Assembly: GCA_946408825.1 (NCBI GenBank)
Contig: CAMJTU010000017.1
Location: 1,143-65,142, forward strand
Reading direction: 5' to 3'
Source of the DNA: an uncultured Planctomycetaceae bacterium
GTDB lineage: Bacteria; Planctomycetota; Planctomycetia; Pirellulales; Thermoguttaceae
DNA: 64,000 nt
Below, piece after piece: positions 1-64,000 of the stretch. Every line of letters begins with the position of its first letter. The first letter of the stretch is position 1. The notes below the pieces were generated by a model. The model saw only the letters and a list, made by a program, of their open reading frames with translations, ran no database searches and was not told the origin of the DNA. The translations under genes were made by a program, and so were the position numbers.

Positions 1-1219
1 CCGCTTTATCGACGTATTCCCATCGGTGATAGATAATCCTTCCGTCTGGAAGAACCGCAGGGGACTGCTCATTGAGCGCGCTGAACGTCAATGGCTGGAG
101 GTTGGTTCCGTCTGCGTCCATTCGGTAGAGATTGGTTACGGTAAAATTATCAGAGGAATCGCAAAGAACACTAAATTGGGGGCGAGTCGAAACAAACGCA
201 ATTCCTCCGTCCGGAAGATAACACGGATGTAGATCGTCCGTACCATGCATGTAATTCCCGCGACGATATTTTTTTACGAGTTCCTCTTCTTCGGGAACGG
301 GGAACGTTAATTGTTTCAATCCCGAACCGTCGAGGTTAGCTTCAAAAATGCGATATCCTTCTTCGATAGAGGCGCGGAAATCGAAAACTATTTTTTTCCC
401 GTCGTACGAGACGTCAAAACGCTGAATCATGCCGTTGTGCAACTCGTCAAAGAGAAGGTCGCTTGTTTCGCCTGTTCTGAGGTTAAGCACACAAAAACCC
501 GCGCCTGGAAGCCAGTCGCAATTGACATGATCGGTGTAAACGTGGTTGGAGTTGTACGTGTAGTGGCGCAGAAAAATCAGCCGATCAATTCCCTCGTCGA
601 GGAGAAGCTTTGCCGCTTTGTCATTGAATTCAAACGTCGATTCTTTTGACGGCGGGATAGGGGGCGTCGAAACGACCGTGTTGACATGCTTATAGTCCTC
701 AGGTTGGGGCAGCGTCGCAGGGCTGTCGAGAACCTTGAAGACAACAGAACCACGCACGGCGTGTACGTCGAGCCCCACGCTTACGTTAAAATGCTTATAG
801 GCGCCGTCCAGTTTAAAATGTAGAAGAGAAGGCGCGTGCGCCCAAAACCCTGTTTCATAGGTGTTTTTTCCGATGCAGAGTTGTTCGCCTAGATGGTTTT
901 TATTTAGCAATAGGCTACCCCAGCCCGTTTGGGCTGCTTCCGGCGTCAAACTTGTCAGATCGATTTCGTTTCCATCTTGGTCGATAAGCTTAGGGTTAGC
1001 CCAAATCGCCTGGTCGCAATCGTAAGAATCCCCCCCGTAGTCTGCAAAAAGATAGAGATCTTGCGCTCCATTCAAGTCAATCGACAACTCTTGAGCCGGG
1101 GAGTTGACGCGCAACAACTTTGACTCGACTGGACTGAACCCCCACGTGAACGAGCAGCGAACTGCGCCAAAGAACAAGCAAAAGAGTTCAAACACAATCA
1201 TTAGAGACGAACGGGTCAT
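1..1219 (-). CDS. Exported NPCBM-domain / PD40(TolB)-like beta-propeller protein, 3' end cut by window edge
   Basis: Absent from the ORF track because it runs off the window. My own minus-strand translation from the ATG (complement of 1217-1219) gives MTRSSLMIVFELFCLFFGAV (signal-like). It continues with AAQTGWGSLLLNKNHLGEQLCIGKNTYETGFWAHAPSLLHFKLDGAYKHFNVSVGLDVHAVRGSVVFKVL (NPCBM-like pattern), then NLDGSGLKQLTF and YRMDADGTNLQPLTF (PD40-like repeats). The frame stays open to position 1. Confidence 0.6.
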   Translation of the reverse strand, partial: MTRSSLMIVFELFCLFFGAVRCSFTWGFSPVESKLLRVNSPAQELSIDLNGAQDLYLFADYGGDSYDCDQAIWANPKLIDQDGNEIDLTSLTPEAAQTGWGSLLLNKNHLGEQLCIGKNTYETGFWAHAPSLLHFKLDGAYKHFNVSVGLDVHAVRGSVVFKVLDSPATLPQPEDYKHVNTVVSTPPIPPSKESTFEFNDKAAKLLLDEGIDRLIFLRHYTYNSNHVYTDHVNCDWLPGAGFCVLNLRTGETSDLLFDELHNGMIQRFDVSYDGKKIVFDFRASIEEGYRIFEANLDGSGLKQLTFPVPEEEELVKKYRRGNYMHGTDDLHPCYLPDGGIAFVSTRPQFSVLCDSSDNFTVTNLYRMDADGTNLQPLTFSALNEQSPAVLPDGRIIYHRWEYVDKA

Positions 1220-1609
1220 AAGTACAAACTCCGTCTTTTACGCATTCATGTTTGTCTTAAGACGTTCAAAACAACGTCGCTTAATAGTATATCATATCCT
1301 CCATTCTAAATGAAGTCAAAGGTCGACAGCGTCTTTATGCATAAATTGGTAAGACGCCTGTTTGTTAGGTTTATGAGTTGACGTAGCGCATGTATTTATT
1401 TCTGAAAAGACTATGCCAAACCATTTTTAGTTCAATTCCTTTGCTAAATTCCCCTGTTTGTCTATTTATTTTTTTCCCCTCTTTACAAAAAACGCTTTTC
1501 TGGTTCAATATCAAGAGGCGTTTTCGCGACCTGTTTAGCAGCGTCGTGAGACGGCGAGGCTGTGAACTTTATCCTTTGTGGAAGTTTTGAGTTGCGATAG
1601 GACGTTGGC

Positions 1610-1939
1610 GTGAAAAACGATCCTGACGCTGTAAGAGACGCGTTTGCCTTAAACTCCTTCCTTGAGACGGACGACGATCCTGGAGACGAGGTTTCTCCAT
1701 TGGTCGTCGGATATGCGTGGGTTGCGCGGATAACTGCGTATTCCGCGGAATTTGCGGTTCTCGTTTGGTTTGGGTGGTTTCTAGACCGATCATATGGTTG
1801 GTCGCCGATAGGAATCCTGAGCGGCGTAGTCGTCGGCGTTATAGCTTTCGTCGCTGGATTGATTGCGACTGCCAGACGGCTCGAAGATGAAGAAGTTCGT
1901 GAACGGCTTCGCCAATTGGGATCGAAGAAAAAACGCTGA
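1610..1939 (+). CDS. AtpZ/AtpI-family small membrane protein (F0F1 ATPase 'gene 1' type)
   Basis: 109-aa ORF with a GTG start, first gene of the atp cluster. It has two hydrophobic helices with the pattern FGWFLDRSYGWSPIGILSGVVVGVIAF typical of this family. Confidence 0.55.
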   Translation: MKNDPDAVRDAFALNSFLETDDDPGDEVSPLVVGYAWVARITAYSAEFAVLVWFGWFLDRSYGWSPIGILSGVVVGVIAFVAGLIATARRLEDEEVRERLRQLGSKKKR

Positions 1940-1953
1940 CTTGCCCTAGTCGT

Positions 1954-2436
1954 ATGAACGAGAACCCTGTGAAGAAGAACTTAACGAAGAGTCTTTGGCT
2001 AAGGGCGATCGTTTACGCTTTGTACGCTTCGACTGCGTGGGCGTTTACGTTACTTGCAGGCGCCTACTCGATTCCAGAGTCCTTAGACGTTTTAGCCTTG
2101 GTTGCATGCGCGTTTTTTTGCGTCATGGGGGGCGTCGCGTCCTTTGGCTTGCTTGCAATTTGTCGGCGTAAAGGGCTGTGGGGAACGTCTGAGTATGCTT
2201 TGGCTCTGTTCGGCCGCACCGGGATACCGTGTCTCGTCGTTCTTGCCTGCTTTATTGAAATGGACGACTTGTGTTTCCGTGCGATCGCACAGAGGCTTCT
2301 TGTCGGTTATTTTTTGACGGCTCCTGTCCATGTATGGTTGACAATTCCTTCTGAGTCTGAATTTCAGGCGGGGTATATTGCTACAATCGATAGACGACGA
2401 GTTCAACACATTGTCCATGACGACGAAGAGAGTTAG
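1954..2436 (+). CDS. Multi-pass membrane protein in the atpI position of the atp operon
   Basis: 160-aa ORF with about 4 hydrophobic segments, lying 14 nt after the AtpZ-like gene and upstream of atpB. The call rests on position and topology only. Confidence 0.4.
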   Translation: MNENPVKKNLTKSLWLRAIVYALYASTAWAFTLLAGAYSIPESLDVLALVACAFFCVMGGVASFGLLAICRRKGLWGTSEYALALFGRTGIPCLVVLACFIEMDDLCFRAIAQRLLVGYFLTAPVHVWLTIPSESEFQAGYIATIDRRRVQHIVHDDEES

Positions 2437-2457
2437 ACGTCAGCTCTGGGCTAACGG

Positions 2458-2494
2458 TAAGACGGCGTGAAACTAAGACGCCGTCTTATCTTTT
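2458..2494 (+). terminator. Intra-operon stem-loop plus T-tract between the atpI-like gene and atpB
   Basis: taagacggcgt (2458-2468) pairs perfectly with acgccgtctta (2478-2488) around a 9-nt loop, followed by tctttt. Confidence 0.45.
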
Positions 2495-2589
2495 GACGAT
2501 CTGTATTTTGGCGCAGTTGCCTTGATCGAGAGATTCGATCAGGTATTCAATCCGGACGATTCCAGCGTTCCTTTGAGAAAGTACGCGAT

Positions 2590-3417
2590 ATGAGCGGCGA
2601 ACTGGTGAATATGGGCGAGTTGGCTCAGCATGTCTCTGACGGCTCTGCTTACCACCTTCCAGAATTTTTAGGGGTTCACTTAGAACTTCCTACGATATGC
2701 GGATTGCAGTTAACGCGCTTTATGGTAGTTGAAGTTGCCGTCGCTGCGTTGATGATTTTGCTTTTTGTGCCGCTTGCCGCTAAAATGAAGTCTGGCAAAC
2801 CGCTTCGCGGGCGTTTCTGGAATCTCCTTGAGGTTTTTTTGCTTTATCTTCGAAACGAGGTTATTGTTCCTTCTATAGGTAAGAAAGACGCGGATCGTTT
2901 CACTCCTTTCCTATGGACGGTCTTTTTCTTCGTCCTTTTTTGTAATCTTGCCGGACTCGTGCCCTGGTTCGGCGCTTCTCCGACTGGCGCGCTTGCGACG
3001 ACTTCAGTCCTTGCGCTTTCGACGTTCGTTATCCTGATTTGTTCCGGTATGAAGAAATTCGGAATAGTCGGCTTCTGGGTTGGGCAGGTTCCCCATATGG
3101 AACTTCCTTTAGCCTTGTCGATTTTTCTGAAACCGATGCTTTTTGTCATCGAAGTTTTAGGACTTTTGATTAAGCACGTCGTATTAGCGGTTCGTCTTTT
3201 GGCGAATATGTTTGCCGGTCACCTTGTCCTCGCCGTGATGCTCGGTTTTATCGCAGCGACGGCGGATAAATTTGCTCTTTGGATTGGCGTGACTTGCGCT
3301 AGTGTTTTTATGAGCGTTTGCTTGAACATGCTCGAGCTTTTTGTCGCGTTCCTGCAGGCCTATATTTTCATGTTCCTTTCCTCCATTTTTATCGGAATGG
3401 CGCAACATCAGCACTAG
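2590..3417 (+). CDS. atpB: F0F1 ATP synthase subunit a
   Basis: 275 aa and polytopic, with the signature LAVRLLANMFAGH carrying the essential Arg. Its position matches the canonical atp gene order. Confidence 0.9.
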   Translation: MSGELVNMGELAQHVSDGSAYHLPEFLGVHLELPTICGLQLTRFMVVEVAVAALMILLFVPLAAKMKSGKPLRGRFWNLLEVFLLYLRNEVIVPSIGKKDADRFTPFLWTVFFFVLFCNLAGLVPWFGASPTGALATTSVLALSTFVILICSGMKKFGIVGFWVGQVPHMELPLALSIFLKPMLFVIEVLGLLIKHVVLAVRLLANMFAGHLVLAVMLGFIAATADKFALWIGVTCASVFMSVCLNMLELFVAFLQAYIFMFLSSIFIGMAQHQH

Positions 3418-3628
3418 TAACGTTCCAGTCTATTTAACTTTTGAGACAGTCCGTCTTGCCCGTTTCGACGTCGATTGTCGTTGAAGAAGGCGAGACCTTA
3501 AATAGCGTAACAAAGACCTTCATGGCGGAGGAGACTTTTTTCCACAGAAGCCCTAGCTATCGGTGGGATTGTTTCGTCTTCCATATTTCGTCTAGTGAAG
3601 ACCCGTCACCTAAATTAGGAGATTTTTC

Positions 3629-3952
3629 GTGAACAAGCTCGTCAAAATCGTCGCTTTGTTGTTCGTTGTCGCCCTCGTTTGCGCTCCATGCGCCGTTTTT
3701 GCGCAGGACGCTTCCGCTGCTACTGACGCGGTCGCTTCCTCGTCGGTTGATCTTCATTCCCTTTATGGTATTGGCGCCGGTATTGTTCTCCTTGGCGCCG
3801 CGCTCGGCATTGGGCGCATCGGTTCTTCGAGCGTTGAAAGCATGGCGCGTCAGCCTGAGGTCGCCGGTAAGATCAACACTGCGATGATTATTTCCGCCGC
3901 TCTCATCGAAGGCGTTACGTTCTTTGCGCTGATTGTCTGCATGTTAAAGTGA
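3629..3952 (+). CDS. atpE: F0F1 ATP synthase subunit c with N-terminal signal-peptide-like extension
   Basis: GTG start preceded by AGGAG. The C-terminal 70 aa form a canonical c hairpin (GAALGIGRIG...ARQPE...ALIEGVTFFAL with the carboxylate E). The N-terminus MNKLVKIVALLFVVALVCAPCAVFA-QD looks like a Sec signal. Confidence 0.9.
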   Translation: MNKLVKIVALLFVVALVCAPCAVFAQDASAATDAVASSSVDLHSLYGIGAGIVLLGAALGIGRIGSSSVESMARQPEVAGKINTAMIISAALIEGVTFFALIVCMLK

Positions 3953-4033
3953 TCTGTGCGACATGCAGTGGTTTTCGCGCCGCTTTTTGTGGAGCGAGGC
4001 GTCTTGACGCTTAACGTCTGGGGAATCAGCAGC

Positions 4034-4666
4034 ATGAATCTTAAAACGTTCGAAACGAAGCCATGCTCTCGTAAAACTTTTGTTGGGACGATTGCCCTCG
4101 CTGTGAGCACGTTCGCTTACTGGGCGAGTTCCGTTTCTGTTTTCGCGGCTGAAGTCGAGGAAAAGGAAAAGGGGCTCGAACCTCTGGCGTGGCAGACGGA
4201 TCTAGCGATTTGGACGGCCGTCGTCTTCGTTATCCTCCTTGTTATACTTTGGTTGTTTGCGTTTGGGCCAATTGTAAAAGCGTTGGACTTGCGTGAACGA
4301 AACGAGTTGGCTCGCCTTGCCGCGACCGAAAAAAGCGCCGCCGACGCCAAAGATTTATTGAGACAATACCAACAGAAGCTTGAGGACTCTGAGGAAGAAG
4401 TCCGCAAGATTCTTAACGACGCCAAGACGGACGCGCAGAAACAAGCAGACGCGGTCGTCGCTGAGGCTCGGCTGTTGGCTGCCGAGGAACGAGAACGAGC
4501 GCTGAGAGACATCCAGAACGCCTCTGACGTCGCGCTCCAAGAGATTGCTGAAAAGAGCGCAAGTCTTGCGACGCTTCTTGCCGGCAAAATCATTAAGGAA
4601 GAACTTGATCCTGCAAAGCACGCGCGTCTCGTCGAAAACGCGATCGCGGACGTTGCCAAGCAATGA
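4034..4666 (+). CDS. atpF: F0F1 ATP synthase subunit b
   Basis: One TM segment (WTAVVFVILLVILWLFAF) followed by a long charged helix rich in A/E/K/R. I prefer the in-frame ATG at 4034 over the track's GTG at 3956, which abuts the atpE stop. Confidence 0.8.
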   Translation: MNLKTFETKPCSRKTFVGTIALAVSTFAYWASSVSVFAAEVEEKEKGLEPLAWQTDLAIWTAVVFVILLVILWLFAFGPIVKALDLRERNELARLAATEKSAADAKDLLRQYQQKLEDSEEEVRKILNDAKTDAQKQADAVVAEARLLAAEERERALRDIQNASDVALQEIAEKSASLATLLAGKIIKEELDPAKHARLVENAIADVAKQ

Positions 4667-4750
4667 GCGTACGTTGTTAGCGATTGAAAGTCGATCTCGT
4701 TTGTTGTTGTGAGTTTTTAGCGCAAGTTATATTCGTTTAAACGTTGCTCT

Positions 4751-5401
4751 ATGGGTAAGAATGTAGAACAAGACGCTCTGTATGCGGCGAAACTCGACGC
4801 CGACGCGACGCGCGAAAAGCTTGCGGAGATTTACGCGACAGCGCTTCTAGGCGCCTGCGATTCAACGCAAACGTCCTTTGCTAATGTTCGCGACGACTAC
4901 GTTTCGTTTATTACGCAAGTCTGCGACATTTATCCTAAATTTGAAGCAATTCTTGCTTCGCCTAGCGTTTCCGTCGAAGAAAAGCAGCGTATGCTCGATG
5001 GAATCTGCGGCGCCACGACTTCCGTCTTTAGGAATTTTCTTAAGACGCTTGCAAGGCGCGGGCGGATGGATATGCTGCGGGAAATATTTCTCGCCTGTCG
5101 TAAACTCGACGACGAGAGAATGGGACGCGTTCATGTCGAGATTACGACGGCCGCCCCCTTAGACGAAACCGTAAAAGACAATCTTGCCGTCAATTTGCGC
5201 GAACTTGTCGGCGGCGAGCCTGAATTTCTTCATAAAGTCGATCCGAATGCGATCGGCGGAATTATTGTTCGTGTCGGAGACGTTGTCTACGACGCTTCTA
5301 TTGCGACCCAACTGAATAAAGTGCGCCAAGATATGATTGACAGGAGCGCCCATGAAATTCAAAACCGACGAGATTGCTTCCGTAATCCAGAAGGAAATTG
5401 A
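4751..5401 (+). CDS. atpH: F0F1 ATP synthase subunit delta (OSCP)
   Basis: 216 aa with an OSCP-like C-terminus [20 protein letters not shown], in the expected operon position. Confidence 0.8.
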
Positions 5402-6875
5402 GCAATTTGAAACGCGCGTCGACGTCCGCGAAGTTGGACGTGTGATCGAAGCAGGCGACGGCATCGCCCAAGTTTATGGGCTTTCCGGCGTTATGTCCGG
5501 CGAGATGCTTGAGTTCCCAAACGGCGTTATAGGATTGGCGTTCAATCTCGAAGAAACCAGCGTTGGCGTTATTCTTCTTGGCGACTATCTTAAGATTCAG
5601 GAGGGCGATGAAGTACGCGCGACAGGCAAGCTTTTACAGACTCCTGTCGGCGACGCCGTTCTTGGTCGCGTGCTTGATCCCCTCGGCAATCCCCTTGATG
5701 GGAAAGGGCCTGTTGCGACAACGGAACATCGATTTGTCGAGAGTCCCGCGCCAGGCGTCGCAGATCGTCAGCCTGTCCGTGAATCTCTTCAGACGGGAAT
5801 TAAAGCGATCGATTCGATGACTCCGATTGGGCGAGGTCAACGCGAGCTCATTATCGGCGACCGTAAGACGGGCAAGACGCAGATTGGCGTCGACGCGATT
5901 ATCAACCAGAAAGGTAAGGGCGTAAAGTGCTTCTATGTCGCGATTGGTCAGAAAGATTCGACTGTCGCGGGCGTCATTGAAACGTTACGCCGCCATGGCG
6001 CGATGGAATACACGACCGTTGTTGTCGCCGGCGCCAGTTCTCCTGCGCCGCTTCAATACATCGCGCCATATGCCGGGGCCGCTATGGCCGAATATTTCAT
6101 GTACAATGGTCAGCATGCGTTGATTGTGTACGACGACCTCTCGAAGCAAGCGGTTGCATATCGTCAGCTTTCGTTGTTAATGCGTCGTCCGCCCGGGCGT
6201 GAAGCTTATCCTGGCGACGTTTTTTATTGCCATAGTCGTCTGTTAGAACGGAGCGCCAAGTTGTCAGACGACCTTGGCGGCGGTTCGATGACCTCTCTTC
6301 CGATTGTTGAGACGCAGGAGGGCGAGGTTTCCGCGTATATTCCGACAAACGTAATTTCCATCACTGACGGTCAGATCTACCTTCAGCCTGATCTCTTCTT
6401 CCGTGGGCAACGCCCTGCAATGAACGTCGGCATCTCGGTTTCCCGTGTCGGCGGCTCTGCTCAAATTCCCGCGATGAAGCAGGTTGCCGGCGGTCTACGT
6501 CTTGACCTTGCCGCGTTCCGCGAGCTTGAAGCTTTCGCTCAACTTGGGTCCGATCTTGACGCTGCGACGCAACAGCGCCTGGATCGTGGGTATCGCATGA
6601 ACGAACTGTTGATTCAGGGCGTTTGTGAACCTCTTGACGTGATTGATCAAGTACTAGTAATCTTCGCTGGGACGAGAGGCTATGTCGACTCTATTCCTCT
6701 CAATCGAGTTCGCGATTGGGAGAAGGAGTTCCTTCTCTGGTTCCATCGTGAGAATCAGCCTCTATGGGATGAACTTAAGGCGCTTGATTCAAAGATTGAT
6801 TCCGAGCTTGCCGATCGGCTTGAAGCGGCGATAAACGCATTTAACGCGTTGTTTATCGCAGGTTCTTCGAGTTGA
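5352..6875 (+). CDS. atpA: F0F1 ATP synthase subunit alpha
   Basis: Walker A GDRKTGKT. The canonical N-terminus [19 protein letters not shown] begins at ATG 5352 and is preceded by CAGGAG (5341-5346). The track ORF starts upstream at 5337. Confidence 0.95.
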
Positions 6876-7011
6876 TTTTTGAGGCGGGCTAGGGCTCTGC
6901 GTCATGAAGATCACCCTGCTTGATTTTAACCGGACGTCCGCGATATTACAAAAGTTGATTTTTTCGTCGTGGTAGACGTCAATTGTGCCAATCAAATAAC
7001 TGACTGGATTT

Positions 7012-7896
7012 ATGGCAAAAGCTAGAGCGCTCGACAAACGTCGAAAATCGATTAAGAATATTCGTAAGATCACGCGCACAATGGAGTTAGTTTCAACTGC
7101 TCAATTTCGACGCGCGATGGAACGAGCTGTCGCGGCAGATTCTTATACGAAGAGGATTGTCCGATTGGTGCGCGATCTTGCAAAGGCCGGGTTGAAGACG
7201 GAACATCCTCTTCTTGCCGAGCGGTCCGCTTCCAAAAGAGCTGTTCTCTTTATTCTCTCAGCCAATCGTGGTCTTTGCGGCGGCTATAATTCTGGCGTTT
7301 TACGAGCTGGAATCGCCCGTCTGAAGGAGCTTCAAAGCGAATACGACGAGGTAGAACTGGTCGTTTCCGGAAAACGAGGCTTTTCGTACCTAACATACCA
7401 TGGTTATGGGGTAGATCGTTCTTACACGCAGTTTGACGATAAGCCAGTTTATGAAGACGTCCTTGTTTTGGCGGACGACGTCCTCAAAAGGTACAGGGTT
7501 GGCGAGGTCGATCGTGTTGACGTCGCGTTTTCCAAATTTGTCTCGCTTTCGAAACAGTATCCTACGTCTGAGACATTGCTTCCCCTCTCTTCAATGACTA
7601 GCGAGATTGAAGAGGACGCGACGAATTCTTCTGAACTTGTTGATTATGAATTTCTCCCTTCGCCTAGGAGTATTCTCGACGAGGTCGTTCCTAACGCTTT
7701 TAGGATCAAATTCTTTAAGGCGTTCCTTGACGCTGCGGTAAGCGAACAGATTGCTCGAATGATGGCGATGAAGGCGGCGACCGACAACGCCGATCAGATG
7801 ATTTCGATGTTGACGACCTCTTACAACAGAGCTCGTCAGTCTCAGATTACTAACGAAATTATTGAAGTTATCAGCGGCGCGAGCGCGTTACAGTAA
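7012..7896 (+). CDS. atpG: F0F1 ATP synthase subunit gamma
   Basis: 294 aa. The N-terminus KSIKNIRKITRTMELVSTAQ and C-terminus ITNEIIEVISGASAL are typical of gamma. Confidence 0.9.
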   Translation: MAKARALDKRRKSIKNIRKITRTMELVSTAQFRRAMERAVAADSYTKRIVRLVRDLAKAGLKTEHPLLAERSASKRAVLFILSANRGLCGGYNSGVLRAGIARLKELQSEYDEVELVVSGKRGFSYLTYHGYGVDRSYTQFDDKPVYEDVLVLADDVLKRYRVGEVDRVDVAFSKFVSLSKQYPTSETLLPLSSMTSEIEEDATNSSELVDYEFLPSPRSILDEVVPNAFRIKFFKAFLDAAVSEQIARMMAMKAATDNADQMISMLTTSYNRARQSQITNEIIEVISGASALQ

Positions 7897-7943
7897 CAGA
7901 ACGAGGTTTCAGACGCAAATCGTTTGAATAATCACCGAGTTAG

Positions 7944-9509
<1,566 letters not shown>

Positions 9510-9586
9510 CGGTTCCTTTAGGATTCTTTTTGGTTTCCGACGAGTTGAACCGTCGTCCGAACTTGGCGCCTTTAAGGAGCATAAGT

Positions 9587-9994
9587 ATGAAATGCGTTGC
9601 GGTGACGCCAGAAAAGACAGTTTTCGACAGCGAGGTTGAATTTGTTGTCGTTCCGTTATTCGACGGCGAGTACGGAGTTGGTAAAGATCATTCGCCAGTC
9701 GTCGGTCGAATCGGGGCTGGCGAGCTACGACTAACTCTTAATGACGGATCGGTTGAACGCTGGTACGTCGAAGGCGGATTCGTAGAGGTTGTCGACAATA
9801 CTGTTTCTCTTCTTACAAATCGCGCTTGTCTACTTAGAGAACTCAATTTAGAATCCGTCAGGCAAGAATATGAGACGGCTCGAACGCTTCCTTCCAACTC
9901 TCCTGAGTTAATGGAAATTCGAAACGAATCAATTGAGCGCGCCCGTGCGAAACTGCGTGCGGCGGAAAAAGCTGAAAACGTCTTTTCGAGGTGA
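9587..9994 (+). CDS. atpC: F0F1 ATP synthase subunit epsilon
   Basis: ATG 9587 is preceded by AAGGAG (9574-9579). The product begins MKCVAVTPEKTVFDSEVEFVVVPLFDGEYGV and has a helical C-terminus. Confidence 0.85.
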   Translation: MKCVAVTPEKTVFDSEVEFVVVPLFDGEYGVGKDHSPVVGRIGAGELRLTLNDGSVERWYVEGGFVEVVDNTVSLLTNRACLLRELNLESVRQEYETARTLPSNSPELMEIRNESIERARAKLRAAEKAENVFSR

Positions 9995-10034
9995 TTTCGC
10001 CTTCGATTTTACTCAGTTTTCGGTGTGTTAAAAA

Positions 10035-10084
10035 CTCCTGTGTTGGCTCGAGCGAGACGCTTTTTGCCGACGTAGGAGTTTTTT
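10035..10084 (+). terminator. Rho-independent terminator of the atp operon
   Basis: 13-bp stem: ctcctgtgttggc (10035-10047) pairs with gccgacgtaggag (10066-10078), including 3 G-U pairs. It is followed by tttttt (10079-10084). Confidence 0.7.
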
Positions 10085-10149
10085 CAATTTCATTTAGCGT
10101 GGCGTTCCTCAGGTTTTTCGGGAGAATCTGACAGAGCGAGAAGGTTTTT

Positions 10150-11325
10150 ATGATGGGACTGGAAGAAAAATGTTCACAAGGTCAATCGATTATTAAGGAC
10201 GACTTTTCCTCAGAAAGGAGCGTTTGTCCGATTAATACGTCGTACGGCGTTGGATATAGAATTAAAGCGCGAGTACTTCCATACCTTATCGGTTTCATTT
10301 ATCTCGTTCCGACAGTTGATTCAGAGTGGATTATGATTGATTCGGGGGGGGGAAGCGAAGAGTCTAACACCGACCTAGAGAATGGTTTTCGTATAATTCG
10401 AGAAGAGTTTGACCGTTCTTTTAAACCAGAGAAAATATCCCGTCTTTGCTTGACCCATGCGCATGTCGACCATTTTGGCGGCGTTAGCGAGTTTAAAAGA
10501 CGAACGAACGCAAAAATAGCCGTTCATGCGTTTGAGAGTCGACTTGTCGATAGTTACGACGAGGTTGCGCGCGTTGAAAATTGTCGATACGTCAACTTCC
10601 TTTTGGAATCCGGCGTTCCCTTTGATTCTATTGAATCTATTTTAGACGGTTTTGGGTTTCGCGCCGGTCGAGTACAGAGCGTGACGGTCGACGAACCGTT
10701 GTATGGCGGCGAAACTATTGATTCGTTGAAAAGCGTCTACCTGCCGGGACATAGTCCTGGACATTTAGCGTTTGTCTGTGAAAACGTCATTTTTTCTGGC
10801 GATCTTTTGCTTTCTAAGACTCTTTCTCAGATTTGGCCCGCGAGGATGACTCCGCAAACCGGCGTTTTAAACTATGTTCGTTCTTTACTGAAACTTAAAC
10901 AAATCGCAATCGATTACGAATCGTTGAATGGACAGAAACTGATCGCGTTTCCAGCCCATGAGGAACCAATATTTGATATCCCCAGCCGCGTCGACAAAGC
11001 TCTTCGAGGGATGGAACGGCGTAACAATAGGTTACTCAAACTTTTTAGCGAGGAGACCGCCCCCATGACTCTCTGGGAAATCCTCCCTAAAATGTACTGG
11101 AGCGGATGTCCCAATCGTGAGTTTTTCGCACTTAGCGATATCGGAAGCCGTGTGGAACTTTTTCTCCAACTCAATCTTCTTCGAGTCGCAGATTCAGAAC
11201 GTCTTAGTCGCTCGAATCCTGCGATTCGATATCAACTTTCATTTGCCAATGCAGAAGCGGCTAAAAATACGATCAAGCAGGTCGTCAGAATGTGTTTGTC
11301 CGGCGACAAGTCCAATCTGATTTAA
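10150..11325 (+). CDS. MBL-fold metallo-hydrolase
   Basis: 391 aa with the HxHxDH motif LTHAHVDHFGG and a later LPGHSPGH. Confidence 0.75.
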   Translation: MMGLEEKCSQGQSIIKDDFSSERSVCPINTSYGVGYRIKARVLPYLIGFIYLVPTVDSEWIMIDSGGGSEESNTDLENGFRIIREEFDRSFKPEKISRLCLTHAHVDHFGGVSEFKRRTNAKIAVHAFESRLVDSYDEVARVENCRYVNFLLESGVPFDSIESILDGFGFRAGRVQSVTVDEPLYGGETIDSLKSVYLPGHSPGHLAFVCENVIFSGDLLLSKTLSQIWPARMTPQTGVLNYVRSLLKLKQIAIDYESLNGQKLIAFPAHEEPIFDIPSRVDKALRGMERRNNRLLKLFSEETAPMTLWEILPKMYWSGCPNREFFALSDIGSRVELFLQLNLLRVADSERLSRSNPAIRYQLSFANAEAAKNTIKQVVRMCLSGDKSNLI

Positions 11326-12681
11326 GGCAAGTCGTAATTCAGACGCTACGAGCGACTCGTCGCAAAGTGTTTCGTTTTCAAGGAGCGTTAGCGCACGGTG
11401 GAGCGAGGCGACTGTTTCTCGCAACGCCTCTTGACAACGCAACGCCGTCGCAGGAACAACTTCCCCGTCCCACATCTCAACGCCGAGTTTTTCGACAATA
11501 CTTTCGCCAAGTTTTTCGATTCCTCGGCCTGTTGTCGCCGAAGTTCTGACGGACTCAGTTTGGGATTCTCTGAACATTGTCGACGAATCGATACTATCGG
11601 ATTTTGTGACAACTCTTAACGTAGGAATGGATTGTATGTCGACCGTTTCGGTAAACAACTCCTGCATTGAGATTGTTGAATCATAACACAGCAGAAGCAA
11701 ATCAGCGCGCTTTATCTCACTGGATAAAACAAATTGTGCGAGTTCTCTTGATTCATGGTCGACTACAGACTGTTCAGAAAGGATTTCTTGTTCTACTCCG
11801 GCTGAATCAACGAGTGTGAAGGAAACGCCGTGAATTGTTAATTCAGCCTCGAGATAATCACGCGTTGTTCCCGCAACTTCTGCGACGAGCGCGGCGCCCG
11901 CCGTTTTACCGTTGAAACGGTCGACCAAAGAGTTGAAAAGCGAACTTTTACCCACGTTGGGGCGCCCGAGGAGAAGGACGCGGGGAAAGCGGTCACGGAT
12001 AAGATTCTGCTTAGACTCTTTAAGAGTTTGATCGATTTCGTCTAATAATACCGATATCTTTTCGCGTGCTTGGACGGCAGAGAGAAATTCTATGTCTTCT
12101 TCAGTAAAATCAAATCCCGCCTCAAGTTCGCTTAAAACGTCAAGTAAGCGAGAGCGCAAGTTGACGAATTTTTGCGAAATCGTTCCAGAAAGCTGTGAGA
12201 GCGCGCATTTCAGCTCATGATCAGAACTTGCGTCGATGGCGCCAAGGATCGCTTCGGCTTGCGTTAAATCCAGCTTTCCGTTAAGGAACGAACGGAGGGT
12301 GAACTCGCCACGATTGGCCAGTCTTACGCCGTTCTGGGCGCAAAGGGAACGAATTGTAGCGTCCAGAATGGGCGGCGAACCGGGTAGATGAAGTTCTACT
12401 GCCTGCTCTCCAGTGAAACCATGACCTTTCGGCCAAAAGAAAAGAACGCATCTAACCTTTTGTTTCGGGGCGTCCTCGAACCAAGGAGCGAACCATCCGT
12501 TGATAACGCGGGATTTTGACGAGTCAATATCGCCTTGTTCGTCTAAAGTAGACGAATCTAAAGTCGTGAAGAGCGCTTTAATCGCAGATAAGGAATTAGA
12601 TCCGGAGAGTCTGACGATACCTCTAGCGCCGTTTCCATGCGCCGACGCCTGTGCGACAATTGTATCGTCGTTTGTCATCAT
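11239..12681 (-). CDS. mnmE: tRNA modification GTPase MnmE (TrmE)
   Basis: G1 motif GRPNVGKSSLFN, G3 DSAGV, G4 TKSD, and the diagnostic C-terminal FCIGK. Confidence 0.9.
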   Translation of the reverse strand: MMTNDDTIVAQASAHGNGARGIVRLSGSNSLSAIKALFTTLDSSTLDEQGDIDSSKSRVINGWFAPWFEDAPKQKVRCVLFFWPKGHGFTGEQAVELHLPGSPPILDATIRSLCAQNGVRLANRGEFTLRSFLNGKLDLTQAEAILGAIDASSDHELKCALSQLSGTISQKFVNLRSRLLDVLSELEAGFDFTEEDIEFLSAVQAREKISVLLDEIDQTLKESKQNLIRDRFPRVLLLGRPNVGKSSLFNSLVDRFNGKTAGAALVAEVAGTTRDYLEAELTIHGVSFTLVDSAGVEQEILSEQSVVDHESRELAQFVLSSEIKRADLLLLCYDSTISMQELFTETVDIQSIPTLRVVTKSDSIDSSTMFRESQTESVRTSATTGRGIEKLGESIVEKLGVEMWDGEVVPATALRCQEALRETVASLHRALTLLENETLCDESLVASELRLALNQIGLVAGQTHSDDLLDRIFSRFCIGK

Positions 12682-12704
12682 GGGATTCTCCTCAATCTTA
12701 TTTC

Positions 12705-14519
12705 TTATTTAGCGGGAGGGAGGTCGTCATCCGAAGGACCGTTATGAAGTTTAACGTTTTTCCCTGCAAGGCGCGCTGTCGCCCACTTTGCTAATAACTC
12801 ACGATTGATCTTGGCGTTATGACGCGCGTCCACAGGCAGACTATTACAGACCAAAACTTTATTGATCGACGAGGTTAAGGGCGACTTCTTTAGAAGATTC
12901 AGCGTTTCTTTTTTGAGTCGCTCTTCCGCTACTTTATCAGCAGGACGCGCTTCTGCCGTCGGTTCTACGATCATGACGGGTTCTTTCCAGACAGATCGGA
13001 ATTCTTTCGCACGTTCGACGACGACCTCAGGTTCTTGAAAATCTGGCGGTAACGGAACGCCGACGAGGGCAGAACGGAAGACGTTAGGCGATTCGTTTGA
13101 AATCGCCTCGCAAGGAATAGAAAACATTGGTCCGGAAGGTGTTTCAACTCGGTGAGATTTGCGACCACAAAACCAGAAACGGTCTTGATCGTCAAAATAC
13201 CCAACGTCGCCAACACGACGCCAAATCTGCCCATCTTCACCCTCAATTAACGCCAGCGCATTTGCTTCTTCACGCGTTACATATCGAGGCGAACACTGCG
13301 GTCCAGAGACAATGAGTTCTCCAATTTGACCGTCAGGGCATGCCGTGACGTCTGAAAGACGGGGGATCGGCGCGTCTGAAATAGGGATAATCCTATGTTC
13401 TAGAGGGGGATCGAAAAATTTACCGACGCATACACCGGCGCCTTGACTTGTCTTAAAACAGGTTTCTTCGAGCACTTCACGTGATTCGATAGCGGCAAGG
13501 GGCAGCGATTCGGTCGCTCCGTAAGGCGTGACGATTACTGCGTCGTCAGGCAAAATCCTGCGCAAATTCCTGAGTAGTTCAAATGAAACGGGCGCGCCTG
13601 CGATAGCAGTTTGCTTAAGGGTTGAGATTTTGACGTTGTTTCTGACACAATAACGAGAAACAGCCGTCCAGAGCGCGGGAGAACCGAACGCTTGTGTTAC
13701 CTGCCAATCGACGGCAGCTTCCAAAAAAAGTTTAGGATCGACAGAAGCGGGCTTCGTCGTGTCCATGTCGGGGATAACAGCCGTAGTTCCCATTCCTGCG
13801 TCGAAGAGACCGAAGAAAGGGAAGCCAACTAGGTCGATAGCGCCCGGTTTGATGTTAAGACGTTTTGTAATTTCTTCAACTTGAGTTTTAAACATCCGAT
13901 GAGTATAAAGAACGCCCTTTGCGACTCCGGTACTGCCGCTTGTAAAGATAATCGCGGCAGGATCGTCAAGTTTCATTTTGGGATCTTGAGGTTTGGCTTG
14001 GGCGCGCTTACGAAGCTTGTCGAGCGTTAAAAGACAAGGTAGAAATAAACTTTTACCGACCGCGAGATTGAATTTTGCGTTAGGGAACCATCGCCGATAG
14101 AGGATACGCGCGTATTGTGCCGAAGGAATTCCTAAAAAACCGTCTGGATTGACCTCTTTAAGGCATTGAAGCATTTTTTTGACGCCCATTCCAGGATCGA
14201 TGAGTACGAGCGTCGCGCCCGTTTTGTATAACGCAAAGACGAGCGAGATAAAGTCAATTCCTTGACGAACCATAATGACAAGACGCATCCTAGGCGTTAC
14301 TCCTAACGCCTGCAACCCCGCGGCGATTCGATCTGTATCACGATCTAGTTCGGCAAACGTCACCGTCCTATATTCTCGTTTTCCTGAACTGTTGCGTTTT
14401 GCTTTTCCATGATGAAACAACGGTTCGGCAATAGCGATGGAATCGGGAATTTCTCGAGCCATTCGAGTTAATCGTTCCGCAATATTGTAGAAAGACGACA
14501 CGTTGCGCTCCGGAAACAA
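12705..14519 (-). CDS. AMP-dependent synthetase/ligase (fatty-acyl-AMP/CoA ligase family)
   Basis: 604 aa with the AMP-binding motif IIFTSGSTGVAKGVLYTH. The track start is TTG, and an in-frame ATG at 14462 is an alternative. Confidence 0.8.
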   Translation of the reverse strand: MFPERNVSSFYNIAERLTRMAREIPDSIAIAEPLFHHGKAKRNSSGKREYRTVTFAELDRDTDRIAAGLQALGVTPRMRLVIMVRQGIDFISLVFALYKTGATLVLIDPGMGVKKMLQCLKEVNPDGFLGIPSAQYARILYRRWFPNAKFNLAVGKSLFLPCLLTLDKLRKRAQAKPQDPKMKLDDPAAIIFTSGSTGVAKGVLYTHRMFKTQVEEITKRLNIKPGAIDLVGFPFFGLFDAGMGTTAVIPDMDTTKPASVDPKLFLEAAVDWQVTQAFGSPALWTAVSRYCVRNNVKISTLKQTAIAGAPVSFELLRNLRRILPDDAVIVTPYGATESLPLAAIESREVLEETCFKTSQGAGVCVGKFFDPPLEHRIIPISDAPIPRLSDVTACPDGQIGELIVSGPQCSPRYVTREEANALALIEGEDGQIWRRVGDVGYFDDQDRFWFCGRKSHRVETPSGPMFSIPCEAISNESPNVFRSALVGVPLPPDFQEPEVVVERAKEFRSVWKEPVMIVEPTAEARPADKVAEERLKKETLNLLKKSPLTSSINKVLVCNSLPVDARHNAKINRELLAKWATARLAGKNVKLHNGPSDDDLPPAK

Positions 14520-14540
14520 GTTTCAGCAACTCTATATAAG

Positions 14541-14580
14541 GAAAAAGAACGTCCAAGGTTGTTGAGAACTTCGGACGTTC
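14541..14580 (-). terminator. Terminator-like hairpin after the ThuA gene
   Basis: On the minus strand, GAACGTCC and GGACGTTC form an 8-bp stem (14547-14554 / 14573-14580) followed by TTTTT (plus-strand A-run 14542-14546). Confidence 0.5.
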
Positions 14581-14624
14581 CTCTGAAAACGAAAACTCAG
14601 AATAAAAAGCAGTCAAACTCAAAA

Positions 14625-15560
14625 TCAGTCTGAAGAGTTGACGAGTCCTTTAACCCAAGAATTCTGAAGCATGTTAGCTCCAGGACACGAACGGGTTAAA
14701 TTCGGTTCAGTCGAAATAGCGATTTGTCCGACGGCGCATTTGACAAGGTCGCTAATGAGATCGTCAAATTCGCCGTTTGTCCAGAATTCGTCCTTATGTC
14801 CGAGAGCACAGTAGAGAACGGTTCCTTTCTTCTCTTTACGGCACCAGATACAGGGGAACGCGGGGCGATCGTAGCATTTATTATGACCGTCCTTTTTCAT
14901 GTCCGCTGTTTGGAGGGAGGCGAGCACATGCATCTCGGGGGCAAAGTTTTTATTGGCATACCATTCTTCATGAACGCGCCAAAGAGGTTTACGCGCCTTC
15001 AGAGAAGGAAGAACGTCGTCTACTATTTCAACAGACGCTTCCTGTTGATCTCCGTGGACGATGAATTCGCCGCCGATCATGCGCACGTATTCTGTCGTTT
15101 CATAATAGGGATCGACTTTGAACCCCGTGTTGTTTTTACATGTGTCGGTCGCGCTGTGGAATCCTAAGAAACCTGCTCCGTTTCGGACGGCGTTCAAAAA
15201 GTTTCCAAATCCGTCAGCCGTTATTGGATTCTGTCCGTCTCCGCCTTCGCTAAGAAGATCGCCAGAAGTATAAAAAATAAACGCGGCATATTGACTTAGA
15301 TCGCCGTCAAAAACTTTTCCGTCTTTTGTCGAAACGATTTCGTATCCGAGTTCCTTTGCAAGCTTCGAGAGCGCTTTGCCTGCGGGACATTCGCCCTGAT
15401 CGTCGAATTTTATAGGAGAATGCTCAAATCCCTGAGAACGTGAAAAGAAGAGAATTTTTTTTGAACTGTTCTCTGCTGCGAAAAGACGCGAAACAGCTGG
15501 AACGAAAGGAAGGGCGGCGGCTGCAAATGCCGCGTTAGCCAAAAAAACGCGTCGGCGCAT
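14625..15560 (-). CDS. ThuA-domain protein with Tat-like signal
   Basis: 311 aa. The N-terminus MRRRVFLANAAFAAAALPFV is Tat-like, and KILFFSRSQGFEHS plus GFLGFHSATDT resemble the ThuA family. Confidence 0.7.
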   Translation of the reverse strand: MRRRVFLANAAFAAAALPFVPAVSRLFAAENSSKKILFFSRSQGFEHSPIKFDDQGECPAGKALSKLAKELGYEIVSTKDGKVFDGDLSQYAAFIFYTSGDLLSEGGDGQNPITADGFGNFLNAVRNGAGFLGFHSATDTCKNNTGFKVDPYYETTEYVRMIGGEFIVHGDQQEASVEIVDDVLPSLKARKPLWRVHEEWYANKNFAPEMHVLASLQTADMKKDGHNKCYDRPAFPCIWCRKEKKGTVLYCALGHKDEFWTNGEFDDLISDLVKCAVGQIAISTEPNLTRSCPGANMLQNSWVKGLVNSSD

Positions 15561-15986
15561 GGCGGTATCCTCACAGGTTACAATCTTGTGTTGGCGTTTA
15601 GAGACGCATGGGGTTCATATACGCACCGTTCAATCGACGTTATACAACGTCGCCAGAAACCAGACACGTCTGTCCAAGCGTCACAACTGAGCGCATTATA
15701 CGAACATTTTGTCTTCGGCGCAATTCCTTGGACCGTTTTGTTAGTTTTTTCAACGTTTTAGAAGACGATGGAATTATCTTTTTAAACGACTTTGTGACAG
15801 TGGAGCAAAGAACTTTTTGTTTAGGTTGCGAATTTTGCGTCTTTTCCCATATCCACTTATGTCGTCTACAATTGACGGAAAGAAGGCGCTGTTTATAATA
15901 CGGAGGTCGGCGGCTTGCTACTACGCGGCCTGTTTTAGTTTGTTGTGAGTCGTCGTTTGGCGAGCGCGTGTTTCAGTCGGTTTCAA

Positions 15987-17084
15987 ATGTCGGAAATCTT
16001 TTCACAGACGATCATCGTCGGCGTAGGTCTTTTGGGCGGATCGCTGGGACTTGCCGCAAAGAAATTTGGCGTTGGCGGCAAGATTATCGGTCTTGGTCGT
16101 AACGTTGCAAAATTAAAGCGCGCTTTGGAACTTGAAGCAGTTGACTCGTGGGCGACCTCATGGCGCGACGCAATTTCTTCTATTGAGCCGGATTTGGAAA
16201 CCGCGCCCATACAGATTGTCTTAGCCGCTCCAGTGGAAGTGAATATAAAGCTTTTAAGCGAGTTATGGGCGTTACGTTACGAGCCTTGGTTTGCCGGTAG
16301 ACGTTATGTTATATCTGACGTGGGAAGCGTTAAAGGGGAATTTGCAGAGTTCGCAGCCAAATTATCTCATTCGACAAATCAACCAAAGGATGCGTCGATT
16401 TCCTTTGTGCCGGCTCACCCAATTGCGGGAAGCGACAGATCAGGCGTTGAGAACGCAAGCGCCACGCTCTTTTATGGCAAACTCACGATTTTAACTCCAT
16501 GGTCAAAATCAAGCGAACGTAGCGTCGATCTTGCTCGTGGGTATGCGGCGCCGTTTGAACGAGCGGACGACGTTAAGGACGATTCAAGTTTTGACGCGAT
16601 TCGTAGAAAATATGCCCTCGTTTTCGGCGAGAGTGAGAGATTGGACGAAACGGAACCGTCGTTGTCGACCAAAATTTCCGCTTGTGTCGGCGGTCCAATG
16701 AGCGAGGACGTTTCTCGGGTTCGTGAGTTTTGGCGCGCTTTAGGATGTTGTGTCGTTGAGACTTCGGCGGAAGAACATGATCAGATTCTTGCGCGTACAA
16801 GTCATCTCCCCAACCTCGTTTCGACGTTGACAACGAGCTCCGTCCCTCTGAACGAATTCCTATTCACGGGAACCGGTTTTCGTGACGTAACTCGTCTTGC
16901 CGGCGGTAATCCCGAGGTCTGGACCGAAATTTACATGACTAATCGCGTCGCCGTCTTAGAAGCTTTACAACGCTTAGAGGAGAAGATCCTCTGTTGGAAA
17001 GCCTTTTTGACAGAAGGCGATCGAGAATCCATCTTAACCTTTTTGAATGAAACAAAGAAGAAACGAGATGCTTTGGGAAGTTGA
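15987..17084 (+). CDS. tyrA: Prephenate/arogenate dehydrogenase
   Basis: NAD fold IIVGVGLLGGSLG, then PAHPIAGS and HDQILARTSHLPNLVS. I prefer ATG 15987 over the track's GTG at 15945. Confidence 0.8.
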   Translation: MSEIFSQTIIVGVGLLGGSLGLAAKKFGVGGKIIGLGRNVAKLKRALELEAVDSWATSWRDAISSIEPDLETAPIQIVLAAPVEVNIKLLSELWALRYEPWFAGRRYVISDVGSVKGEFAEFAAKLSHSTNQPKDASISFVPAHPIAGSDRSGVENASATLFYGKLTILTPWSKSSERSVDLARGYAAPFERADDVKDDSSFDAIRRKYALVFGESERLDETEPSLSTKISACVGGPMSEDVSRVREFWRALGCCVVETSAEEHDQILARTSHLPNLVSTLTTSSVPLNEFLFTGTGFRDVTRLAGGNPEVWTEIYMTNRVAVLEALQRLEEKILCWKAFLTEGDRESILTFLNETKKKRDALGS

Positions 17085-20000
17085 TATTTTTGCCGCGCCG
17101 GGTTTGCCTGACGTCATTGGCATAGAAACGTCAGCCGACGCCGCTGATTTGGGGTTTTCGCCTTCACTCAAGATTGGGGGCGCGCGTGGATATCTCATTC
17201 AGGGCGATTTAACCCGTGACCAAGTCGAGGCGCTTGTGTCGAAACTCTTGGCGGATTCTGTCGTCGAGAGGGCTACAATAGGAGTCGTTGGCGCTCCTGA
17301 ATTGGAGGTCTCGCTTACGGGAGCGGAAGGAAAGGTTGTTTATGTTCTTCCTAAACCCGGCGTTACCGACGTTGTCGCCGACGCGGCGCGTAAATCTGCC
17401 GCCGACTATGGTATTTTTCCTGACGCCGTTCGCACATTTAAGAAATATTGGATTGGAGGCGTTGACGATCAAGAGATCAAAAAGCTCTCGCGGAAGGCGC
17501 TCGCTAACGACGCAATCGAGCAGGTCGCTTATGACAAGCTTGGATTTGATTCATTGCAAATCGGTTCGCCGTATGAATTTAAACTTACTGTAGTTTCGAT
17601 TCGTACGATGGACGACGTTGCGCTCATGAAACTCAGCAGAGAAGGACAACTCTACCTTTCTCTTGCTGAAATGCAGACGATTAAGGCATATTTTTGTGGG
17701 TTAGATCGCGATCCGACAGACGTTGAACTTGAAACGATCGCCCAAACCTGGAGCGAACATTGTAGCCATAAGACCCTTGCGGGACGTATCGATTACGAAG
17801 GTCCCGAGGGAAAGCTTCATTTTGAAAATATGCTCAAGGAAACGATTTTCGCCTCGACGGTGAAGATTCGTGAAATGCTAGGAGACGACGATTTTTGCGT
17901 CAGCGTTTTTTCTGACAACGCCGGCGTTGTGAAATTCGACGACAAGTATAACGTGTGCTTTAAAGTTGAAACTCACAATCATCCGAGCGCGCTTGAACCT
18001 TACGGCGGCGCCAACACCGGCATAGGCGGCGTTATTCGCGATCCAATGGGCACAGGGATGGGGGCAAAGCCCGTTTGCAATACCGACGTTTTTTGTTTCG
18101 CGCCGCCACAACTCTCGTCCGACGAAGTTCCGAACGGCGTGTTACATCCACGTCGTGTGATTAAGGGCGTCGTCGCTGGCGTTCGCGATTATGGAAACCG
18201 TATGGGAATTCCTACCGTGAACGGCGCGGTCTACTTTGATAAACGTTACCTTGGCAATCCCCTCGTGTATTGCGGGGACGTCGGACTCATTCCTGTCGAT
18301 AAGTCCTTTAAGCGTCCTCAACCAAACGATCTGATCGTTGCGATGGGCGGGCGAACAGGTCGTGACGGCGTTCACGGCGCAACCTTTAGTAGCGCTGAAC
18401 TTACGAGCGAGAGCGAGACTATTTCTGGAGGCGCTGTTCAAATAGGCAACGCGATCGTCGAAAAGACGGTTCTCGACGTCATGCTCGAGGCGCGCGATCG
18501 CGGTCTTTATAACGCCGTAACAGATTGCGGCGCGGGCGGCTTTTCCAGCGCTGTCGGCGAGATGGGCGAGGAAATTGGCGCTGAAGTCAACCTTGATGCA
18601 GTACTCCTAAAGTATGAGGGACTTTCATACACTGAAATTTGGATTAGCGAAGCTCAAGAACGTATGGTTTTCGCCGTTCCCAAAGACAAGTGGTCAGAAT
18701 TTAAAGCGCTTGCCGACAGTGAAGACGTTGAAACGTTTGTATTTGGCGAGTTTAAACCAACTGGTCGACTTGTCTTGCAGTATGACGGTTGTACAGTCGC
18801 CGATCTCGACATGAAGTTCATGCACAAAGGGCGTCCCAACGTCGTGCGTCAGGCTGTTTATGAATCTCCCGTCGTCGCGCCGATTTCAGTTAAACCTACA
18901 GACGCCGAACTTTGGGCGCAGACTGTCGTTTCTAAATCGTTGGCGTCATGTCCCTCCTGCAAGGGCGATAAAACGGATGCGACGCTCGATCTTGAGGCAA
19001 TCCTTTCTTGTTTGAACGTAGCAAGTAAGCACTGGGTCGTACGTCAGTATGATCACGAGGTCCAAGGTGGAAGCGTTCTGAAGCCTCTTGTTGGCGTAGC
19101 AAACGACGGACCAGGCGACGCGGCTGTTCTACGCCCCAGAATTGAGACTCGCCGCGGTCTTGTAATTTCCAACGGAATGAATCCCAATTATGGAGATTAC
19201 GATACTTATGCTATGGCTGCCAGCGCTATTGACGAAGCGATTCGTAACGCTGTCGCTGTCGGCGCAAATCCTGCTACGATTACGTTGCTTGACAATTTCT
19301 GTTGGGGCGCCGGCGATAAGCCCGAGGTCCTCGGCTCGCTTGTTCATTCCGCATTGGCATGTTACGATGTTTCTATCGCGATGGGAACGCCGTTCATTAG
19401 CGGAAAAGATTCGCTTAATAACGAGTTTAGACCAGAAGGTAAAGAGCCGATCGCAATTCCTCCTTCTTTGCTTATCAGCGCAATGGGACAGGTTGACGAC
19501 GTTGAAACGTGCGTGTCCATGGATTTAAAGAAGGCAGGAAACGCGCTGTATCTTGTTGGCGTTACGAAAAACGAACTTGGCGGTTCACACCTTTCGCTGG
19601 TTCGCGATTGGATTGGCGGACAAGCGCCGACGCTCGACGTTAAACTTGCAAAGCGCCTATATAACGCGCTTTATCGTGCGACTCAGGCTCGATTGATTTG
19701 TTCGATGCACGATTTAAGCGAGGGCGGACTTGCCGTGGCAATTGCAGAAAGCGCGTTTTCTGGCGCGCTGGGCGCGGAGATATCGCTGGCTTCAATTCCG
19801 TCGGCAAAGTCGAACGTGGCCATGTTGAACTTTTTGCCCGGGATAGACGACGATCAAGTCGACGATTACGTCAAACTCTTCTCAGAATCAAACGCGCGTC
19901 TTTTGGTTGAGATTGCCGCAGATTGTTGCGAACCATTTGAAGAGATTCTTGGGGAAGCGAACGCGCCTTTTGCTCGTATCGGTGAAGTTGTCGCTGAGCC

Positions 20001-20112
20001 ACGGCTGAAGATTTTTGCAGGCAATCAATCTGTTATTGTCGACGCGGATATTTTCGACCTAAAACATCAATGGCAGAAGCCGTTTGATCTCGGCGGGGAA
20101 TACGTAGACTGA
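17068..20112 (+). CDS. purL: Phosphoribosylformylglycinamidine synthase PurL with tandem PurS-like N-terminal domains
   Basis: The conserved WSEHCSHKT lies about 228 aa from the start. Upstream are two PurS-like modules ending LLADSVVE and LANDAIEQV. Two AIRS-type repeats follow. The ATG at 17068 overlaps the tyrA end by 17 nt. Confidence 0.9.
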   Translation: MLWEVDIFAAPGLPDVIGIETSADAADLGFSPSLKIGGARGYLIQGDLTRDQVEALVSKLLADSVVERATIGVVGAPELEVSLTGAEGKVVYVLPKPGVTDVVADAARKSAADYGIFPDAVRTFKKYWIGGVDDQEIKKLSRKALANDAIEQVAYDKLGFDSLQIGSPYEFKLTVVSIRTMDDVALMKLSREGQLYLSLAEMQTIKAYFCGLDRDPTDVELETIAQTWSEHCSHKTLAGRIDYEGPEGKLHFENMLKETIFASTVKIREMLGDDDFCVSVFSDNAGVVKFDDKYNVCFKVETHNHPSALEPYGGANTGIGGVIRDPMGTGMGAKPVCNTDVFCFAPPQLSSDEVPNGVLHPRRVIKGVVAGVRDYGNRMGIPTVNGAVYFDKRYLGNPLVYCGDVGLIPVDKSFKRPQPNDLIVAMGGRTGRDGVHGATFSSAELTSESETISGGAVQIGNAIVEKTVLDVMLEARDRGLYNAVTDCGAGGFSSAVGEMGEEIGAEVNLDAVLLKYEGLSYTEIWISEAQERMVFAVPKDKWSEFKALADSEDVETFVFGEFKPTGRLVLQYDGCTVADLDMKFMHKGRPNVVRQAVYESPVVAPISVKPTDAELWAQTVVSKSLASCPSCKGDKTDATLDLEAILSCLNVASKHWVVRQYDHEVQGGSVLKPLVGVANDGPGDAAVLRPRIETRRGLVISNGMNPNYGDYDTYAMAASAIDEAIRNAVAVGANPATITLLDNFCWGAGDKPEVLGSLVHSALACYDVSIAMGTPFISGKDSLNNEFRPEGKEPIAIPPSLLISAMGQVDDVETCVSMDLKKAGNALYLVGVTKNELGGSHLSLVRDWIGGQAPTLDVKLAKRLYNALYRATQARLICSMHDLSEGGLAVAIAESAFSGALGAEISLASIPSAKSNVAMLNFLPGIDDDQVDDYVKLFSESNARLLVEIAADCCEPFEEILGEANAPFARIGEVVAEPRLKIFAGNQSVIVDADIFDLKHQWQKPFDLGGEYVD

Positions 20113-20184
20113 CCCCGTTCTTTCTGGCGTTTGACGTCCGGGACTACACACAAATCCAAGATCTAGCCAAATCGAAATAATAAA

Positions 20185-20943
20185 ATGAAACCTAACGTAT
20201 TGATTTTGAGAGCGCCTGGGACGAACTGTGATTTTGAAACGTCCTATGCGTTTGAAATTGCTGGAGCAACGACAGAGCGGATTCATGTTAATCGAGTTCT
20301 AGAGGATCCGTCGTTGCTCGACCGCTTTCAGATAATGTGCTTTCCCGGCGGGTTTAGTTATGGCGACGACGTCGCCGCTGGTCGGGTGCTCGCGACAAAG
20401 GTACGCGTACGACTGTTTGACGCGATTCGTAAATTTCGAGACGCGGGCAAATTGATTTTTGGCGTATGCAACGGATTTCAAATTCTTATTAAGTCTGGAA
20501 TCCTCGTCGCTGACGACGATCTGGGCGCGCCTGTTACGCTGACATGGAATAAGTCTGGAGTTTATACCGATCGTTGGACACGACTCGTCGTCAAGAGCGA
20601 TAAATGTGTATTTCTTCGTGGGGTAACAGAGATTTATCTTCCGATCGCGCATGCTGAAGGCAAATTTATGGCTCGTGACGAAACCGTCCTTGACCGACTT
20701 GAAACTGAGGGACGTCTTGTTCTCCGTTATGTCCACTCGGACAATCCAAACGGCGCCATGCGCGACGTTGCCGGGGTTTGTGACGAAACAGGACGTGTTT
20801 TTGGTCTTATGCCTCACCCTGAGCGACATGTTGACCGAACTCAACACCCTAATTGGACTCGTTTTCGGAACGAACCCAATTTTGATCAGAGAGTAGGCGA
20901 CGGTTTTGTTATCTTTAAAAATGCCGTCGAATATTTCGCTTAG
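20185..20943 (+). CDS. purQ: FGAM synthase glutaminase subunit PurQ
   Basis: 252 aa with the catalytic GVCNGFQIL and MPHPER motifs. Confidence 0.9.
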   Translation: MKPNVLILRAPGTNCDFETSYAFEIAGATTERIHVNRVLEDPSLLDRFQIMCFPGGFSYGDDVAAGRVLATKVRVRLFDAIRKFRDAGKLIFGVCNGFQILIKSGILVADDDLGAPVTLTWNKSGVYTDRWTRLVVKSDKCVFLRGVTEIYLPIAHAEGKFMARDETVLDRLETEGRLVLRYVHSDNPNGAMRDVAGVCDETGRVFGLMPHPERHVDRTQHPNWTRFRNEPNFDQRVGDGFVIFKNAVEYFA

Positions 20944-20968
20944 CGGAACACGGTAATTTCAGAGACGT

Positions 20969-21008
20969 CGGGACGAACTTTGACGTTATGAGGTTCGTCC
21001 CGTTCTTC
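20969..21008. terminator. Bidirectional hairpin between convergent purQ and the polyferredoxin gene
   Basis: cgggacgaac (20969-20978) pairs with gttcgtcccg (20993-21002), followed by ttcttc. Confidence 0.55.
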
Positions 21009-22461
21009 AATTAATTCGTTCTTGTGATTTCTTAACGATTGAGAGAGCCCTAACGCGCGTTGTCGCTCCCGGATCGACATACTCGCCGTCGTTGAGAAAA
21101 ATCGGTTCGCCAGGGCAAGTTACGACGCAGCGTCCGCATCCAACGCAAATATTTTCGTCAATCGTCGGCAGTTCTAGATATTCTTCTTCCAGCCAGACGA
21201 GATCAATAGCTCCGTAAGGACATTCTCGACGACAGATAGAACACTCTTGTTCATAGTAGAGCATGCAATGTTCCATTTCGAACTTTGCAATACCGATAGA
21301 TTTCACTTTTTTATCTGCAATATCTGCAAGAAAAATAGCGCCAGTTGGACATGCTTGAGAGCAGACGTCGCAGTCTTTTTCACAGAATTGTGCGCCGCGC
21401 GCAAAGTCTACGATAGGGGTGCCTACGAGAATTGCTTTATCTAATAGCGAAAGATTTGCCAGCTCGCCTTTGGGACTAACGCTTTCTTCTGAACTTGAAT
21501 TTACGCCGTTACTAAAATTAACAAGCGTCAGTATCTCGTTAGGGCAGGCTTTAACACAACGTCCACATCTAGCGCATTTCGCGAGAAATTCGCTTTCCCT
21601 CGTGACTCCAGGAGGACGAAAAAAGAACTTTTTTAAACTTAATCCTCGCTTTTTTATCGAAACGGCAATGGTTGGCGAGAGGGATAATATTCCGACCATT
21701 GCCCAAAAGTTGCGTCGAGACGCTATGCTACTTTGGGTTTTTTCTTCGTGTAAACGTTCTTTCTTTATATGCTTTAAACTTTTCTGAACAAAGGTCTTGG
21801 GAAGATAAAGCAATTCCTGAACCGCGCCGCAAGGACAGAATTGGAAGCGCCAGAAGTATGGGGAAATTAGAAAACAAATAAGGAAAATTAAAAGTAGAGG
21901 CGTGGCTTTAGGAAGAGAATTTAGCGTCTGTGACAGAATTGCCATGGGATCAAATGCAAATGCTGAAATTGGCGACGCGACTTCGGGGAAAAATAATAGG
22001 GGCGCTGTCGAACAGAACCAAAAAAAAGAGAAAAAGGCAAAAAAGCGACGATGTGAAAAAACCAAACCGTAGCGTCCAAAACGTGTCCGAAACGTTTTTC
22101 TTCGAATATTTGCGGCGACGTCGACGCATAGTCCCAAAGGACATACGAAACGACAGAAAAAACGTTTCTTCAAAAGACAGAGGAGGATTATTAAACTTGC
22201 CGCGCTCGTTGTGATGGCGCCAATTAAGCCAGACGCGTTTGAGGAAGACTGCGTTTCAGAATTTTGGAATGTTCCTGAAAGAAACAGTAAAGGGCTGAGA
22301 TGAACAGTCGCACGCGAGACGACGGACACGCTGCCCAAAAAAGCTGCGATAATGATTGAGAATATGCCAAATCTTACAGACCAGATAACAGCTTTAACGA
22401 TTTGTCGCCGACGGACGTTCGATGAATTTAATTTTTTTTCATTATCCATATTTCTAGTCAA
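21007..22461 (-). CDS. Integral-membrane polyferredoxin (NapH/NosR-like 4Fe-4S protein)
   Basis: 484 aa with multiple TM segments carrying FVCPLGLC and FCPCGAVQE motifs. The C-terminus has four CxxCxxCxxxCP clusters: CARCGRCVKACP, CDVCSQACP, CSICRRECP and CVGCGRCVVTCP. Confidence 0.75.
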   Translation of the reverse strand: MTRNMDNEKKLNSSNVRRRQIVKAVIWSVRFGIFSIIIAAFLGSVSVVSRATVHLSPLLFLSGTFQNSETQSSSNASGLIGAITTSAASLIILLCLLKKRFFCRFVCPLGLCVDVAANIRRKTFRTRFGRYGLVFSHRRFFAFFSFFWFCSTAPLLFFPEVASPISAFAFDPMAILSQTLNSLPKATPLLLIFLICFLISPYFWRFQFCPCGAVQELLYLPKTFVQKSLKHIKKERLHEEKTQSSIASRRNFWAMVGILSLSPTIAVSIKKRGLSLKKFFFRPPGVTRESEFLAKCARCGRCVKACPNEILTLVNFSNGVNSSSEESVSPKGELANLSLLDKAILVGTPIVDFARGAQFCEKDCDVCSQACPTGAIFLADIADKKVKSIGIAKFEMEHCMLYYEQECSICRRECPYGAIDLVWLEEEYLELPTIDENICVGCGRCVVTCPGEPIFLNDGEYVDPGATTRVRALSIVKKSQERIN

Positions 22462-22554
22462 TCAAGGTTTTGGCGAACAGCGTTCCGCCAAAAAAGGAAC
22501 GTCGACGCTATAAACGACGGCGTTCCCTTTCTTTAACAAGACGTCGAATATCTT

Positions 22555-23943
22555 TTAACCAAGATAGGCCTTTTGATCCAAAAGCGCTTTCTGAACGTCA
22601 GGAATAGAGACGTTTCTGGCGATGACGCCATCCTTTGCTGCAAGCGCCGCTGCGACGCCTGCCGCATGACCACTGACCCAACAATTGGGGATAACCCGGA
22701 CGACGTCAGACATTAGCGGCTCTGCCGAAAGCGAACGACCCGCAGTGATAATATTTTCAACATTGCGAGGAACGAGTGAACGATAAGGAATCTGCCATCC
22801 TAAGTGATCGCCGTGCCAAGCGCCGCCTATTCCGACACAGTCGTCATATTTTTTACCCGCCTTGGCGTTTTCCAGCGTTAATGTTTCTTCTCCTTCAATA
22901 ACACGCGTAATACGCACGCCGATCTGAGGCGCGGTCTCCATGAGAAAAACCTCTTCATACCCTGGAGTATTACGTACTTCCTGTATCTGTTTCCAGATTT
23001 GTTTACGGTGGCTCAGTTCGAGTTTAGAGAGCGTTTTAACGTCAACTCCATCTAGAGAAGGACCTGTCATGTTGACCCAGCGGACGCCAGGAACTGGGGT
23101 AACGTCTCCTAAATGACGCGGAGGCTTCTGACCTTCTTGAGGTTTGGCTCTGTCTAGGTTGCCAATACGATAGGGAAGGCCAATGTTGTACAAACGTTGA
23201 GTGTGAGTTGCTCCTGCCGGAACAAAGACGTCGCCGTCTCCAGTCGTGTCAATTGTTTGTTTGGCAAGAATTGCCTGCGGGCCAAGTTTTGTTTGAATCA
23301 CAGCGCCTCTAACAACCGGATTGCCCGTCGTTGAATCCGGAGCGTCGTCGACAATTGCGTCGATTGCCCAAGAATGAAGAAAGACTTCAACATTGGCTTC
23401 CGTGATCATTTCGACGAGCAAGTATTTATAAGTTTCAGCGTCAAGCGTCGGATTACGTCCAAATTCACGATTAACAATGCCGTTAGGAAGCCCTTCAAGG
23501 CGTTTCATCATTTCTTCGCCGAGTCCTTGGGTAACTTGAACCTTCTTATCGCCTTCACGGGTCCAATGTCCAAGAATATGTACGACGAGCCCTCCCGTGG
23601 CAAGACCGCCAAAATGACCGTATCGTTCAACCAAAGTTGTTTTTAAACCTAGTCTCGCCGCAGCGATAGCCGCACAACAGCCCGCAGGACCGCCTCCGAC
23701 GACGAGAACGTCAGTCTCGCTTATCTTTGGCAACGACAATTGAGGTCTGACGATTTGCCCTTCAGCGAGGAGTTTAACGGGATTTGCATTTGATCCATCA
23801 TGCAACTCGCCTACCGTTTTATCCTTTTGGCTGACAAAATCTGCGAGCGTCGATTGCGTTTTAAGACTACTCGCACTGAATGTCGCGGCTCCAAATGCAA
23901 ATGTTTTAAGGAGATCGCGCCTTGTTAATTCGCTAAGGAACAT
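22555..23943 (-). CDS. Tat-exported FAD-dependent oxidoreductase
   Basis: Twin-arginine signal MFLSELTRRDLLKTFAFGAATFSASS and dinucleotide fold VLVVGGGPAGCCAAIAAARLG. I prefer ATG 23943 (preceded by GAGG) over the track's TTG at 23967. Confidence 0.75.
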   Translation of the reverse strand: MFLSELTRRDLLKTFAFGAATFSASSLKTQSTLADFVSQKDKTVGELHDGSNANPVKLLAEGQIVRPQLSLPKISETDVLVVGGGPAGCCAAIAAARLGLKTTLVERYGHFGGLATGGLVVHILGHWTREGDKKVQVTQGLGEEMMKRLEGLPNGIVNREFGRNPTLDAETYKYLLVEMITEANVEVFLHSWAIDAIVDDAPDSTTGNPVVRGAVIQTKLGPQAILAKQTIDTTGDGDVFVPAGATHTQRLYNIGLPYRIGNLDRAKPQEGQKPPRHLGDVTPVPGVRWVNMTGPSLDGVDVKTLSKLELSHRKQIWKQIQEVRNTPGYEEVFLMETAPQIGVRITRVIEGEETLTLENAKAGKKYDDCVGIGGAWHGDHLGWQIPYRSLVPRNVENIITAGRSLSAEPLMSDVVRVIPNCWVSGHAAGVAAALAAKDGVIARNVSIPDVQKALLDQKAYLG

Positions 23944-24003
23944 TTTTTTACCTCTATCGATTTCCAAACGACTCGTCGTGAACGCCCAACAGGAATTGGA
24001 TTA

Positions 24004-24933
24004 TTAGTGCATTTCTGCTTCGACTTTTTTAATTGCAGGACGGTAATAGTGAAAATGGACGTTTGGATGGTCGCCGAGAAGAGACATAGGAACAGCAGAA
24101 TCGCATATTCTATTGGCAACCATAAAAGCGGAAAGACGCATGCCAAATGGATTGTCGTGCATTCCTGCCTGCCAAATACTGACTTTATCTGCCTTCCAAG
24201 TTTCAACTGGTCCGACAGTACAGGCTTGAGACGGAACGTTGGCGACATATCCGCCGCCGCTTGTTCTGGCGTTTTGGAGAATTGTGATAGGATGGAGATC
24301 AACGACACGGGTCGTCAATTGACGATATTCTTCTGGAGAAGGCGGCGCGTCTTTGTATTGGTCGACGCGACGAACAGGATCGTTGAATGCCCAATGCTTC
24401 GTGTCGCCCTGACCGCCTTGCATTGTCGCACAACGAATTTGATCGTAAGTACGGGAATATGCCGCAAGGTCTCCAGAAGGGAAGTGAATGTTTTCCAGCG
24501 GCATACGTAACTTGGTTTCGATACGGTCAAAACAGAGTTGAAAATCAGCGCGGGCAAAGGAAAGAGGATGATCCATCGAAACAGGGACGCCGTTTTCAAC
24601 CCACTCGTCCATGCCCCAGAAATGGGCGTTTTTTAAATTGATCTCAAGCGCGTTAACAATTTGAGCAACGAGCGGCAATTGTTCCGTCGGTCCTATAGGT
24701 CCACAGAGTCCGACAGGATTATCGGCCGTTGATTGTCTCCATGCGTCGACATACTCCAACGCTTCCGCGGTATAAAATTCCTCAAGCGTTTCATAATAGT
24801 GGACTTGGAATCCAGGTCGCGAGAGTTTAAAAAGCGACTCCTCGGTAAGCTTTGCAGCATCGGCGAGAATATCGGGCTCTAAAGTCGTGTAGTCCCACCA
24901 ATCGGGAGCAATTTTACTTAAAGGTCTCGTCAT
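24004..24933 (-). CDS. Glucosamine-6-phosphate deaminase/isomerase (NagB)-like protein
   Basis: 309 aa. [32 protein letters not shown] and ACTVGP align by eye with the NagB motifs LGLPTGGTP, FNMDEYVGL and GGVGNDGHIAFNEP. Confidence 0.6.
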
Positions 24934-25111
24934 CAGAAGCGCCTCTTATTAGTTAAAATAGACAATGACAATAAATGCGATTGCTATTGGACGGTTCCAA
25001 TAGCGAACGTCAACGTCGCTACCAATTATATGGAGATTAAACGGTGGAGTCCAGATTTTTCTAGATTTTTACTTATCTGAAAAAGCGGCAGAGAGAAATA
25101 TACGTCATTTA

Positions 25112-25140
25112 GAAAATAAAAAACCGCCCAGGGGGGCGGT
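25112..25140 (-). terminator. Rho-independent terminator of the tRNA-Arg pair
   Basis: On the minus strand: ACCGCCC-CCCT-GGGCGGT followed by TTTTTTATTTT. The stem is at 25123-25129 / 25134-25140. Confidence 0.7.
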
Positions 25141-25148
25141 AAAAGGAA

Positions 25149-25222
<74 letters not shown>

Positions 25223-25249
25223 AAGTCAAAGAGGGCATCAAGCAAAAGA

Positions 25250-25323
<74 letters not shown>

Positions 25324-25354
25324 ACTCGAGGACTTTCACCTCTAAAACAGGTGA

Positions 25355-25383
25355 TATTTAACCACACTAATCCCGTTTGACAA
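25355..25383 (-). promoter_or_regulatory. Sigma-70-like promoter for the tRNA-Arg pair
   Basis: On the minus strand: TTGTCA (25378-25383), a 17-nt spacer, then TAAATA (25355-25360). It lies about 30 nt upstream of the tRNA copy 2 5' end. Confidence 0.4.
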
Positions 25384-25440
25384 GGGGAGATTTTAAAAAA
25401 CTTCTCGAACTCTCTGGGAAAAAGCTATTTCATGGACGCT

Positions 25441-26301
25441 TCAGAAAGGCAACGTATAAGGACTGTACGTGGAATATCCAAACGTCGGCAATTCGTCGAT
25501 CATTCTAACGTCCTCAGCGCTAATATCAAAATCAAAGATTTGCGCGTTCGAAATAATGCGTTCCTTATGTGTGGATTTGGGGAGAGGGATAACGTCATGT
25601 TGAAGTTCCCAACGGAGGCAGATTTGGGCTGTCGTTTTTCCGTATTTTTCCGCAAGCTTTTGGAGACGAGCGTCTGAGAGAACTCGACCGCTGCCAAGAG
25701 GACTCCAAGCTTCGACTAAAATACCGTTTTGACGACAGAATTCGACGGCGTCAAATTGGGGATAACCCGGGTGAAACTCGATTTGATCTACAACAGGGGG
25801 AATTTCGGCGTCGTCAAGGATTTGTTCTATATGCGGTTTAAGGAAATTACTCATGCCGAGCGATCGTACGAGACCGTCTTTATGAAGTTTCTCGAAAGCG
25901 CGCCAAGTGTCTTTATTAACCTTGACGGGATCATCGTAGACATTATCGTTAGCGGGCCAGTGAATCAGATAGAGATCAAGATAATCAACGCCAAGAAGCT
26001 CAAGAGATTTTTGGCAGGCTTTGAGCGTTGTTTCGTAGCCACGATCTGTGTTCCAGAGTTTTGTCGTCAAAAAAATATCTTTACGATCAAGTCCAGACTC
26101 CTGTATTCCCAATCCGACGCTTCTCTCGTTGTAATACGCGTAAGCAGTGTCGATATGGCGATAACCTATCTCAAGCGCGTCTTTGACCGCCTGCTTCGCA
26201 ACTTCTCCTTCCTGAGATTGCCAAGTGCCAAATCCAACACATGGAATAGCATGACCATCCCGAAGGGTAAAGACGTCCGACAGTGATTTCAATACAGTCA
26301 T
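25441..26301 (-). CDS. Aldo/keto reductase (2,5-diketo-D-gluconate reductase-like)
   Basis: GFGTWQ, IDTAYAYYNE and LYLIHWP motifs. I prefer ATG 26301 (preceded by AAGGAA) over the TTG at 26319. Confidence 0.85.
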   Translation of the reverse strand: MTVLKSLSDVFTLRDGHAIPCVGFGTWQSQEGEVAKQAVKDALEIGYRHIDTAYAYYNERSVGLGIQESGLDRKDIFLTTKLWNTDRGYETTLKACQKSLELLGVDYLDLYLIHWPANDNVYDDPVKVNKDTWRAFEKLHKDGLVRSLGMSNFLKPHIEQILDDAEIPPVVDQIEFHPGYPQFDAVEFCRQNGILVEAWSPLGSGRVLSDARLQKLAEKYGKTTAQICLRWELQHDVIPLPKSTHKERIISNAQIFDFDISAEDVRMIDELPTFGYSTYSPYTLPF

Positions 26302-26325
26302 TTTATTCCTTCTGAACAACAGATC

Positions 26326-26358
26326 GAAAAAAAGCCGAGGCGAGAACTTCGCCTCAGC
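26326..26358 (-). terminator. Terminator after the WD40 gene
   Basis: On the minus strand: GAGGCGA-AGTTC-TCGCCTC followed by GGCTTTTTTTCG (plus-strand A-run 26327-26333). Confidence 0.6.
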
Positions 26359-26405
26359 TTCTAGAGAAACAAATAGCGTAAAGAATAGCGATTACTATTA
26401 GGGAA

Positions 26406-27989
26406 TCACTTGGGCTCAGGCATGGCGCTAGAACCTACGTTTGTCGGGTTTGCCATCGGATCCCCCCCCAAACCGTATCCGCCTTGACGACCGTTACCGG
26501 AGGATGCGTTATCGCCATAGTATCGCGCGTTTCCAGGGACACGCCATATCCTTACAACTCCATCTTGGCAACCTCCGATAACATAGACCATGTCTTCTGT
26601 CACATCGACTGAGAAGATTGGAACGTTCGCCTCAAATCGTGCAAGCTCGTCGCCCTTAGGACGACCTTCACGACGGGTCGGTTTACCGACGTTCTGATTT
26701 TCACGGTTGCCCATTGAGCCACTTGGCGAAGGAGTTGGCGTCGACAAGAAATCGCTTCCAGGCATGGTCATATTAGTTCCGGCGTTCATTCCGCCGTTCT
26801 GACGTTGTTGATTGTTCGACGACGCGTTAGTCGCCCAAATTCTCACGGATCCGTCGTCGCTCGCGGTGCAGATAAACTGACCGGCAAAAACAGCTTGACG
26901 CACGGCGCCTTCATGACCGACAAATCTGCAAATTTCTTCGCCTGTAGAAGGATCCCACAACCTTGCCGTTTTGTCACGACTAGCTGTCAAAAGACGAGTT
27001 CCGTCGGAAGAAAAGCAAACGGAATATACTTTGTCGGAATGTCCCGTAAGAACGGCGACTTGTTTCATGAGTTCGGTGTTCCAAATACGAACCGTTCCGT
27101 CAGCGCCTGCGGTCGCGACAAAAACGCTGGACGGATCAAAAGCGACGTCGAAAACAGGTCCCTCGTGACCTTCAGTTCCGCCCTCAGCTCCAAGCGTCTG
27201 CGCGTCTTCGCGGTTTGGAAGATTGTCAAGTTTCTTGACGGTAAGAGCTTCCCAGAAATACACGCGTCCATCGTTGCATGCCGCCGCGACATATTGACCG
27301 TTGGGAGAAGGCGTAATCGACCAGAGGCGGTCTTTAGCGCCCAAATATGCGCGAATATTCTCATGTTTAGAGATTGTCCAAAGACGTCCGATTTGATCGT
27401 AACTTGACGTCAAAACATAAGAATAATCAGGAGAAAAAACGGCCTTCGTTACCCCTTGCTTATGTTCGTCCTTGAAAACGCCGCGTACACGTGCGCTTGT
27501 TGCAGACCACTCCGTCGTCTCTTGGTCGTATTTTCCCTCTAAGACCCAAAGTTTTGCCGTCGTATCGCCGCTACCGCTAAGAATTGCGTAACGATCCTCG
27601 TTTCCGTCGTTGAACATAAACGACTTGACAGAGAGGACCGGTTCCTTAGGATCGTGACCTTTGTATGTAAACTCAGGCGCTTCGACCACAATTGTTTCCC
27701 ATTCTTGAGCAGGGAGCGTCGTTTGATTGGCGCCGAGTCCAGAACCTAGCGTTCCGCCGTCCATAGTAGCGCTCGGCGTTCCGTAGGCGTTAATTCCCTG
27801 AGCGCCAGGAGCCGTCCCGACTCCGCCCGACCTCATCGACTCCGCTCTGTTATAGACTCCAAACACTGCAGGAGAAGAGAACTGCGCAAACGCGTGCGCA
27901 CAAAAGGCGACGACTACAAATGCGGCGACCAGAAAACGAGCGCCAGACGTTAAAAAACGGCGAGAAAACGAACGATTTAACATGGTCAA
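26406..27989 (-). CDS. Exported WD40-repeat protein
   Basis: 527 aa. The signal peptide is FLVAAFVVVAFCAHAFA-QF. Repeats resemble LTGHSDKVYSVCFSSDGTRLLTASRDKTARLWD, and the N- and C-terminal regions are G/N-rich and low-complexity. Confidence 0.8.
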   Translation of the reverse strand: MTMLNRSFSRRFLTSGARFLVAAFVVVAFCAHAFAQFSSPAVFGVYNRAESMRSGGVGTAPGAQGINAYGTPSATMDGGTLGSGLGANQTTLPAQEWETIVVEAPEFTYKGHDPKEPVLSVKSFMFNDGNEDRYAILSGSGDTTAKLWVLEGKYDQETTEWSATSARVRGVFKDEHKQGVTKAVFSPDYSYVLTSSYDQIGRLWTISKHENIRAYLGAKDRLWSITPSPNGQYVAAACNDGRVYFWEALTVKKLDNLPNREDAQTLGAEGGTEGHEGPVFDVAFDPSSVFVATAGADGTVRIWNTELMKQVAVLTGHSDKVYSVCFSSDGTRLLTASRDKTARLWDPSTGEEICRFVGHEGAVRQAVFAGQFICTASDDGSVRIWATNASSNNQQRQNGGMNAGTNMTMPGSDFLSTPTPSPSGSMGNRENQNVGKPTRREGRPKGDELARFEANVPIFSVDVTEDMVYVIGGCQDGVVRIWRVPGNARYYGDNASSGNGRQGGYGLGGDPMANPTNVGSSAMPEPK

Positions 27990-28409
27990 CTTCTCCGATA
28001 GTCGGATGAACGCGCCTACAAGACGCCATTATCGTAGTCTGACGAATCACGCGATTCAATGGGAACGTGTTGGCGTTCGCCAAGACTAACGCTAAATCTC
28101 TAAAGTTTAGGCGCTCGTCATCCAGTCTTTTGGACGCTCGAACCCTGTAAAATAAAAATCACTACCTTGCTCCACTAAAATTCAGAGTCAAAAATCAGTC
28201 GTCTAACGCGTGCAGACGTCCGATTCTTTTTCCGAAGGAACTTGCAATAAAAGGACAGCTACGTGGACTAGTCGCTTGTAAGTTTGACGACAAGGAAAGT
28301 CGTTTAGGACGATTGCTTAACCCTAAAAAACAACAACATAGAGCCGACTCAAGTCGTCAATTGATCACGGGCCAGAGTGAAACGTTGGCGTCGACGTCAA
28401 ACAAACGAA

Positions 28410-30179
28410 TTATGCGAAGGGATCGTCTTCCTCGTCCTCTTCCTCTTCTGAGTCCTGTTCGTCGGCAGAATCTTCGACCTCGCCGTCGTCAGCGTCGACG
28501 TCAGCGTCGTCGTCAAAAAGGTCGTCCTCGTCAACGTCCGCGTTTTCATCGTCGGTTCCGGCGTTTTCACCAAGGGACCAGTCAATTGTATCCGACTCCA
28601 TCTCTTGCTGAGATTTTGTCTCGACGCCCCCAAGCAACGGCATGAAGAGCGCGGCGTTCGCTTTGATTGGCTCAAGATCTAATACGACGGCAACGTCCGC
28701 ATTTGAAACACGGGGCTTCAGACCGTCGAAAACCGTGTTAATCACGGGTGAGAGATCAACGTTTTTACCGTCGGCGCTTGATTTAGCAATTTGATCTTGT
28801 ATTGCGCCGACCACAACCGGTTTAACGAGTTTTAACGCCGTTTCTAACGAACTCGCGCCCTTCTTGGCTTCATCTTCATTATCAAAGCCAAGGAATGTGA
28901 CGAGACGGGGAGAACCGACGAGAGAAAGCGCAAGCGTCAGACATTTAACGTCGCTCTCAGCGCTTTGTTCGTCAAACGCTTCTTTGATTGAAGCAATTGT
29001 ATCTTCTGTGTCCGAAGTTTTGGGGGCGGATTTGCCAGCGCCAAGACCGGCGAAGGGGGAGGACGAACTTTCATCGGCGCCCTTTGCAAGGTCGAGAAGC
29101 GAACTTAATTCGCCAATATCCTTTGCCGCCAAAGACAAAACCGCGCCGTCAGTAAGACTTAGACCGCGCATGAAGGGCGCAGACTCTTCTTCGGTCGCCG
29201 GTTTGGCAAATCGATTGCGGATTCTTGGAAGTGTCTCACGGCGAGATTCTGTCCTGTTACGCTCTTTAACTTCTTGAATCTCATTTTGGTAATCTCGCAA
29301 CAAGGAAGCCTGAGACGAACGATTGTCGGATCCCATGGGAGAAACGCCAAGAGAATTCGAACCTGCGCTGAAGCTACTATTGTACCCGTTTGCGCTATTG
29401 TTGCGCGACGAAGCAGAATATGAACCGTAAGCCTTATTCTGCGACTGGAGAAACTTAGCTTGATAGCGCGCGTCAACTTCGGTCGTGTCTAATGGTTTCG
29501 CCGCGTCATGTTTAACGACGGCTATAATAAAGCCATAGCGGACGAAAATGGAATAGGGTTCGAACGTTTTCGAGATCGAATTAATAGCGTCTTTGATCTC
29601 GGCGTCCTTTAAACCAGCTGTTGGGAACGCCACGATCGACGAACCAAGAACTTTATTGTCGTCGCTTACATAACTGATGAAGTACAATTCATCGAGGTGA
29701 TTCTGGAACAAATTTTTAACAACCGCGTTCTGGACCGTGCCGAGGAACGTTTTGAACGAAGTCTTAAGTTGCTTCTTCTGATATTCGCGAAGATCAACGC
29801 GGTACTTATCGTCGGAACGGACAGACCCCGCTCCCTTATCCACAATTTCATCCACAAAGGCAGAAAGGTTTTCATAATCAATTTTACCGTAATTGAAATG
29901 AACGACGCTAACCGCGTCTTTGTAGAGCAACGCCTGTACGGCGCCGACGCTTGAGAAGTCGCTTGGTCGAGAAATACCGCTTCCGAGATTAGAGAGAGAC
30001 GCCGCTTGTCGATTTCCCGTTGTTTCCGGATAGCCCATAGAACCTTCCATAGACTTATCATCGTACGTCTGTGAGAAAGCTTGGGACGCTAGCAAACAAG
30101 AGAGAACGACGCTCAAAAGACAAGGGACGGCAGAACGCGCGGTCGTTCCAAGGGAACGCAACGACAGGAATCGCGACAT
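28410..30179 (-). CDS. Secreted hypothetical protein with polyacidic C-terminal tail
   Basis: 589 aa. The signal peptide is PCLLSVVLSCLLASQAFS-QT. I recognise no domain. The last ~55 aa are almost entirely D/E (DDENADVDEDDLFDDDADVDADDGEVEDSADEQDSEEEEDEEDDPFA). Confidence 0.6.
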   Translation of the reverse strand: MSRFLSLRSLGTTARSAVPCLLSVVLSCLLASQAFSQTYDDKSMEGSMGYPETTGNRQAASLSNLGSGISRPSDFSSVGAVQALLYKDAVSVVHFNYGKIDYENLSAFVDEIVDKGAGSVRSDDKYRVDLREYQKKQLKTSFKTFLGTVQNAVVKNLFQNHLDELYFISYVSDDNKVLGSSIVAFPTAGLKDAEIKDAINSISKTFEPYSIFVRYGFIIAVVKHDAAKPLDTTEVDARYQAKFLQSQNKAYGSYSASSRNNSANGYNSSFSAGSNSLGVSPMGSDNRSSQASLLRDYQNEIQEVKERNRTESRRETLPRIRNRFAKPATEEESAPFMRGLSLTDGAVLSLAAKDIGELSSLLDLAKGADESSSSPFAGLGAGKSAPKTSDTEDTIASIKEAFDEQSAESDVKCLTLALSLVGSPRLVTFLGFDNEDEAKKGASSLETALKLVKPVVVGAIQDQIAKSSADGKNVDLSPVINTVFDGLKPRVSNADVAVVLDLEPIKANAALFMPLLGGVETKSQQEMESDTIDWSLGENAGTDDENADVDEDDLFDDDADVDADDGEVEDSADEQDSEEEEDEEDDPFA

Positions 30180-30442
30180 TTTGTTTCTCCAAACGAATAT
30201 ATTCGAGACTATGAAGTCGAGCGGTCAGCATCGGCTTCTGATCGCAGCTCGAAAAAGCGCCGACCGTCCGCTTGTCGTCGTAATGCGAGCGGAACGGAAC
30301 AACGCCTCTTTATCGACTATTCAAACCGATTATAAAACCACGGCGACTCTTTTTCCAGAGCTTTGATTGTTTCGTGCGTAAAAATCGCCGAATTTTCCGG
30401 TCAAATTTTCGTGAAGTTATTACAACCGTTATAACTGGCAAG

Positions 30443-31924
30443 TCATGCGTTTTTGTTACGGCTTTCATGAGCCCATGCCAAAGACGTCGACATTTGACGC
30501 GTGATTTCCGGAACGACTTTTATAACGACGCTTGCCAATAGGTAAGAGGCTAGTATCGAAAAGCAGTACATAACCGGAACACGATAGCGAATAGAAGATA
30601 CGAAAACAATGTGTAACAAGGAGATATAAAGCGGCGGCACGACGAGAAAATAAGCTGCGTCGTGTTGGCGAACAGTTCGTAATAGTCCCAGTAAGCCGAA
30701 GATTAGAATTGGCGCGTAAGAGACAAAAAGAATAAATTTGAGGAACGGACTCGAAAACGATTGTTCTCTGGGCGTTGGCGACCAAAGACGATAAAACTTA
30801 ATACAAGCAAGCTTTAACACCTTGAATTTATGAGAATTAGCCCATTCAATTGCCGCCGACTTCATTCTTTTATCGAGTCTAACTTCGAAGTGGACTTCTT
30901 CGGAATCTGACGGTTCGTTAAGTTCGTCTTGACGGAAACGATCAACGAAACTCATTTCACTCGCGCCGGTGGCGTCTGGATTTAGTCCGTCATAAAGGCT
31001 TGCGCCCATTTGGAGCGTCGTTATAACCAATTTACCTGAGATCCGATAATTTCTCAACGCCCATGGGAGGAGAAGCGCCACGGTAAAAAAATGAGCAAAG
31101 ACAACGCAAAGTCCTAGTTTTAAAAGTCCTCGTTTAGCGTAAGACGGCAATTTTTCAGCACGACGACGTACGAGTAAGGAAAGAACATAAACGAGTAATA
31201 CGAAACAAGAGGCGAAAGGAAGGAAATAATACCACGAGGGGCGCAAATAGATTGCGGCGGCGTTGAAGAAGGCTAACTTAATCGAGTGAGGGAACAAAGA
31301 ATCGTTTGAAGAAAGAGCGTTCGGAGTTTTATCGTCTTCGGGAATCGTTTTAGAAGATGGAAGAATTCCGAAACGACGCGCCGTTTTGACGAATTCGACG
31401 TTCAGAAGTAATGAAAACGTCATGAAAGGCTCTTCTGAAAGTATGGAAACACTTTGGAGAGCTTCTGTTGGATCTAACGCAACAAAAAGGGAAGCCAGAA
31501 GGGCGATTAGACGTCCTCGATCGCTTTTACCGAAAATTGTTAATGCCAGCCATCCGACAAGAACGACATTAATCGTTCCAAAAATAGCGCCTTCCATTCG
31601 TGCCGCAAAAGTCGGCGGGGTTTCCCCATAAATCCAGAAAAGGGGAGCAAGTATCGCTGGATAACCCGGCGTCCTGAAAATTTGCCATCGTCGCGTCTCG
31701 TCAAATTCGTAAGGACGACCAAAAGCAATTGTTCGTGCTAGTTTCCAGTAAGAATCAGAATCTCCGTAGAAGAATGGTCCATCCTTCGAAACTGACGGAG
31801 GATTAGTCGATTGATTCGCGCTTTTTTCAACGATCGAATTCCAGTAAATCCCAACGCCAACGCGAACTAGCAACGCAAGCGTAAGAATGAAAAGCCAGAT
31901 TGATCGAGAGAGCGTTTTTGACAT
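30443..31924 (-). CDS. GT39/ArnT-PMT-like membrane glycosyltransferase
   Basis: 493 aa and polytopic. The N-terminal loop FFYGDSDSYWKLARTIAFGRPYEF...FRTPGYPAILAPLF resembles the dolichyl/undecaprenyl-phosphate-sugar transferase family. Confidence 0.65.
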   Translation of the reverse strand: MSKTLSRSIWLFILTLALLVRVGVGIYWNSIVEKSANQSTNPPSVSKDGPFFYGDSDSYWKLARTIAFGRPYEFDETRRWQIFRTPGYPAILAPLFWIYGETPPTFAARMEGAIFGTINVVLVGWLALTIFGKSDRGRLIALLASLFVALDPTEALQSVSILSEEPFMTFSLLLNVEFVKTARRFGILPSSKTIPEDDKTPNALSSNDSLFPHSIKLAFFNAAAIYLRPSWYYFLPFASCFVLLVYVLSLLVRRRAEKLPSYAKRGLLKLGLCVVFAHFFTVALLLPWALRNYRISGKLVITTLQMGASLYDGLNPDATGASEMSFVDRFRQDELNEPSDSEEVHFEVRLDKRMKSAAIEWANSHKFKVLKLACIKFYRLWSPTPREQSFSSPFLKFILFVSYAPILIFGLLGLLRTVRQHDAAYFLVVPPLYISLLHIVFVSSIRYRVPVMYCFSILASYLLASVVIKVVPEITRQMSTSLAWAHESRNKNA

Positions 31925-31960
31925 GCAATAACAGATTTGGGAACATGAAGGTTGTCACGA

Positions 31961-32455
31961 TTAATTTTTATCCACAGACGCAACGATGAAGTCGTCGCAA
32001 TTCCTTTTTTGCGCCCGAGGCTTGCAATTTACGACGAGGTTTCTGATTTCTCCTGATTCGAGCGCTCTTATAAACGTTTCGAGATTTGGGTAAATAGCGT
32101 CGTTCAGGAACTTGACAACCCAGTTTACCGTCAATGGAGAGATTATCAAAATAACTGCGCCGTTTTTCCACGCTTCCCAAATCTCAATAGCAGTCCCCAT
32201 TGACGCTTCGGGCAAATACGCTACGAGGACGTCAATATCAGAGCCGCATATCTTGTTGTGCGTCATAAAGATAGATTTGCCTGTTTCTGGGGTGAAAGAA
32301 AGCGAATTTTCGTTTCCTGCCCAAGGATCGAAAATTTCAGAATTAGGAAACGCGCCTCTTAACGCCGTTTTGATCTTTTCACGGTATTCCTGCTCGTACA
32401 GCGACGCTTCAGTTCTCGACCCTTGCATGATTCCTGCAATAAAGAACTTCATCAT
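31961..32455 (-). CDS. Nucleoside 2-deoxyribosyltransferase-like (YtoQ-like) protein
   Basis: 164 aa. KFFIAG at the N-terminus and SDIDVLVAYLPEASMGTAIEIWEAWKNGAVI fit the NDT-fold pattern. This is a weak call. Confidence 0.4.
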   Translation of the reverse strand: MMKFFIAGIMQGSRTEASLYEQEYREKIKTALRGAFPNSEIFDPWAGNENSLSFTPETGKSIFMTHNKICGSDIDVLVAYLPEASMGTAIEIWEAWKNGAVILIISPLTVNWVVKFLNDAIYPNLETFIRALESGEIRNLVVNCKPRAQKRNCDDFIVASVDKN

Positions 32456-32494
32456 ACCCCCCTAACGCCTCAAAAACGACGAATGAGAAACGAC

Positions 32495-32529
32495 AAAAAG
32501 CCCGGAAGAATACTAAACTTCCGGGCTTT
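32495..32529 (-). terminator. Rho-independent terminator after fabF
   Basis: agcccggaag (32499-32508) pairs with cttccgggct (32518-32527), and the minus strand then reads TTTTTG. Confidence 0.65.
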
Positions 32530-32570
32530 AAACTGTTATAAAGGATCTCAGTATTGCCATCGACGTATTT

Positions 32571-33866
32571 TCAATCGACGAATCGTCGAACGACGAGGGA
32601 AACGTCTTGCCCTCCAAACCCGAAACTGTTGCTGAGCGCTACGTCTACATTGACTTTTCGAGCGACGTTTGGCACATAGTCGAGGTCGCAATCAGGATCG
32701 CGAACCTCAAAATTTATGGTCGGCGGCACAATGTTGTCTCGAATCGCAAGCAGACAGTAAATACACTCAGTCGCGCCGGCTGCCGTAATAAGGTGTCCAG
32801 TCATGCTCTTTGTGCTAGAGACCGGAATCTGATAAGCATATTTGCCAAAAACCTCGCGAATCGCCAACGACTCAACTCTATCGTTCACGCTCGTACTAGT
32901 GCCATGAGCGTTTATGTAATTGACTTCTTCAGGTTTAACTCCAGCGTCTTCCAGCGCGAGTTTCATACAGCTGATAGCGCCGCGCCCTTCTGGATGAATA
33001 TCGGTAATACGGTATGCGTCAGAAGTCGATCCGTACCCCGCAATCTCGCCGTAAATTTTTGCATTGCGTTTTTTTGCGTGTTCAAGACTTTCAAGGATAA
33101 CCATTCCGGCTCCTTCCCCGATGATAAAGCCGCAACGACGTTTGTCAAAGGGTTTCGAAGCCTTTTCTGGTTCGTCATTTTCCGTACTTAGCGCCGTAAG
33201 AAGGTTGAAGCCCGTGACCCCGAAAGGATGGATCATCGAGTTTGCGCCTCCCGCTATCATCACGTCCGCCTCGCCCCTACGGATGATTTCCGCCGCTTCG
33301 CCAATCGCTTGAGCGCCGGCAGCGCAGGCTGTCAACGTGTTGACGTTAGGACCTTTGGCGTTAAACATTGCGGCGATATGCGCCGCAGGCATGTTCGGTT
33401 CCTGTTCAAGTTCACGCTGAGGGTTGAGAATTTCAATTCCTTTTTGAACGAACTTGCCCTCGTCAAGATTACCGTTGTCGTCAAGCCCCGCAAGCATCAT
33501 TGCGGAGAAGTCGTCAAAGCTCTGTTCGCCTTCTCCCGCGCCTGTGTAGACTCCCAGACGCTCTGGATCGACGTAACTCGCGCCTTCTCCTAGGAGTCCA
33601 GCGTCTTGCATTGCTTTATATGCCGCGCCGACGCCAAATTTGACGTGACGATCTTGGTTTTTCCAATCGTCGAGATTTTCGCCGATTTCGTCAACGTCCC
33701 AGTTTTTAACTTCAGCGGCAATTTGAGTTGCAAAGTTCGAAGCGTCGAAGAGCGTGATACGTCCAACGCCAGACTCGCCGTTAAGCATGCGTTTCCAAAT
33801 CGTGTCAACGTCATGCCCAAGAGGGGTAACCAGACCGATTCCGGTGACAACAACTTTTTTAACCAT
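32571..33866 (-). CDS. fabF: Beta-ketoacyl-ACP synthase II
   Basis: 431 aa with VVVTGIGLVTPLG, active-site Cys in TLTACAAGAQAIGEA, and the His residues in NAHGTSTS and TGHLITAAG. Confidence 0.9.
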   Translation of the reverse strand: MVKKVVVTGIGLVTPLGHDVDTIWKRMLNGESGVGRITLFDASNFATQIAAEVKNWDVDEIGENLDDWKNQDRHVKFGVGAAYKAMQDAGLLGEGASYVDPERLGVYTGAGEGEQSFDDFSAMMLAGLDDNGNLDEGKFVQKGIEILNPQRELEQEPNMPAAHIAAMFNAKGPNVNTLTACAAGAQAIGEAAEIIRRGEADVMIAGGANSMIHPFGVTGFNLLTALSTENDEPEKASKPFDKRRCGFIIGEGAGMVILESLEHAKKRNAKIYGEIAGYGSTSDAYRITDIHPEGRGAISCMKLALEDAGVKPEEVNYINAHGTSTSVNDRVESLAIREVFGKYAYQIPVSSTKSMTGHLITAAGATECIYCLLAIRDNIVPPTINFEVRDPDCDLDYVPNVARKVNVDVALSNSFGFGGQDVSLVVRRFVD

Positions 33867-34039
33867 TCTCAGAAACTCCTGAACGCCACAGTCGTCGTTC
33901 CAACGACCTAGTAATTTTGCGCTTGATCGTCACGTCAGATCGTCAACCGAGTGAATCGTGTATTAGAGACGTCTAAACAGCGCTTCCAAAGATCTTAGAG
34001 AAGGAACAAACGAACCCCTCTTTCAAGGTTGGCGCCAAC

Positions 34040-34549
34040 TTAATTATTAACGGCGGGATCCTTAAGGGGATTGCCGTTGGCGTCGACCCCGACGTCATAC
34101 ATTCCGTAGGCGCGAACAAGATCGATGAGGTCGCCTTCAGCAAACTGTTTTTTGGAATCAAACTGTGATCCGAGGTGTGCGAAAAAAAGAACGCCTTTAG
34201 CGATTAATTCTTCACCTCTATGGACGGCGACTCTCGCTTGTGAGCCGTCTTCTTCGATGTAATCGGCGACAGCGTCATAAACAAGCACGTCGCCCGGAAC
34301 AATTTCTGTAACGTTGAAGGTTAGCTGTGGAATCTTACCAAGCACGACCTTTTTTTCGAATCGTGTCGCCTCATTGATCATGAGCCCGGCTGTTTGCGCT
34401 AACCCTTCGATAATCAACGACGCAGGGGCAATAGGGTGGAAACGGAAATGATCGCGCAGGTGCTCTTCTGAGCGCGTAATCGACTTGACAGCTTGGGCGC
34501 GTTTACCGCTTTCAAACAGAGTGAAACGATCAATCCAATACCAGTTCAT
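34040..34549 (-). CDS. FabZ/FabA-like hotdog dehydratase (copy 2)
   Basis: 169 aa. EEHLRDHFRFHPIAPASLIIEGLAQTAG carries the catalytic His and Glu of 3-hydroxyacyl-ACP dehydratases. Confidence 0.7.
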   Translation of the reverse strand: MNWYWIDRFTLFESGKRAQAVKSITRSEEHLRDHFRFHPIAPASLIIEGLAQTAGLMINEATRFEKKVVLGKIPQLTFNVTEIVPGDVLVYDAVADYIEEDGSQARVAVHRGEELIAKGVLFFAHLGSQFDSKKQFAEGDLIDLVRAYGMYDVGVDANGNPLKDPAVNN

Positions 34550-34723
34550 GACAGATCCGAAACGAGGTTACGCCATGCTGATGCAGGCGGTGAAACGTAG
34601 GACTATGGAGCGAGACCAAAACAGTCGCGTTCTCTAAACGGCGCCGCCTAGAGACGCCGTTTAGACTGGGAAAAACATGGACTCAAAAGTTGCGTAGTCG
34701 CTACAATGAGTCGTCCGATTTCA

Positions 34724-35107
34724 TCATGCAAGTTTCTGCGCAATGAGATCGCAGATGACCTCGACGGTCAGAATCTTGGAGATATTCTGAACAAGGGGAT
34801 TCTGACGAAACGCGTCAAGATCAGCGTTTGGAAGACGTTCTTCAATCACGCCGAGTCCTGCAGGCGTGAGTTTGCCCTCGACGACATATTCCGGATTCGT
34901 GAAGATGTCTTCAGGAATCAGCTCGCTACGATCGATTTTGATGTTGAATTTCTTTTCAAGATTGAAAACAATCTCAAGAAGATCGATTGATTCAGCTCCC
35001 AAGTCGTCGACAAGGGTAGCTTCGGGGGTGACTTCATTTTCGTCAACGGCAAGAGATTCAACAAGAACGTCGGTAACAGCGGCAAGGATTTCTTCTTTAG
35101 TCGCCAT
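34724..35107 (-). CDS. Acyl carrier protein with C-terminal extension
   Basis: ATG 35107 is preceded by GGAG, giving 127 aa. The phosphopantetheine site lies in DDLGAESIDLLE, and about 45 extra C-terminal residues exceed a typical AcpP. The track ORF starts upstream at 35185. Confidence 0.75.
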   Translation of the reverse strand: MATKEEILAAVTDVLVESLAVDENEVTPEATLVDDLGAESIDLLEIVFNLEKKFNIKIDRSELIPEDIFTNPEYVVEGKLTPAGLGVIEERLPNADLDAFRQNPLVQNISKILTVEVICDLIAQKLA

Positions 35108-35215
35108 GAATAAGGACTCCTTTAGTTTGTTTGGGAAACGCAACGTGCGTTTGAAATCGTCAACGGTCGCTCGAAACGAATTCAAACGAACCGAGATTGA
35201 AATTATAGTTAATAC

Positions 35216-35707
35216 TCAGAAGCTAAGTTCGTCGTTATAGCCCGTCCATAGAAGCGAGAGTTCTTCCTTGAGGGTTTTAACAATCTTGGGATCGAACGCC
35301 CCCTGACTCTTAGTCAGCGACGAAAGATTGTATTTTGCCAACGTAAGTCTAGCGCGAATACGAACCTCGCCGTCAATAGAACCCTGAGCGTCGAGAACTG
35401 TTTCACTCTCAGAATCTGAAACAATACTTGACGTCACAACCATCGTTTGACCAGGTTGGAGAAACTTGCCAAACTTAACTCGCTTGGTTTCCTTCAGCAC
35501 AACGACGCTGTGAGCAAAATTTTCCGTCACCCTTACGAGCCATGCGGAAGCCTGCGTCATTGATTCTATCATGAGGACGCCAGGCATGACAGGGAATTTA
35601 GGAAAGTGATCGCGAAGGTACTCCTCCGACATTGCCAGCGATTTCGTCGCGACAATCGACTTGCCGGGCTCTAATTCATCGATTTTGTCAATCAGAGAAA
35701 AATACAT
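35216..35707 (-). CDS. FabZ/FabA-like hotdog dehydratase (copy 1)
   Basis: 163 aa with EEYLRDHFPKFPVMPGVLMIESMTQ, which closely matches the FabZ active-site motif. Confidence 0.7.
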   Translation of the reverse strand: MYFSLIDKIDELEPGKSIVATKSLAMSEEYLRDHFPKFPVMPGVLMIESMTQASAWLVRVTENFAHSVVVLKETKRVKFGKFLQPGQTMVVTSSIVSDSESETVLDAQGSIDGEVRIRARLTLAKYNLSSLTKSQGAFDPKIVKTLKEELSLLWTGYNDELSF

Positions 35708-36284
35708 GTTGCGAACTTTCCTTTAAAACCGAGGGGAAAACGGCGTCTCTTTCTCTTGTCGGCGGTCTTGGCCAAAAAAATGAACGAATGTTAAAAACTC
35801 GCCCATTTCTCAAACTAGGGCGCTTTCGATTTGTTCAACAGGACAATCGTTTGCTCATGCCAAAGGACGGACCAGTTACGACCAAGAGGCGGAGAATCTC
35901 GCTCCCAAACGCCAAATCGTTCCGACGATTATAACCGTTTCAACGCGTGCTTCAAGGCGAGGAGAGTGAATGTTTCTCATTTTGGAGATTGTTTGGCTGC
36001 CCAAAATGTGACTGACATTTTTCCGATTGTAGTAATTTTAACGGATATGTGAAACGATAAGGGAAAAGAATTTTGAATCTTTTATTCGTGATTTTGATTT
36101 AGGGGTGTAAAACCTATTTGAAAACGAAAGATTCTCAATTAAAATCGGGGAGTTGGCAATCTTTGCCGTGAGGAATAACCACATCGTTTTGGTCAGGAAG
36201 CGGGGCTTTTCTGTTTAGGGGTAGTTTCGCGTCTATTCGTTGTTATACAATTCCAAAACAACGTTCTTTTCCGGGAGTTAAAGA

Positions 36285-37805
36285 ATGATATGCGTCACAA
36301 TTGGTTGTGGCAGCCATAAGAGGATGATCGAGGAATGGCAGAAACTCGCCGACGATCATGTGAAATTTGTTGAGTTGCGATTAGACTATCTTCGAAAGGA
36401 ACCTCAGCTTTTCCGTCTCCTGCCTCAACGACCGACTGCAGTTTTAACAACCGTTCGCCGAAAATCCGACGGCGGAAATTGGCGTGGATCTGAAGAGGAA
36501 CGCATTAAGCTCCTGCGTTCCCTAATTGCGGAGGGAGTCGAGTATATCGATCTCGAACTTGACGTCGCGTCTAAAATTCCGCGTTTTGGTAAGACGAAAC
36601 GTATCGTGAGTTATCACAATATGGAAGAGACTCCAGAGGATCTTGACGCTATTCGCGACGAGGCGCTTGAAAAATGTGATCCCGACGTGATAAAGATTGC
36701 CGTGACTCCCAAAAATATCGGCGACGTTTTTAGACTTGTCGAGTTCCTTAAGCGCGCCAACGTCGATCGAAGTAAACCCCGTACGTTAGCGTTATCGATG
36801 ACGGAAACGGGCTTTCTAACACGAGTCCTTGGTAAAAAATGGGGATGTCCTTATTCGTATGCGTCATTTTCCAAAACGCGCACGCTTGCTCCGGGGCTTC
36901 CATATTACAAAACAATGCGCGACGTGTATCGCTATGACGAGATCGACAATGAAACCTCTGTGTATGGTATTGTCGCTGATCCAATCCAACATAGTCTTAG
37001 TCCGTTGATTCATAATCGTTCCTTTGCCGAACAGGGGATCAACAGCGTCTATCTTCCTTTCAGAGTTTCTAAGGAAGACCTTTCAGAATTCATGAGTAAA
37101 GCGTCCGACTCACTGGGCATTAAGGGGTTGAGCGTAACGATTCCCCATAAGATGGAGATTATTAAGAAACTTACTCAGTTTGATCCCGCAGTCGAAACTA
37201 TCGGCGCTTGCAATACAGTTGTTGTCGACGGTTATAGCAGTTACGGGTACAACACCGACTATATTGCCGCCGTTCTCAGTATTGAAACTGCAATGGCGGG
37301 GCGTCCTGTCCGAGCTGGCGAGGCAAGTCCCCTCGAGGGGCAGAGCGCGTTAGTTCTTGGCGCGGGAGGGGCAGGTAAGGCGATTGCCTTCGGGCTTCAT
37401 GAACGAGGCGCTCGTGTGATTATCGCCGATAGAAACGCTGAGGAAGGGGAACGGGTCGCTCGTTGGCTTGGCTGTGAGTTCTGTCCTTGGGACGAACGAG
37501 AGGGATACGTCGTCCAAATCCTCGCGAATTGTACTCCTGTCGGAATGTTTCCAAACGTTGACGAATCGCCTATGGAACTAAAATCGTTGCGAGGCGGCAT
37601 GGTTGTTTTTGACGCAGTTTACAATCCTGAAACGACGTATCTCTTACGCATGGCCCGTGAGAAAGGATGTCGCGTTGTTTCCGGCGTTGAAATGTTTGTT
37701 GGTCAGGCTTGTCTGCAGTTTAAACTTTTTACGGGTAAACGCGCCTCAGCTTCGTTTATGCGTAGCGTCGTGCGCGGAGCTCTTAGTTCTGTTCACGCTG
37801 AATAG
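36285..37805 (+). CDS. aroDE: Bifunctional type I 3-dehydroquinate dehydratase / shikimate dehydrogenase
   Basis: The N-terminal half carries FVELRLDYL (AroD type I). The C-terminal half carries HSLSPLIHN and GAGGAGKAIAFGL (AroE). Confidence 0.85.
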   Translation: MICVTIGCGSHKRMIEEWQKLADDHVKFVELRLDYLRKEPQLFRLLPQRPTAVLTTVRRKSDGGNWRGSEEERIKLLRSLIAEGVEYIDLELDVASKIPRFGKTKRIVSYHNMEETPEDLDAIRDEALEKCDPDVIKIAVTPKNIGDVFRLVEFLKRANVDRSKPRTLALSMTETGFLTRVLGKKWGCPYSYASFSKTRTLAPGLPYYKTMRDVYRYDEIDNETSVYGIVADPIQHSLSPLIHNRSFAEQGINSVYLPFRVSKEDLSEFMSKASDSLGIKGLSVTIPHKMEIIKKLTQFDPAVETIGACNTVVVDGYSSYGYNTDYIAAVLSIETAMAGRPVRAGEASPLEGQSALVLGAGGAGKAIAFGLHERGARVIIADRNAEEGERVARWLGCEFCPWDEREGYVVQILANCTPVGMFPNVDESPMELKSLRGGMVVFDAVYNPETTYLLRMAREKGCRVVSGVEMFVGQACLQFKLFTGKRASASFMRSVVRGALSSVHAE

Positions 37806-37839
37806 CACGTCGTTTTGGGGTTGCTATTTCATATTTAGG

Positions 37840-37875
37840 GAGACGTCTGCTGATTGGACGTCTCTTTCTTTTTTT
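37840..37875 (+). terminator. Rho-independent terminator after aroDE
   Basis: gagacgtc (37840-37847) pairs with gacgtctc (37857-37864) around a 9-nt loop, followed by tttcttttttt. Confidence 0.7.
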
Positions 37876-37896
37876 AGGCGGACGAGGGGAACTGAT

Positions 37897-38469
37897 ATGT
37901 GCGCTGAAACGTATGGAGATACGAAATGGGCTTTTGCGCTTGTTTCTCTGGGCGCTAATCTTGGCGAACCACTAAAAAATATTGAGAAAGCTCTGTCAGC
38001 TTTTAACGCTACTCCAGGTATCCGCGTCTTGAGACATAGTTCCTTTTACACGACTTATCCCGTTGGAACGTCGTTCGACAAACCTCTTTATGTTAATGCA
38101 GTCGCCGCTCTTGAAACACGCCTTTCTCCCCTGAACCTTTTAGCGGCGTTACAAGAAATTGAGACAAATCTTGGGAGAGTTAGGACTGGTTTTTGGAGTG
38201 ATAGAACCATCGACCTCGACGTCCTCCTTTACGAGGACGTCACGATGGAAACGGAGGAAATGACTTTGCCGCATAAGCGTCTTCAATGGAGAGATTTTGT
38301 TTTGACGCCTGCTTGTGAGATTGTTCCAAATTTGAAAACGCCGATATTTGGCTGGACCTTTCGACAGTTAAAAACTCTTCTAGACTGGAACTTTAGAGAT
38401 TTTCGAATTGTTACGGGAATAATTAGCGATCTAGCGACTAAAGGAGAGGTTCAGCGAAGAATTTCATAA
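37897..38469 (+). CDS. folK: 2-amino-4-hydroxy-6-hydroxymethyldihydropteridine diphosphokinase
   Basis: ATG 37897 gives 190 aa with AFALVSLGANLG, RTIDLDVLLY and LPHKRL...RDFVLTP. The upstream part of the track ORF (from 37603) overlaps aroDE and the terminator. Confidence 0.85.
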   Translation: MCAETYGDTKWAFALVSLGANLGEPLKNIEKALSAFNATPGIRVLRHSSFYTTYPVGTSFDKPLYVNAVAALETRLSPLNLLAALQEIETNLGRVRTGFWSDRTIDLDVLLYEDVTMETEEMTLPHKRLQWRDFVLTPACEIVPNLKTPIFGWTFRQLKTLLDWNFRDFRIVTGIISDLATKGEVQRRIS

Positions 38470-39515
38470 GAGTGCAATTGTGGAGCCGAAATCTGAACGA
38501 TAAAGCGCTCGAGAACCATCCGCGGGGCGGTTCGACTTCCCCCCTTTAGATCGAGGTCGACGTTCAAGAGCGTTTGAATAAGGAATCGACCTCGTCTTGA
38601 ACCGAGCTTTTTAAGCTGTTCAATTGATTTCTCTTTGATATAGCCGCTATTTGGAACGCCAGCTTGTTCTAAGGCTGAAGCGAAAGTTGGTCGCGGAAGA
38701 TCAGGATTCTTACCGGCCTCGAAAAACACTTCACAGGCGGCTGAAAGTTTTCGGAGGGACGCAGACATTTGTGCGAGGATAGCAATCGGCGCTTCTCCTG
38801 CCGCAATGAGTTTGTCAAGCAAACGCATTGCTTCTGCAGTCTGGCCTCCGAGAGCGGCGTCGACGAGATCCCAGACCTTTCGTTGCCGCCATGTTCCAAC
38901 TTGGTCGCGGATAAGATTAACGTTGACGTCGCCTTTGTCTGCAAGCAACGATAGTCTGCGTACTTCTTGGTCTAAGACTCCGAGATCGTCGCCAACGAGG
39001 TCCACGAGGACTTCGGCGCCTTCGCGCGTTAGCGTCGCTTGACAATTACGAGCGGCCCATTCTTGAAGCCATGCGGGAATGTTTTTTTTGGGCAACGCTT
39101 TACATTCGATAACGAGTCCTTTTTCCGAGACCTTTTTATAAAAACGAAGGGTGGATGGGAACGAGGTTAGCTGAAGCGTCAATACGCCAGCTTGATTGGG
39201 AGCGTCTAGGTATGATTCTAGCTTTTCTTTGTTTTGAGAAAAAAATGGATCAGCTTGTTCTACGACGACAAGTCTTCGTCCAGAACCGAAGAGCGCCGTC
39301 ATCGCTGTTTCACGAACGACGTCTTTGAACGTCGCCTCAGCTCCTTCAAAACGTGAAAGCGAAAAATCAGCGTCTTGATCGCTAAGAAGCGTCGCTCTGA
39401 TTTGCTTAAATACAACAGAGCGAAGGAACGCTTCGTCGCCCGCGATTACACACACCGACGGTATCGTAAATTTTTGAGGCTGTTTGAGATAGTCGAGAGC
39501 TGACACGACTCCCAT
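38451..39515 (-). CDS. holA: DNA polymerase III delta subunit
   Basis: 354 aa. The N-terminus VCVIAGDEAFLR and overall helical C-terminal architecture resemble HolA. The call is by resemblance only. Confidence 0.6.
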   Translation of the reverse strand: MGVVSALDYLKQPQKFTIPSVCVIAGDEAFLRSVVFKQIRATLLSDQDADFSLSRFEGAEATFKDVVRETAMTALFGSGRRLVVVEQADPFFSQNKEKLESYLDAPNQAGVLTLQLTSFPSTLRFYKKVSEKGLVIECKALPKKNIPAWLQEWAARNCQATLTREGAEVLVDLVGDDLGVLDQEVRRLSLLADKGDVNVNLIRDQVGTWRQRKVWDLVDAALGGQTAEAMRLLDKLIAAGEAPIAILAQMSASLRKLSAACEVFFEAGKNPDLPRPTFASALEQAGVPNSGYIKEKSIEQLKKLGSRRGRFLIQTLLNVDLDLKGGSRTAPRMVLERFIVQISAPQLHSYEILR

Positions 39516-39559
39516 GACGAAATTCCTACCGACAAAAGGTTTGGAAAAGACCCAGCGTC

Positions 39560-39619
39560 AAAACTAGGCGTAAAGTCGCTCTTAGATTAAGTTAATGAAA
39601 GTTCCTGACTTTACGCCTA
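39560..39619 (-). terminator. Hairpin after the efpL-like gene
   Basis: 13-bp perfect stem: taggcgtaaagtc (39565-39577) pairs with gactttacgccta (39607-39619) around a 29-nt loop. The minus strand then reads GTTTTG. Confidence 0.5.
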
Positions 39620-39646
39620 TCGGGTTATTATGTTGTTTTGCGGGGA

Positions 39647-40216
39647 TTATTTATTAGCACGCCCGAGGAACTCTCCTGTACGCGTGTCAACCTTGATGAT
39701 CTCCCCTTGCTCGAGATATTCGGGAACCATGACAACAAGACCTGTTTCTATCGTCGCCGGTTTTTCTCGAGAGGTTGCCGAGTTGCCCCTTGCCGCTGGA
39801 TCGCATTGAGTTACCAGCATTTCGACAGTCACAGGAAGGTTGATCGCAACGCATCGATCTTCATAGATAAGGGCAAAGATTCCCTCAAGTCCTTCTTTGA
39901 TATAGTTGAGTTCTTCAGCGACGTCTTCTTTTGCGATATTGTACATTTCATACGTTTCGGCGTCCATAAAATAAACGTCAGACGCGTCGGCGTAGCTGTA
40001 GGTTACGGCTCTTCGGCGGAAATCGGCCTCATCGAGCATATCAGTTCCTTTAAGTTTAAGGTCGATTTTATCTTTTGTGATCAGATTACGACAACGGAAC
40101 TTGTAGAGCGTGGCGGCGCCGCGTGCCGAAGGGGTCTGAACTTGGAGATTTTCGACGATAATAGGCGACCCGTTGTATACGAGTACGTCGCCGCGTTTCA
40201 TGTCTTTTGCGATCAT
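39647..40216 (-). CDS. efpL: Elongation factor P-like protein, YeiP/EfpL subtype
   Basis: 189 aa. The loop QTPSARGAATLYKFR and the stretch EKPATIETGLVVMVPEYLEQGEIIKVDTRTGEF match E. coli YeiP as I remember it (SPTARGAATLYKMR, NKPATLSTGLVIQVPEYL). Confidence 0.85.
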   Translation of the reverse strand: MIAKDMKRGDVLVYNGSPIIVENLQVQTPSARGAATLYKFRCRNLITKDKIDLKLKGTDMLDEADFRRRAVTYSYADASDVYFMDAETYEMYNIAKEDVAEELNYIKEGLEGIFALIYEDRCVAINLPVTVEMLVTQCDPAARGNSATSREKPATIETGLVVMVPEYLEQGEIIKVDTRTGEFLGRANK

Positions 40217-40552
40217 GATAGCGTTCCTTTTAATTGTCTGAAAGCCTAAAAAATACGGTATGGATTATAAACAGGTTGAAGGTTATTGCGCGCCGGTGAA
40301 CAATAAACACGACGTCTGGTCGAAATTGCGTTGATATCAAAAGTTCACACGACACATTTAGCGCAAAAGAGCGCCAAGGAATTATAACTTTTCACCGTCC
40401 TTTGAAAAGACGGCGGCCTTTTGGCGGTCTTTTCGTTTTTCATACTTCTAAATTTCTTCTTGAAGGACAAGAATTGGCAGCTATTCAAAATGAAGGAGAC
40501 AACTACCAAGACTCACGAGGACGAATCGATGTAACATAGTAATAGTCCATGC

Positions 40553-42589
40553 TTAGCGAGATCGTTGTTTTGCGATAGACATTGCGGTTTTTTGCGGATC
40601 ACGGGCAATTTTTGAGAGTTTGCGATTTCGAGCGAGAAGAGTCGTCGTCCATCGACTAAATAGTTCGGATACTTCTACTTTAAAATTGTCGCTCAAAGTT
40701 GAAACGCCTCCAAAACGCGTCATTTCCAATTTCTTGAAAAATTCCTTCAGTTTGGCGATCGTTTCGTCTGATTTCGAATTATTTCCAATGTCTTCACCGA
40801 ATTCGACGTCAAGAAAGTCAAGAATTTCAGCGTCCGTATAGGAGTCTAAAGAATGTGGAAGTCTTTTGCCAACAAGTTGTAAGAACGCGAGTCTAATTAA
40901 AGAAAAGCCCTCCGATGGATTCTGATCTAGGTTGGTCAACCCCAATTCAAGCGTTTTTCTCGCAGATTCAAGGATACGGCGATTGCTTGAAATAACGCTT
41001 TGTTTATGAGCGTGCAATACTTTACGCCCTATAAAAAAGAACGTCGCGCCACCCGCCGCAACTGCAAAAGAACAACCGAGAATAATTGCGACGAATTTGA
41101 AGCGTTCTTGTTGACGTCTATAAGATTTTTCTAGATTGCGGTCACTGGATTCATCTGTTTGATCGGCGACTATTGATTCTTGTGAATCGTCGAACGTCGA
41201 CACTATTCCAGCCTTAGCGACGAATCGACTTGTCGCCGATTCCATCGTCTCAAATTTTCCAGATTCGACATTAAAAAACGAAGTCTTAATCGAAGGGAAC
41301 TCAAAAAGACCCTCTTTGAGAGGTCGGAGTTTATAATCAAACGCAACGCCAGAGTTGATTGAACGTTCTGAGGCCGGATAGACGCGAAAGACGTCTTTGA
41401 TTCCGTCAAGTTTCGAGATATCAGGCGCTTTTGCGGACGTAAAGGAACCATATCCGACATACTCGAGCGTAAGCGTGAGCGCGTCGCCCACCGACGCTTC
41501 GTTAGCTGAAAGCGAAGCTTTTTGCTCTATATTGCCGTATATGCCCGTATAGTTTTCTGGGGCGTTTTCTTCGGGTATGTCCTTGATCTTTATGGAGAGG
41601 GGAGGAGTGGAGAGGAACACAGGTAGAGACTTAGGAGAGGAAGGATCTGTAAAATCTAAAAAATTTCCCTTTAGCGTCGAAGGGGCAAACGAGAAAGATG
41701 AAGAAGTCGTCGCCCTCATTTTACGAGAAAAAGAATACTTCAAGAATACCGTTTCTCTTCCTTTAGCGTCGGGTCGCGTAACTTTCTGAGGTTTGGGGAG
41801 AAAGTAACTTTGACGGACAGGTTCGTCAAAAAAGGAGAATCCGAAATCAAAAATTCCATTAGAACGTCGGTAGTTATTGAGCGCAAAACCATAATTTTTT
41901 GCGGAAAGCTCCGTCAACCAATCGTCTAAAGAATCTGCAACGAGTTTGTCTTCGAAATTTTGAGACTCAAGCCAAGGAATTGACAAAAGAGGGGCGTCAA
42001 GGTTATGAACGACAAGGGATAAGGGGTCGTGTTCCGCGTATTCTGACGGATATTCTTTAAGGTAAACATTGACGGAGACTTCAAAGGGAACGAGGGGGTA
42101 GGTTGTTTCCTTTGCATCCGTTTCGACCTCGAGAATCACTATGTCAGTTTTTGTCTTTTCACGTACGACGAGATTTATTGAGGACGCTTGAAGTTTCTTT
42201 CCATCGACTTCAACGATCGGGGGATTGATAGTTATTACGCCCGTTTGTTTTGGCGTGATACGATAATTGAAGTCTACCGTACGGTTTTCAGTGCGAATTG
42301 AGTTTATAACTCTGACGCTGGATCGGTTTGAAGCGCCGAGCGATTCAATAGTAAAATCGTTTTCTAGGTATTCTAACGACGGCTCGGCGTCGAGTTTGGC
42401 GTTTGTTACTGAAATGGTCAGTCTTGCTGATTCGCCCTCATAGACGGCGTTAGGGGCGACATGGAGTTCAAACCTCGCTTCATCTTCTTCTGCATACAAC
42501 AACCGTTCGACGTCCAATGAGAAGAACGTTAAGGAGACGATGAAAAACGCAAAGGACGTTAAACGACTAGATTTTTTAGTTAATAGCAT
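40553..42589 (-). CDS. batD: BatD-like protein
   Basis: 678 aa. It has a signal peptide, repeated beta-sandwich-like segments (ELHVAPNAVYEGESARLTISV), a late TM segment and a helical C-terminus. It is the last gene of the MoxR-vWA operon. Confidence 0.65.
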   Translation of the reverse strand: MLLTKKSSRLTSFAFFIVSLTFFSLDVERLLYAEEDEARFELHVAPNAVYEGESARLTISVTNAKLDAEPSLEYLENDFTIESLGASNRSSVRVINSIRTENRTVDFNYRITPKQTGVITINPPIVEVDGKKLQASSINLVVREKTKTDIVILEVETDAKETTYPLVPFEVSVNVYLKEYPSEYAEHDPLSLVVHNLDAPLLSIPWLESQNFEDKLVADSLDDWLTELSAKNYGFALNNYRRSNGIFDFGFSFFDEPVRQSYFLPKPQKVTRPDAKGRETVFLKYSFSRKMRATTSSSFSFAPSTLKGNFLDFTDPSSPKSLPVFLSTPPLSIKIKDIPEENAPENYTGIYGNIEQKASLSANEASVGDALTLTLEYVGYGSFTSAKAPDISKLDGIKDVFRVYPASERSINSGVAFDYKLRPLKEGLFEFPSIKTSFFNVESGKFETMESATSRFVAKAGIVSTFDDSQESIVADQTDESSDRNLEKSYRRQQERFKFVAIILGCSFAVAAGGATFFFIGRKVLHAHKQSVISSNRRILESARKTLELGLTNLDQNPSEGFSLIRLAFLQLVGKRLPHSLDSYTDAEILDFLDVEFGEDIGNNSKSDETIAKLKEFFKKLEMTRFGGVSTLSDNFKVEVSELFSRWTTTLLARNRKLSKIARDPQKTAMSIAKQRSR

Positions 42590-42684
42590 TGTCGTCGTTC
42601 CTTTTAGAGACCCTTTTATTATTTGGGATAGCTTATGACTGCGAGGCGGTCGTCGGCGAAGGACGCCTTTTGGAGGGGAGAATT

Positions 42685-45600
42685 TTACCAGTCCTTACCA
42701 GATTTTTCTCTCCTTTTCAGAGCCTGTCGAACGGCTTCACGTTGGGGTTCAGCGTCTTTTTGACGGCGGAGAACTCGTCGCATGAGCTCGTCGGCTTGTT
42801 TTTGTTCTTCCGTTTTTGGTTCTTCGCTTGCTTTCATTTTTTTCTGTTCTGATTCTTCCGTATCAGGAGCGACGTCCTTTTGGGGGACGTCTAACGCTTT
42901 GGAGGAGTTGGAGTCGTTTTCTTCTTTTTCGGATTCTGGTTGATCTAGTTCGTCAGGGATTTCTTCATTTTCGGTTTGTTGACGGTTGTTTTTTTGATCT
43001 TTCTGACCATCGCTTTCGTCCTTTTGATCCTTATTGTCTAAATTTTGGTCGCCGTTAGATTGGTTTTGTTGATTCTGATTCTGATTCTGATTCTGTTTGT
43101 TCTCATCTTGGAAGGGTTTTGCAATATCTTTTAGGATTTCGGCAATCCTGTTTTGTTTTTGTGCCAAATCTTTTTTGTCCTGTTCTTGTAACGGATAAGA
43201 TTGAGCAAGGGAACCCGCCTTTTCAATGGTTTCTTTTAGTTCTTGCTCGTGAACGAGCGCTATCTTTGCGGACTCTAACGCGCGGTTTTCGTAGGAACGT
43301 TCGCTTGTATCCGCTGATTCTGGTAAATCGTTAGAATCGAAGATCGGTTCTCCTGAATTGGCGTCAAACGAATCGTTCCATTCAATAGATTCAGAAATAG
43401 ACGCTTTCTGTTGCGAGTCTTGTCCTTCCTCTGAGGCTTCTTTGACGATTTGTCTCGCTTTTCTCATCGTTTCATCAACAGATAGACGAAGTTTCTCTCG
43501 ACTCCAACGGTAATCGTCAACCTGATCAGGGTTAGACGTCTTGAAATTGCCCTCTTTGATATCTTGGGAAATCTTTGATTCGTTTTGAGATAGTTCGACG
43601 ACAAGAACGTCATATTGCGACGGCACGTCATGGAAGGTCGTAAGCTGTGTCTCGGCGCGTCTGAGTTCTATTCGCGCAGCATTGGCTTCATATTGATCTA
43701 TTTTTTCTGACGAGGCCAAGATATGAGCGTCAAACCTATTTAGGGCTTGAGCTATTATTTCAGCGCCTTCTGCGTCATTTGTTTGGGGAGTAATTGCATT
43801 GTGCGAAGGAGTTGTGTTCACGTCTGGGAGAGGGAATTTAGAGACGTCGGAGTTAACTAGACGTGAACGAAGTTTTGTTGCGATTGAATTGGCGTCTTCT
43901 TTAAGTTCGCCGATCTTTATACGTTTATTAGCGAGCGATCGGTAAAAACTTGCGGAAGGTCTTTTCGGGTTTGCGTCTTGGATAGAACCTATTGTTTCGT
44001 TGAGTTCTTTTTGGAGCCAGCGTAAATGGTCCGAAGAATTTTGAAACACATTTGAGCGGATTTTGATTTCATCTTCGCGCTCCTGATGGTCAAAGTTCGC
44101 GCGCCAATTTGACACAACCTCTGCATTTTCCGTCGACTCTTGTCCGAGCGTTCGATTGGTTCGAGCGTCTAAAAACTTAACCGAAGCGTCGTTTGCTAAG
44201 GTTATTATTTCTTCGCGTATACGATCACGTTCTTTACGCGCGGCGTCGTATTCCGCAACAGGATCTATTTGTTTTTTTTCTGCGATTTCTTGTGATTGAG
44301 AATTTTCCACTTCCTTTTCTTGGGACGCCTTCTTGTCTTGGGGACTATGATCGGCGTCGTTTGCTCGCGATTTAGCCGCTTCGAGCGCTTTATGCAATTC
44401 AACCACTGCAAGGTTATAGCTTGCACGGCTCGCAACTTCTGGGTTATCCGCGTGAGTTAGAGCATTTTGCAGTTCGGCGAATCTCTCGACGTTGTCGTTT
44501 GCGATCGTCAACGATTGATTATAGGCTCTGATTTCTTGATTTTTGCTCCTATGCTTTGATGTGAACCTGATCTCATTGTCGTTGTCATCCGGAGTGGTCG
44601 CGTATGTCGTAGTCGACGCCAACGACATGCAAATTGATATAAGAATCAACGTCGCAATTGTTTGGGGAATTTTCAGAGACAATCGTGTCGGGCAGAAATA
44701 GTAGAGCATGAACGTAAAAAGACCGACTGCAAGGAAGGATTGATAACGGTCTTTCAAGAAGACGCGCGACGTGTCAGAGATTTCATCGCGATCTTGAATC
44801 TGGACGCTGGCTTTGTAGACGTCGGTAAAGTTGAGTTTAGAGTCCGCATAAAAGTAACGTCCTTTTGAAATTTTGGCGATCTCTTTAAGAGTGTCGACGT
44901 CCGTCTTACTTATAGCTGTCTGACCGTCAAACGTTTTAAAACCTGTTCGTTCGCCGTTGACGTTGAAATTAGGGATTTTCGCGCCGTTCGGAGAACCGAT
45001 TCCAACAGTGACGATGGGGATTCCCATTTCAGCCGCGTTTTTTGCCGCTTCAAGGGGGAGTGAATCGTGGTCTTCGCCGTCTGTTATGAGAAAGATAAGC
45101 CGTTTACGTTCTGGTTCTTGCCCAAAACGTTTTAACGCGAGACGAATTGCGTCGCCTGTCGCCGTGCCGGCCAACCGAACTGTTTTGGTATCGACCTTTC
45201 GCAAGAGCTCACGAAAGAACTCATAATCAGTCGTCAACGGAATCTCGACCTGTGCGGAACCCGCAAACGCAACGAGACCGATTCTATCGCCAACGGCCGC
45301 GTCAAGTAAATCTTCAACGTCTAGTCGCGCGACGGTCAAGCGATTGGGGGAGACGTCTTCCGCAAGCATCGAATCGGAAACGTCGAAAAGGACGAAAACG
45401 TCGCGTCCCAAAACCTTGCGCATTTCTTCCTTCTTGCCGAAACGAGGTCCTGCAAAAACGCAAACAAAAGCGACGAGCGCCAATAAAAGGAATATATACT
45501 TTACGACCAGAATAGAGCGTGATCCAGATCCTAAAATCCGAACGCGCAAATCTTCTGCGAAGGCAGCTTCTATTTTACGACGTCGTCTTATCATTGAACG

Positions 45601-45687
45601 TGCGACAATATAGAACAGCGGAGGAAACGCAAGAAGGGTTAGAAAAACGGCGGGGTGATTCCAAATCATTACTTTAACCTCTGTCAC
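42685..45687 (-). CDS. BatB-like vWA membrane protein fused to a TPR-like/coiled-coil and low-complexity region
   Basis: 1000 aa. The N-terminal TM segments are followed by the MIDAS motif VLFDVSDSM and ITDGEDHD. Next come a TM segment, a TPR-like stretch (YNQSLTIANDN...SYNLAVVELHKALE), a long charged helical region and a QNQNQNQN/D/K-rich tail. Confidence 0.7.
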   Translation of the reverse strand: MTEVKVMIWNHPAVFLTLLAFPPLFYIVARSMIRRRRKIEAAFAEDLRVRILGSGSRSILVVKYIFLLLALVAFVCVFAGPRFGKKEEMRKVLGRDVFVLFDVSDSMLAEDVSPNRLTVARLDVEDLLDAAVGDRIGLVAFAGSAQVEIPLTTDYEFFRELLRKVDTKTVRLAGTATGDAIRLALKRFGQEPERKRLIFLITDGEDHDSLPLEAAKNAAEMGIPIVTVGIGSPNGAKIPNFNVNGERTGFKTFDGQTAISKTDVDTLKEIAKISKGRYFYADSKLNFTDVYKASVQIQDRDEISDTSRVFLKDRYQSFLAVGLFTFMLYYFCPTRLSLKIPQTIATLILISICMSLASTTTYATTPDDNDNEIRFTSKHRSKNQEIRAYNQSLTIANDNVERFAELQNALTHADNPEVASRASYNLAVVELHKALEAAKSRANDADHSPQDKKASQEKEVENSQSQEIAEKKQIDPVAEYDAARKERDRIREEIITLANDASVKFLDARTNRTLGQESTENAEVVSNWRANFDHQEREDEIKIRSNVFQNSSDHLRWLQKELNETIGSIQDANPKRPSASFYRSLANKRIKIGELKEDANSIATKLRSRLVNSDVSKFPLPDVNTTPSHNAITPQTNDAEGAEIIAQALNRFDAHILASSEKIDQYEANAARIELRRAETQLTTFHDVPSQYDVLVVELSQNESKISQDIKEGNFKTSNPDQVDDYRWSREKLRLSVDETMRKARQIVKEASEEGQDSQQKASISESIEWNDSFDANSGEPIFDSNDLPESADTSERSYENRALESAKIALVHEQELKETIEKAGSLAQSYPLQEQDKKDLAQKQNRIAEILKDIAKPFQDENKQNQNQNQNQQNQSNGDQNLDNKDQKDESDGQKDQKNNRQQTENEEIPDELDQPESEKEENDSNSSKALDVPQKDVAPDTEESEQKKMKASEEPKTEEQKQADELMRRVLRRQKDAEPQREAVRQALKRREKSGKDW
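43071..43094 (-). repeat. Hexanucleotide microsatellite (GATTCT)x4 inside the BatB-like CDS
   Basis: gattct is repeated four times in tandem and encodes (QN)n on the minus strand. Confidence 0.9.
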
Positions 45688-45735
45688 AAAACGAATTTAT
45701 TTTCTGAAATAGGAAGCGTTTGACCGAGGTTTACG

Positions 45736-46812
45736 CTACGGAAAGGTACGAAATCTTGTTGTCGTGAGGATCGCGTTTGTCACGAGAAATAGAATTCCCA
45801 ATGTCGCAAAAGGAGGATATATGTCTCGATACTCGGCGAAAGATCCAGCGTCAAATTTTGTTCGTTCAAGGGCGTCGATTTCTTCATAAACTTCTTTGAG
45901 TTTTTCGAGATCGCTGGCATAAAAGTAACGACCCCCTGTCGCATCGGCAATCATATGAAGAGTTTCGGGGTTAAAATCAAGCTCTTGTAGCGTCATAATA
46001 TGTTCGCCAGAAGGAAGATAACTCGGGAATGGAACAGGACCAGAGCTCCCAACTCCGATCGTATATACTTTGACGCCATAGGCTTGTGCTATCCTTACGC
46101 CTTCTTCAGGCGAAAGTTCTCCTGCTGTTTGCATACCGTCGGAAAGAAGTACGACGATTTTAGTTTTGGCAGGCGAATCCTTAACTCGATCAACAGCGGT
46201 TGCTAAAGCGTCGCCGATAGCGGTTCCTGATTCTTCGTCTAGGGTTTGCGTCCGAATCATAACGCCTCGACTATCGAAGAGCGGGACTGGCGTTTCAATT
46301 GTGTTTAGGAGTTCGATGAGCGACGCATGGTCGAGCGTTAATGGACAACAGGAATCGACGAACCCTCCAAACGCAATTAATCCGACGAGGTCGTTTGTCC
46401 TGCCTCGAAAATCTTTTGAACCTTCGATAAAATCCCGGAAAACTTTTTTGACAGCCATCAGACGAGTTACCGGTCTCCCGTCGAGTTCAAAATCTTCAGC
46501 TGCCATTGAGCCGCTACGGTCTACGCACATGACGATTGAGACCCCGTCGCCGACGATTCGCGAACGTTGAATACCATACTGCGGTCGTGCTAACGCGACG
46601 ACGACAAACGCCGCGCCGCAATAGACGAGGCATGGAAGAAATCGTTTGAATCTTGAAGCTAAACTCGCTGGAATTTCGTCTAGTCCAATCGTCGTAGAAA
46701 AGAGAACGGTCGCCTTGTTTCTACGAGTAAACGTCGAGTCAAGAATCGCCAAGATAAATAGCGGCACGAGCAGAATCAGCCAGTACGGCGAGGCAAATTG
46801 GAAAGAGTTCAT
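45736..46812 (-). CDS. batA: BatA-like vWA membrane protein
   Basis: 358 aa. The N-terminus is FQFASPYWLILLVPLFILAIL, the MIDAS motif is VMCVDRSGSM, LLSDGMQT follows, and there is a C-terminal TM segment. Confidence 0.8.
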   Translation of the reverse strand: MNSFQFASPYWLILLVPLFILAILDSTFTRRNKATVLFSTTIGLDEIPASLASRFKRFLPCLVYCGAAFVVVALARPQYGIQRSRIVGDGVSIVMCVDRSGSMAAEDFELDGRPVTRLMAVKKVFRDFIEGSKDFRGRTNDLVGLIAFGGFVDSCCPLTLDHASLIELLNTIETPVPLFDSRGVMIRTQTLDEESGTAIGDALATAVDRVKDSPAKTKIVVLLSDGMQTAGELSPEEGVRIAQAYGVKVYTIGVGSSGPVPFPSYLPSGEHIMTLQELDFNPETLHMIADATGGRYFYASDLEKLKEVYEEIDALERTKFDAGSFAEYRDIYPPFATLGILFLVTNAILTTTRFRTFP

Positions 46813-46860
46813 TTGAGTTCGACCTCGGAAGGCAAACGGGCGCGACGCGGCAGTGAATCG

Positions 46861-48150
46861 CTACCTTGCTGACAACTCGGAATCTACGACGGAATTAGGC
46901 CGGCCGTCTTTTGACATGTTCTCACTGTTCGCTATTTCTTGACGTAATTCGTCAAGACGTTTTACATAGGATGAAGAAGAACGCTCGACAATGTTATAAA
47001 CCATTTCGAAAATCTTAGTTGCGTCATTAAACGACGTGTCGCGCTTCGCAAATTTTATGAGGTCCAAATCTGTTAGGGCCGCCTCAATTTGCGAACTAAT
47101 GTCAGGCTCTTTAAGCGTAGCTACGGCTATCGCAACGTTCTGCGCCTCAAAAGTTTTTCCTGTACGCATGTCGCTGTTTATAGTCACGTCTTTTGGGGGA
47201 GTTGAGATAGGCCCTTCAAGAAACTCCAATATCTCATGCGTCGTCATTTCTTGTGCGTTCAATGGAAAGAGGGCCGCGAGATACTCGCGTAGTATCTCGT
47301 CTATTTCGTAGTAAAGACGTCGATCGTTCTCGAGGTAGGCTTGAGATTTTTTTAGCGCGTCGAGTTTTTGTTTCGCTCTTTCATAGGGAGATACTATTTG
47401 TAATTCTCTAGGTTTGATTTCGACTTTCTTCTTCGACAGGAGAAAATATAACGTTAGGACAAAAGCTATAATTAGAATCGCCACGACGACCAGTACGAGC
47501 ATTGGAGTTTTCCGGATTGGGGTCAAGTTAACTGCAATTTCATCGACTGATTTTAGAGACGTGTTAGACCCAGGAATTGTAAACTTTTGTTCGGGAATAA
47601 TCGCGACGACAGACTCTGTTTCAGACGAGTTAGACGATTTGACAGAAGAGAGCGCGATCGGAATGGGGGGAAGGACGAGTTCGCCGTGTCGAGTTGGATA
47701 GAGTCGCCAACGTCGCAACGTTGTGTTTGATTTTTCGTCGACGTCACGGGTTTCATCCCCCAAGAATTCGACGTTGAAATCGCCATAGATTCCTGCGAGA
47801 TCGTCTTCGTCAACAACGACGCCTTGAGGCTTTAGAAACTTGACAGAGAGATTAATTGGCTCGAAAGACGCCGTTTGCTCGGGAGAAACGCTTTTCTCAA
47901 CTTGAATTAATCCTAGCGACGATTCAATCGTCTGAACTGTTTCGAAGGTTTGCGATTCGTTGCCGTTTACGGTTGGAATCGACTTGTTAAACAGAGTTAT
48001 AACAATGAAAATCGCCGAGAGAACCACTACGATGTAGACGGCGTGATAAGGTCGTTGCGCTGAGTCTGAACAGAAGGAAATCCGGCGTGACATGGATGAT
48101 TTTGAGATTGAATTGATGGAGCAGGATTTAAACAATAAACGGTCACGCAA
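46861..48150 (-). CDS. Membrane protein with a BatD-like N-terminal half and a DUF4381-like C-terminal half
   Basis: 429 aa with two TM segments. After the second TM, SPYERAKQKLDALKK...YYEIDEILREYLAALF...TTHEILEFL fits the DUF4381 pattern found between DUF58 and BatA. The TTG start abuts the DUF58 stop, and ATG 48093 is an alternative. Confidence 0.5.
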   Translation of the reverse strand: MRDRLLFKSCSINSISKSSMSRRISFCSDSAQRPYHAVYIVVVLSAIFIVITLFNKSIPTVNGNESQTFETVQTIESSLGLIQVEKSVSPEQTASFEPINLSVKFLKPQGVVVDEDDLAGIYGDFNVEFLGDETRDVDEKSNTTLRRWRLYPTRHGELVLPPIPIALSSVKSSNSSETESVVAIIPEQKFTIPGSNTSLKSVDEIAVNLTPIRKTPMLVLVVVAILIIAFVLTLYFLLSKKKVEIKPRELQIVSPYERAKQKLDALKKSQAYLENDRRLYYEIDEILREYLAALFPLNAQEMTTHEILEFLEGPISTPPKDVTINSDMRTGKTFEAQNVAIAVATLKEPDISSQIEAALTDLDLIKFAKRDTSFNDATKIFEMVYNIVERSSSSYVKRLDELRQEIANSENMSKDGRPNSVVDSELSAR

Positions 48151-49113
48151 TTATCGCCGCCGTCGATTTCCGAAAAACGTCCTTAGTGATCGCACGTAAT
48201 CGCCGCCGTTTTCAATGGCGACTAGATCGACGCACGCTTCTTTGAGATTTACCTCAACTTTTTCCCGTTGACGTTTCAATTTTTCCGAGATTGATTGACG
48301 AATTCGTTTGGAGCCCGCGTCTAACTCGATTGTCGCGCCAGTTTCTGGATTGCGAAGCGTAACAAACCCGAGGTTTGGGAAAGCGTTTTCTAGCGGTTCT
48401 GTAATAGAAAGCGCAATGACGTCGTGTCTACGTTTACAACGCGCGAGCGTTTCAGAGAAACTAGGAACGTAAAAATCGCTGATAATGAAAATAACGGCAC
48501 GGCGTTTCAACGTCTTGTTTATATATTCTAACGTCGAATTGAGATCCGTTATTTCTTTTCTCGGCGTCGCCAGGAGCATTTCTCGGACGAGCTTTAAAAC
48601 GTAATTGCGTCCCTTACGAGGGGGAAAGTAGTCGTGTACGCCGTTTGCGAAAGTCGCGAGTCCGATTTTGTCGTTATTTTTAAGCGCCGAAAACATTAGG
48701 CAAGCGGCGACTTCTGTCGCCGTTTCAAGACGAGAAGCTTTAGAACCAAACAGGTTAGAAGCGGAAACGTCCAGTAAGAAGAGTACGGAACGCTCCCGTT
48801 CTTCCGAAAAACGTTTGACATACGGTTTATTCGACCGCGCCGTGACATTCCAGTCAATCATACGAACGTCGTCGCCTTCAGCGTATTCTCGTACTTCGTC
48901 GAATTCGACCCCTTGACCTCGAAACGCGCTACGATATTGTCCGCTAAAGACGTCGTCGGCAATATGGTTAGAGATAATATCTATACGTTTGATCCTACGA
49001 AGTATCGACTCAATCTTGTTTTTTTCCGTTTCGTCAACGGCTAACTTTATATGTCGATTTCGTCGATTTACGATTGCGGTTAGGAAACAGTCGCCCTTTT
49101 TTTCAGTCGTCAT
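48151..49113 (-). CDS. DUF58-domain protein (MoxR partner)
   Basis: 320 aa with FRGQGVEFDEVREYAEGDDVRMIDWNVTARSNKPYVKRFSEERE, the DUF58 signature. Confidence 0.85.
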   Translation of the reverse strand: MTTEKKGDCFLTAIVNRRNRHIKLAVDETEKNKIESILRRIKRIDIISNHIADDVFSGQYRSAFRGQGVEFDEVREYAEGDDVRMIDWNVTARSNKPYVKRFSEERERSVLFLLDVSASNLFGSKASRLETATEVAACLMFSALKNNDKIGLATFANGVHDYFPPRKGRNYVLKLVREMLLATPRKEITDLNSTLEYINKTLKRRAVIFIISDFYVPSFSETLARCKRRHDVIALSITEPLENAFPNLGFVTLRNPETGATIELDAGSKRIRQSISEKLKRQREKVEVNLKEACVDLVAIENGGDYVRSLRTFFGNRRRR

Positions 49114-49161
49114 CTTTATGCCAAGTTGTTTTTCAAAGAATGCCCGATGTGTTAAAAAGCG

Positions 49162-50151
49162 TTATGGAACGGGTACCACGTCGAGAATTCTGGAAATGAC
49201 GTCTTCGGCGGTAATATCGTCAGCTTCCGCCTCATAGGTCAATACGATTCTATGACGCAACGCGTCATAGGCGAGATCTTTGACGTCTTGTGGGGTGACA
49301 TATCCACGACCGGCGAGTAGCGCGAGCGCTTTAGCTCCTTTACCCAAGCATAGCGAAGCGCGTGGCGACGCGCCGAATTCTATTGCGCGTTTTAATTCTG
49401 CAAGTCCATGAATTTCTGGGTTTCGCGTTGTTCTTACTACGTCGACAATATAGTCGCGGACACTGGGGTCAAGATAGATTTTTTCGACGTCTTCTTGTAT
49501 TTCGACAATGTCGCTCGCTTTGAGAACGGGACGGGGCGTGTCGGCAAAGTTCTTCATACCTCGATCAAAGACGATTTTTTCTTCATCAAGCGACGGATAA
49601 TCGATCTTAACCTTAAGCATAAAACGGTCGATCTGCGCTTCAGGGAGAGGGTAGACGCCTTCTTGTTCGATAGGGTTTTGGGTCGCTAAAACCAGAAAAG
49701 GCGCGTCAAGCGACCAAGTCCTTTCGCCAATTGTAACCTGCCGTTCCTGCATCGCTTCTAAGAGCGCAGATTGGACTTTAGACGGCGCGCGGTTGATTTC
49801 GTCAGCGAGTACGAAATTAGCGAAGATTGGACCTTTACGCGTTTGGAACGTTCCTTGAGACGGAACGTAGATCATCGTTCCTATCAAATCTGCCGGTAGA
49901 ACGTCCGGAGTGAATTGGATTCGTTGAAATCGCGCGTCAAGCGCGACGGCTAAAGAACGAATTGCCGTTGTCTTCGCGAGTCCTGGAACCCCCTCAAGGA
50001 GAACATGACCTCCGGTAAGGACGCCGACGAGGAGTCGCGAAATCATTTTCTCTTGACCTACGACGACGCGGCCAATTTCTGAACGGAGACGATCGATCTG
50101 CTCTTTGCGTTTGCTGACGACGTCTGCTGACAATAGCGATTCTTGCGACAT
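49162..50151 (-). CDS. moxR: MoxR-family AAA+ ATPase
   Basis: 329 aa with Walker A LLEGVPGLAKT and Walker B FVLADEINRAPSKVQSALLEAMQE. Confidence 0.9.
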   Translation of the reverse strand: MSQESLLSADVVSKRKEQIDRLRSEIGRVVVGQEKMISRLLVGVLTGGHVLLEGVPGLAKTTAIRSLAVALDARFQRIQFTPDVLPADLIGTMIYVPSQGTFQTRKGPIFANFVLADEINRAPSKVQSALLEAMQERQVTIGERTWSLDAPFLVLATQNPIEQEGVYPLPEAQIDRFMLKVKIDYPSLDEEKIVFDRGMKNFADTPRPVLKASDIVEIQEDVEKIYLDPSVRDYIVDVVRTTRNPEIHGLAELKRAIEFGASPRASLCLGKGAKALALLAGRGYVTPQDVKDLAYDALRHRIVLTYEAEADDITAEDVISRILDVVPVP

Positions 50152-50346
50152 GGTTTAACCTACCGTTATATTTATGATTTAAATTAAATGGATTGAATGG
50201 CGAAGGTCGTGTGTTACGTTCTTTCTCCGAAAGAGTTGCCTCTCGCGGGGAAATCTTTTTTAGAAAAGGATAAATTACTCCTAAAACGGCGCTTCGAAGA
50301 AACGAATTCTTTACGAGATATGAACGTGAACGAATGTCGGCAGAAG

Positions 50347-50913
50347 CTAAGATTGCTCATCGACGAAACAATTGGGGGCGCCGCGATTTTGCAAGCAGAT
50401 ATCCAACTCGTCAAGTCTACAAATCCATCCTCGACAGAGAGGCGAACCGCATTTACAGGGGATTGCAAATTGCCAACTCCAGCCATAGTCGATTGTGAGT
50501 TCTTCACCTTTCTGAACGTCACGCAAGGCGTGGAGCCATAGTTCAAAGGTTTTCTGTGATTTTGGCGCTTCGCCTAAGACAGACTCGAACTGATCTTCGA
50601 TCTCCCATTCAATAAACTCACAGTTCGGATCGCAACTGTGATTCAGGAATCGATACGGTTCGTTCGGTTCGAGAACGGCTCCCGCAAATTCTACGCAGTA
50701 ACAAGACCTGAAATCAACGGGTTTTAGGTCGCCAAGAACGCGTCCAACGGCACGTCCACGTTTAACAGGCGCGTCTGCGAAAACGCCAAGCCCTCGCCCC
50801 TCTGTTTCTGCTACATGAACACGGTTAAAACGCACATGCCGTGAAGAGAAGGGTGGAATTGGATCGATGCGGCGGGGGCGCTTTTGCGGGACGTCTGTGT
50901 CATTTGTCGTCAT
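50347..50913 (-). CDS. SET-domain protein methyltransferase
   Basis: ATG 50913 gives 188 aa with GRGLGVFA, RFLNHSCDPNCEF, GEELTIDYG and CKCGSPLCRGW. The upstream part of the track ORF overlaps the regulator gene. Confidence 0.85.
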   Translation of the reverse strand: MTTNDTDVPQKRPRRIDPIPPFSSRHVRFNRVHVAETEGRGLGVFADAPVKRGRAVGRVLGDLKPVDFRSCYCVEFAGAVLEPNEPYRFLNHSCDPNCEFIEWEIEDQFESVLGEAPKSQKTFELWLHALRDVQKGEELTIDYGWSWQFAIPCKCGSPLCRGWICRLDELDICLQNRGAPNCFVDEQS

Positions 50914-52441
50914 GTTGGACGCCCTGTTCGTTTTCCTGTGAGAATTCTTTGAGACGACGGTAAAGGGTTCTCTCGCCGACGCCCAACATTTTTGCTGTTT
51001 CTTCTCGATTTCCACCGGTAGAACGGAGCGTTTCCTGTATAAAAAGGCGCGTCAGAGTTTCGAGGGTAAGACCGACGAACGGCTTTAGCGATTTTTCTTT
51101 ATCGGGCGAAGGACTGAAAATCACGCCCTTGGGATTCCCTTTTTTGAAGTCGCCGTTTTCGGAAGTGGTTTTGTCGTCTAAGTCTTCGTCTTTGGACTGA
51201 TTGGAGTCTGGATAATTATCGGAAGGGGTGGCTGAGAGGATGTACTCGGGGAGATCGTCTTCATCGATTAAGCCGTCAATATCGACGACAACCATGCTTT
51301 CTACGGCGTTACGTAACTGGCGGACGTTTCCTGGCCAGTCGTACATGAGAAGACGGCGTCTGACGGAAGCGGAAAAACCTCGTATTTCTTTATCATACCT
51401 CTTCATGAATATTTTGACGAAGTGGTCGATAAGGATAGGGATATCTTCATTACGTTCCTTAAGACTTGGCAAGCGCAATGTCACTACGTTGATTCGATGG
51501 TACAGATCGAGACGGAACTCGCCGTTCTTAACCGCTTCTTCTAAATTTCGGTTTGTTGCCGAAACAAGACGAACATTGACTTTAATTGCTTTGTTAGAGC
51601 CAACGGGCGTGATTTCGCCGCTTTCAAGAACTCGAAGCAACTTGACCTGTGTTGCAATGGGCATGTCGCCGACTTCATCGAGAAAGAGAGTTCCTCCATT
51701 GGCATACTCAAATTTCCCGACATGGTCTCCAGACGCGTCGGTAAACGCGCCTTTAACATGGCCAAATAACTCGCTTTCTAAAAGGTTTTCGCTTAAAGCG
51801 GCGCAGTTTAACGCCACAAAAGGCTTGTTTTTGCGAGGACTATTATGATGTAACGCCTGAGCAAAAAGTTCTTTACCCGTTCCTGTATCGCCTAGGATGA
51901 GCACTGTCGCATCGGTGGGGGCGATTCGTTTAAGCCGCTCGATTGCATTGAGCATGACGGGACTACTTCCGACGACTCCGTCAAACCCAAATTTTTCATC
52001 AAGACGAGCTTTGAGTTGGAGATTGTCGCGTCGTAATCGCGCGGAATCGCCAGCCTTTTGAACTATTGATCGTAGTTGTTTCAGATCGAGTGGTTTTTGA
52101 AGATAGTTAAACGCGCCTTGAAGCATTGCCTCGACGGCAGTTTCAACACCGTTAAAGGCAGTCATGAGAACGACTTCTGTATCGGGCGTTTCCTGTTTGA
52201 CCGCTTTGAGTAAATCCAATCCGCCTTCGTTGGTTTCGAGCATCAGATCCGTGACAACGACGTCGAAAGACTGGCGCTTTATAATTTCTTTAGCTTCCTT
52301 TTCGGAGTGCGCGATAACGCATTGGGCGTTAACTCGCTCTAAACTCGCGGCGACAACCTCGGCATGCGCTGGTTCGTCGTCGACAACGAGAACGTTCAAG
52401 GGTTCATCCGACGCTGTACTATCTTCTTTTGACTTGGCCAA
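50900..52441 (-). CDS. Sigma-54-dependent response regulator (NtrC family: REC-AAA+-Fis HTH)
   Basis: 513 aa. The REC domain has VLVVDDE and VVVTDLML. The AAA+ domain has Walker A GDTGTGKE and the GAFTGA-type loop GAFTDA. The C-terminal HTH is AKMLGVGERTLYRRLKEF. Confidence 0.9.
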   Translation of the reverse strand: MAKSKEDSTASDEPLNVLVVDDEPAHAEVVAASLERVNAQCVIAHSEKEAKEIIKRQSFDVVVTDLMLETNEGGLDLLKAVKQETPDTEVVLMTAFNGVETAVEAMLQGAFNYLQKPLDLKQLRSIVQKAGDSARLRRDNLQLKARLDEKFGFDGVVGSSPVMLNAIERLKRIAPTDATVLILGDTGTGKELFAQALHHNSPRKNKPFVALNCAALSENLLESELFGHVKGAFTDASGDHVGKFEYANGGTLFLDEVGDMPIATQVKLLRVLESGEITPVGSNKAIKVNVRLVSATNRNLEEAVKNGEFRLDLYHRINVVTLRLPSLKERNEDIPILIDHFVKIFMKRYDKEIRGFSASVRRRLLMYDWPGNVRQLRNAVESMVVVDIDGLIDEDDLPEYILSATPSDNYPDSNQSKDEDLDDKTTSENGDFKKGNPKGVIFSPSPDKEKSLKPFVGLTLETLTRLFIQETLRSTGGNREETAKMLGVGERTLYRRLKEFSQENEQGVQHDDK

Positions 52442-52725
52442 GACCGCCTCCTGATTCTCTAACTTACCGCGATAACGCCCTTCATTTTACGTTTCTGAGC
52501 GTCGCCTACGTTGCAGCTATTATTGTATCGTTTTTTTTTTTTGCGTCTAACCCCGAAAAGACGACGTCCCCGTTATGATCTGCATAAACGATGGATAGTC
52601 TCGCGAATTATGGAAAATCAAGATGAGTTGACCCAATGAGATAAAGCGCTAAAATCGAGAGGAGCGTCGGCGTCGGCGCGCTTTGTCGTTTTAAACCCAG
52701 GAGGTGGCTCTTTTCCACGTTTACG

Positions 52726-54162
52726 ATGTTAGTCGTATTTATCGTAAGTTTTTCCGTCGCGCTAGTCGTTTCTGCGATGTGTTCGATCGCCGAATCTGTT
52801 CTTATGAGTCTTTCGACTGCGGAACTAGTCGAGATTTCAAGGAAAAACGCTGGAATAGGTAAAATTTGGGAGGATTTTAAGAGCGACGTAAACGCGCCGA
52901 TTACGGCGATTCTTACGCTCAACACAGCCGCTCATACTATAGGAGCCTCTTTCGCTGGCGCGTCGTTTGCACAACTTACAGGCGACAAGTGGATAGGAGC
53001 GTTCTCAGTTGTCTTTACCTTCTTAATGCTCCAGTTCACTGAGATTCTTCCTAAAACTCTTGGGGTTCGTTTCAGACGTAGTCTTGCCCACGTTATCGCC
53101 TACCCGTTGTATTGGATAACCTATCTTTCTCAACCGCTTTTCTACCTCTTTCGGATTCTGAATCTCCCCTTCGAGTCTAAGATTGAAAAGAGCGCGTCTT
53201 CTTCGTTAGGCGCAGTTCAAGAAATCATGTTGCTCACTTCCCTCGCCAGAAGTCGTTCCCAGTTAGACACCGAACAGGAAAAGATTATTCTAGCGACGTT
53301 AAAATTATCTCAAACGAAGGCGGAAGACGTCATGGTTCCTATCTCAGACGTTTCTATGCTTTCTGAAAGCATGTCCATCTCTGATGCGTTGGAAGTTGGC
53401 AAAAATGATTCTCACACTCGTTTTCCTGTCTACTATAAAGACGATCCAACAATCATTATTGGTTACGTGAATATCAAAGAACTGATAGGACGAGAGATAT
53501 GGTCGACGTCTGAAGACGGCAGGAACGTTCGTGGCAGCGGTGGATTAGCGAGTTGTTTGCGTAAGATTATTCGGGTGGAACCGACTGCTAAAACGTCTGA
53601 CGTACTCAACATTCTTGTAAAACAGCACGAACATATTGCCGTAGTTGTTAGTTCGGTCGAGCAGAAGAACTTAGGAATTCTTACGTTAGAGGATTTGGTC
53701 GAAGAACTCGTCGGCGAAATTGAGGACGAATTTGATCGTCTCCCAGAAACTACTCATCTTTCGCAAAGTTATGTTCGCGTTGGCGGCGGCGCGCCCGTGT
53801 CGTCAGTCATGCAGAGTGTTGCCAAAGTTTTTCCAAGAGAGTCGCAGGAACTGCTTAAAGAACTTTCAAAGACAGACGTTAATCAACGTTTTACAAGGTG
53901 GTTTGAGACTGTTCATCCTTCAGGCGTTGCAAGAAATGATCGGCTTGACTTTGGCGAACTTGCCGTCTGGGTGCGACGTGCTCGCCGCGATCAAGTTTTT
54001 GACGCGCAAATCCAGAGGGCAGTTTCAGTTGCCCCTCGCATTAGCGTTTTTCCTGCTGAAAGCGTTGCCGATAAAGTCTCTGTATCCTCTGAACATGGCT
54101 TGGCAACGATCCCCGATTCGGATTCGCGTCCGACTGAAAGCGACTCTGCCGTTGGATTCTAA
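52726..54162 (+). CDS. CNNM/CorB-HlyC family transporter (DUF21-CBS pair-CorC_HlyC-like)
   Basis: 478 aa. The N-terminal 4 TM segments carry SIAESVLMSL, CBS-like segments include DVMVPISDVSML, and the C-terminal domain is transporter-associated-like. Confidence 0.8.
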   Translation: MLVVFIVSFSVALVVSAMCSIAESVLMSLSTAELVEISRKNAGIGKIWEDFKSDVNAPITAILTLNTAAHTIGASFAGASFAQLTGDKWIGAFSVVFTFLMLQFTEILPKTLGVRFRRSLAHVIAYPLYWITYLSQPLFYLFRILNLPFESKIEKSASSSLGAVQEIMLLTSLARSRSQLDTEQEKIILATLKLSQTKAEDVMVPISDVSMLSESMSISDALEVGKNDSHTRFPVYYKDDPTIIIGYVNIKELIGREIWSTSEDGRNVRGSGGLASCLRKIIRVEPTAKTSDVLNILVKQHEHIAVVVSSVEQKNLGILTLEDLVEELVGEIEDEFDRLPETTHLSQSYVRVGGGAPVSSVMQSVAKVFPRESQELLKELSKTDVNQRFTRWFETVHPSGVARNDRLDFGELAVWVRRARRDQVFDAQIQRAVSVAPRISVFPAESVADKVSVSSEHGLATIPDSDSRPTESDSAVGF

Positions 54163-54731
54163 TTGATCGAGTAGTCTGGCAGGTTCATATGTTTAATTTC
54201 TATTTAAACGTTGGCGTCGATTTGTTTTATGACGTTGACTTAAATGTTCGCTGTTTCTTGACAAATCACAGTTGCGGGGATTCTTTATTTGACTTTTCTC
54301 ATCGCCTTGCATTGTAACGCGCGTTTCTCTAAAGGAACGTATTTTTCGTCCAAACAGTCCGAAGTAGAGAACAGCTTCAAAATATATAAACTAGCCGGTG
54401 GGTTTAAGTTGAATACAGCTTTGTGGCGCCCCCGCCGACTAATACTCCTAGAAGACAAATGTTGGGAAAAAGAATTTTTTCATAAAAAAAGTTTTTTTTA
54501 TTGTATTTGTATTTTTTTCGTGTAAGCTGTATGGGAAAGCTGGGCGAAGCTCTACGTTTTTCAGGAACGGCGCGTTCTTGATCGTAGATTGTTAGTTTCT
54601 TCAGCGACATGGATGGGACCGCCATATGGATATGGCGGGGCGGCACGGCTCCGTAGCAGAGACTACGGCATTGCAAACTATGACGGTAATGCGTTACAGT
54701 TAGGCGACGTTGTTTTTAAGGCTCTTTATTT

Positions 54732-55193
54732 ATGGAATCTTCACGTACTTTCACGATAGCTCTTATCCTGTTCTTTGTCGTCGGCGCGTTCGCGTCGTTG
54801 CGTGAACTCAAACTTTTGGCGCGCCATAACAGGAAGTTGTTTGGTAGAACGAGGCGTCGCGGTAGGTTGTCTTGCGTCGATTATTTGTCTGATCGCGTTA
54901 GATGTTGTCTTTTCTTGACGGCTACGCTCGTCGCCGCCCTCGGTTCTCTCATTTCTATTTTCCCTCGTTTCATTGGAAATGAATTTGTCGCGAAGAGTCC
55001 GGTCATTCCCTCTTCCGACGTCCATACGGGATGTGTTCTAGAGAGCGCCGAGAAGGCGAGTTTTACCGCCGTTTCTTTTTCTTCTTCCGATTCAAATTCC
55101 AGTTCAGAAAAATCCGCTCAAACTGTTGAAGTTGTCTTCATGCGGGAGATTCCCTCACGTGTTTCTGACTTCGAAGAGAATTTGACATTTTAA
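54732..55193 (+). CDS. Hypothetical small membrane protein
   Basis: 153-aa ORF with two hydrophobic segments and an R-rich loop. I recognise no domain. Confidence 0.35.
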   Translation: MESSRTFTIALILFFVVGAFASLRELKLLARHNRKLFGRTRRRGRLSCVDYLSDRVRCCLFLTATLVAALGSLISIFPRFIGNEFVAKSPVIPSSDVHTGCVLESAEKASFTAVSFSSSDSNSSSEKSAQTVEVVFMREIPSRVSDFEENLTF

Positions 55194-55250
55194 CGCTTGA
55201 TCTAGTTTTCCCTCACGAGTTTGTCAGGGGGCGTTGCGTTTTTTTCCCAC

Positions 55251-55279
55251 TTGACGAAGGAGATGGGAAAGATTATTAT
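55251..55279 (+). promoter_or_regulatory. Sigma-70-like promoter upstream of the HtrA-like gene
   Basis: TTGACG (55251-55256), a 17-nt spacer, then TATTAT (55274-55279). Confidence 0.4.
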
Positions 55280-55401
55280 CCCACGCGTTTTTATTCGAAA
55301 GTATCGTATGTGTTTTATTGGCGTCGGCTCGTTTGTTGGGAGCGGCGGCTTTTTTTGTGTCAAGGAACGACGCGAAAAACGTCCATAGGGAGGGTAATTC
55401 G

Positions 55402-57300
55402 ATGTGTGTCATGTTAGCCGCCTGTCTTTTAGCGACCGCTCTGGATTCGGTCTACGTTTCTTCTGTTCTCCTCGCTATTCTTGCATTTCTTTGTATCGCT
55501 GGTTTCGTTTTTAACGAGTATGGAGAGGATTCCCGCGTTTTGAAGAAGTGCGAACGACTTGCTTCAATTTCGATTCAAAGGAGGCGACGATTCTGCTTTG
55601 GACTCGGGACGTTTGTTTTTACGGCGGCGTGGTTCTCTTTCTTCGGCGACGACGTCTCCCCGGATTCTTTGGTCGCGTCGCGTCAGACCGCTACTCGTTC
55701 TGATGTTGAAAACGTTCAAGAAGAGCTTTGTGTGTCTGGAAGTTTACCGATCAACGTGTCGAACGACGTAGAGTTGAAGCAGGTTGCGTATGCGACGCCA
55801 AGCGAACGCGCCGAAAGTCGCGTTTACGCGCCCGATCCTGAACGCAGAGAGCTCCCAAAACAGCGTCCTATTTTCGCTCCGTCCGAAGGGAATTTTTCCC
55901 CAAATGAAGAAGTCGCGCCATTTCCCCTTTCTACGGTCGAGAAGACTTCTTCAGAATTGCGTTCAGTTCCGAACACTGTAGCCGTGTCACGGGCTTCTAG
56001 CCCTGCGACTGCTGCTTTTTCAGAGAGCGCGACGTTTGCGCCCAAGTCGGAACCTGACTTCAAGAAAAGGAGCGTGCTTCACGAATTTACTCCGGCGCGC
56101 GCGTTACTTCCGTCTTGCTTTACAAGTAAGGGAACCGAGAACCGTATTAGTTCCGTCGGCTACGCGGGGCGAGAAAATCCCGCTAATGCGATTCAAATTG
56201 GCGTAACTGACTCGTTGAGTTTTTCCGCGGAGGGCGAACGCTCGTTTCTGGAAATCCTTGATGAAGAAAAAGCGAAGATTAGCGACGAAGTTCGTCCTGC
56301 CGTACTGACGATTAATGTGAGAAGAAAGTCAGAGACAGGCGGTTACGACGAAGCGCACGGCAGCGGCTTTGCCGTTCAATATGACGGTCGTATTTTTGTG
56401 TTGACAAACGAGCATGTAATATGCGGCGCGAGTAGCCAAGACATCGATATTACGACCTATGAGGGCGAAACGTTCCGTCCGATTCGAACGCTCTCGTGTC
56501 CGAAATTTGACGTGTCTGCTCTTGAAATCGATACACGAACGGTCGCTTCACTTGCCAATTTGAAACTATGTCGTCTCGCAGAGAGCGCTAGTTTAAGAGC
56601 AGGTTCCGGTCTTTTCACTATTGGCGCGCCTCTCTTCATGGACTGGACTTTGACGTATTGCAACGTCGGCAGATTGTATAGTAGCGTTCCAGAGCTCAAA
56701 GAGGCTGGGATCATCAAGTCTGACGAAAATCTCAATAACGGAGAAGTTCAGAACGATCTCAGAGATCTTGTTCGCTATATTCAGATTAGCGGCGTTATTC
56801 TCGAAGGAAACAGCGGCGGTCCCCTGTTTAATGTTAAAGGCGACGTCGTCGGTATGGTTACCGCGACGATTCAACGTAAATCGGTAACTACAGGAATCGG
56901 CTTTGCAATCCCAATAGAAGACGTGTTGAGCGTGGTTCGTAACATGGTGGACTCAGGCGCTTGGGAGCGTTCTTATTTTGGAGTCACGATCGACGGGACG
57001 ACTTCTTCTGAGTTCGTGAAGGCGAACGGAGTGAGACTTGCCGAAGTGATCGCTAATTCCCCAGCCGCTCAAGCAGGCGTCAAGGTGAACGATTGTGTCC
57101 TCACATTCAACGGTGAAAGAGTAAGGAATCGATATGATCTTGCTCGTCTCATCGCGCTTGCAAAACCTGGCGAAGAAGGACGGATGGAAATAGTTCGCAA
57201 CGGACGTCCGATGTCAATCCTCTTTACCACGAGATCTAGCTCGCGTGTGGTTACAGCGAAATCGCCAGCGAAGGCGGCGGGAACTTCGATTTTGCGTTGA
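55402..57300 (+). CDS. HtrA/DegP-family serine protease with PDZ domain and long N-terminal extension
   Basis: ATG 55402 is preceded by GGAGG. The catalytic residues lie in TNEHVI, DVSALEI and GNSGGPL. The PDZ domain contains GVRLAEVIANSPAAQAGVKVNDCVLTFNG. The first ~330 aa consist of TM segments plus low-complexity sequence. Confidence 0.8.
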   Translation: MCVMLAACLLATALDSVYVSSVLLAILAFLCIAGFVFNEYGEDSRVLKKCERLASISIQRRRRFCFGLGTFVFTAAWFSFFGDDVSPDSLVASRQTATRSDVENVQEELCVSGSLPINVSNDVELKQVAYATPSERAESRVYAPDPERRELPKQRPIFAPSEGNFSPNEEVAPFPLSTVEKTSSELRSVPNTVAVSRASSPATAAFSESATFAPKSEPDFKKRSVLHEFTPARALLPSCFTSKGTENRISSVGYAGRENPANAIQIGVTDSLSFSAEGERSFLEILDEEKAKISDEVRPAVLTINVRRKSETGGYDEAHGSGFAVQYDGRIFVLTNEHVICGASSQDIDITTYEGETFRPIRTLSCPKFDVSALEIDTRTVASLANLKLCRLAESASLRAGSGLFTIGAPLFMDWTLTYCNVGRLYSSVPELKEAGIIKSDENLNNGEVQNDLRDLVRYIQISGVILEGNSGGPLFNVKGDVVGMVTATIQRKSVTTGIGFAIPIEDVLSVVRNMVDSGAWERSYFGVTIDGTTSSEFVKANGVRLAEVIANSPAAQAGVKVNDCVLTFNGERVRNRYDLARLIALAKPGEEGRMEIVRNGRPMSILFTTRSSSRVVTAKSPAKAAGTSILR

Positions 57301-57381
57301 CGTTTCCCCAAACGTCGGGAAACGTCATTTAGTTTCTTATGTAAACTGATTCTGGCGTGAATAAGGAAAGGCGAATCGACA

Positions 57382-58191
57382 TTGACAATTTCCGGGTTGG
57401 AGTTGGCGTCGTTGGCGACGTCGCGCCTTTTCTTCTTACTTTTTGCTCGTTGCGCGGGTCTGACATGGTTTGCGCCAGTCTTCTGCGGGGTAGAACTCTC
57501 TAAACGTTGTCGAGTTGTTTGCGCCGTTCTTTTTGCCGCGCTAGTTTTCCCAGCAATTTCGGTAAATATCGGAGTCGACACGTCGCTGCTGACGATCTTC
57601 AGCGTGGCGTCAGCTTTTCGTTTTTTACTTGCGTTTGCATTTGAGTTTTTTATTGGCGCGGTACTTGGCCTTTCTTTGAAACTCTTTTTTCAGGGGGTCT
57701 ATTTGGCTGGCGAAGCGATTGCTCGCGTAGGCGGCGTTTCTGTCGCTGAAAGTTTCGATCCATCGCTGGGCGGGGAGTCTTCGGCGACTTCTTCGTTTCT
57801 TTTCTGGCTTGCGATAGCCGTCTTCGCCTCTTGTGGCGGTTTAGAGGCGTTTACAGACGGCTTTTTAAGTTTTCTTGTTTTGACTCCGCCTTCTGAGGTT
57901 GTTGCCTCCGAGGAACTGATTGACCGATTGTTATCGACGCTTTCCCATTCGTTTATACTTGGTTTGCGTATCGCCGCCCCAACGATTTTGGCGACAGCCG
58001 CCGTCTATCTTGCCGTTGGCGTGAATAGTCGTCTTTTCCCTCAAGCGAGTCTTTCTTTGGTCAGCTTCAACATCAACGCGCTATTAACGTTAGTCCTTTT
58101 TTTTCTCTGTATTGGCGTATTTTGCCAAGTCTTTGAATCAGAAATTACACGTATGATAGGGAATCTTTTTATCCACGGCGCTGAACCGTAA
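57382..58191 (+). CDS. fliR: FliR/EscT-family type III export gate protein
   Basis: 269 aa with a TTG start. FARCAGLTWFAPVFCGVELSKRCRVV, FFIGAVLGLSLKLFFQGVYLAGEAIARVGGVSVAESFDP and GLRIAAPTILATAAVYLAVGVNSRLFPQ align by eye with E. coli FliR. Confidence 0.65.
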   Translation: MTISGLELASLATSRLFFLLFARCAGLTWFAPVFCGVELSKRCRVVCAVLFAALVFPAISVNIGVDTSLLTIFSVASAFRFLLAFAFEFFIGAVLGLSLKLFFQGVYLAGEAIARVGGVSVAESFDPSLGGESSATSSFLFWLAIAVFASCGGLEAFTDGFLSFLVLTPPSEVVASEELIDRLLSTLSHSFILGLRIAAPTILATAAVYLAVGVNSRLFPQASLSLVSFNINALLTLVLFFLCIGVFCQVFESEITRMIGNLFIHGAEP

Positions 58192-58500
58192 GTTTTGTAA
58201 AAATGTGTAAATCAAGAAGGTTTTGAGTTAAGAAGAAAATAAGCTGAACACGCGGATTAGACTGTCTAAGAAAAGCCGATTTTAGTAACGGTTATGTTTC
58301 TATGGCGTATGTTTTTCTCTTTTTGCATTATATTAATATGCGGGGGGCTGTAGGCGAACACGGGTCCAGATCGATAGTCGCCTGATAATTCTTGGTATTG
58401 GCGCGAAGAAGGAAAAAGATTATGCTTGTTTTGTATGCGCTTCTTTGAAGGCTACTGACAAGGACTCAGAAACGTGGGTGGAAACTGGTAAAATTCGACA

Positions 58501-59412
58501 ATGACAAAAGAATTATTACCGACAGTTCATATTCCAGTACTCTATGAAGAAACGCTTGCGGCGCTCAATTTGGCGCCGGGCAAAGTGATTGTCGACGGGA
58601 CGCTTGGCGGCGGCGGTCACACGCTTGCCATTGCAAGAGCCGTGTCTCCGACTGGATTGGCGATTGGAATTGATCGCGATCCAAAAGCGCTGGATCGCGT
58701 CGACGCTCGATTTGCCGCGCTTAACGAAAATTTACCCTTCAAATCGTTTTTTGCCAATTACTGTGATTTTGACGCGGCGCTTGAACGCGCAGGCGTCGAA
58801 AGAGTCGACGGTTTTTTACTTGATCTTGGACTTTCGAGCGATCAACTCGCGGATCGTTCTCGCGGATTCAGTTTCGACTCTGACGGCGATTTGGATTTGC
58901 GATTTGACCCGACCGAGGGCGTGCCGGCATATGAGTTACTCAACCGCTGGCGCGTCGATAAAATTGCCGACGTAATCTATCGTTATGGCGAGGAGCGAGC
59001 GAGTCGGCGTATCGCTTCGGCGATTGTTGCGCGACGTTCAGAAAAACCTATTCGTTCGGCGCGTGATTTGGCGGGGATTTGCCGACGTTGCATTCCTTCT
59101 CCGCCTTGGAATAAACAACGAATTGACCCAGCGACTCGTACTTTTCAGGCGTTGAGGATCGCCGTCAACGACGAACTTGGATCTTTGGAAAGATTTTTGA
59201 AGAAATTCACCGAGTACCTAAATCAAGGCGGGAGAGTGGCAATTATCAGTTTTCATTCGCTTGAGGATCGGCTTGTTAAAAACGCGTTTCGCGAATCGCC
59301 GTACCTCAACGTGATAACACGTAAGCCGATAATTGCGACCGAGACCGAAATTGAAAGGAATCCGCGATCAAGAAGCGCGAAACTTAGAGTTGCTGAAAAG
59401 GTTGCGGAATAG
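58501..59412 (+). CDS. rsmH: 16S rRNA (cytosine1402-N4)-methyltransferase
   Basis: 303 aa with HIPVLYEETL, DGTLGGGGHT, DLGLSSDQL and SFHSLEDR. Confidence 0.9.
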   Translation: MTKELLPTVHIPVLYEETLAALNLAPGKVIVDGTLGGGGHTLAIARAVSPTGLAIGIDRDPKALDRVDARFAALNENLPFKSFFANYCDFDAALERAGVERVDGFLLDLGLSSDQLADRSRGFSFDSDGDLDLRFDPTEGVPAYELLNRWRVDKIADVIYRYGEERASRRIASAIVARRSEKPIRSARDLAGICRRCIPSPPWNKQRIDPATRTFQALRIAVNDELGSLERFLKKFTEYLNQGGRVAIISFHSLEDRLVKNAFRESPYLNVITRKPIIATETEIERNPRSRSAKLRVAEKVAE

Positions 59413-59431
59413 ACGAGGGAGGGAATGCGAA

Positions 59432-62400
59432 ATGGGTAAGAAGAATAAGGGGCGAAACAGAGGTTCACTGGGTGAAGATTTCGAAGACTCGTACGAATAT
59501 GACGCAGACGACGGCGGTTATCAGGATTACGGTAGAAAGAAGAATAAACGTCGAAATCGCGATTCGAATAGCGATTATGGTAATTACGGTTACGACGAAT
59601 ACGGTTCTGACGAGGACGACGATCAGGATTACGACGATTACAGTCACGAAGAGGACGGCGATGAAACGGACGACGCCGACTCTTCTTCGTCTTACTCCAG
59701 CGAGCCCAGTTATGGACGTTCTGACGTTTCGTACACGTCGGCGCAGAATTCTTCCACGGTTAGTTCAAGCGTCTTTAAGGAGAGCAAACCGTCTCCGCTA
59801 GGAAGTATGCATCCTGTTAAGGCGACTCCGAACTCTAGCGGTTTTACGCCTCGGACTGCAACTCCCTATAGCGTTGAGGGACAACGTAGCGATTCGTCGC
59901 GAAAAGACGAGAGTTCGTTTGGTTTTAAAAGAGTTTCTGTAACGCCGGACGCCTATTCTCAGAAGCCACGACATGAAAGTGATCGGCATTTACAGACGTC
60001 GGAGCGCCTGAATTCAACCGACAATCAGGATCGTGACGACGAGTCTGATTCCGCCCCCAGGAAATGGGGAATTTCTAATTTCTTCGCCAGACGGCAAAAC
60101 GCCGACGAGAACGACTCGCGTCAAGAGGAGAAGGAATCGGCGCGAGAGCATAAAGCACGCGAAAAGGCGAAAAAGTTTGACAGTCAAGTCGACAGAACCG
60201 GGGAAGATTCTGAAGGCGTATCCGAGGAAGAACAGTGGAAGGAAATCCGAATTAGTGAAATTCGGACTCGTCTCGCCAAGATAGACGACGATATTCTCGA
60301 TTATCAGCAATTCACTGGTTCGGACGAAGATATTCTTGAGGCAAACCGTAGCATTGACGAACTTAACAAGGAAAAGAAAGAACTTAAAGCAGAATTGCGA
60401 AAGCTTAGCGGTTCTCCTTTAGCATTTTTTTCAGGTTTCTCTCCTGCCGCAGTCGCCACTTCCGTTAAAGCTGTTGGTAAGAAATTTTCTAATCCTTTTG
60501 GCGCGCTTCTTCGTAGAGAATCAGACGGCGAGGAGGGAGACGATGAAAGCGAAACGTCGCGCGAACAACGCGAAGCTTTGCGTTCAGAGAGGAAGTCTCG
60601 ACGCCGTGAGGAGAAGTCTCGTCGTCGAGAAGAGAAGAGGGAACAGCGTGAGAGAAAGAAGGAAATTTATAACGCCGATCACAGCCAGAATACCGAATAT
60701 GATCGACTAAACGACGAGTCCGACGACGGGGCAGATCCTGACGCTCCGACTCCAAATGGTCGTCGTTGGGCTGTTCTCGCTCACCGAACGCTTGGGGTGA
60801 CGATTGTCGCAACTGTCTTGTTGGTTGGCGGTTATGTCGGTTACATGTTTTTGGGTCATGGGAGTGACAAGCAACAGATTGTTTCAGAAGACCAATCTGT
60901 CGCCGATAAGTCAACCTCTGGCCTCACTAGCATTTTGCACGGTAAGTATGCATCGAAAACATCCGCTGAGGATTCTGATAAGCAAGTAGCCGACGCTTCT
61001 AAGACGTCCGACGTTTCAGAGACAGGCGCTATAAAGTCTGAGAAAACCAGTTGGTGGGGGCGCTTGAAGAGCAAGTTTTCTCGGAAGAGCGACTCTTCCA
61101 ATATGGCAAAGGAAAGCGACAAGGAGAAGAATAAATCTGATAAATCAGACAGGAAAGAAAGCAAACTTGCTACATTGGGGAAATCGGCCTCTGAGAATCT
61201 TAAAAAGGCGACAGAGGTTGGCAAGAGCAAACTTGATTCATTCAATGATACGCTCGTTTCGGGCGCCGACGCTCTCAAGAATGATTTGGACGAAGTTGGC
61301 GCCGCCTTATCGAAGAAGACTGACGACTTTAGCGACGATCTTTCCCAAATGAAGTCAAGCGCTTCTGAACAACTCACAAACGCGGTAGATTCTCTTAATG
61401 AAAAAGCGTCTGATATTGTCGACTCGGGTAGAGAAGCGCTTAACGACTTAAGCGCTTCTATTGCCGACGTTAACGAAGTGTTAGACGAGACGATTCCAGC
61501 TGAGGACGAGCTTTATGATAATGAATCTGCCAAACCGGACGTTCCACTCGCAGTCGACGACGAACTTCTCGTTGGAATCCCTGAATCGAACGATGAAGCG
61601 AATCCGCTTTCTATTGTCGCTTCCGAGTCCTCAGACGAGTTAGCGACCGTCGAAAACGATGGAGACGCGTTAGACGTCGATCCCGATGAAGCGAGAGCTG
61701 CATTTGGAGACACGCCTGTTCGCTCTTCGTCGAGTCCTGTTGCTTCTGGCGCAAACGCGTCTATTTCTAGTGGCGACGATATTTCAAACGAAGTTTCTAC
61801 AACCTTGTTGGACGAATCTGAAACTCCGATAGGAGCAGATTGGGAATCTCCTATCGTTTCCAACTCCACCCCGCAAGCGAATTCTTCGAGTCTCCTGGCG
61901 GATTCTTCATCGAACGCCTCCGCGACAAAGAATTCTCTCGCTCAAAATGGGGCTTCGTGGGATTCTGTTCCTCCGAACACCCTGGACGCTGGATCGTCGA
62001 CACTCCTAAATGAAGGAAGTTCTGATAAAACGCCGAGTCTTACGAATGTTGACGACGTATCCACACCCTCTGCTTTGCCGACTCTTTCAACTCCCACGTC
62101 TTCTGATGACGCCATGACTCTTTTTGTCGACGACTCGCCGACAGCGCCGATGCAATTGGACGAGACTTCAGATTTGAATGAGCTTAGCGGCGCAGCCCCG
62201 GTTCTTCGTGACGACCTTGAAACTTGGAATACCGCCCCTTCTTTGACCTCTCAGAGGAGCGCGGCTACGTCTGACAATCCTCTGACGACTTCGTTGGATC
62301 GTTTTAACTCTCGTGTTGAGAGCCTTGCCGATCGAGTAAACGAAGGCGCCGACAACCTTCGTGAAGGAGCGCTAAGTAGTTTAGACCAATTGGGTTCGTC

Positions 62401-63394
62401 GTTGAATGAAGGAGTTGCGAATCTCCAAAACAAGGGCCAACAAACGTTAAATTCGATTAATAATTCTCTTTCGGGCGTAAGAGACTCCCTTAACAATTCC
62501 GTTGAGAATATTGAACAATCTTTAGGATCGTTATCAACGTCCCTTGATAATGCACGTCAATCTGCATCGGACACGTTACAGAACGTCGGCAGTAACATTA
62601 GCGACAACTTTAGCGAGTTGCAGAGGCAATTTAATAATCCCGATGCGATTGCGACTCCGTCAGGAGGCGCGCCGTTAACGAACGTTACAGCGGTTCCATC
62701 ATCCAGTCCTACCACTACGACCTCGCCGTCTCCGACGACTTTATCTTTACCGGCGCGTGCCGTCGGATCGCCGTCGAACAGTCTTGTTCAGAACCCGTCG
62801 ACACGGCAGAATAACACGTCTTTAGGTCTGAATCATGAGGACGCTCCTAAGGCTAGCGATCGGTTAGCCTCGTCGTCGAATCCGGCGTTAAATTCGCCTG
62901 TGACCTCGCCTCACCTTGCCCCTTCGCAAAATGGATCGACTTCGGGAATCGATTCTGTTACAACGTTTCCTTCTCAGACTGCGAGGACGGGAAATGTAGC
63001 GTCTGATGCGAGCGATCTTATGCCTGCGAACGTCGACTACTCATATTCTATGTCGCCGCTTGGGCGTGTGAGTTCTGGCGTACGTATCGATTCGTCGACT
63101 ATTGCAACTCCGTCAGTCACAGGCGTAACAGGCGTTCCATCTATGTCGTCAGGCAGTGGCGTTCCTTCAAACGCCGTTTCCGGCGTCGCGGGGACTGCCG
63201 ACGTGCCGACTGGCTACCGTCAATATATCACGAAGGAGGGAGACAATCTTCTGACAATCGCCGATCGGGAACTTGGAAGCAGTTCGCGTTGGGGCGAAAT
63301 TAAGCGTCTCAACAATTTAAGATCAGGCGCGACGTATTTCGAAGCAGGGACAAGGTTGCTCCTTCCTATATCGACGCCGGGTTCCGACGAATGA
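59432..63394 (+). CDS. Giant single-pass, largely disordered protein with C-terminal LysM domain
   Basis: ATG 59432 lies 8 nt after GGAGGG, giving 1320 aa. The N-terminal ~450 aa are D/Y/G/K/R/E-rich. One TM segment follows (VTIVATVLLVGGYVGYMFL), then ~800 aa of S/T/D/N-rich sequence. The C-terminal LysM domain is YITKEGDNLLTIADRELGSSSRWGEIKRLNNLRSGATYFEAGTRLLLP. Confidence 0.75.
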   Translation: MGKKNKGRNRGSLGEDFEDSYEYDADDGGYQDYGRKKNKRRNRDSNSDYGNYGYDEYGSDEDDDQDYDDYSHEEDGDETDDADSSSSYSSEPSYGRSDVSYTSAQNSSTVSSSVFKESKPSPLGSMHPVKATPNSSGFTPRTATPYSVEGQRSDSSRKDESSFGFKRVSVTPDAYSQKPRHESDRHLQTSERLNSTDNQDRDDESDSAPRKWGISNFFARRQNADENDSRQEEKESAREHKAREKAKKFDSQVDRTGEDSEGVSEEEQWKEIRISEIRTRLAKIDDDILDYQQFTGSDEDILEANRSIDELNKEKKELKAELRKLSGSPLAFFSGFSPAAVATSVKAVGKKFSNPFGALLRRESDGEEGDDESETSREQREALRSERKSRRREEKSRRREEKREQRERKKEIYNADHSQNTEYDRLNDESDDGADPDAPTPNGRRWAVLAHRTLGVTIVATVLLVGGYVGYMFLGHGSDKQQIVSEDQSVADKSTSGLTSILHGKYASKTSAEDSDKQVADASKTSDVSETGAIKSEKTSWWGRLKSKFSRKSDSSNMAKESDKEKNKSDKSDRKESKLATLGKSASENLKKATEVGKSKLDSFNDTLVSGADALKNDLDEVGAALSKKTDDFSDDLSQMKSSASEQLTNAVDSLNEKASDIVDSGREALNDLSASIADVNEVLDETIPAEDELYDNESAKPDVPLAVDDELLVGIPESNDEANPLSIVASESSDELATVENDGDALDVDPDEARAAFGDTPVRSSSSPVASGANASISSGDDISNEVSTTLLDESETPIGADWESPIVSNSTPQANSSSLLADSSSNASATKNSLAQNGASWDSVPPNTLDAGSSTLLNEGSSDKTPSLTNVDDVSTPSALPTLSTPTSSDDAMTLFVDDSPTAPMQLDETSDLNELSGAAPVLRDDLETWNTAPSLTSQRSAATSDNPLTTSLDRFNSRVESLADRVNEGADNLREGALSSLDQLGSSLNEGVANLQNKGQQTLNSINNSLSGVRDSLNNSVENIEQSLGSLSTSLDNARQSASDTLQNVGSNISDNFSELQRQFNNPDAIATPSGGAPLTNVTAVPSSSPTTTTSPSPTTLSLPARAVGSPSNSLVQNPSTRQNNTSLGLNHEDAPKASDRLASSSNPALNSPVTSPHLAPSQNGSTSGIDSVTTFPSQTARTGNVASDASDLMPANVDYSYSMSPLGRVSSGVRIDSSTIATPSVTGVTGVPSMSSGSGVPSNAVSGVAGTADVPTGYRQYITKEGDNLLTIADRELGSSSRWGEIKRLNNLRSGATYFEAGTRLLLPISTPGSDE

Positions 63395-63415
63395 GTAAGC
63401 GTTGAGCGCTGTTTT

Positions 63416-63456
63416 AAGCCCGAAACATATTTGGTGTTTTCGGGCTTCTGTTTTTC
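63416..63456 (+). terminator. Rho-independent terminator after the LysM gene
   Basis: aagcccgaaa (63416-63425) pairs with tttcgggctt (63438-63447), followed by ctgttttt. Confidence 0.65.
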
Positions 63457-64000
63457 TTGTAACTCGTTATCGAACAAACGTCAAAACTTACACGAGTGAT
63501 ACTTAGGATCAAATTTGCTGTTTGAAACTAAGAAATGGAATTACATTATCAGGGATTAAACTGTCTGAATTCTTTTTGAGGCTCAGTTAAGACAGCGTCT
63601 ACGAAGAACGAGTTCTTTAACGTGTTTTATAACTATATCCGCTACGTTGATATTTGGAGTTTCTAACGCTTCTTTTCCCAACTTAATTACTCTTACCTCA
63701 GAAGGGAGGACGATATATTTGGTTAAAAGATATATCTCAATACAATAGAATATCTTACGATTTTTTATGTATGAGTTTTTAACGCCCCTCTTGCAGAGAT
63801 TTGAAAAAATGGACAATAAGCCCAAGTGTGGTTTTAAGCAGGCGTGATACATACAATTGCAGGAAAGCGAAAAATCGTCGACTTATCTCAATGACGCCTC
63901 TTAATTTATCAAGTGAATAGTCTGTTTTCCCTAAGTTGGTTTCATGATTTGGAGAACTTGCCTTACTCAACGCCGTTCTTTGCATTATGGCGTTGTTATT

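Follow-up and report, generated by a model that had tools for sequence, protein, structure and literature searches.

SET-domain genes are known from more than 500 bacterial genomes, that of the planctomycete Gemmata included; among prokaryotic SET enzymes, cpnSET of Chlamydophila pneumoniae acts on Hc1 and Go1-SET of Methanosarcina mazei on MC1-alpha (PMC3980110). BurB of Burkholderia thailandensis is a SET-domain methionine S-methyltransferase that acts on free methionine (PMC12542666). A first, sequence-only reading of the DNA described here took bacterial SET proteins to be mainly effectors or chlamydial enzymes; the many genomes now known to encode them, and the small-molecule activity of BurB, make that view outdated. 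As for the regulators, computational work has predicted a sigma-54 regulon in the Planctomycetia (PMC12316311). Two further systems bear on the locus, the NtrC/ZraR family of regulators and the Bat (Bacteroides aerotolerance) operons, in which the genes run MoxR-DUF58-BatA-BatB-BatD. A literature search found no publication on a regulator-SET pair, and the sequence-only reading had likewise known of no described pairing of an enhancer-binding protein with a SET protein.

The window, by which we mean the whole stretch of 64,000 nt that was analysed, comes from an uncultured planctomycete of the Thermoguttaceae. On its minus strand the gene of an orphan NtrC-family regulator overlaps that of a small SET plus post-SET SAM-dependent methyltransferase, and a Bat-like operon follows (Table 1). 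On balance, we favour the view that the first two genes are a lineage-specific unit, probably an operon, which arose by operon accretion.

Table 1. Features of the regulator, SET and MoxR genes and their surroundings, in order along the minus strand; nucleotide positions are those of the window
Feature	Position	Strand	Basis
CNNM/CBS transporter-like gene, divergent	52726..54162	+	Pfam
Candidate regulator-SET promoter, sigma-70-like -35/-10 (TAGACG-16-TACAAT)	52522..52549	-	consensus match only
Regulator start: Shine-Dalgarno GGAGG, then TTG (GGAGGcggtcTTG)	52439..52451	-	sequence and alignment
NtrC-family response regulator / enhancer-binding protein, 513 aa	50900..52441	-	ORF list and Pfam
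Regulator, REC domain	aa 17-127		
Regulator, AAA+ sigma-54 interaction domain	aa 157-322		
Regulator, AAA lid	aa 328-409		
Regulator, acidic low-complexity linker followed by HTH_8	HTH_8 at aa 468-500		
Overlap of 14 nt, with the SET ATG (50913-50911) within the last codons of the regulator	50900..50913	-	sequence
SET + post-SET methyltransferase, 188 aa	50347..50913	-	Pfam, PDB sequence matches, AlphaFold2, Foldseek, dN/dS
SET protein, disordered N-terminus	aa 1-30		
SET protein, SET core	aa 31-145		
SET protein, acidic insert	~aa 106-120		
SET protein, post-SET CxCx4C followed by C-terminal helix	CxCx4C at aa 153-160		
SET-MoxR intergenic region, 195 nt	50152..50346	-	terminator scan, Rfam, folding
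Bipartite motif AAG-N14-GGCAAC, candidate promoter/operator	50235..50257	-	alignment of SET-MoxR gaps
MoxR-type AAA+ ATPase (AAA_3, AAA_lid_2), first gene of Bat-like operon	49162..50151	-	Pfam
Rest of Bat-like operon	40553..49113	-	Pfam
DUF58/vWA gene	48151-49113	-	
Membrane protein, weak below-cut-off DUF4381 match	46861-48150	-	
BatA-vWA gene	45736-46812	-	
Gene of 1000-aa vWA protein	42685-45687	-	
BatD gene	40553-42589	-	

The SET reading frame runs from an ATG at 50913-50911 to a TAG at 50349-50347. A longer frame from a GTG at 51015 (222 aa) was ruled out because the N-termini of the homologues align to the ATG at 50913. The product matches the Pfam SET family (PF00856) with E = 8.4e-15 and 55.5 bits, against a cut-off of 22.4, and carries GRGLGVFA, RFLNHSCDPNCEF, GEELTIDYG and CKCGSPLCRGW, so that the complete SET signature claimed in the sequence-only reading holds. 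Residues Y72, N91, H92, C94, Y143, C153, C155 and C160 are invariant among 31 homologues, in which the SAM-binding GxG (G41 and G43 of GRGLGVFA) is at least 90% conserved or invariant. The NHxC motif is N91-H92-S93-C94, and its C94 completes a post-SET zinc cluster with C153, C155 and C160, all invariant. The catalytic or channel tyrosine of ELxxDY is the invariant Y143 in EELTIDYG, and GEELTIDYG aligns to GTELTYDYN of ASH1L. With G41, G43 and Y143 all aligned, the protein lacks neither SAM-binding residues nor the catalytic tyrosine. The AlphaFold2 model has a pLDDT of 85.1, with the core above 90, and Foldseek matches it to ASH1L, MLL1 and NSD (E ~1e-9). The gene is under purifying selection, with dN/dS of 0.07-0.13 and dS saturated. 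By its intact motifs and predicted fold, the enzyme appears active.

Among described SET enzymes, the protein is closer to the lysine methyltransferases than to BurB. The best sequence matches in the PDB are ASH1L, NSD and SETD2 (E = 3e-11); structural matches to the ASH1L/NSD/SETD2/MLL group reach E ~1e-9 with TM ~0.55-0.65, and the motifs NHSCDPNC, ELTxDY and CxCGxxxCRG are nearly identical. Unlike those enzymes, the protein described here is bacterial, is 188 aa long, has no AWS/pre-SET or chromatin-reader domains and does not have histones as targets. It resembles cpnSET and Go1-SET in being a small single-domain prokaryotic SET enzyme whose SAM-binding and catalytic motifs are intact and whose target is presumably a protein of the cell itself. 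It differs from both in its full post-SET CxCx4C zinc motif and its clade-specific acidic insert, and its gene overlaps that of a sigma-54-type regulator, which is not described for either of them. BurB, also a stand-alone bacterial SET protein of similar size (172 aa), is among the PDB matches with E = 2.3e-8, and as it S-methylates methionine (PMC12542666) the SET protein could be a small-molecule methyltransferase of the same kind. We regard this as very unlikely: the lysine methyltransferases ASH1L, NSD and MLL match better, the post-SET zinc motif is full and the ELxxDY tyrosine is present. Moreover, burI, burD and burE accompany burB in a biosynthetic cluster, whereas Pfam searches of the neighbours here gave none of these nor other biosynthetic genes, the neighbours being the regulator, MoxR/Bat and CNNM.

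The family to which the enzyme belongs is large, with at least 524 relatives among GTDB species genomes, and its sources are diverse. Several relatives come from animal gut, for example from a goat-ileum genome bin, and most bacterial SET proteins that have been characterized are effectors (PMC3980110), from which one could suppose a secreted, host-directed effector of a gut planctomycete, like chlamydial NUE or Legionella RomA. This is highly improbable. The same family occurs in lake, groundwater, marine and anammox Planctomycetota, and no secretion signal, ankyrin domain or nuclear-localisation-type domain was recognized in the protein by Pfam or AlphaFold2. We know of no planctomycete that is an intracellular pathogen and, to our knowledge, almost no function has been assigned to bacterial SET-domain proteins outside pathogens.

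The regulator has the REC-AAA+(sigma-54 interaction)-HTH_8 layout of NtrC/ZraR-family proteins. Its Pfam matches are Response_reg (PF00072, E = 1.1e-22), Sigma54_activat (PF00158, E = 6e-72, 241 bits), AAA_lid_14 (E = 3.6e-25) and the Fis-type HTH_8 (PF02954, E = 1.9e-11); the SET and Sigma54_activat domains expected from the sequence-only reading are thus both confirmed. The phospho-acceptor Asp context is VVVTDLML, and both Walker A (GDTGTGKE) and Walker B (LFLDEVGD) are there. In place of the GAFTGA of NtrC/ZraR-family proteins, the loop that may contact sigma-54 reads GAFTDA, the variant typical of the clade (105 of the 120 best-matching homologues). The locus further differs from theirs in having no cognate kinase or -24/-12 promoter nearby, and in the methyltransferase gene that overlaps the 3' end of the regulator. 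A Pfam search of the large ORFs between 36 and 64 kb of the window found no histidine kinase domain. On the motifs VVVTDLML, GDTGTGKE and GAFTDA of a REC-AAA+-Fis regulator, and on the missing kinase neighbour, the sequence-only reading was correct. The gene is intact and under purifying selection, and its GGAGG-N5-TTG start signal is kept across the aligned orthologous loci. A consensus scan places TAGACG-16-TACAAT, a candidate promoter, ~80 nt 5' of this start.

The regulator ends at a TGA at 50902-50900, and the 14 nt shared with the SET gene, ATGACGACAAATGA, agree with the overlap first reported when the coordinates are recomputed. Overlaps in nine other lineages measure 11, 11, 14, 14, 20, 20, 23, 26 and 77 nt. 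Every length is 2 mod 3, so that the frame offset is constant, and the overlapped codons specify only the non-conserved tails of both proteins. A scan found no terminator inside the pair. The geometry is that of a translationally coupled pair, with the SET start within the regulator end, on the same strand and with no signal between, and the two genes are probably co-transcribed as an operon. A single transcript would begin upstream of the regulator, which would be translated from its conserved GGAGG-N5-TTG start. The SET protein would then be started at the embedded ATG, either by ribosomes ending the regulator or by ribosomes loading at a weak AGG-type site in its last codons, and because initiation would take place at or within the regulator end, the output of SET would follow that of the regulator gene, whose expression is low. 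Gene overlap is not unusual in the window: 15945..17084 and 17047..20112 overlap, and two genes abut at 48151/48150.

On the other side of the SET gene the MoxR ATG, at 50151, leaves a gap of 195 nt. Coordinates and scan bear out the earlier statement that the MoxR operon lies 195 bp downstream on the same strand with no obvious terminator between. No minus-strand intrinsic terminator in 50152-50346 satisfied the scan criteria; a weak AU-rich hairpin with a U-run lies at ~50282-50262. The two intergenic regions gave no Rfam match to a known RNA element at E up to 1, and the fold z-score of -2.4 is unremarkable. A gap of ~150-250 nt, with a conserved motif and variable hairpins, is found in every linked lineage. 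The motif, AAG-N14-GGCAAC, sits 84 nt upstream of the MoxR ATG and occurs once in the whole window. With its fixed 14-nt spacing it is present as a pattern in the same gap of 8 of the 10 lineages (GGTAAC in L086 and L088); L004 has TAG-N14-GGCAAC at the aligned position and L089 has no motif. Its conservation suggests that the MoxR operon has a control element of its own. A reading of the GGCAAC block as a -24 or -12 element was rejected, since all loci but one lack the partner dinucleotide at the required spacing, and the motif is not sigma-54-like. What we take to be a loose likeness to a sigma-28-type TAAAGTTT-N11-GCCGATAA is not claimed as an assignment. The MoxR-Bat operon would probably be controlled apart from the pair through AAG-N14-GGCAAC, and read-through from the SET gene would be possible.

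The families and order of the downstream genes are those of Bat operons and are identical across all ten linked loci, but only in this clade do a SET gene and a sigma-54-type regulator precede such an operon. Both the SET gene and the MoxR operon are present in the ten linked lineages and both are absent from L090 and L093, so SET is tied exactly as tightly to the MoxR operon as to the regulator and synteny therefore gives the regulator no precedence as a partner. Together with the lack of a detected terminator in the gap, this would fit a SET gene that leads the MoxR-Bat operon and methylates MoxR, DUF58, the vWA proteins or a client, the regulator being merely upstream. We think this unlikely. 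The gap of ~150-250 nt with its conserved motif always precedes MoxR, while SET overlaps the regulator; the unlinked sister SET genes (L006 and L065) are not beside MoxR; and MoxR-Bat operons are widespread without a SET gene.

Promoters through which the regulator might act were sought in the window and in orthologous loci. The consensus TGGCAC-N5-TTGC, with two or fewer mismatches, gave 35 sites in the window against 38.6 expected, which is no enrichment, and none of these sites precedes any gene of the regulator-SET-MoxR block. When exact GG/GC and a minimum of 8 matching positions out of 11 were required, 11 orthologous loci (~150 kb) gave no sites. A sigma-54 promoter before MoxR, SET, the regulator or CNNM was thus rejected, in line with the eye-scan of the sequence-only reading, which had found no -24/-12 element before a gene. 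The targets of the regulator may lie elsewhere.

The arrangement is not confined to this genome. The regulator-SET overlap followed by the MoxR operon occurs in ten Thermoguttaceae lineages with SET identities of 53-98%, and the order regulator-SET-MoxR-DUF58-x-vWA-vWA is found in L001-L005, L085-L089 and L091. The adjacency seen in the sequence-only reading is thus conserved; the length of the overlap is not, varying between 11 and 77 nt, and all examples fall in one clade. The linked SET genes are monophyletic in the SET tree, as are the linked regulators in theirs, with support from 91 of 100 bootstraps. One clade in both gene trees means a single origin, and a single ancestor of one Thermoguttaceae subclade passed on the overlap together with the MoxR-Bat operon that follows it, with no phylogenetically independent recurrence of the adjacency among the ten. 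In the sister lineage (L090 and L093) the regulator has the same CNNM-TauE-HtrA-FliR flank without SET or MoxR, the CNNM/CBS flank staying with the regulator even where those genes are missing. The nearest unlinked SET genes (L006 and L065) adjoin unrelated genes. Among the best 80 of the at least 524 SET loci, only 5 have both regulator and MoxR, all from the linked clade, and none of the other 75, nearly all from Planctomycetota, adjoins a regulator; an independent pairing beyond these 80 could be missed. Clustering of the flanking ORFs of the same 80 loci, a recurrent neighbour being sought as a hint to the substrate, gave none outside the linked clade; gene calling was crude, missing SET itself in 26 high-GC loci, and a tblastn check covered all 80. 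As judged from these loci, the SET gene belongs to a large and otherwise stand-alone planctomycete family without a conserved neighbour.

The sequence-only reading had proposed a signalling and protein-methylation module, in which SET would be made in stoichiometric amounts with the regulator to methylate the regulator, sigma-54 or a nucleoid protein at target promoters and so tune their output. The overlap keeps its frame offset in ten lineages across a divergence that saturates synonymous sites, and regulator and SET are never split, no breakpoint falling between them even where the upstream flank has been rearranged, twice (L085 and L087). Such persistence would fit selection for co-expression and, with it, a functional link. 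The enzyme appears active, and the acidic, poorly conserved linker of the regulator contains lysines and could be a substrate. The pairing, however, arose once; none of the 75 other loci (from the best 80 of at least 524) has an adjacent regulator, and the sister regulators lack SET; the overlap codes only for non-conserved tails; and ~150 kb of orthologous loci yielded no sigma-54 promoter. These comparisons do not support the proposal, and we consider a dedicated module unlikely. It is similarly doubtful that SET methylates a lysine of the enhancer-binding protein encoded beside it, or one of sigma-54 or of RNA polymerase at the activator's promoters, and methylation of the regulator, sigma-54 or the MoxR/vWA proteins may occur but is unsupported.

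Operon accretion accounts best for the pairing, which we do not take as a sign that SET modifies the regulator. In our reading, a broadly distributed planctomycete SET enzyme of housekeeping type was captured behind a regulator, and it would methylate protein lysine in an endogenous target that Planctomycetota share and that is not specific to the regulator.

A clade in which a SET enzyme is locked by overlap to a transcriptional activator offers a concrete and cheap test of the SET substrate. Should the enzyme methylate the regulator, RpoN or the Bat proteins, sigma-54 activators would gain a further, new layer of control; lysine methylation on a two-component/sigma-54 switch would amount to a prokaryotic ‘transcription-factor methylation’ circuit that became fixed in a single planctomycete clade. 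In the likelier event that it methylates none of them, the locus would give access to the endogenous substrate of a SET family found in hundreds of Planctomycetota, and would be a clear case of a conserved overlap that reflects shared ancestry rather than shared function.

The regulator and the SET gene form a real gene pair, as the sequence-only reading had proposed (see the table for coordinates). Pfam assigns residues 17-127 of the regulator to Response_reg (1.1e-22), 157-322 to Sigma54_activat (6e-72) and 468-500 to HTH_8 (1.9e-11), with AAA_lid_14 also found (3.6e-25). The motifs VVVTDLML, GDTGTGKE and GAFTDA are all in the ORF, the last being the usual loop of the family (105 of the 120 best-matching homologues). 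The TTG start is well supported because GGAGG-N5-TTG is kept across the clade in aligned orthologous loci; automated calls in several public contigs differ, giving proteins of 492-543 aa. The SET ATG sits fourteen nucleotides ahead of the end of the regulator TGA (50902-50900), which is the 14-nt overlap originally described, and no histidine kinase gene is found between 36 and 64 kb of the window. The two genes are probably co-transcribed and possibly translationally coupled.

Features of the regulator-SET region in the window
Feature	Position	Strand	Description
Regulator ORF	50900-52441	minus	513 aa, TTG start; response-regulator-type enhancer-binding protein
Regulator start signal	52439-52451	minus	TTG codon with strong GGAGG Shine-Dalgarno 5'
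SET ORF	50913-50347	minus	188 aa; ATG 50913-50911
SET N-terminus (aa 1-30)	~50824-50913	minus	P-I-P-P-F motif
SET acidic insert (aa 106-120)	~50554-50598	minus	between two SET strands
Sigma-70-like match	52549-52522	minus	upstream of regulator
Sigma-70-like match	50414-50386	minus	within SET 3' end
AU-rich hairpin	50262-50282	minus	AGGAG...UCCUU and short U-run
Bipartite motif	50257-50235	minus	AAG-N14-GGCAAC, fixed spacing; from gap alignment of ten lineages
MoxR start	50151	minus	195 nt past SET
Genes after MoxR, in order		minus	DUF58/vWA, membrane protein, BatA-vWA, 1000-aa vWA protein, BatD
Upstream genes			divergent to regulator: CNNM/CBS protein, small ORF, HtrA-like protease, FliR, RsmH
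rsmH	58501-59412		
1353-aa ORF	59333-63394	plus	directly after rsmH, overlapping its end

In the MoxR/Bat operon, the membrane protein has a weak DUF4381 match, below cut-off. At the other end of the region, division/cell-wall cluster genes are the normal successors of rsmH; the 1353-aa ORF found there is unusually large for its position and has sub-threshold matches only, to apolipoprotein-like helical repeats.

The SET product scores 55.5 bits against the Pfam SET model (cut-off 22.4). Among PDB entries it is closest in sequence to the SET and post-SET domains of ASH1L (3e-11), NSD1/2, SETD2 and MLL, in which NHSCDPNC, ELTxDY and CxCGxxxCRG are near-identical. In an alignment of 31 SET homologues the SAM-binding glycines G41 and G43, Y72, N91, H92, C94, the ELxxDY tyrosine Y143 and the post-SET cysteines C153, C155 and C160 are invariant or nearly so, and the SAM-binding and catalytic residues (G41, G43, Y143) are thus present. 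The AlphaFold2 model built on this alignment has a pLDDT of 85.1 and a pTM of 0.78, with a core above 90 and low confidence in the first 30 residues and the acidic insert at about 106-120; Foldseek groups it with the SET domains of ASH1L, MLL1/3 and NSD (E ~1e-9). Between clade members dN/dS is 0.07-0.13, with synonymous sites saturated. The P-I-P-P-F motif is common to the SETs of this clade, most of which also have a longer acidic insert than other planctomycete homologues.

The PDB matches also include BurB (2.3e-8), a bacterial SET protein of 172 aa whose substrate for S-methylation is free methionine (PMC12542666), and a comparable small-molecule enzyme is a minor alternative to the protein methyltransferases that head the list. 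Characterised SETs include chlamydial, Legionella, Burkholderia and Bacillus effectors, and cpnSET acts on Hc1 and archaeal Go1-SET on MC1-alpha; by 2014 SET genes were known from >500 bacterial genomes, free-living ones included, such as the planctomycete Gemmata (PMC3980110). A host-directed effector is likewise a minor reading of the present gene. In the literature library searched, no paper joins SET domain, sigma-54 and enhancer-binding protein, in agreement with the original impression. As both families are already known, the regulator and SET are each a new member of a known family, and their pairing is undescribed yet clade-restricted.

The block regulator-SET-MoxR-DUF58-x-vWA-vWA is conserved, but in one clade only. 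It is present at homologous loci in related genomes (termed linked) with SET identities of 77% (L004), 65% (L001-3, a 3.2-Mb Thermoguttaceae assembly), 63% (L085), 59% (L005 and L088), 55% (L087) and 53% (L086), and at L089 and L091, found via regulators of 74% and 67% identity. The upstream flank is replaced in L085 (GH43) and L087 (HAD hydrolase), with the three-part block still intact. L005 (CAVGEG010000036.1, 6461-8534) carries the label Paratractidigestivibacter sp., a genus of actinobacteria, and shows complete Thermoguttaceae-type CNNM/regulator/SET/MoxR/Bat synteny at 57-78% protein identity; the contig is probably mis-binned. In every linked lineage the SET ATG lies within the last regulator codons, with overlaps of 11, 11, 14, 14, 14, 20, 20, 23 and 26 nt, and of 77 nt in L005, where the regulator TGA has become CGA; all are 2 mod 3. 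The overlapped codons comprise the variable regulator C-terminal tail and the variable SET N-terminus and nothing else, so the overlap costs little.

A scan with the SET alignment, using one genome per GTDB species, gave at least 524 relatives. The best 80 loci, which were inspected, are nearly all from Planctomycetota (Thermoguttaceae, Pirellulales, Planctomycetaceae, Kuenenia), a few being bins with other labels. By tblastn with the window proteins, the regulator and MoxR/Bat adjoin SET in five of the 80, all in-clade. The adjacency and overlap extend beyond this genome, but an adjacent regulator is found at none of the other 75 loci, two of which have an EBP-like gene ~6 kb from SET. Clustering of flanking ORFs at the 80 loci gave no recurrent SET neighbour outside the clade. 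Neighbour joining places the ten linked SETs in a single clade whose sisters, the two nearest unlinked SETs, lie beside glycosyltransferase, xylose-isomerase-like and EF-G genes (L065) and between an Na/Pi cotransporter and an M20 peptidase (L006). The linked regulators are monophyletic (91 of 100 bootstraps). Their sisters, at L090 (6001-7623) and L093 (6001-7572), retain the FliR-HtrA-TauE-CNNM flank with neither SET nor the MoxR-Bat operon downstream; an FAD-oxidase/Fe-S gene, with a Ser/Thr kinase gene in L093, takes their place. The regulators of L092 and L094 are more distant and in unrelated contexts. The two trees and the sister flank thus indicate an arrangement inherited vertically after a single origin, or lost once in the sister lineage.

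Matches to the canonical sigma-54 promoter number 35 in the window, no enrichment over the 38.6 expected; none precedes any gene of the block, as first noted, and none is found in 11 orthologous loci. Since computational work predicts canonical-promoter sigma-54 regulons in Planctomycetia (PMC12316311), the targets of the regulator probably lie elsewhere. The gap between SET and MoxR has no terminator-like site on the minus strand, again as first read, and no Rfam match, and its RNA has a folding stability little above that of shuffled sequences (z = -2.4). It holds, ~85 nt 5' of the MoxR start, a bipartite motif that occurs once in the 64-kb window. The pattern AAG-N14-GG(C/T)AAC is found in eight of ten lineages (elsewhere at L001 8661, L005 8625, L085 6649, L086 828, L087 6589, L088 5907 and L091 8186; GGTAAC in L086 and L088), with TAG-N14-GGCAAC at the aligned position in L004 and no motif in L089. 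Its spacing does not fit a sigma-54 element. It is a candidate control site of the MoxR operon, and may be an alternative-sigma-factor promoter or an operator. Just 5' of it, the weak hairpin falls below the terminator-scan criteria, in a region resembling L004 alone, and could be a leaky terminator separating SET from MoxR.

A co-produced signalling and methylation module had been proposed. The gene pair stands; the dedicated role is unsupported because the association arose only once, SET genes elsewhere in the family stand alone in variable contexts, the sister-lineage regulator exists without SET, and synteny ties SET with equal consistency to the MoxR operon and to the regulator. That SET modifies the regulator or sigma-54 is improbable, as, to the same degree, is its acting on the Bat proteins, and there is little likelihood of lysine methylation acting on a sigma-54 activator circuit. 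Operon accretion accounts most economically for the pairing: a housekeeping-type planctomycete SET methyltransferase would have come to lie behind the regulator gene, and the overlap would have formed in dispensable tails and afterwards been hard to undo.
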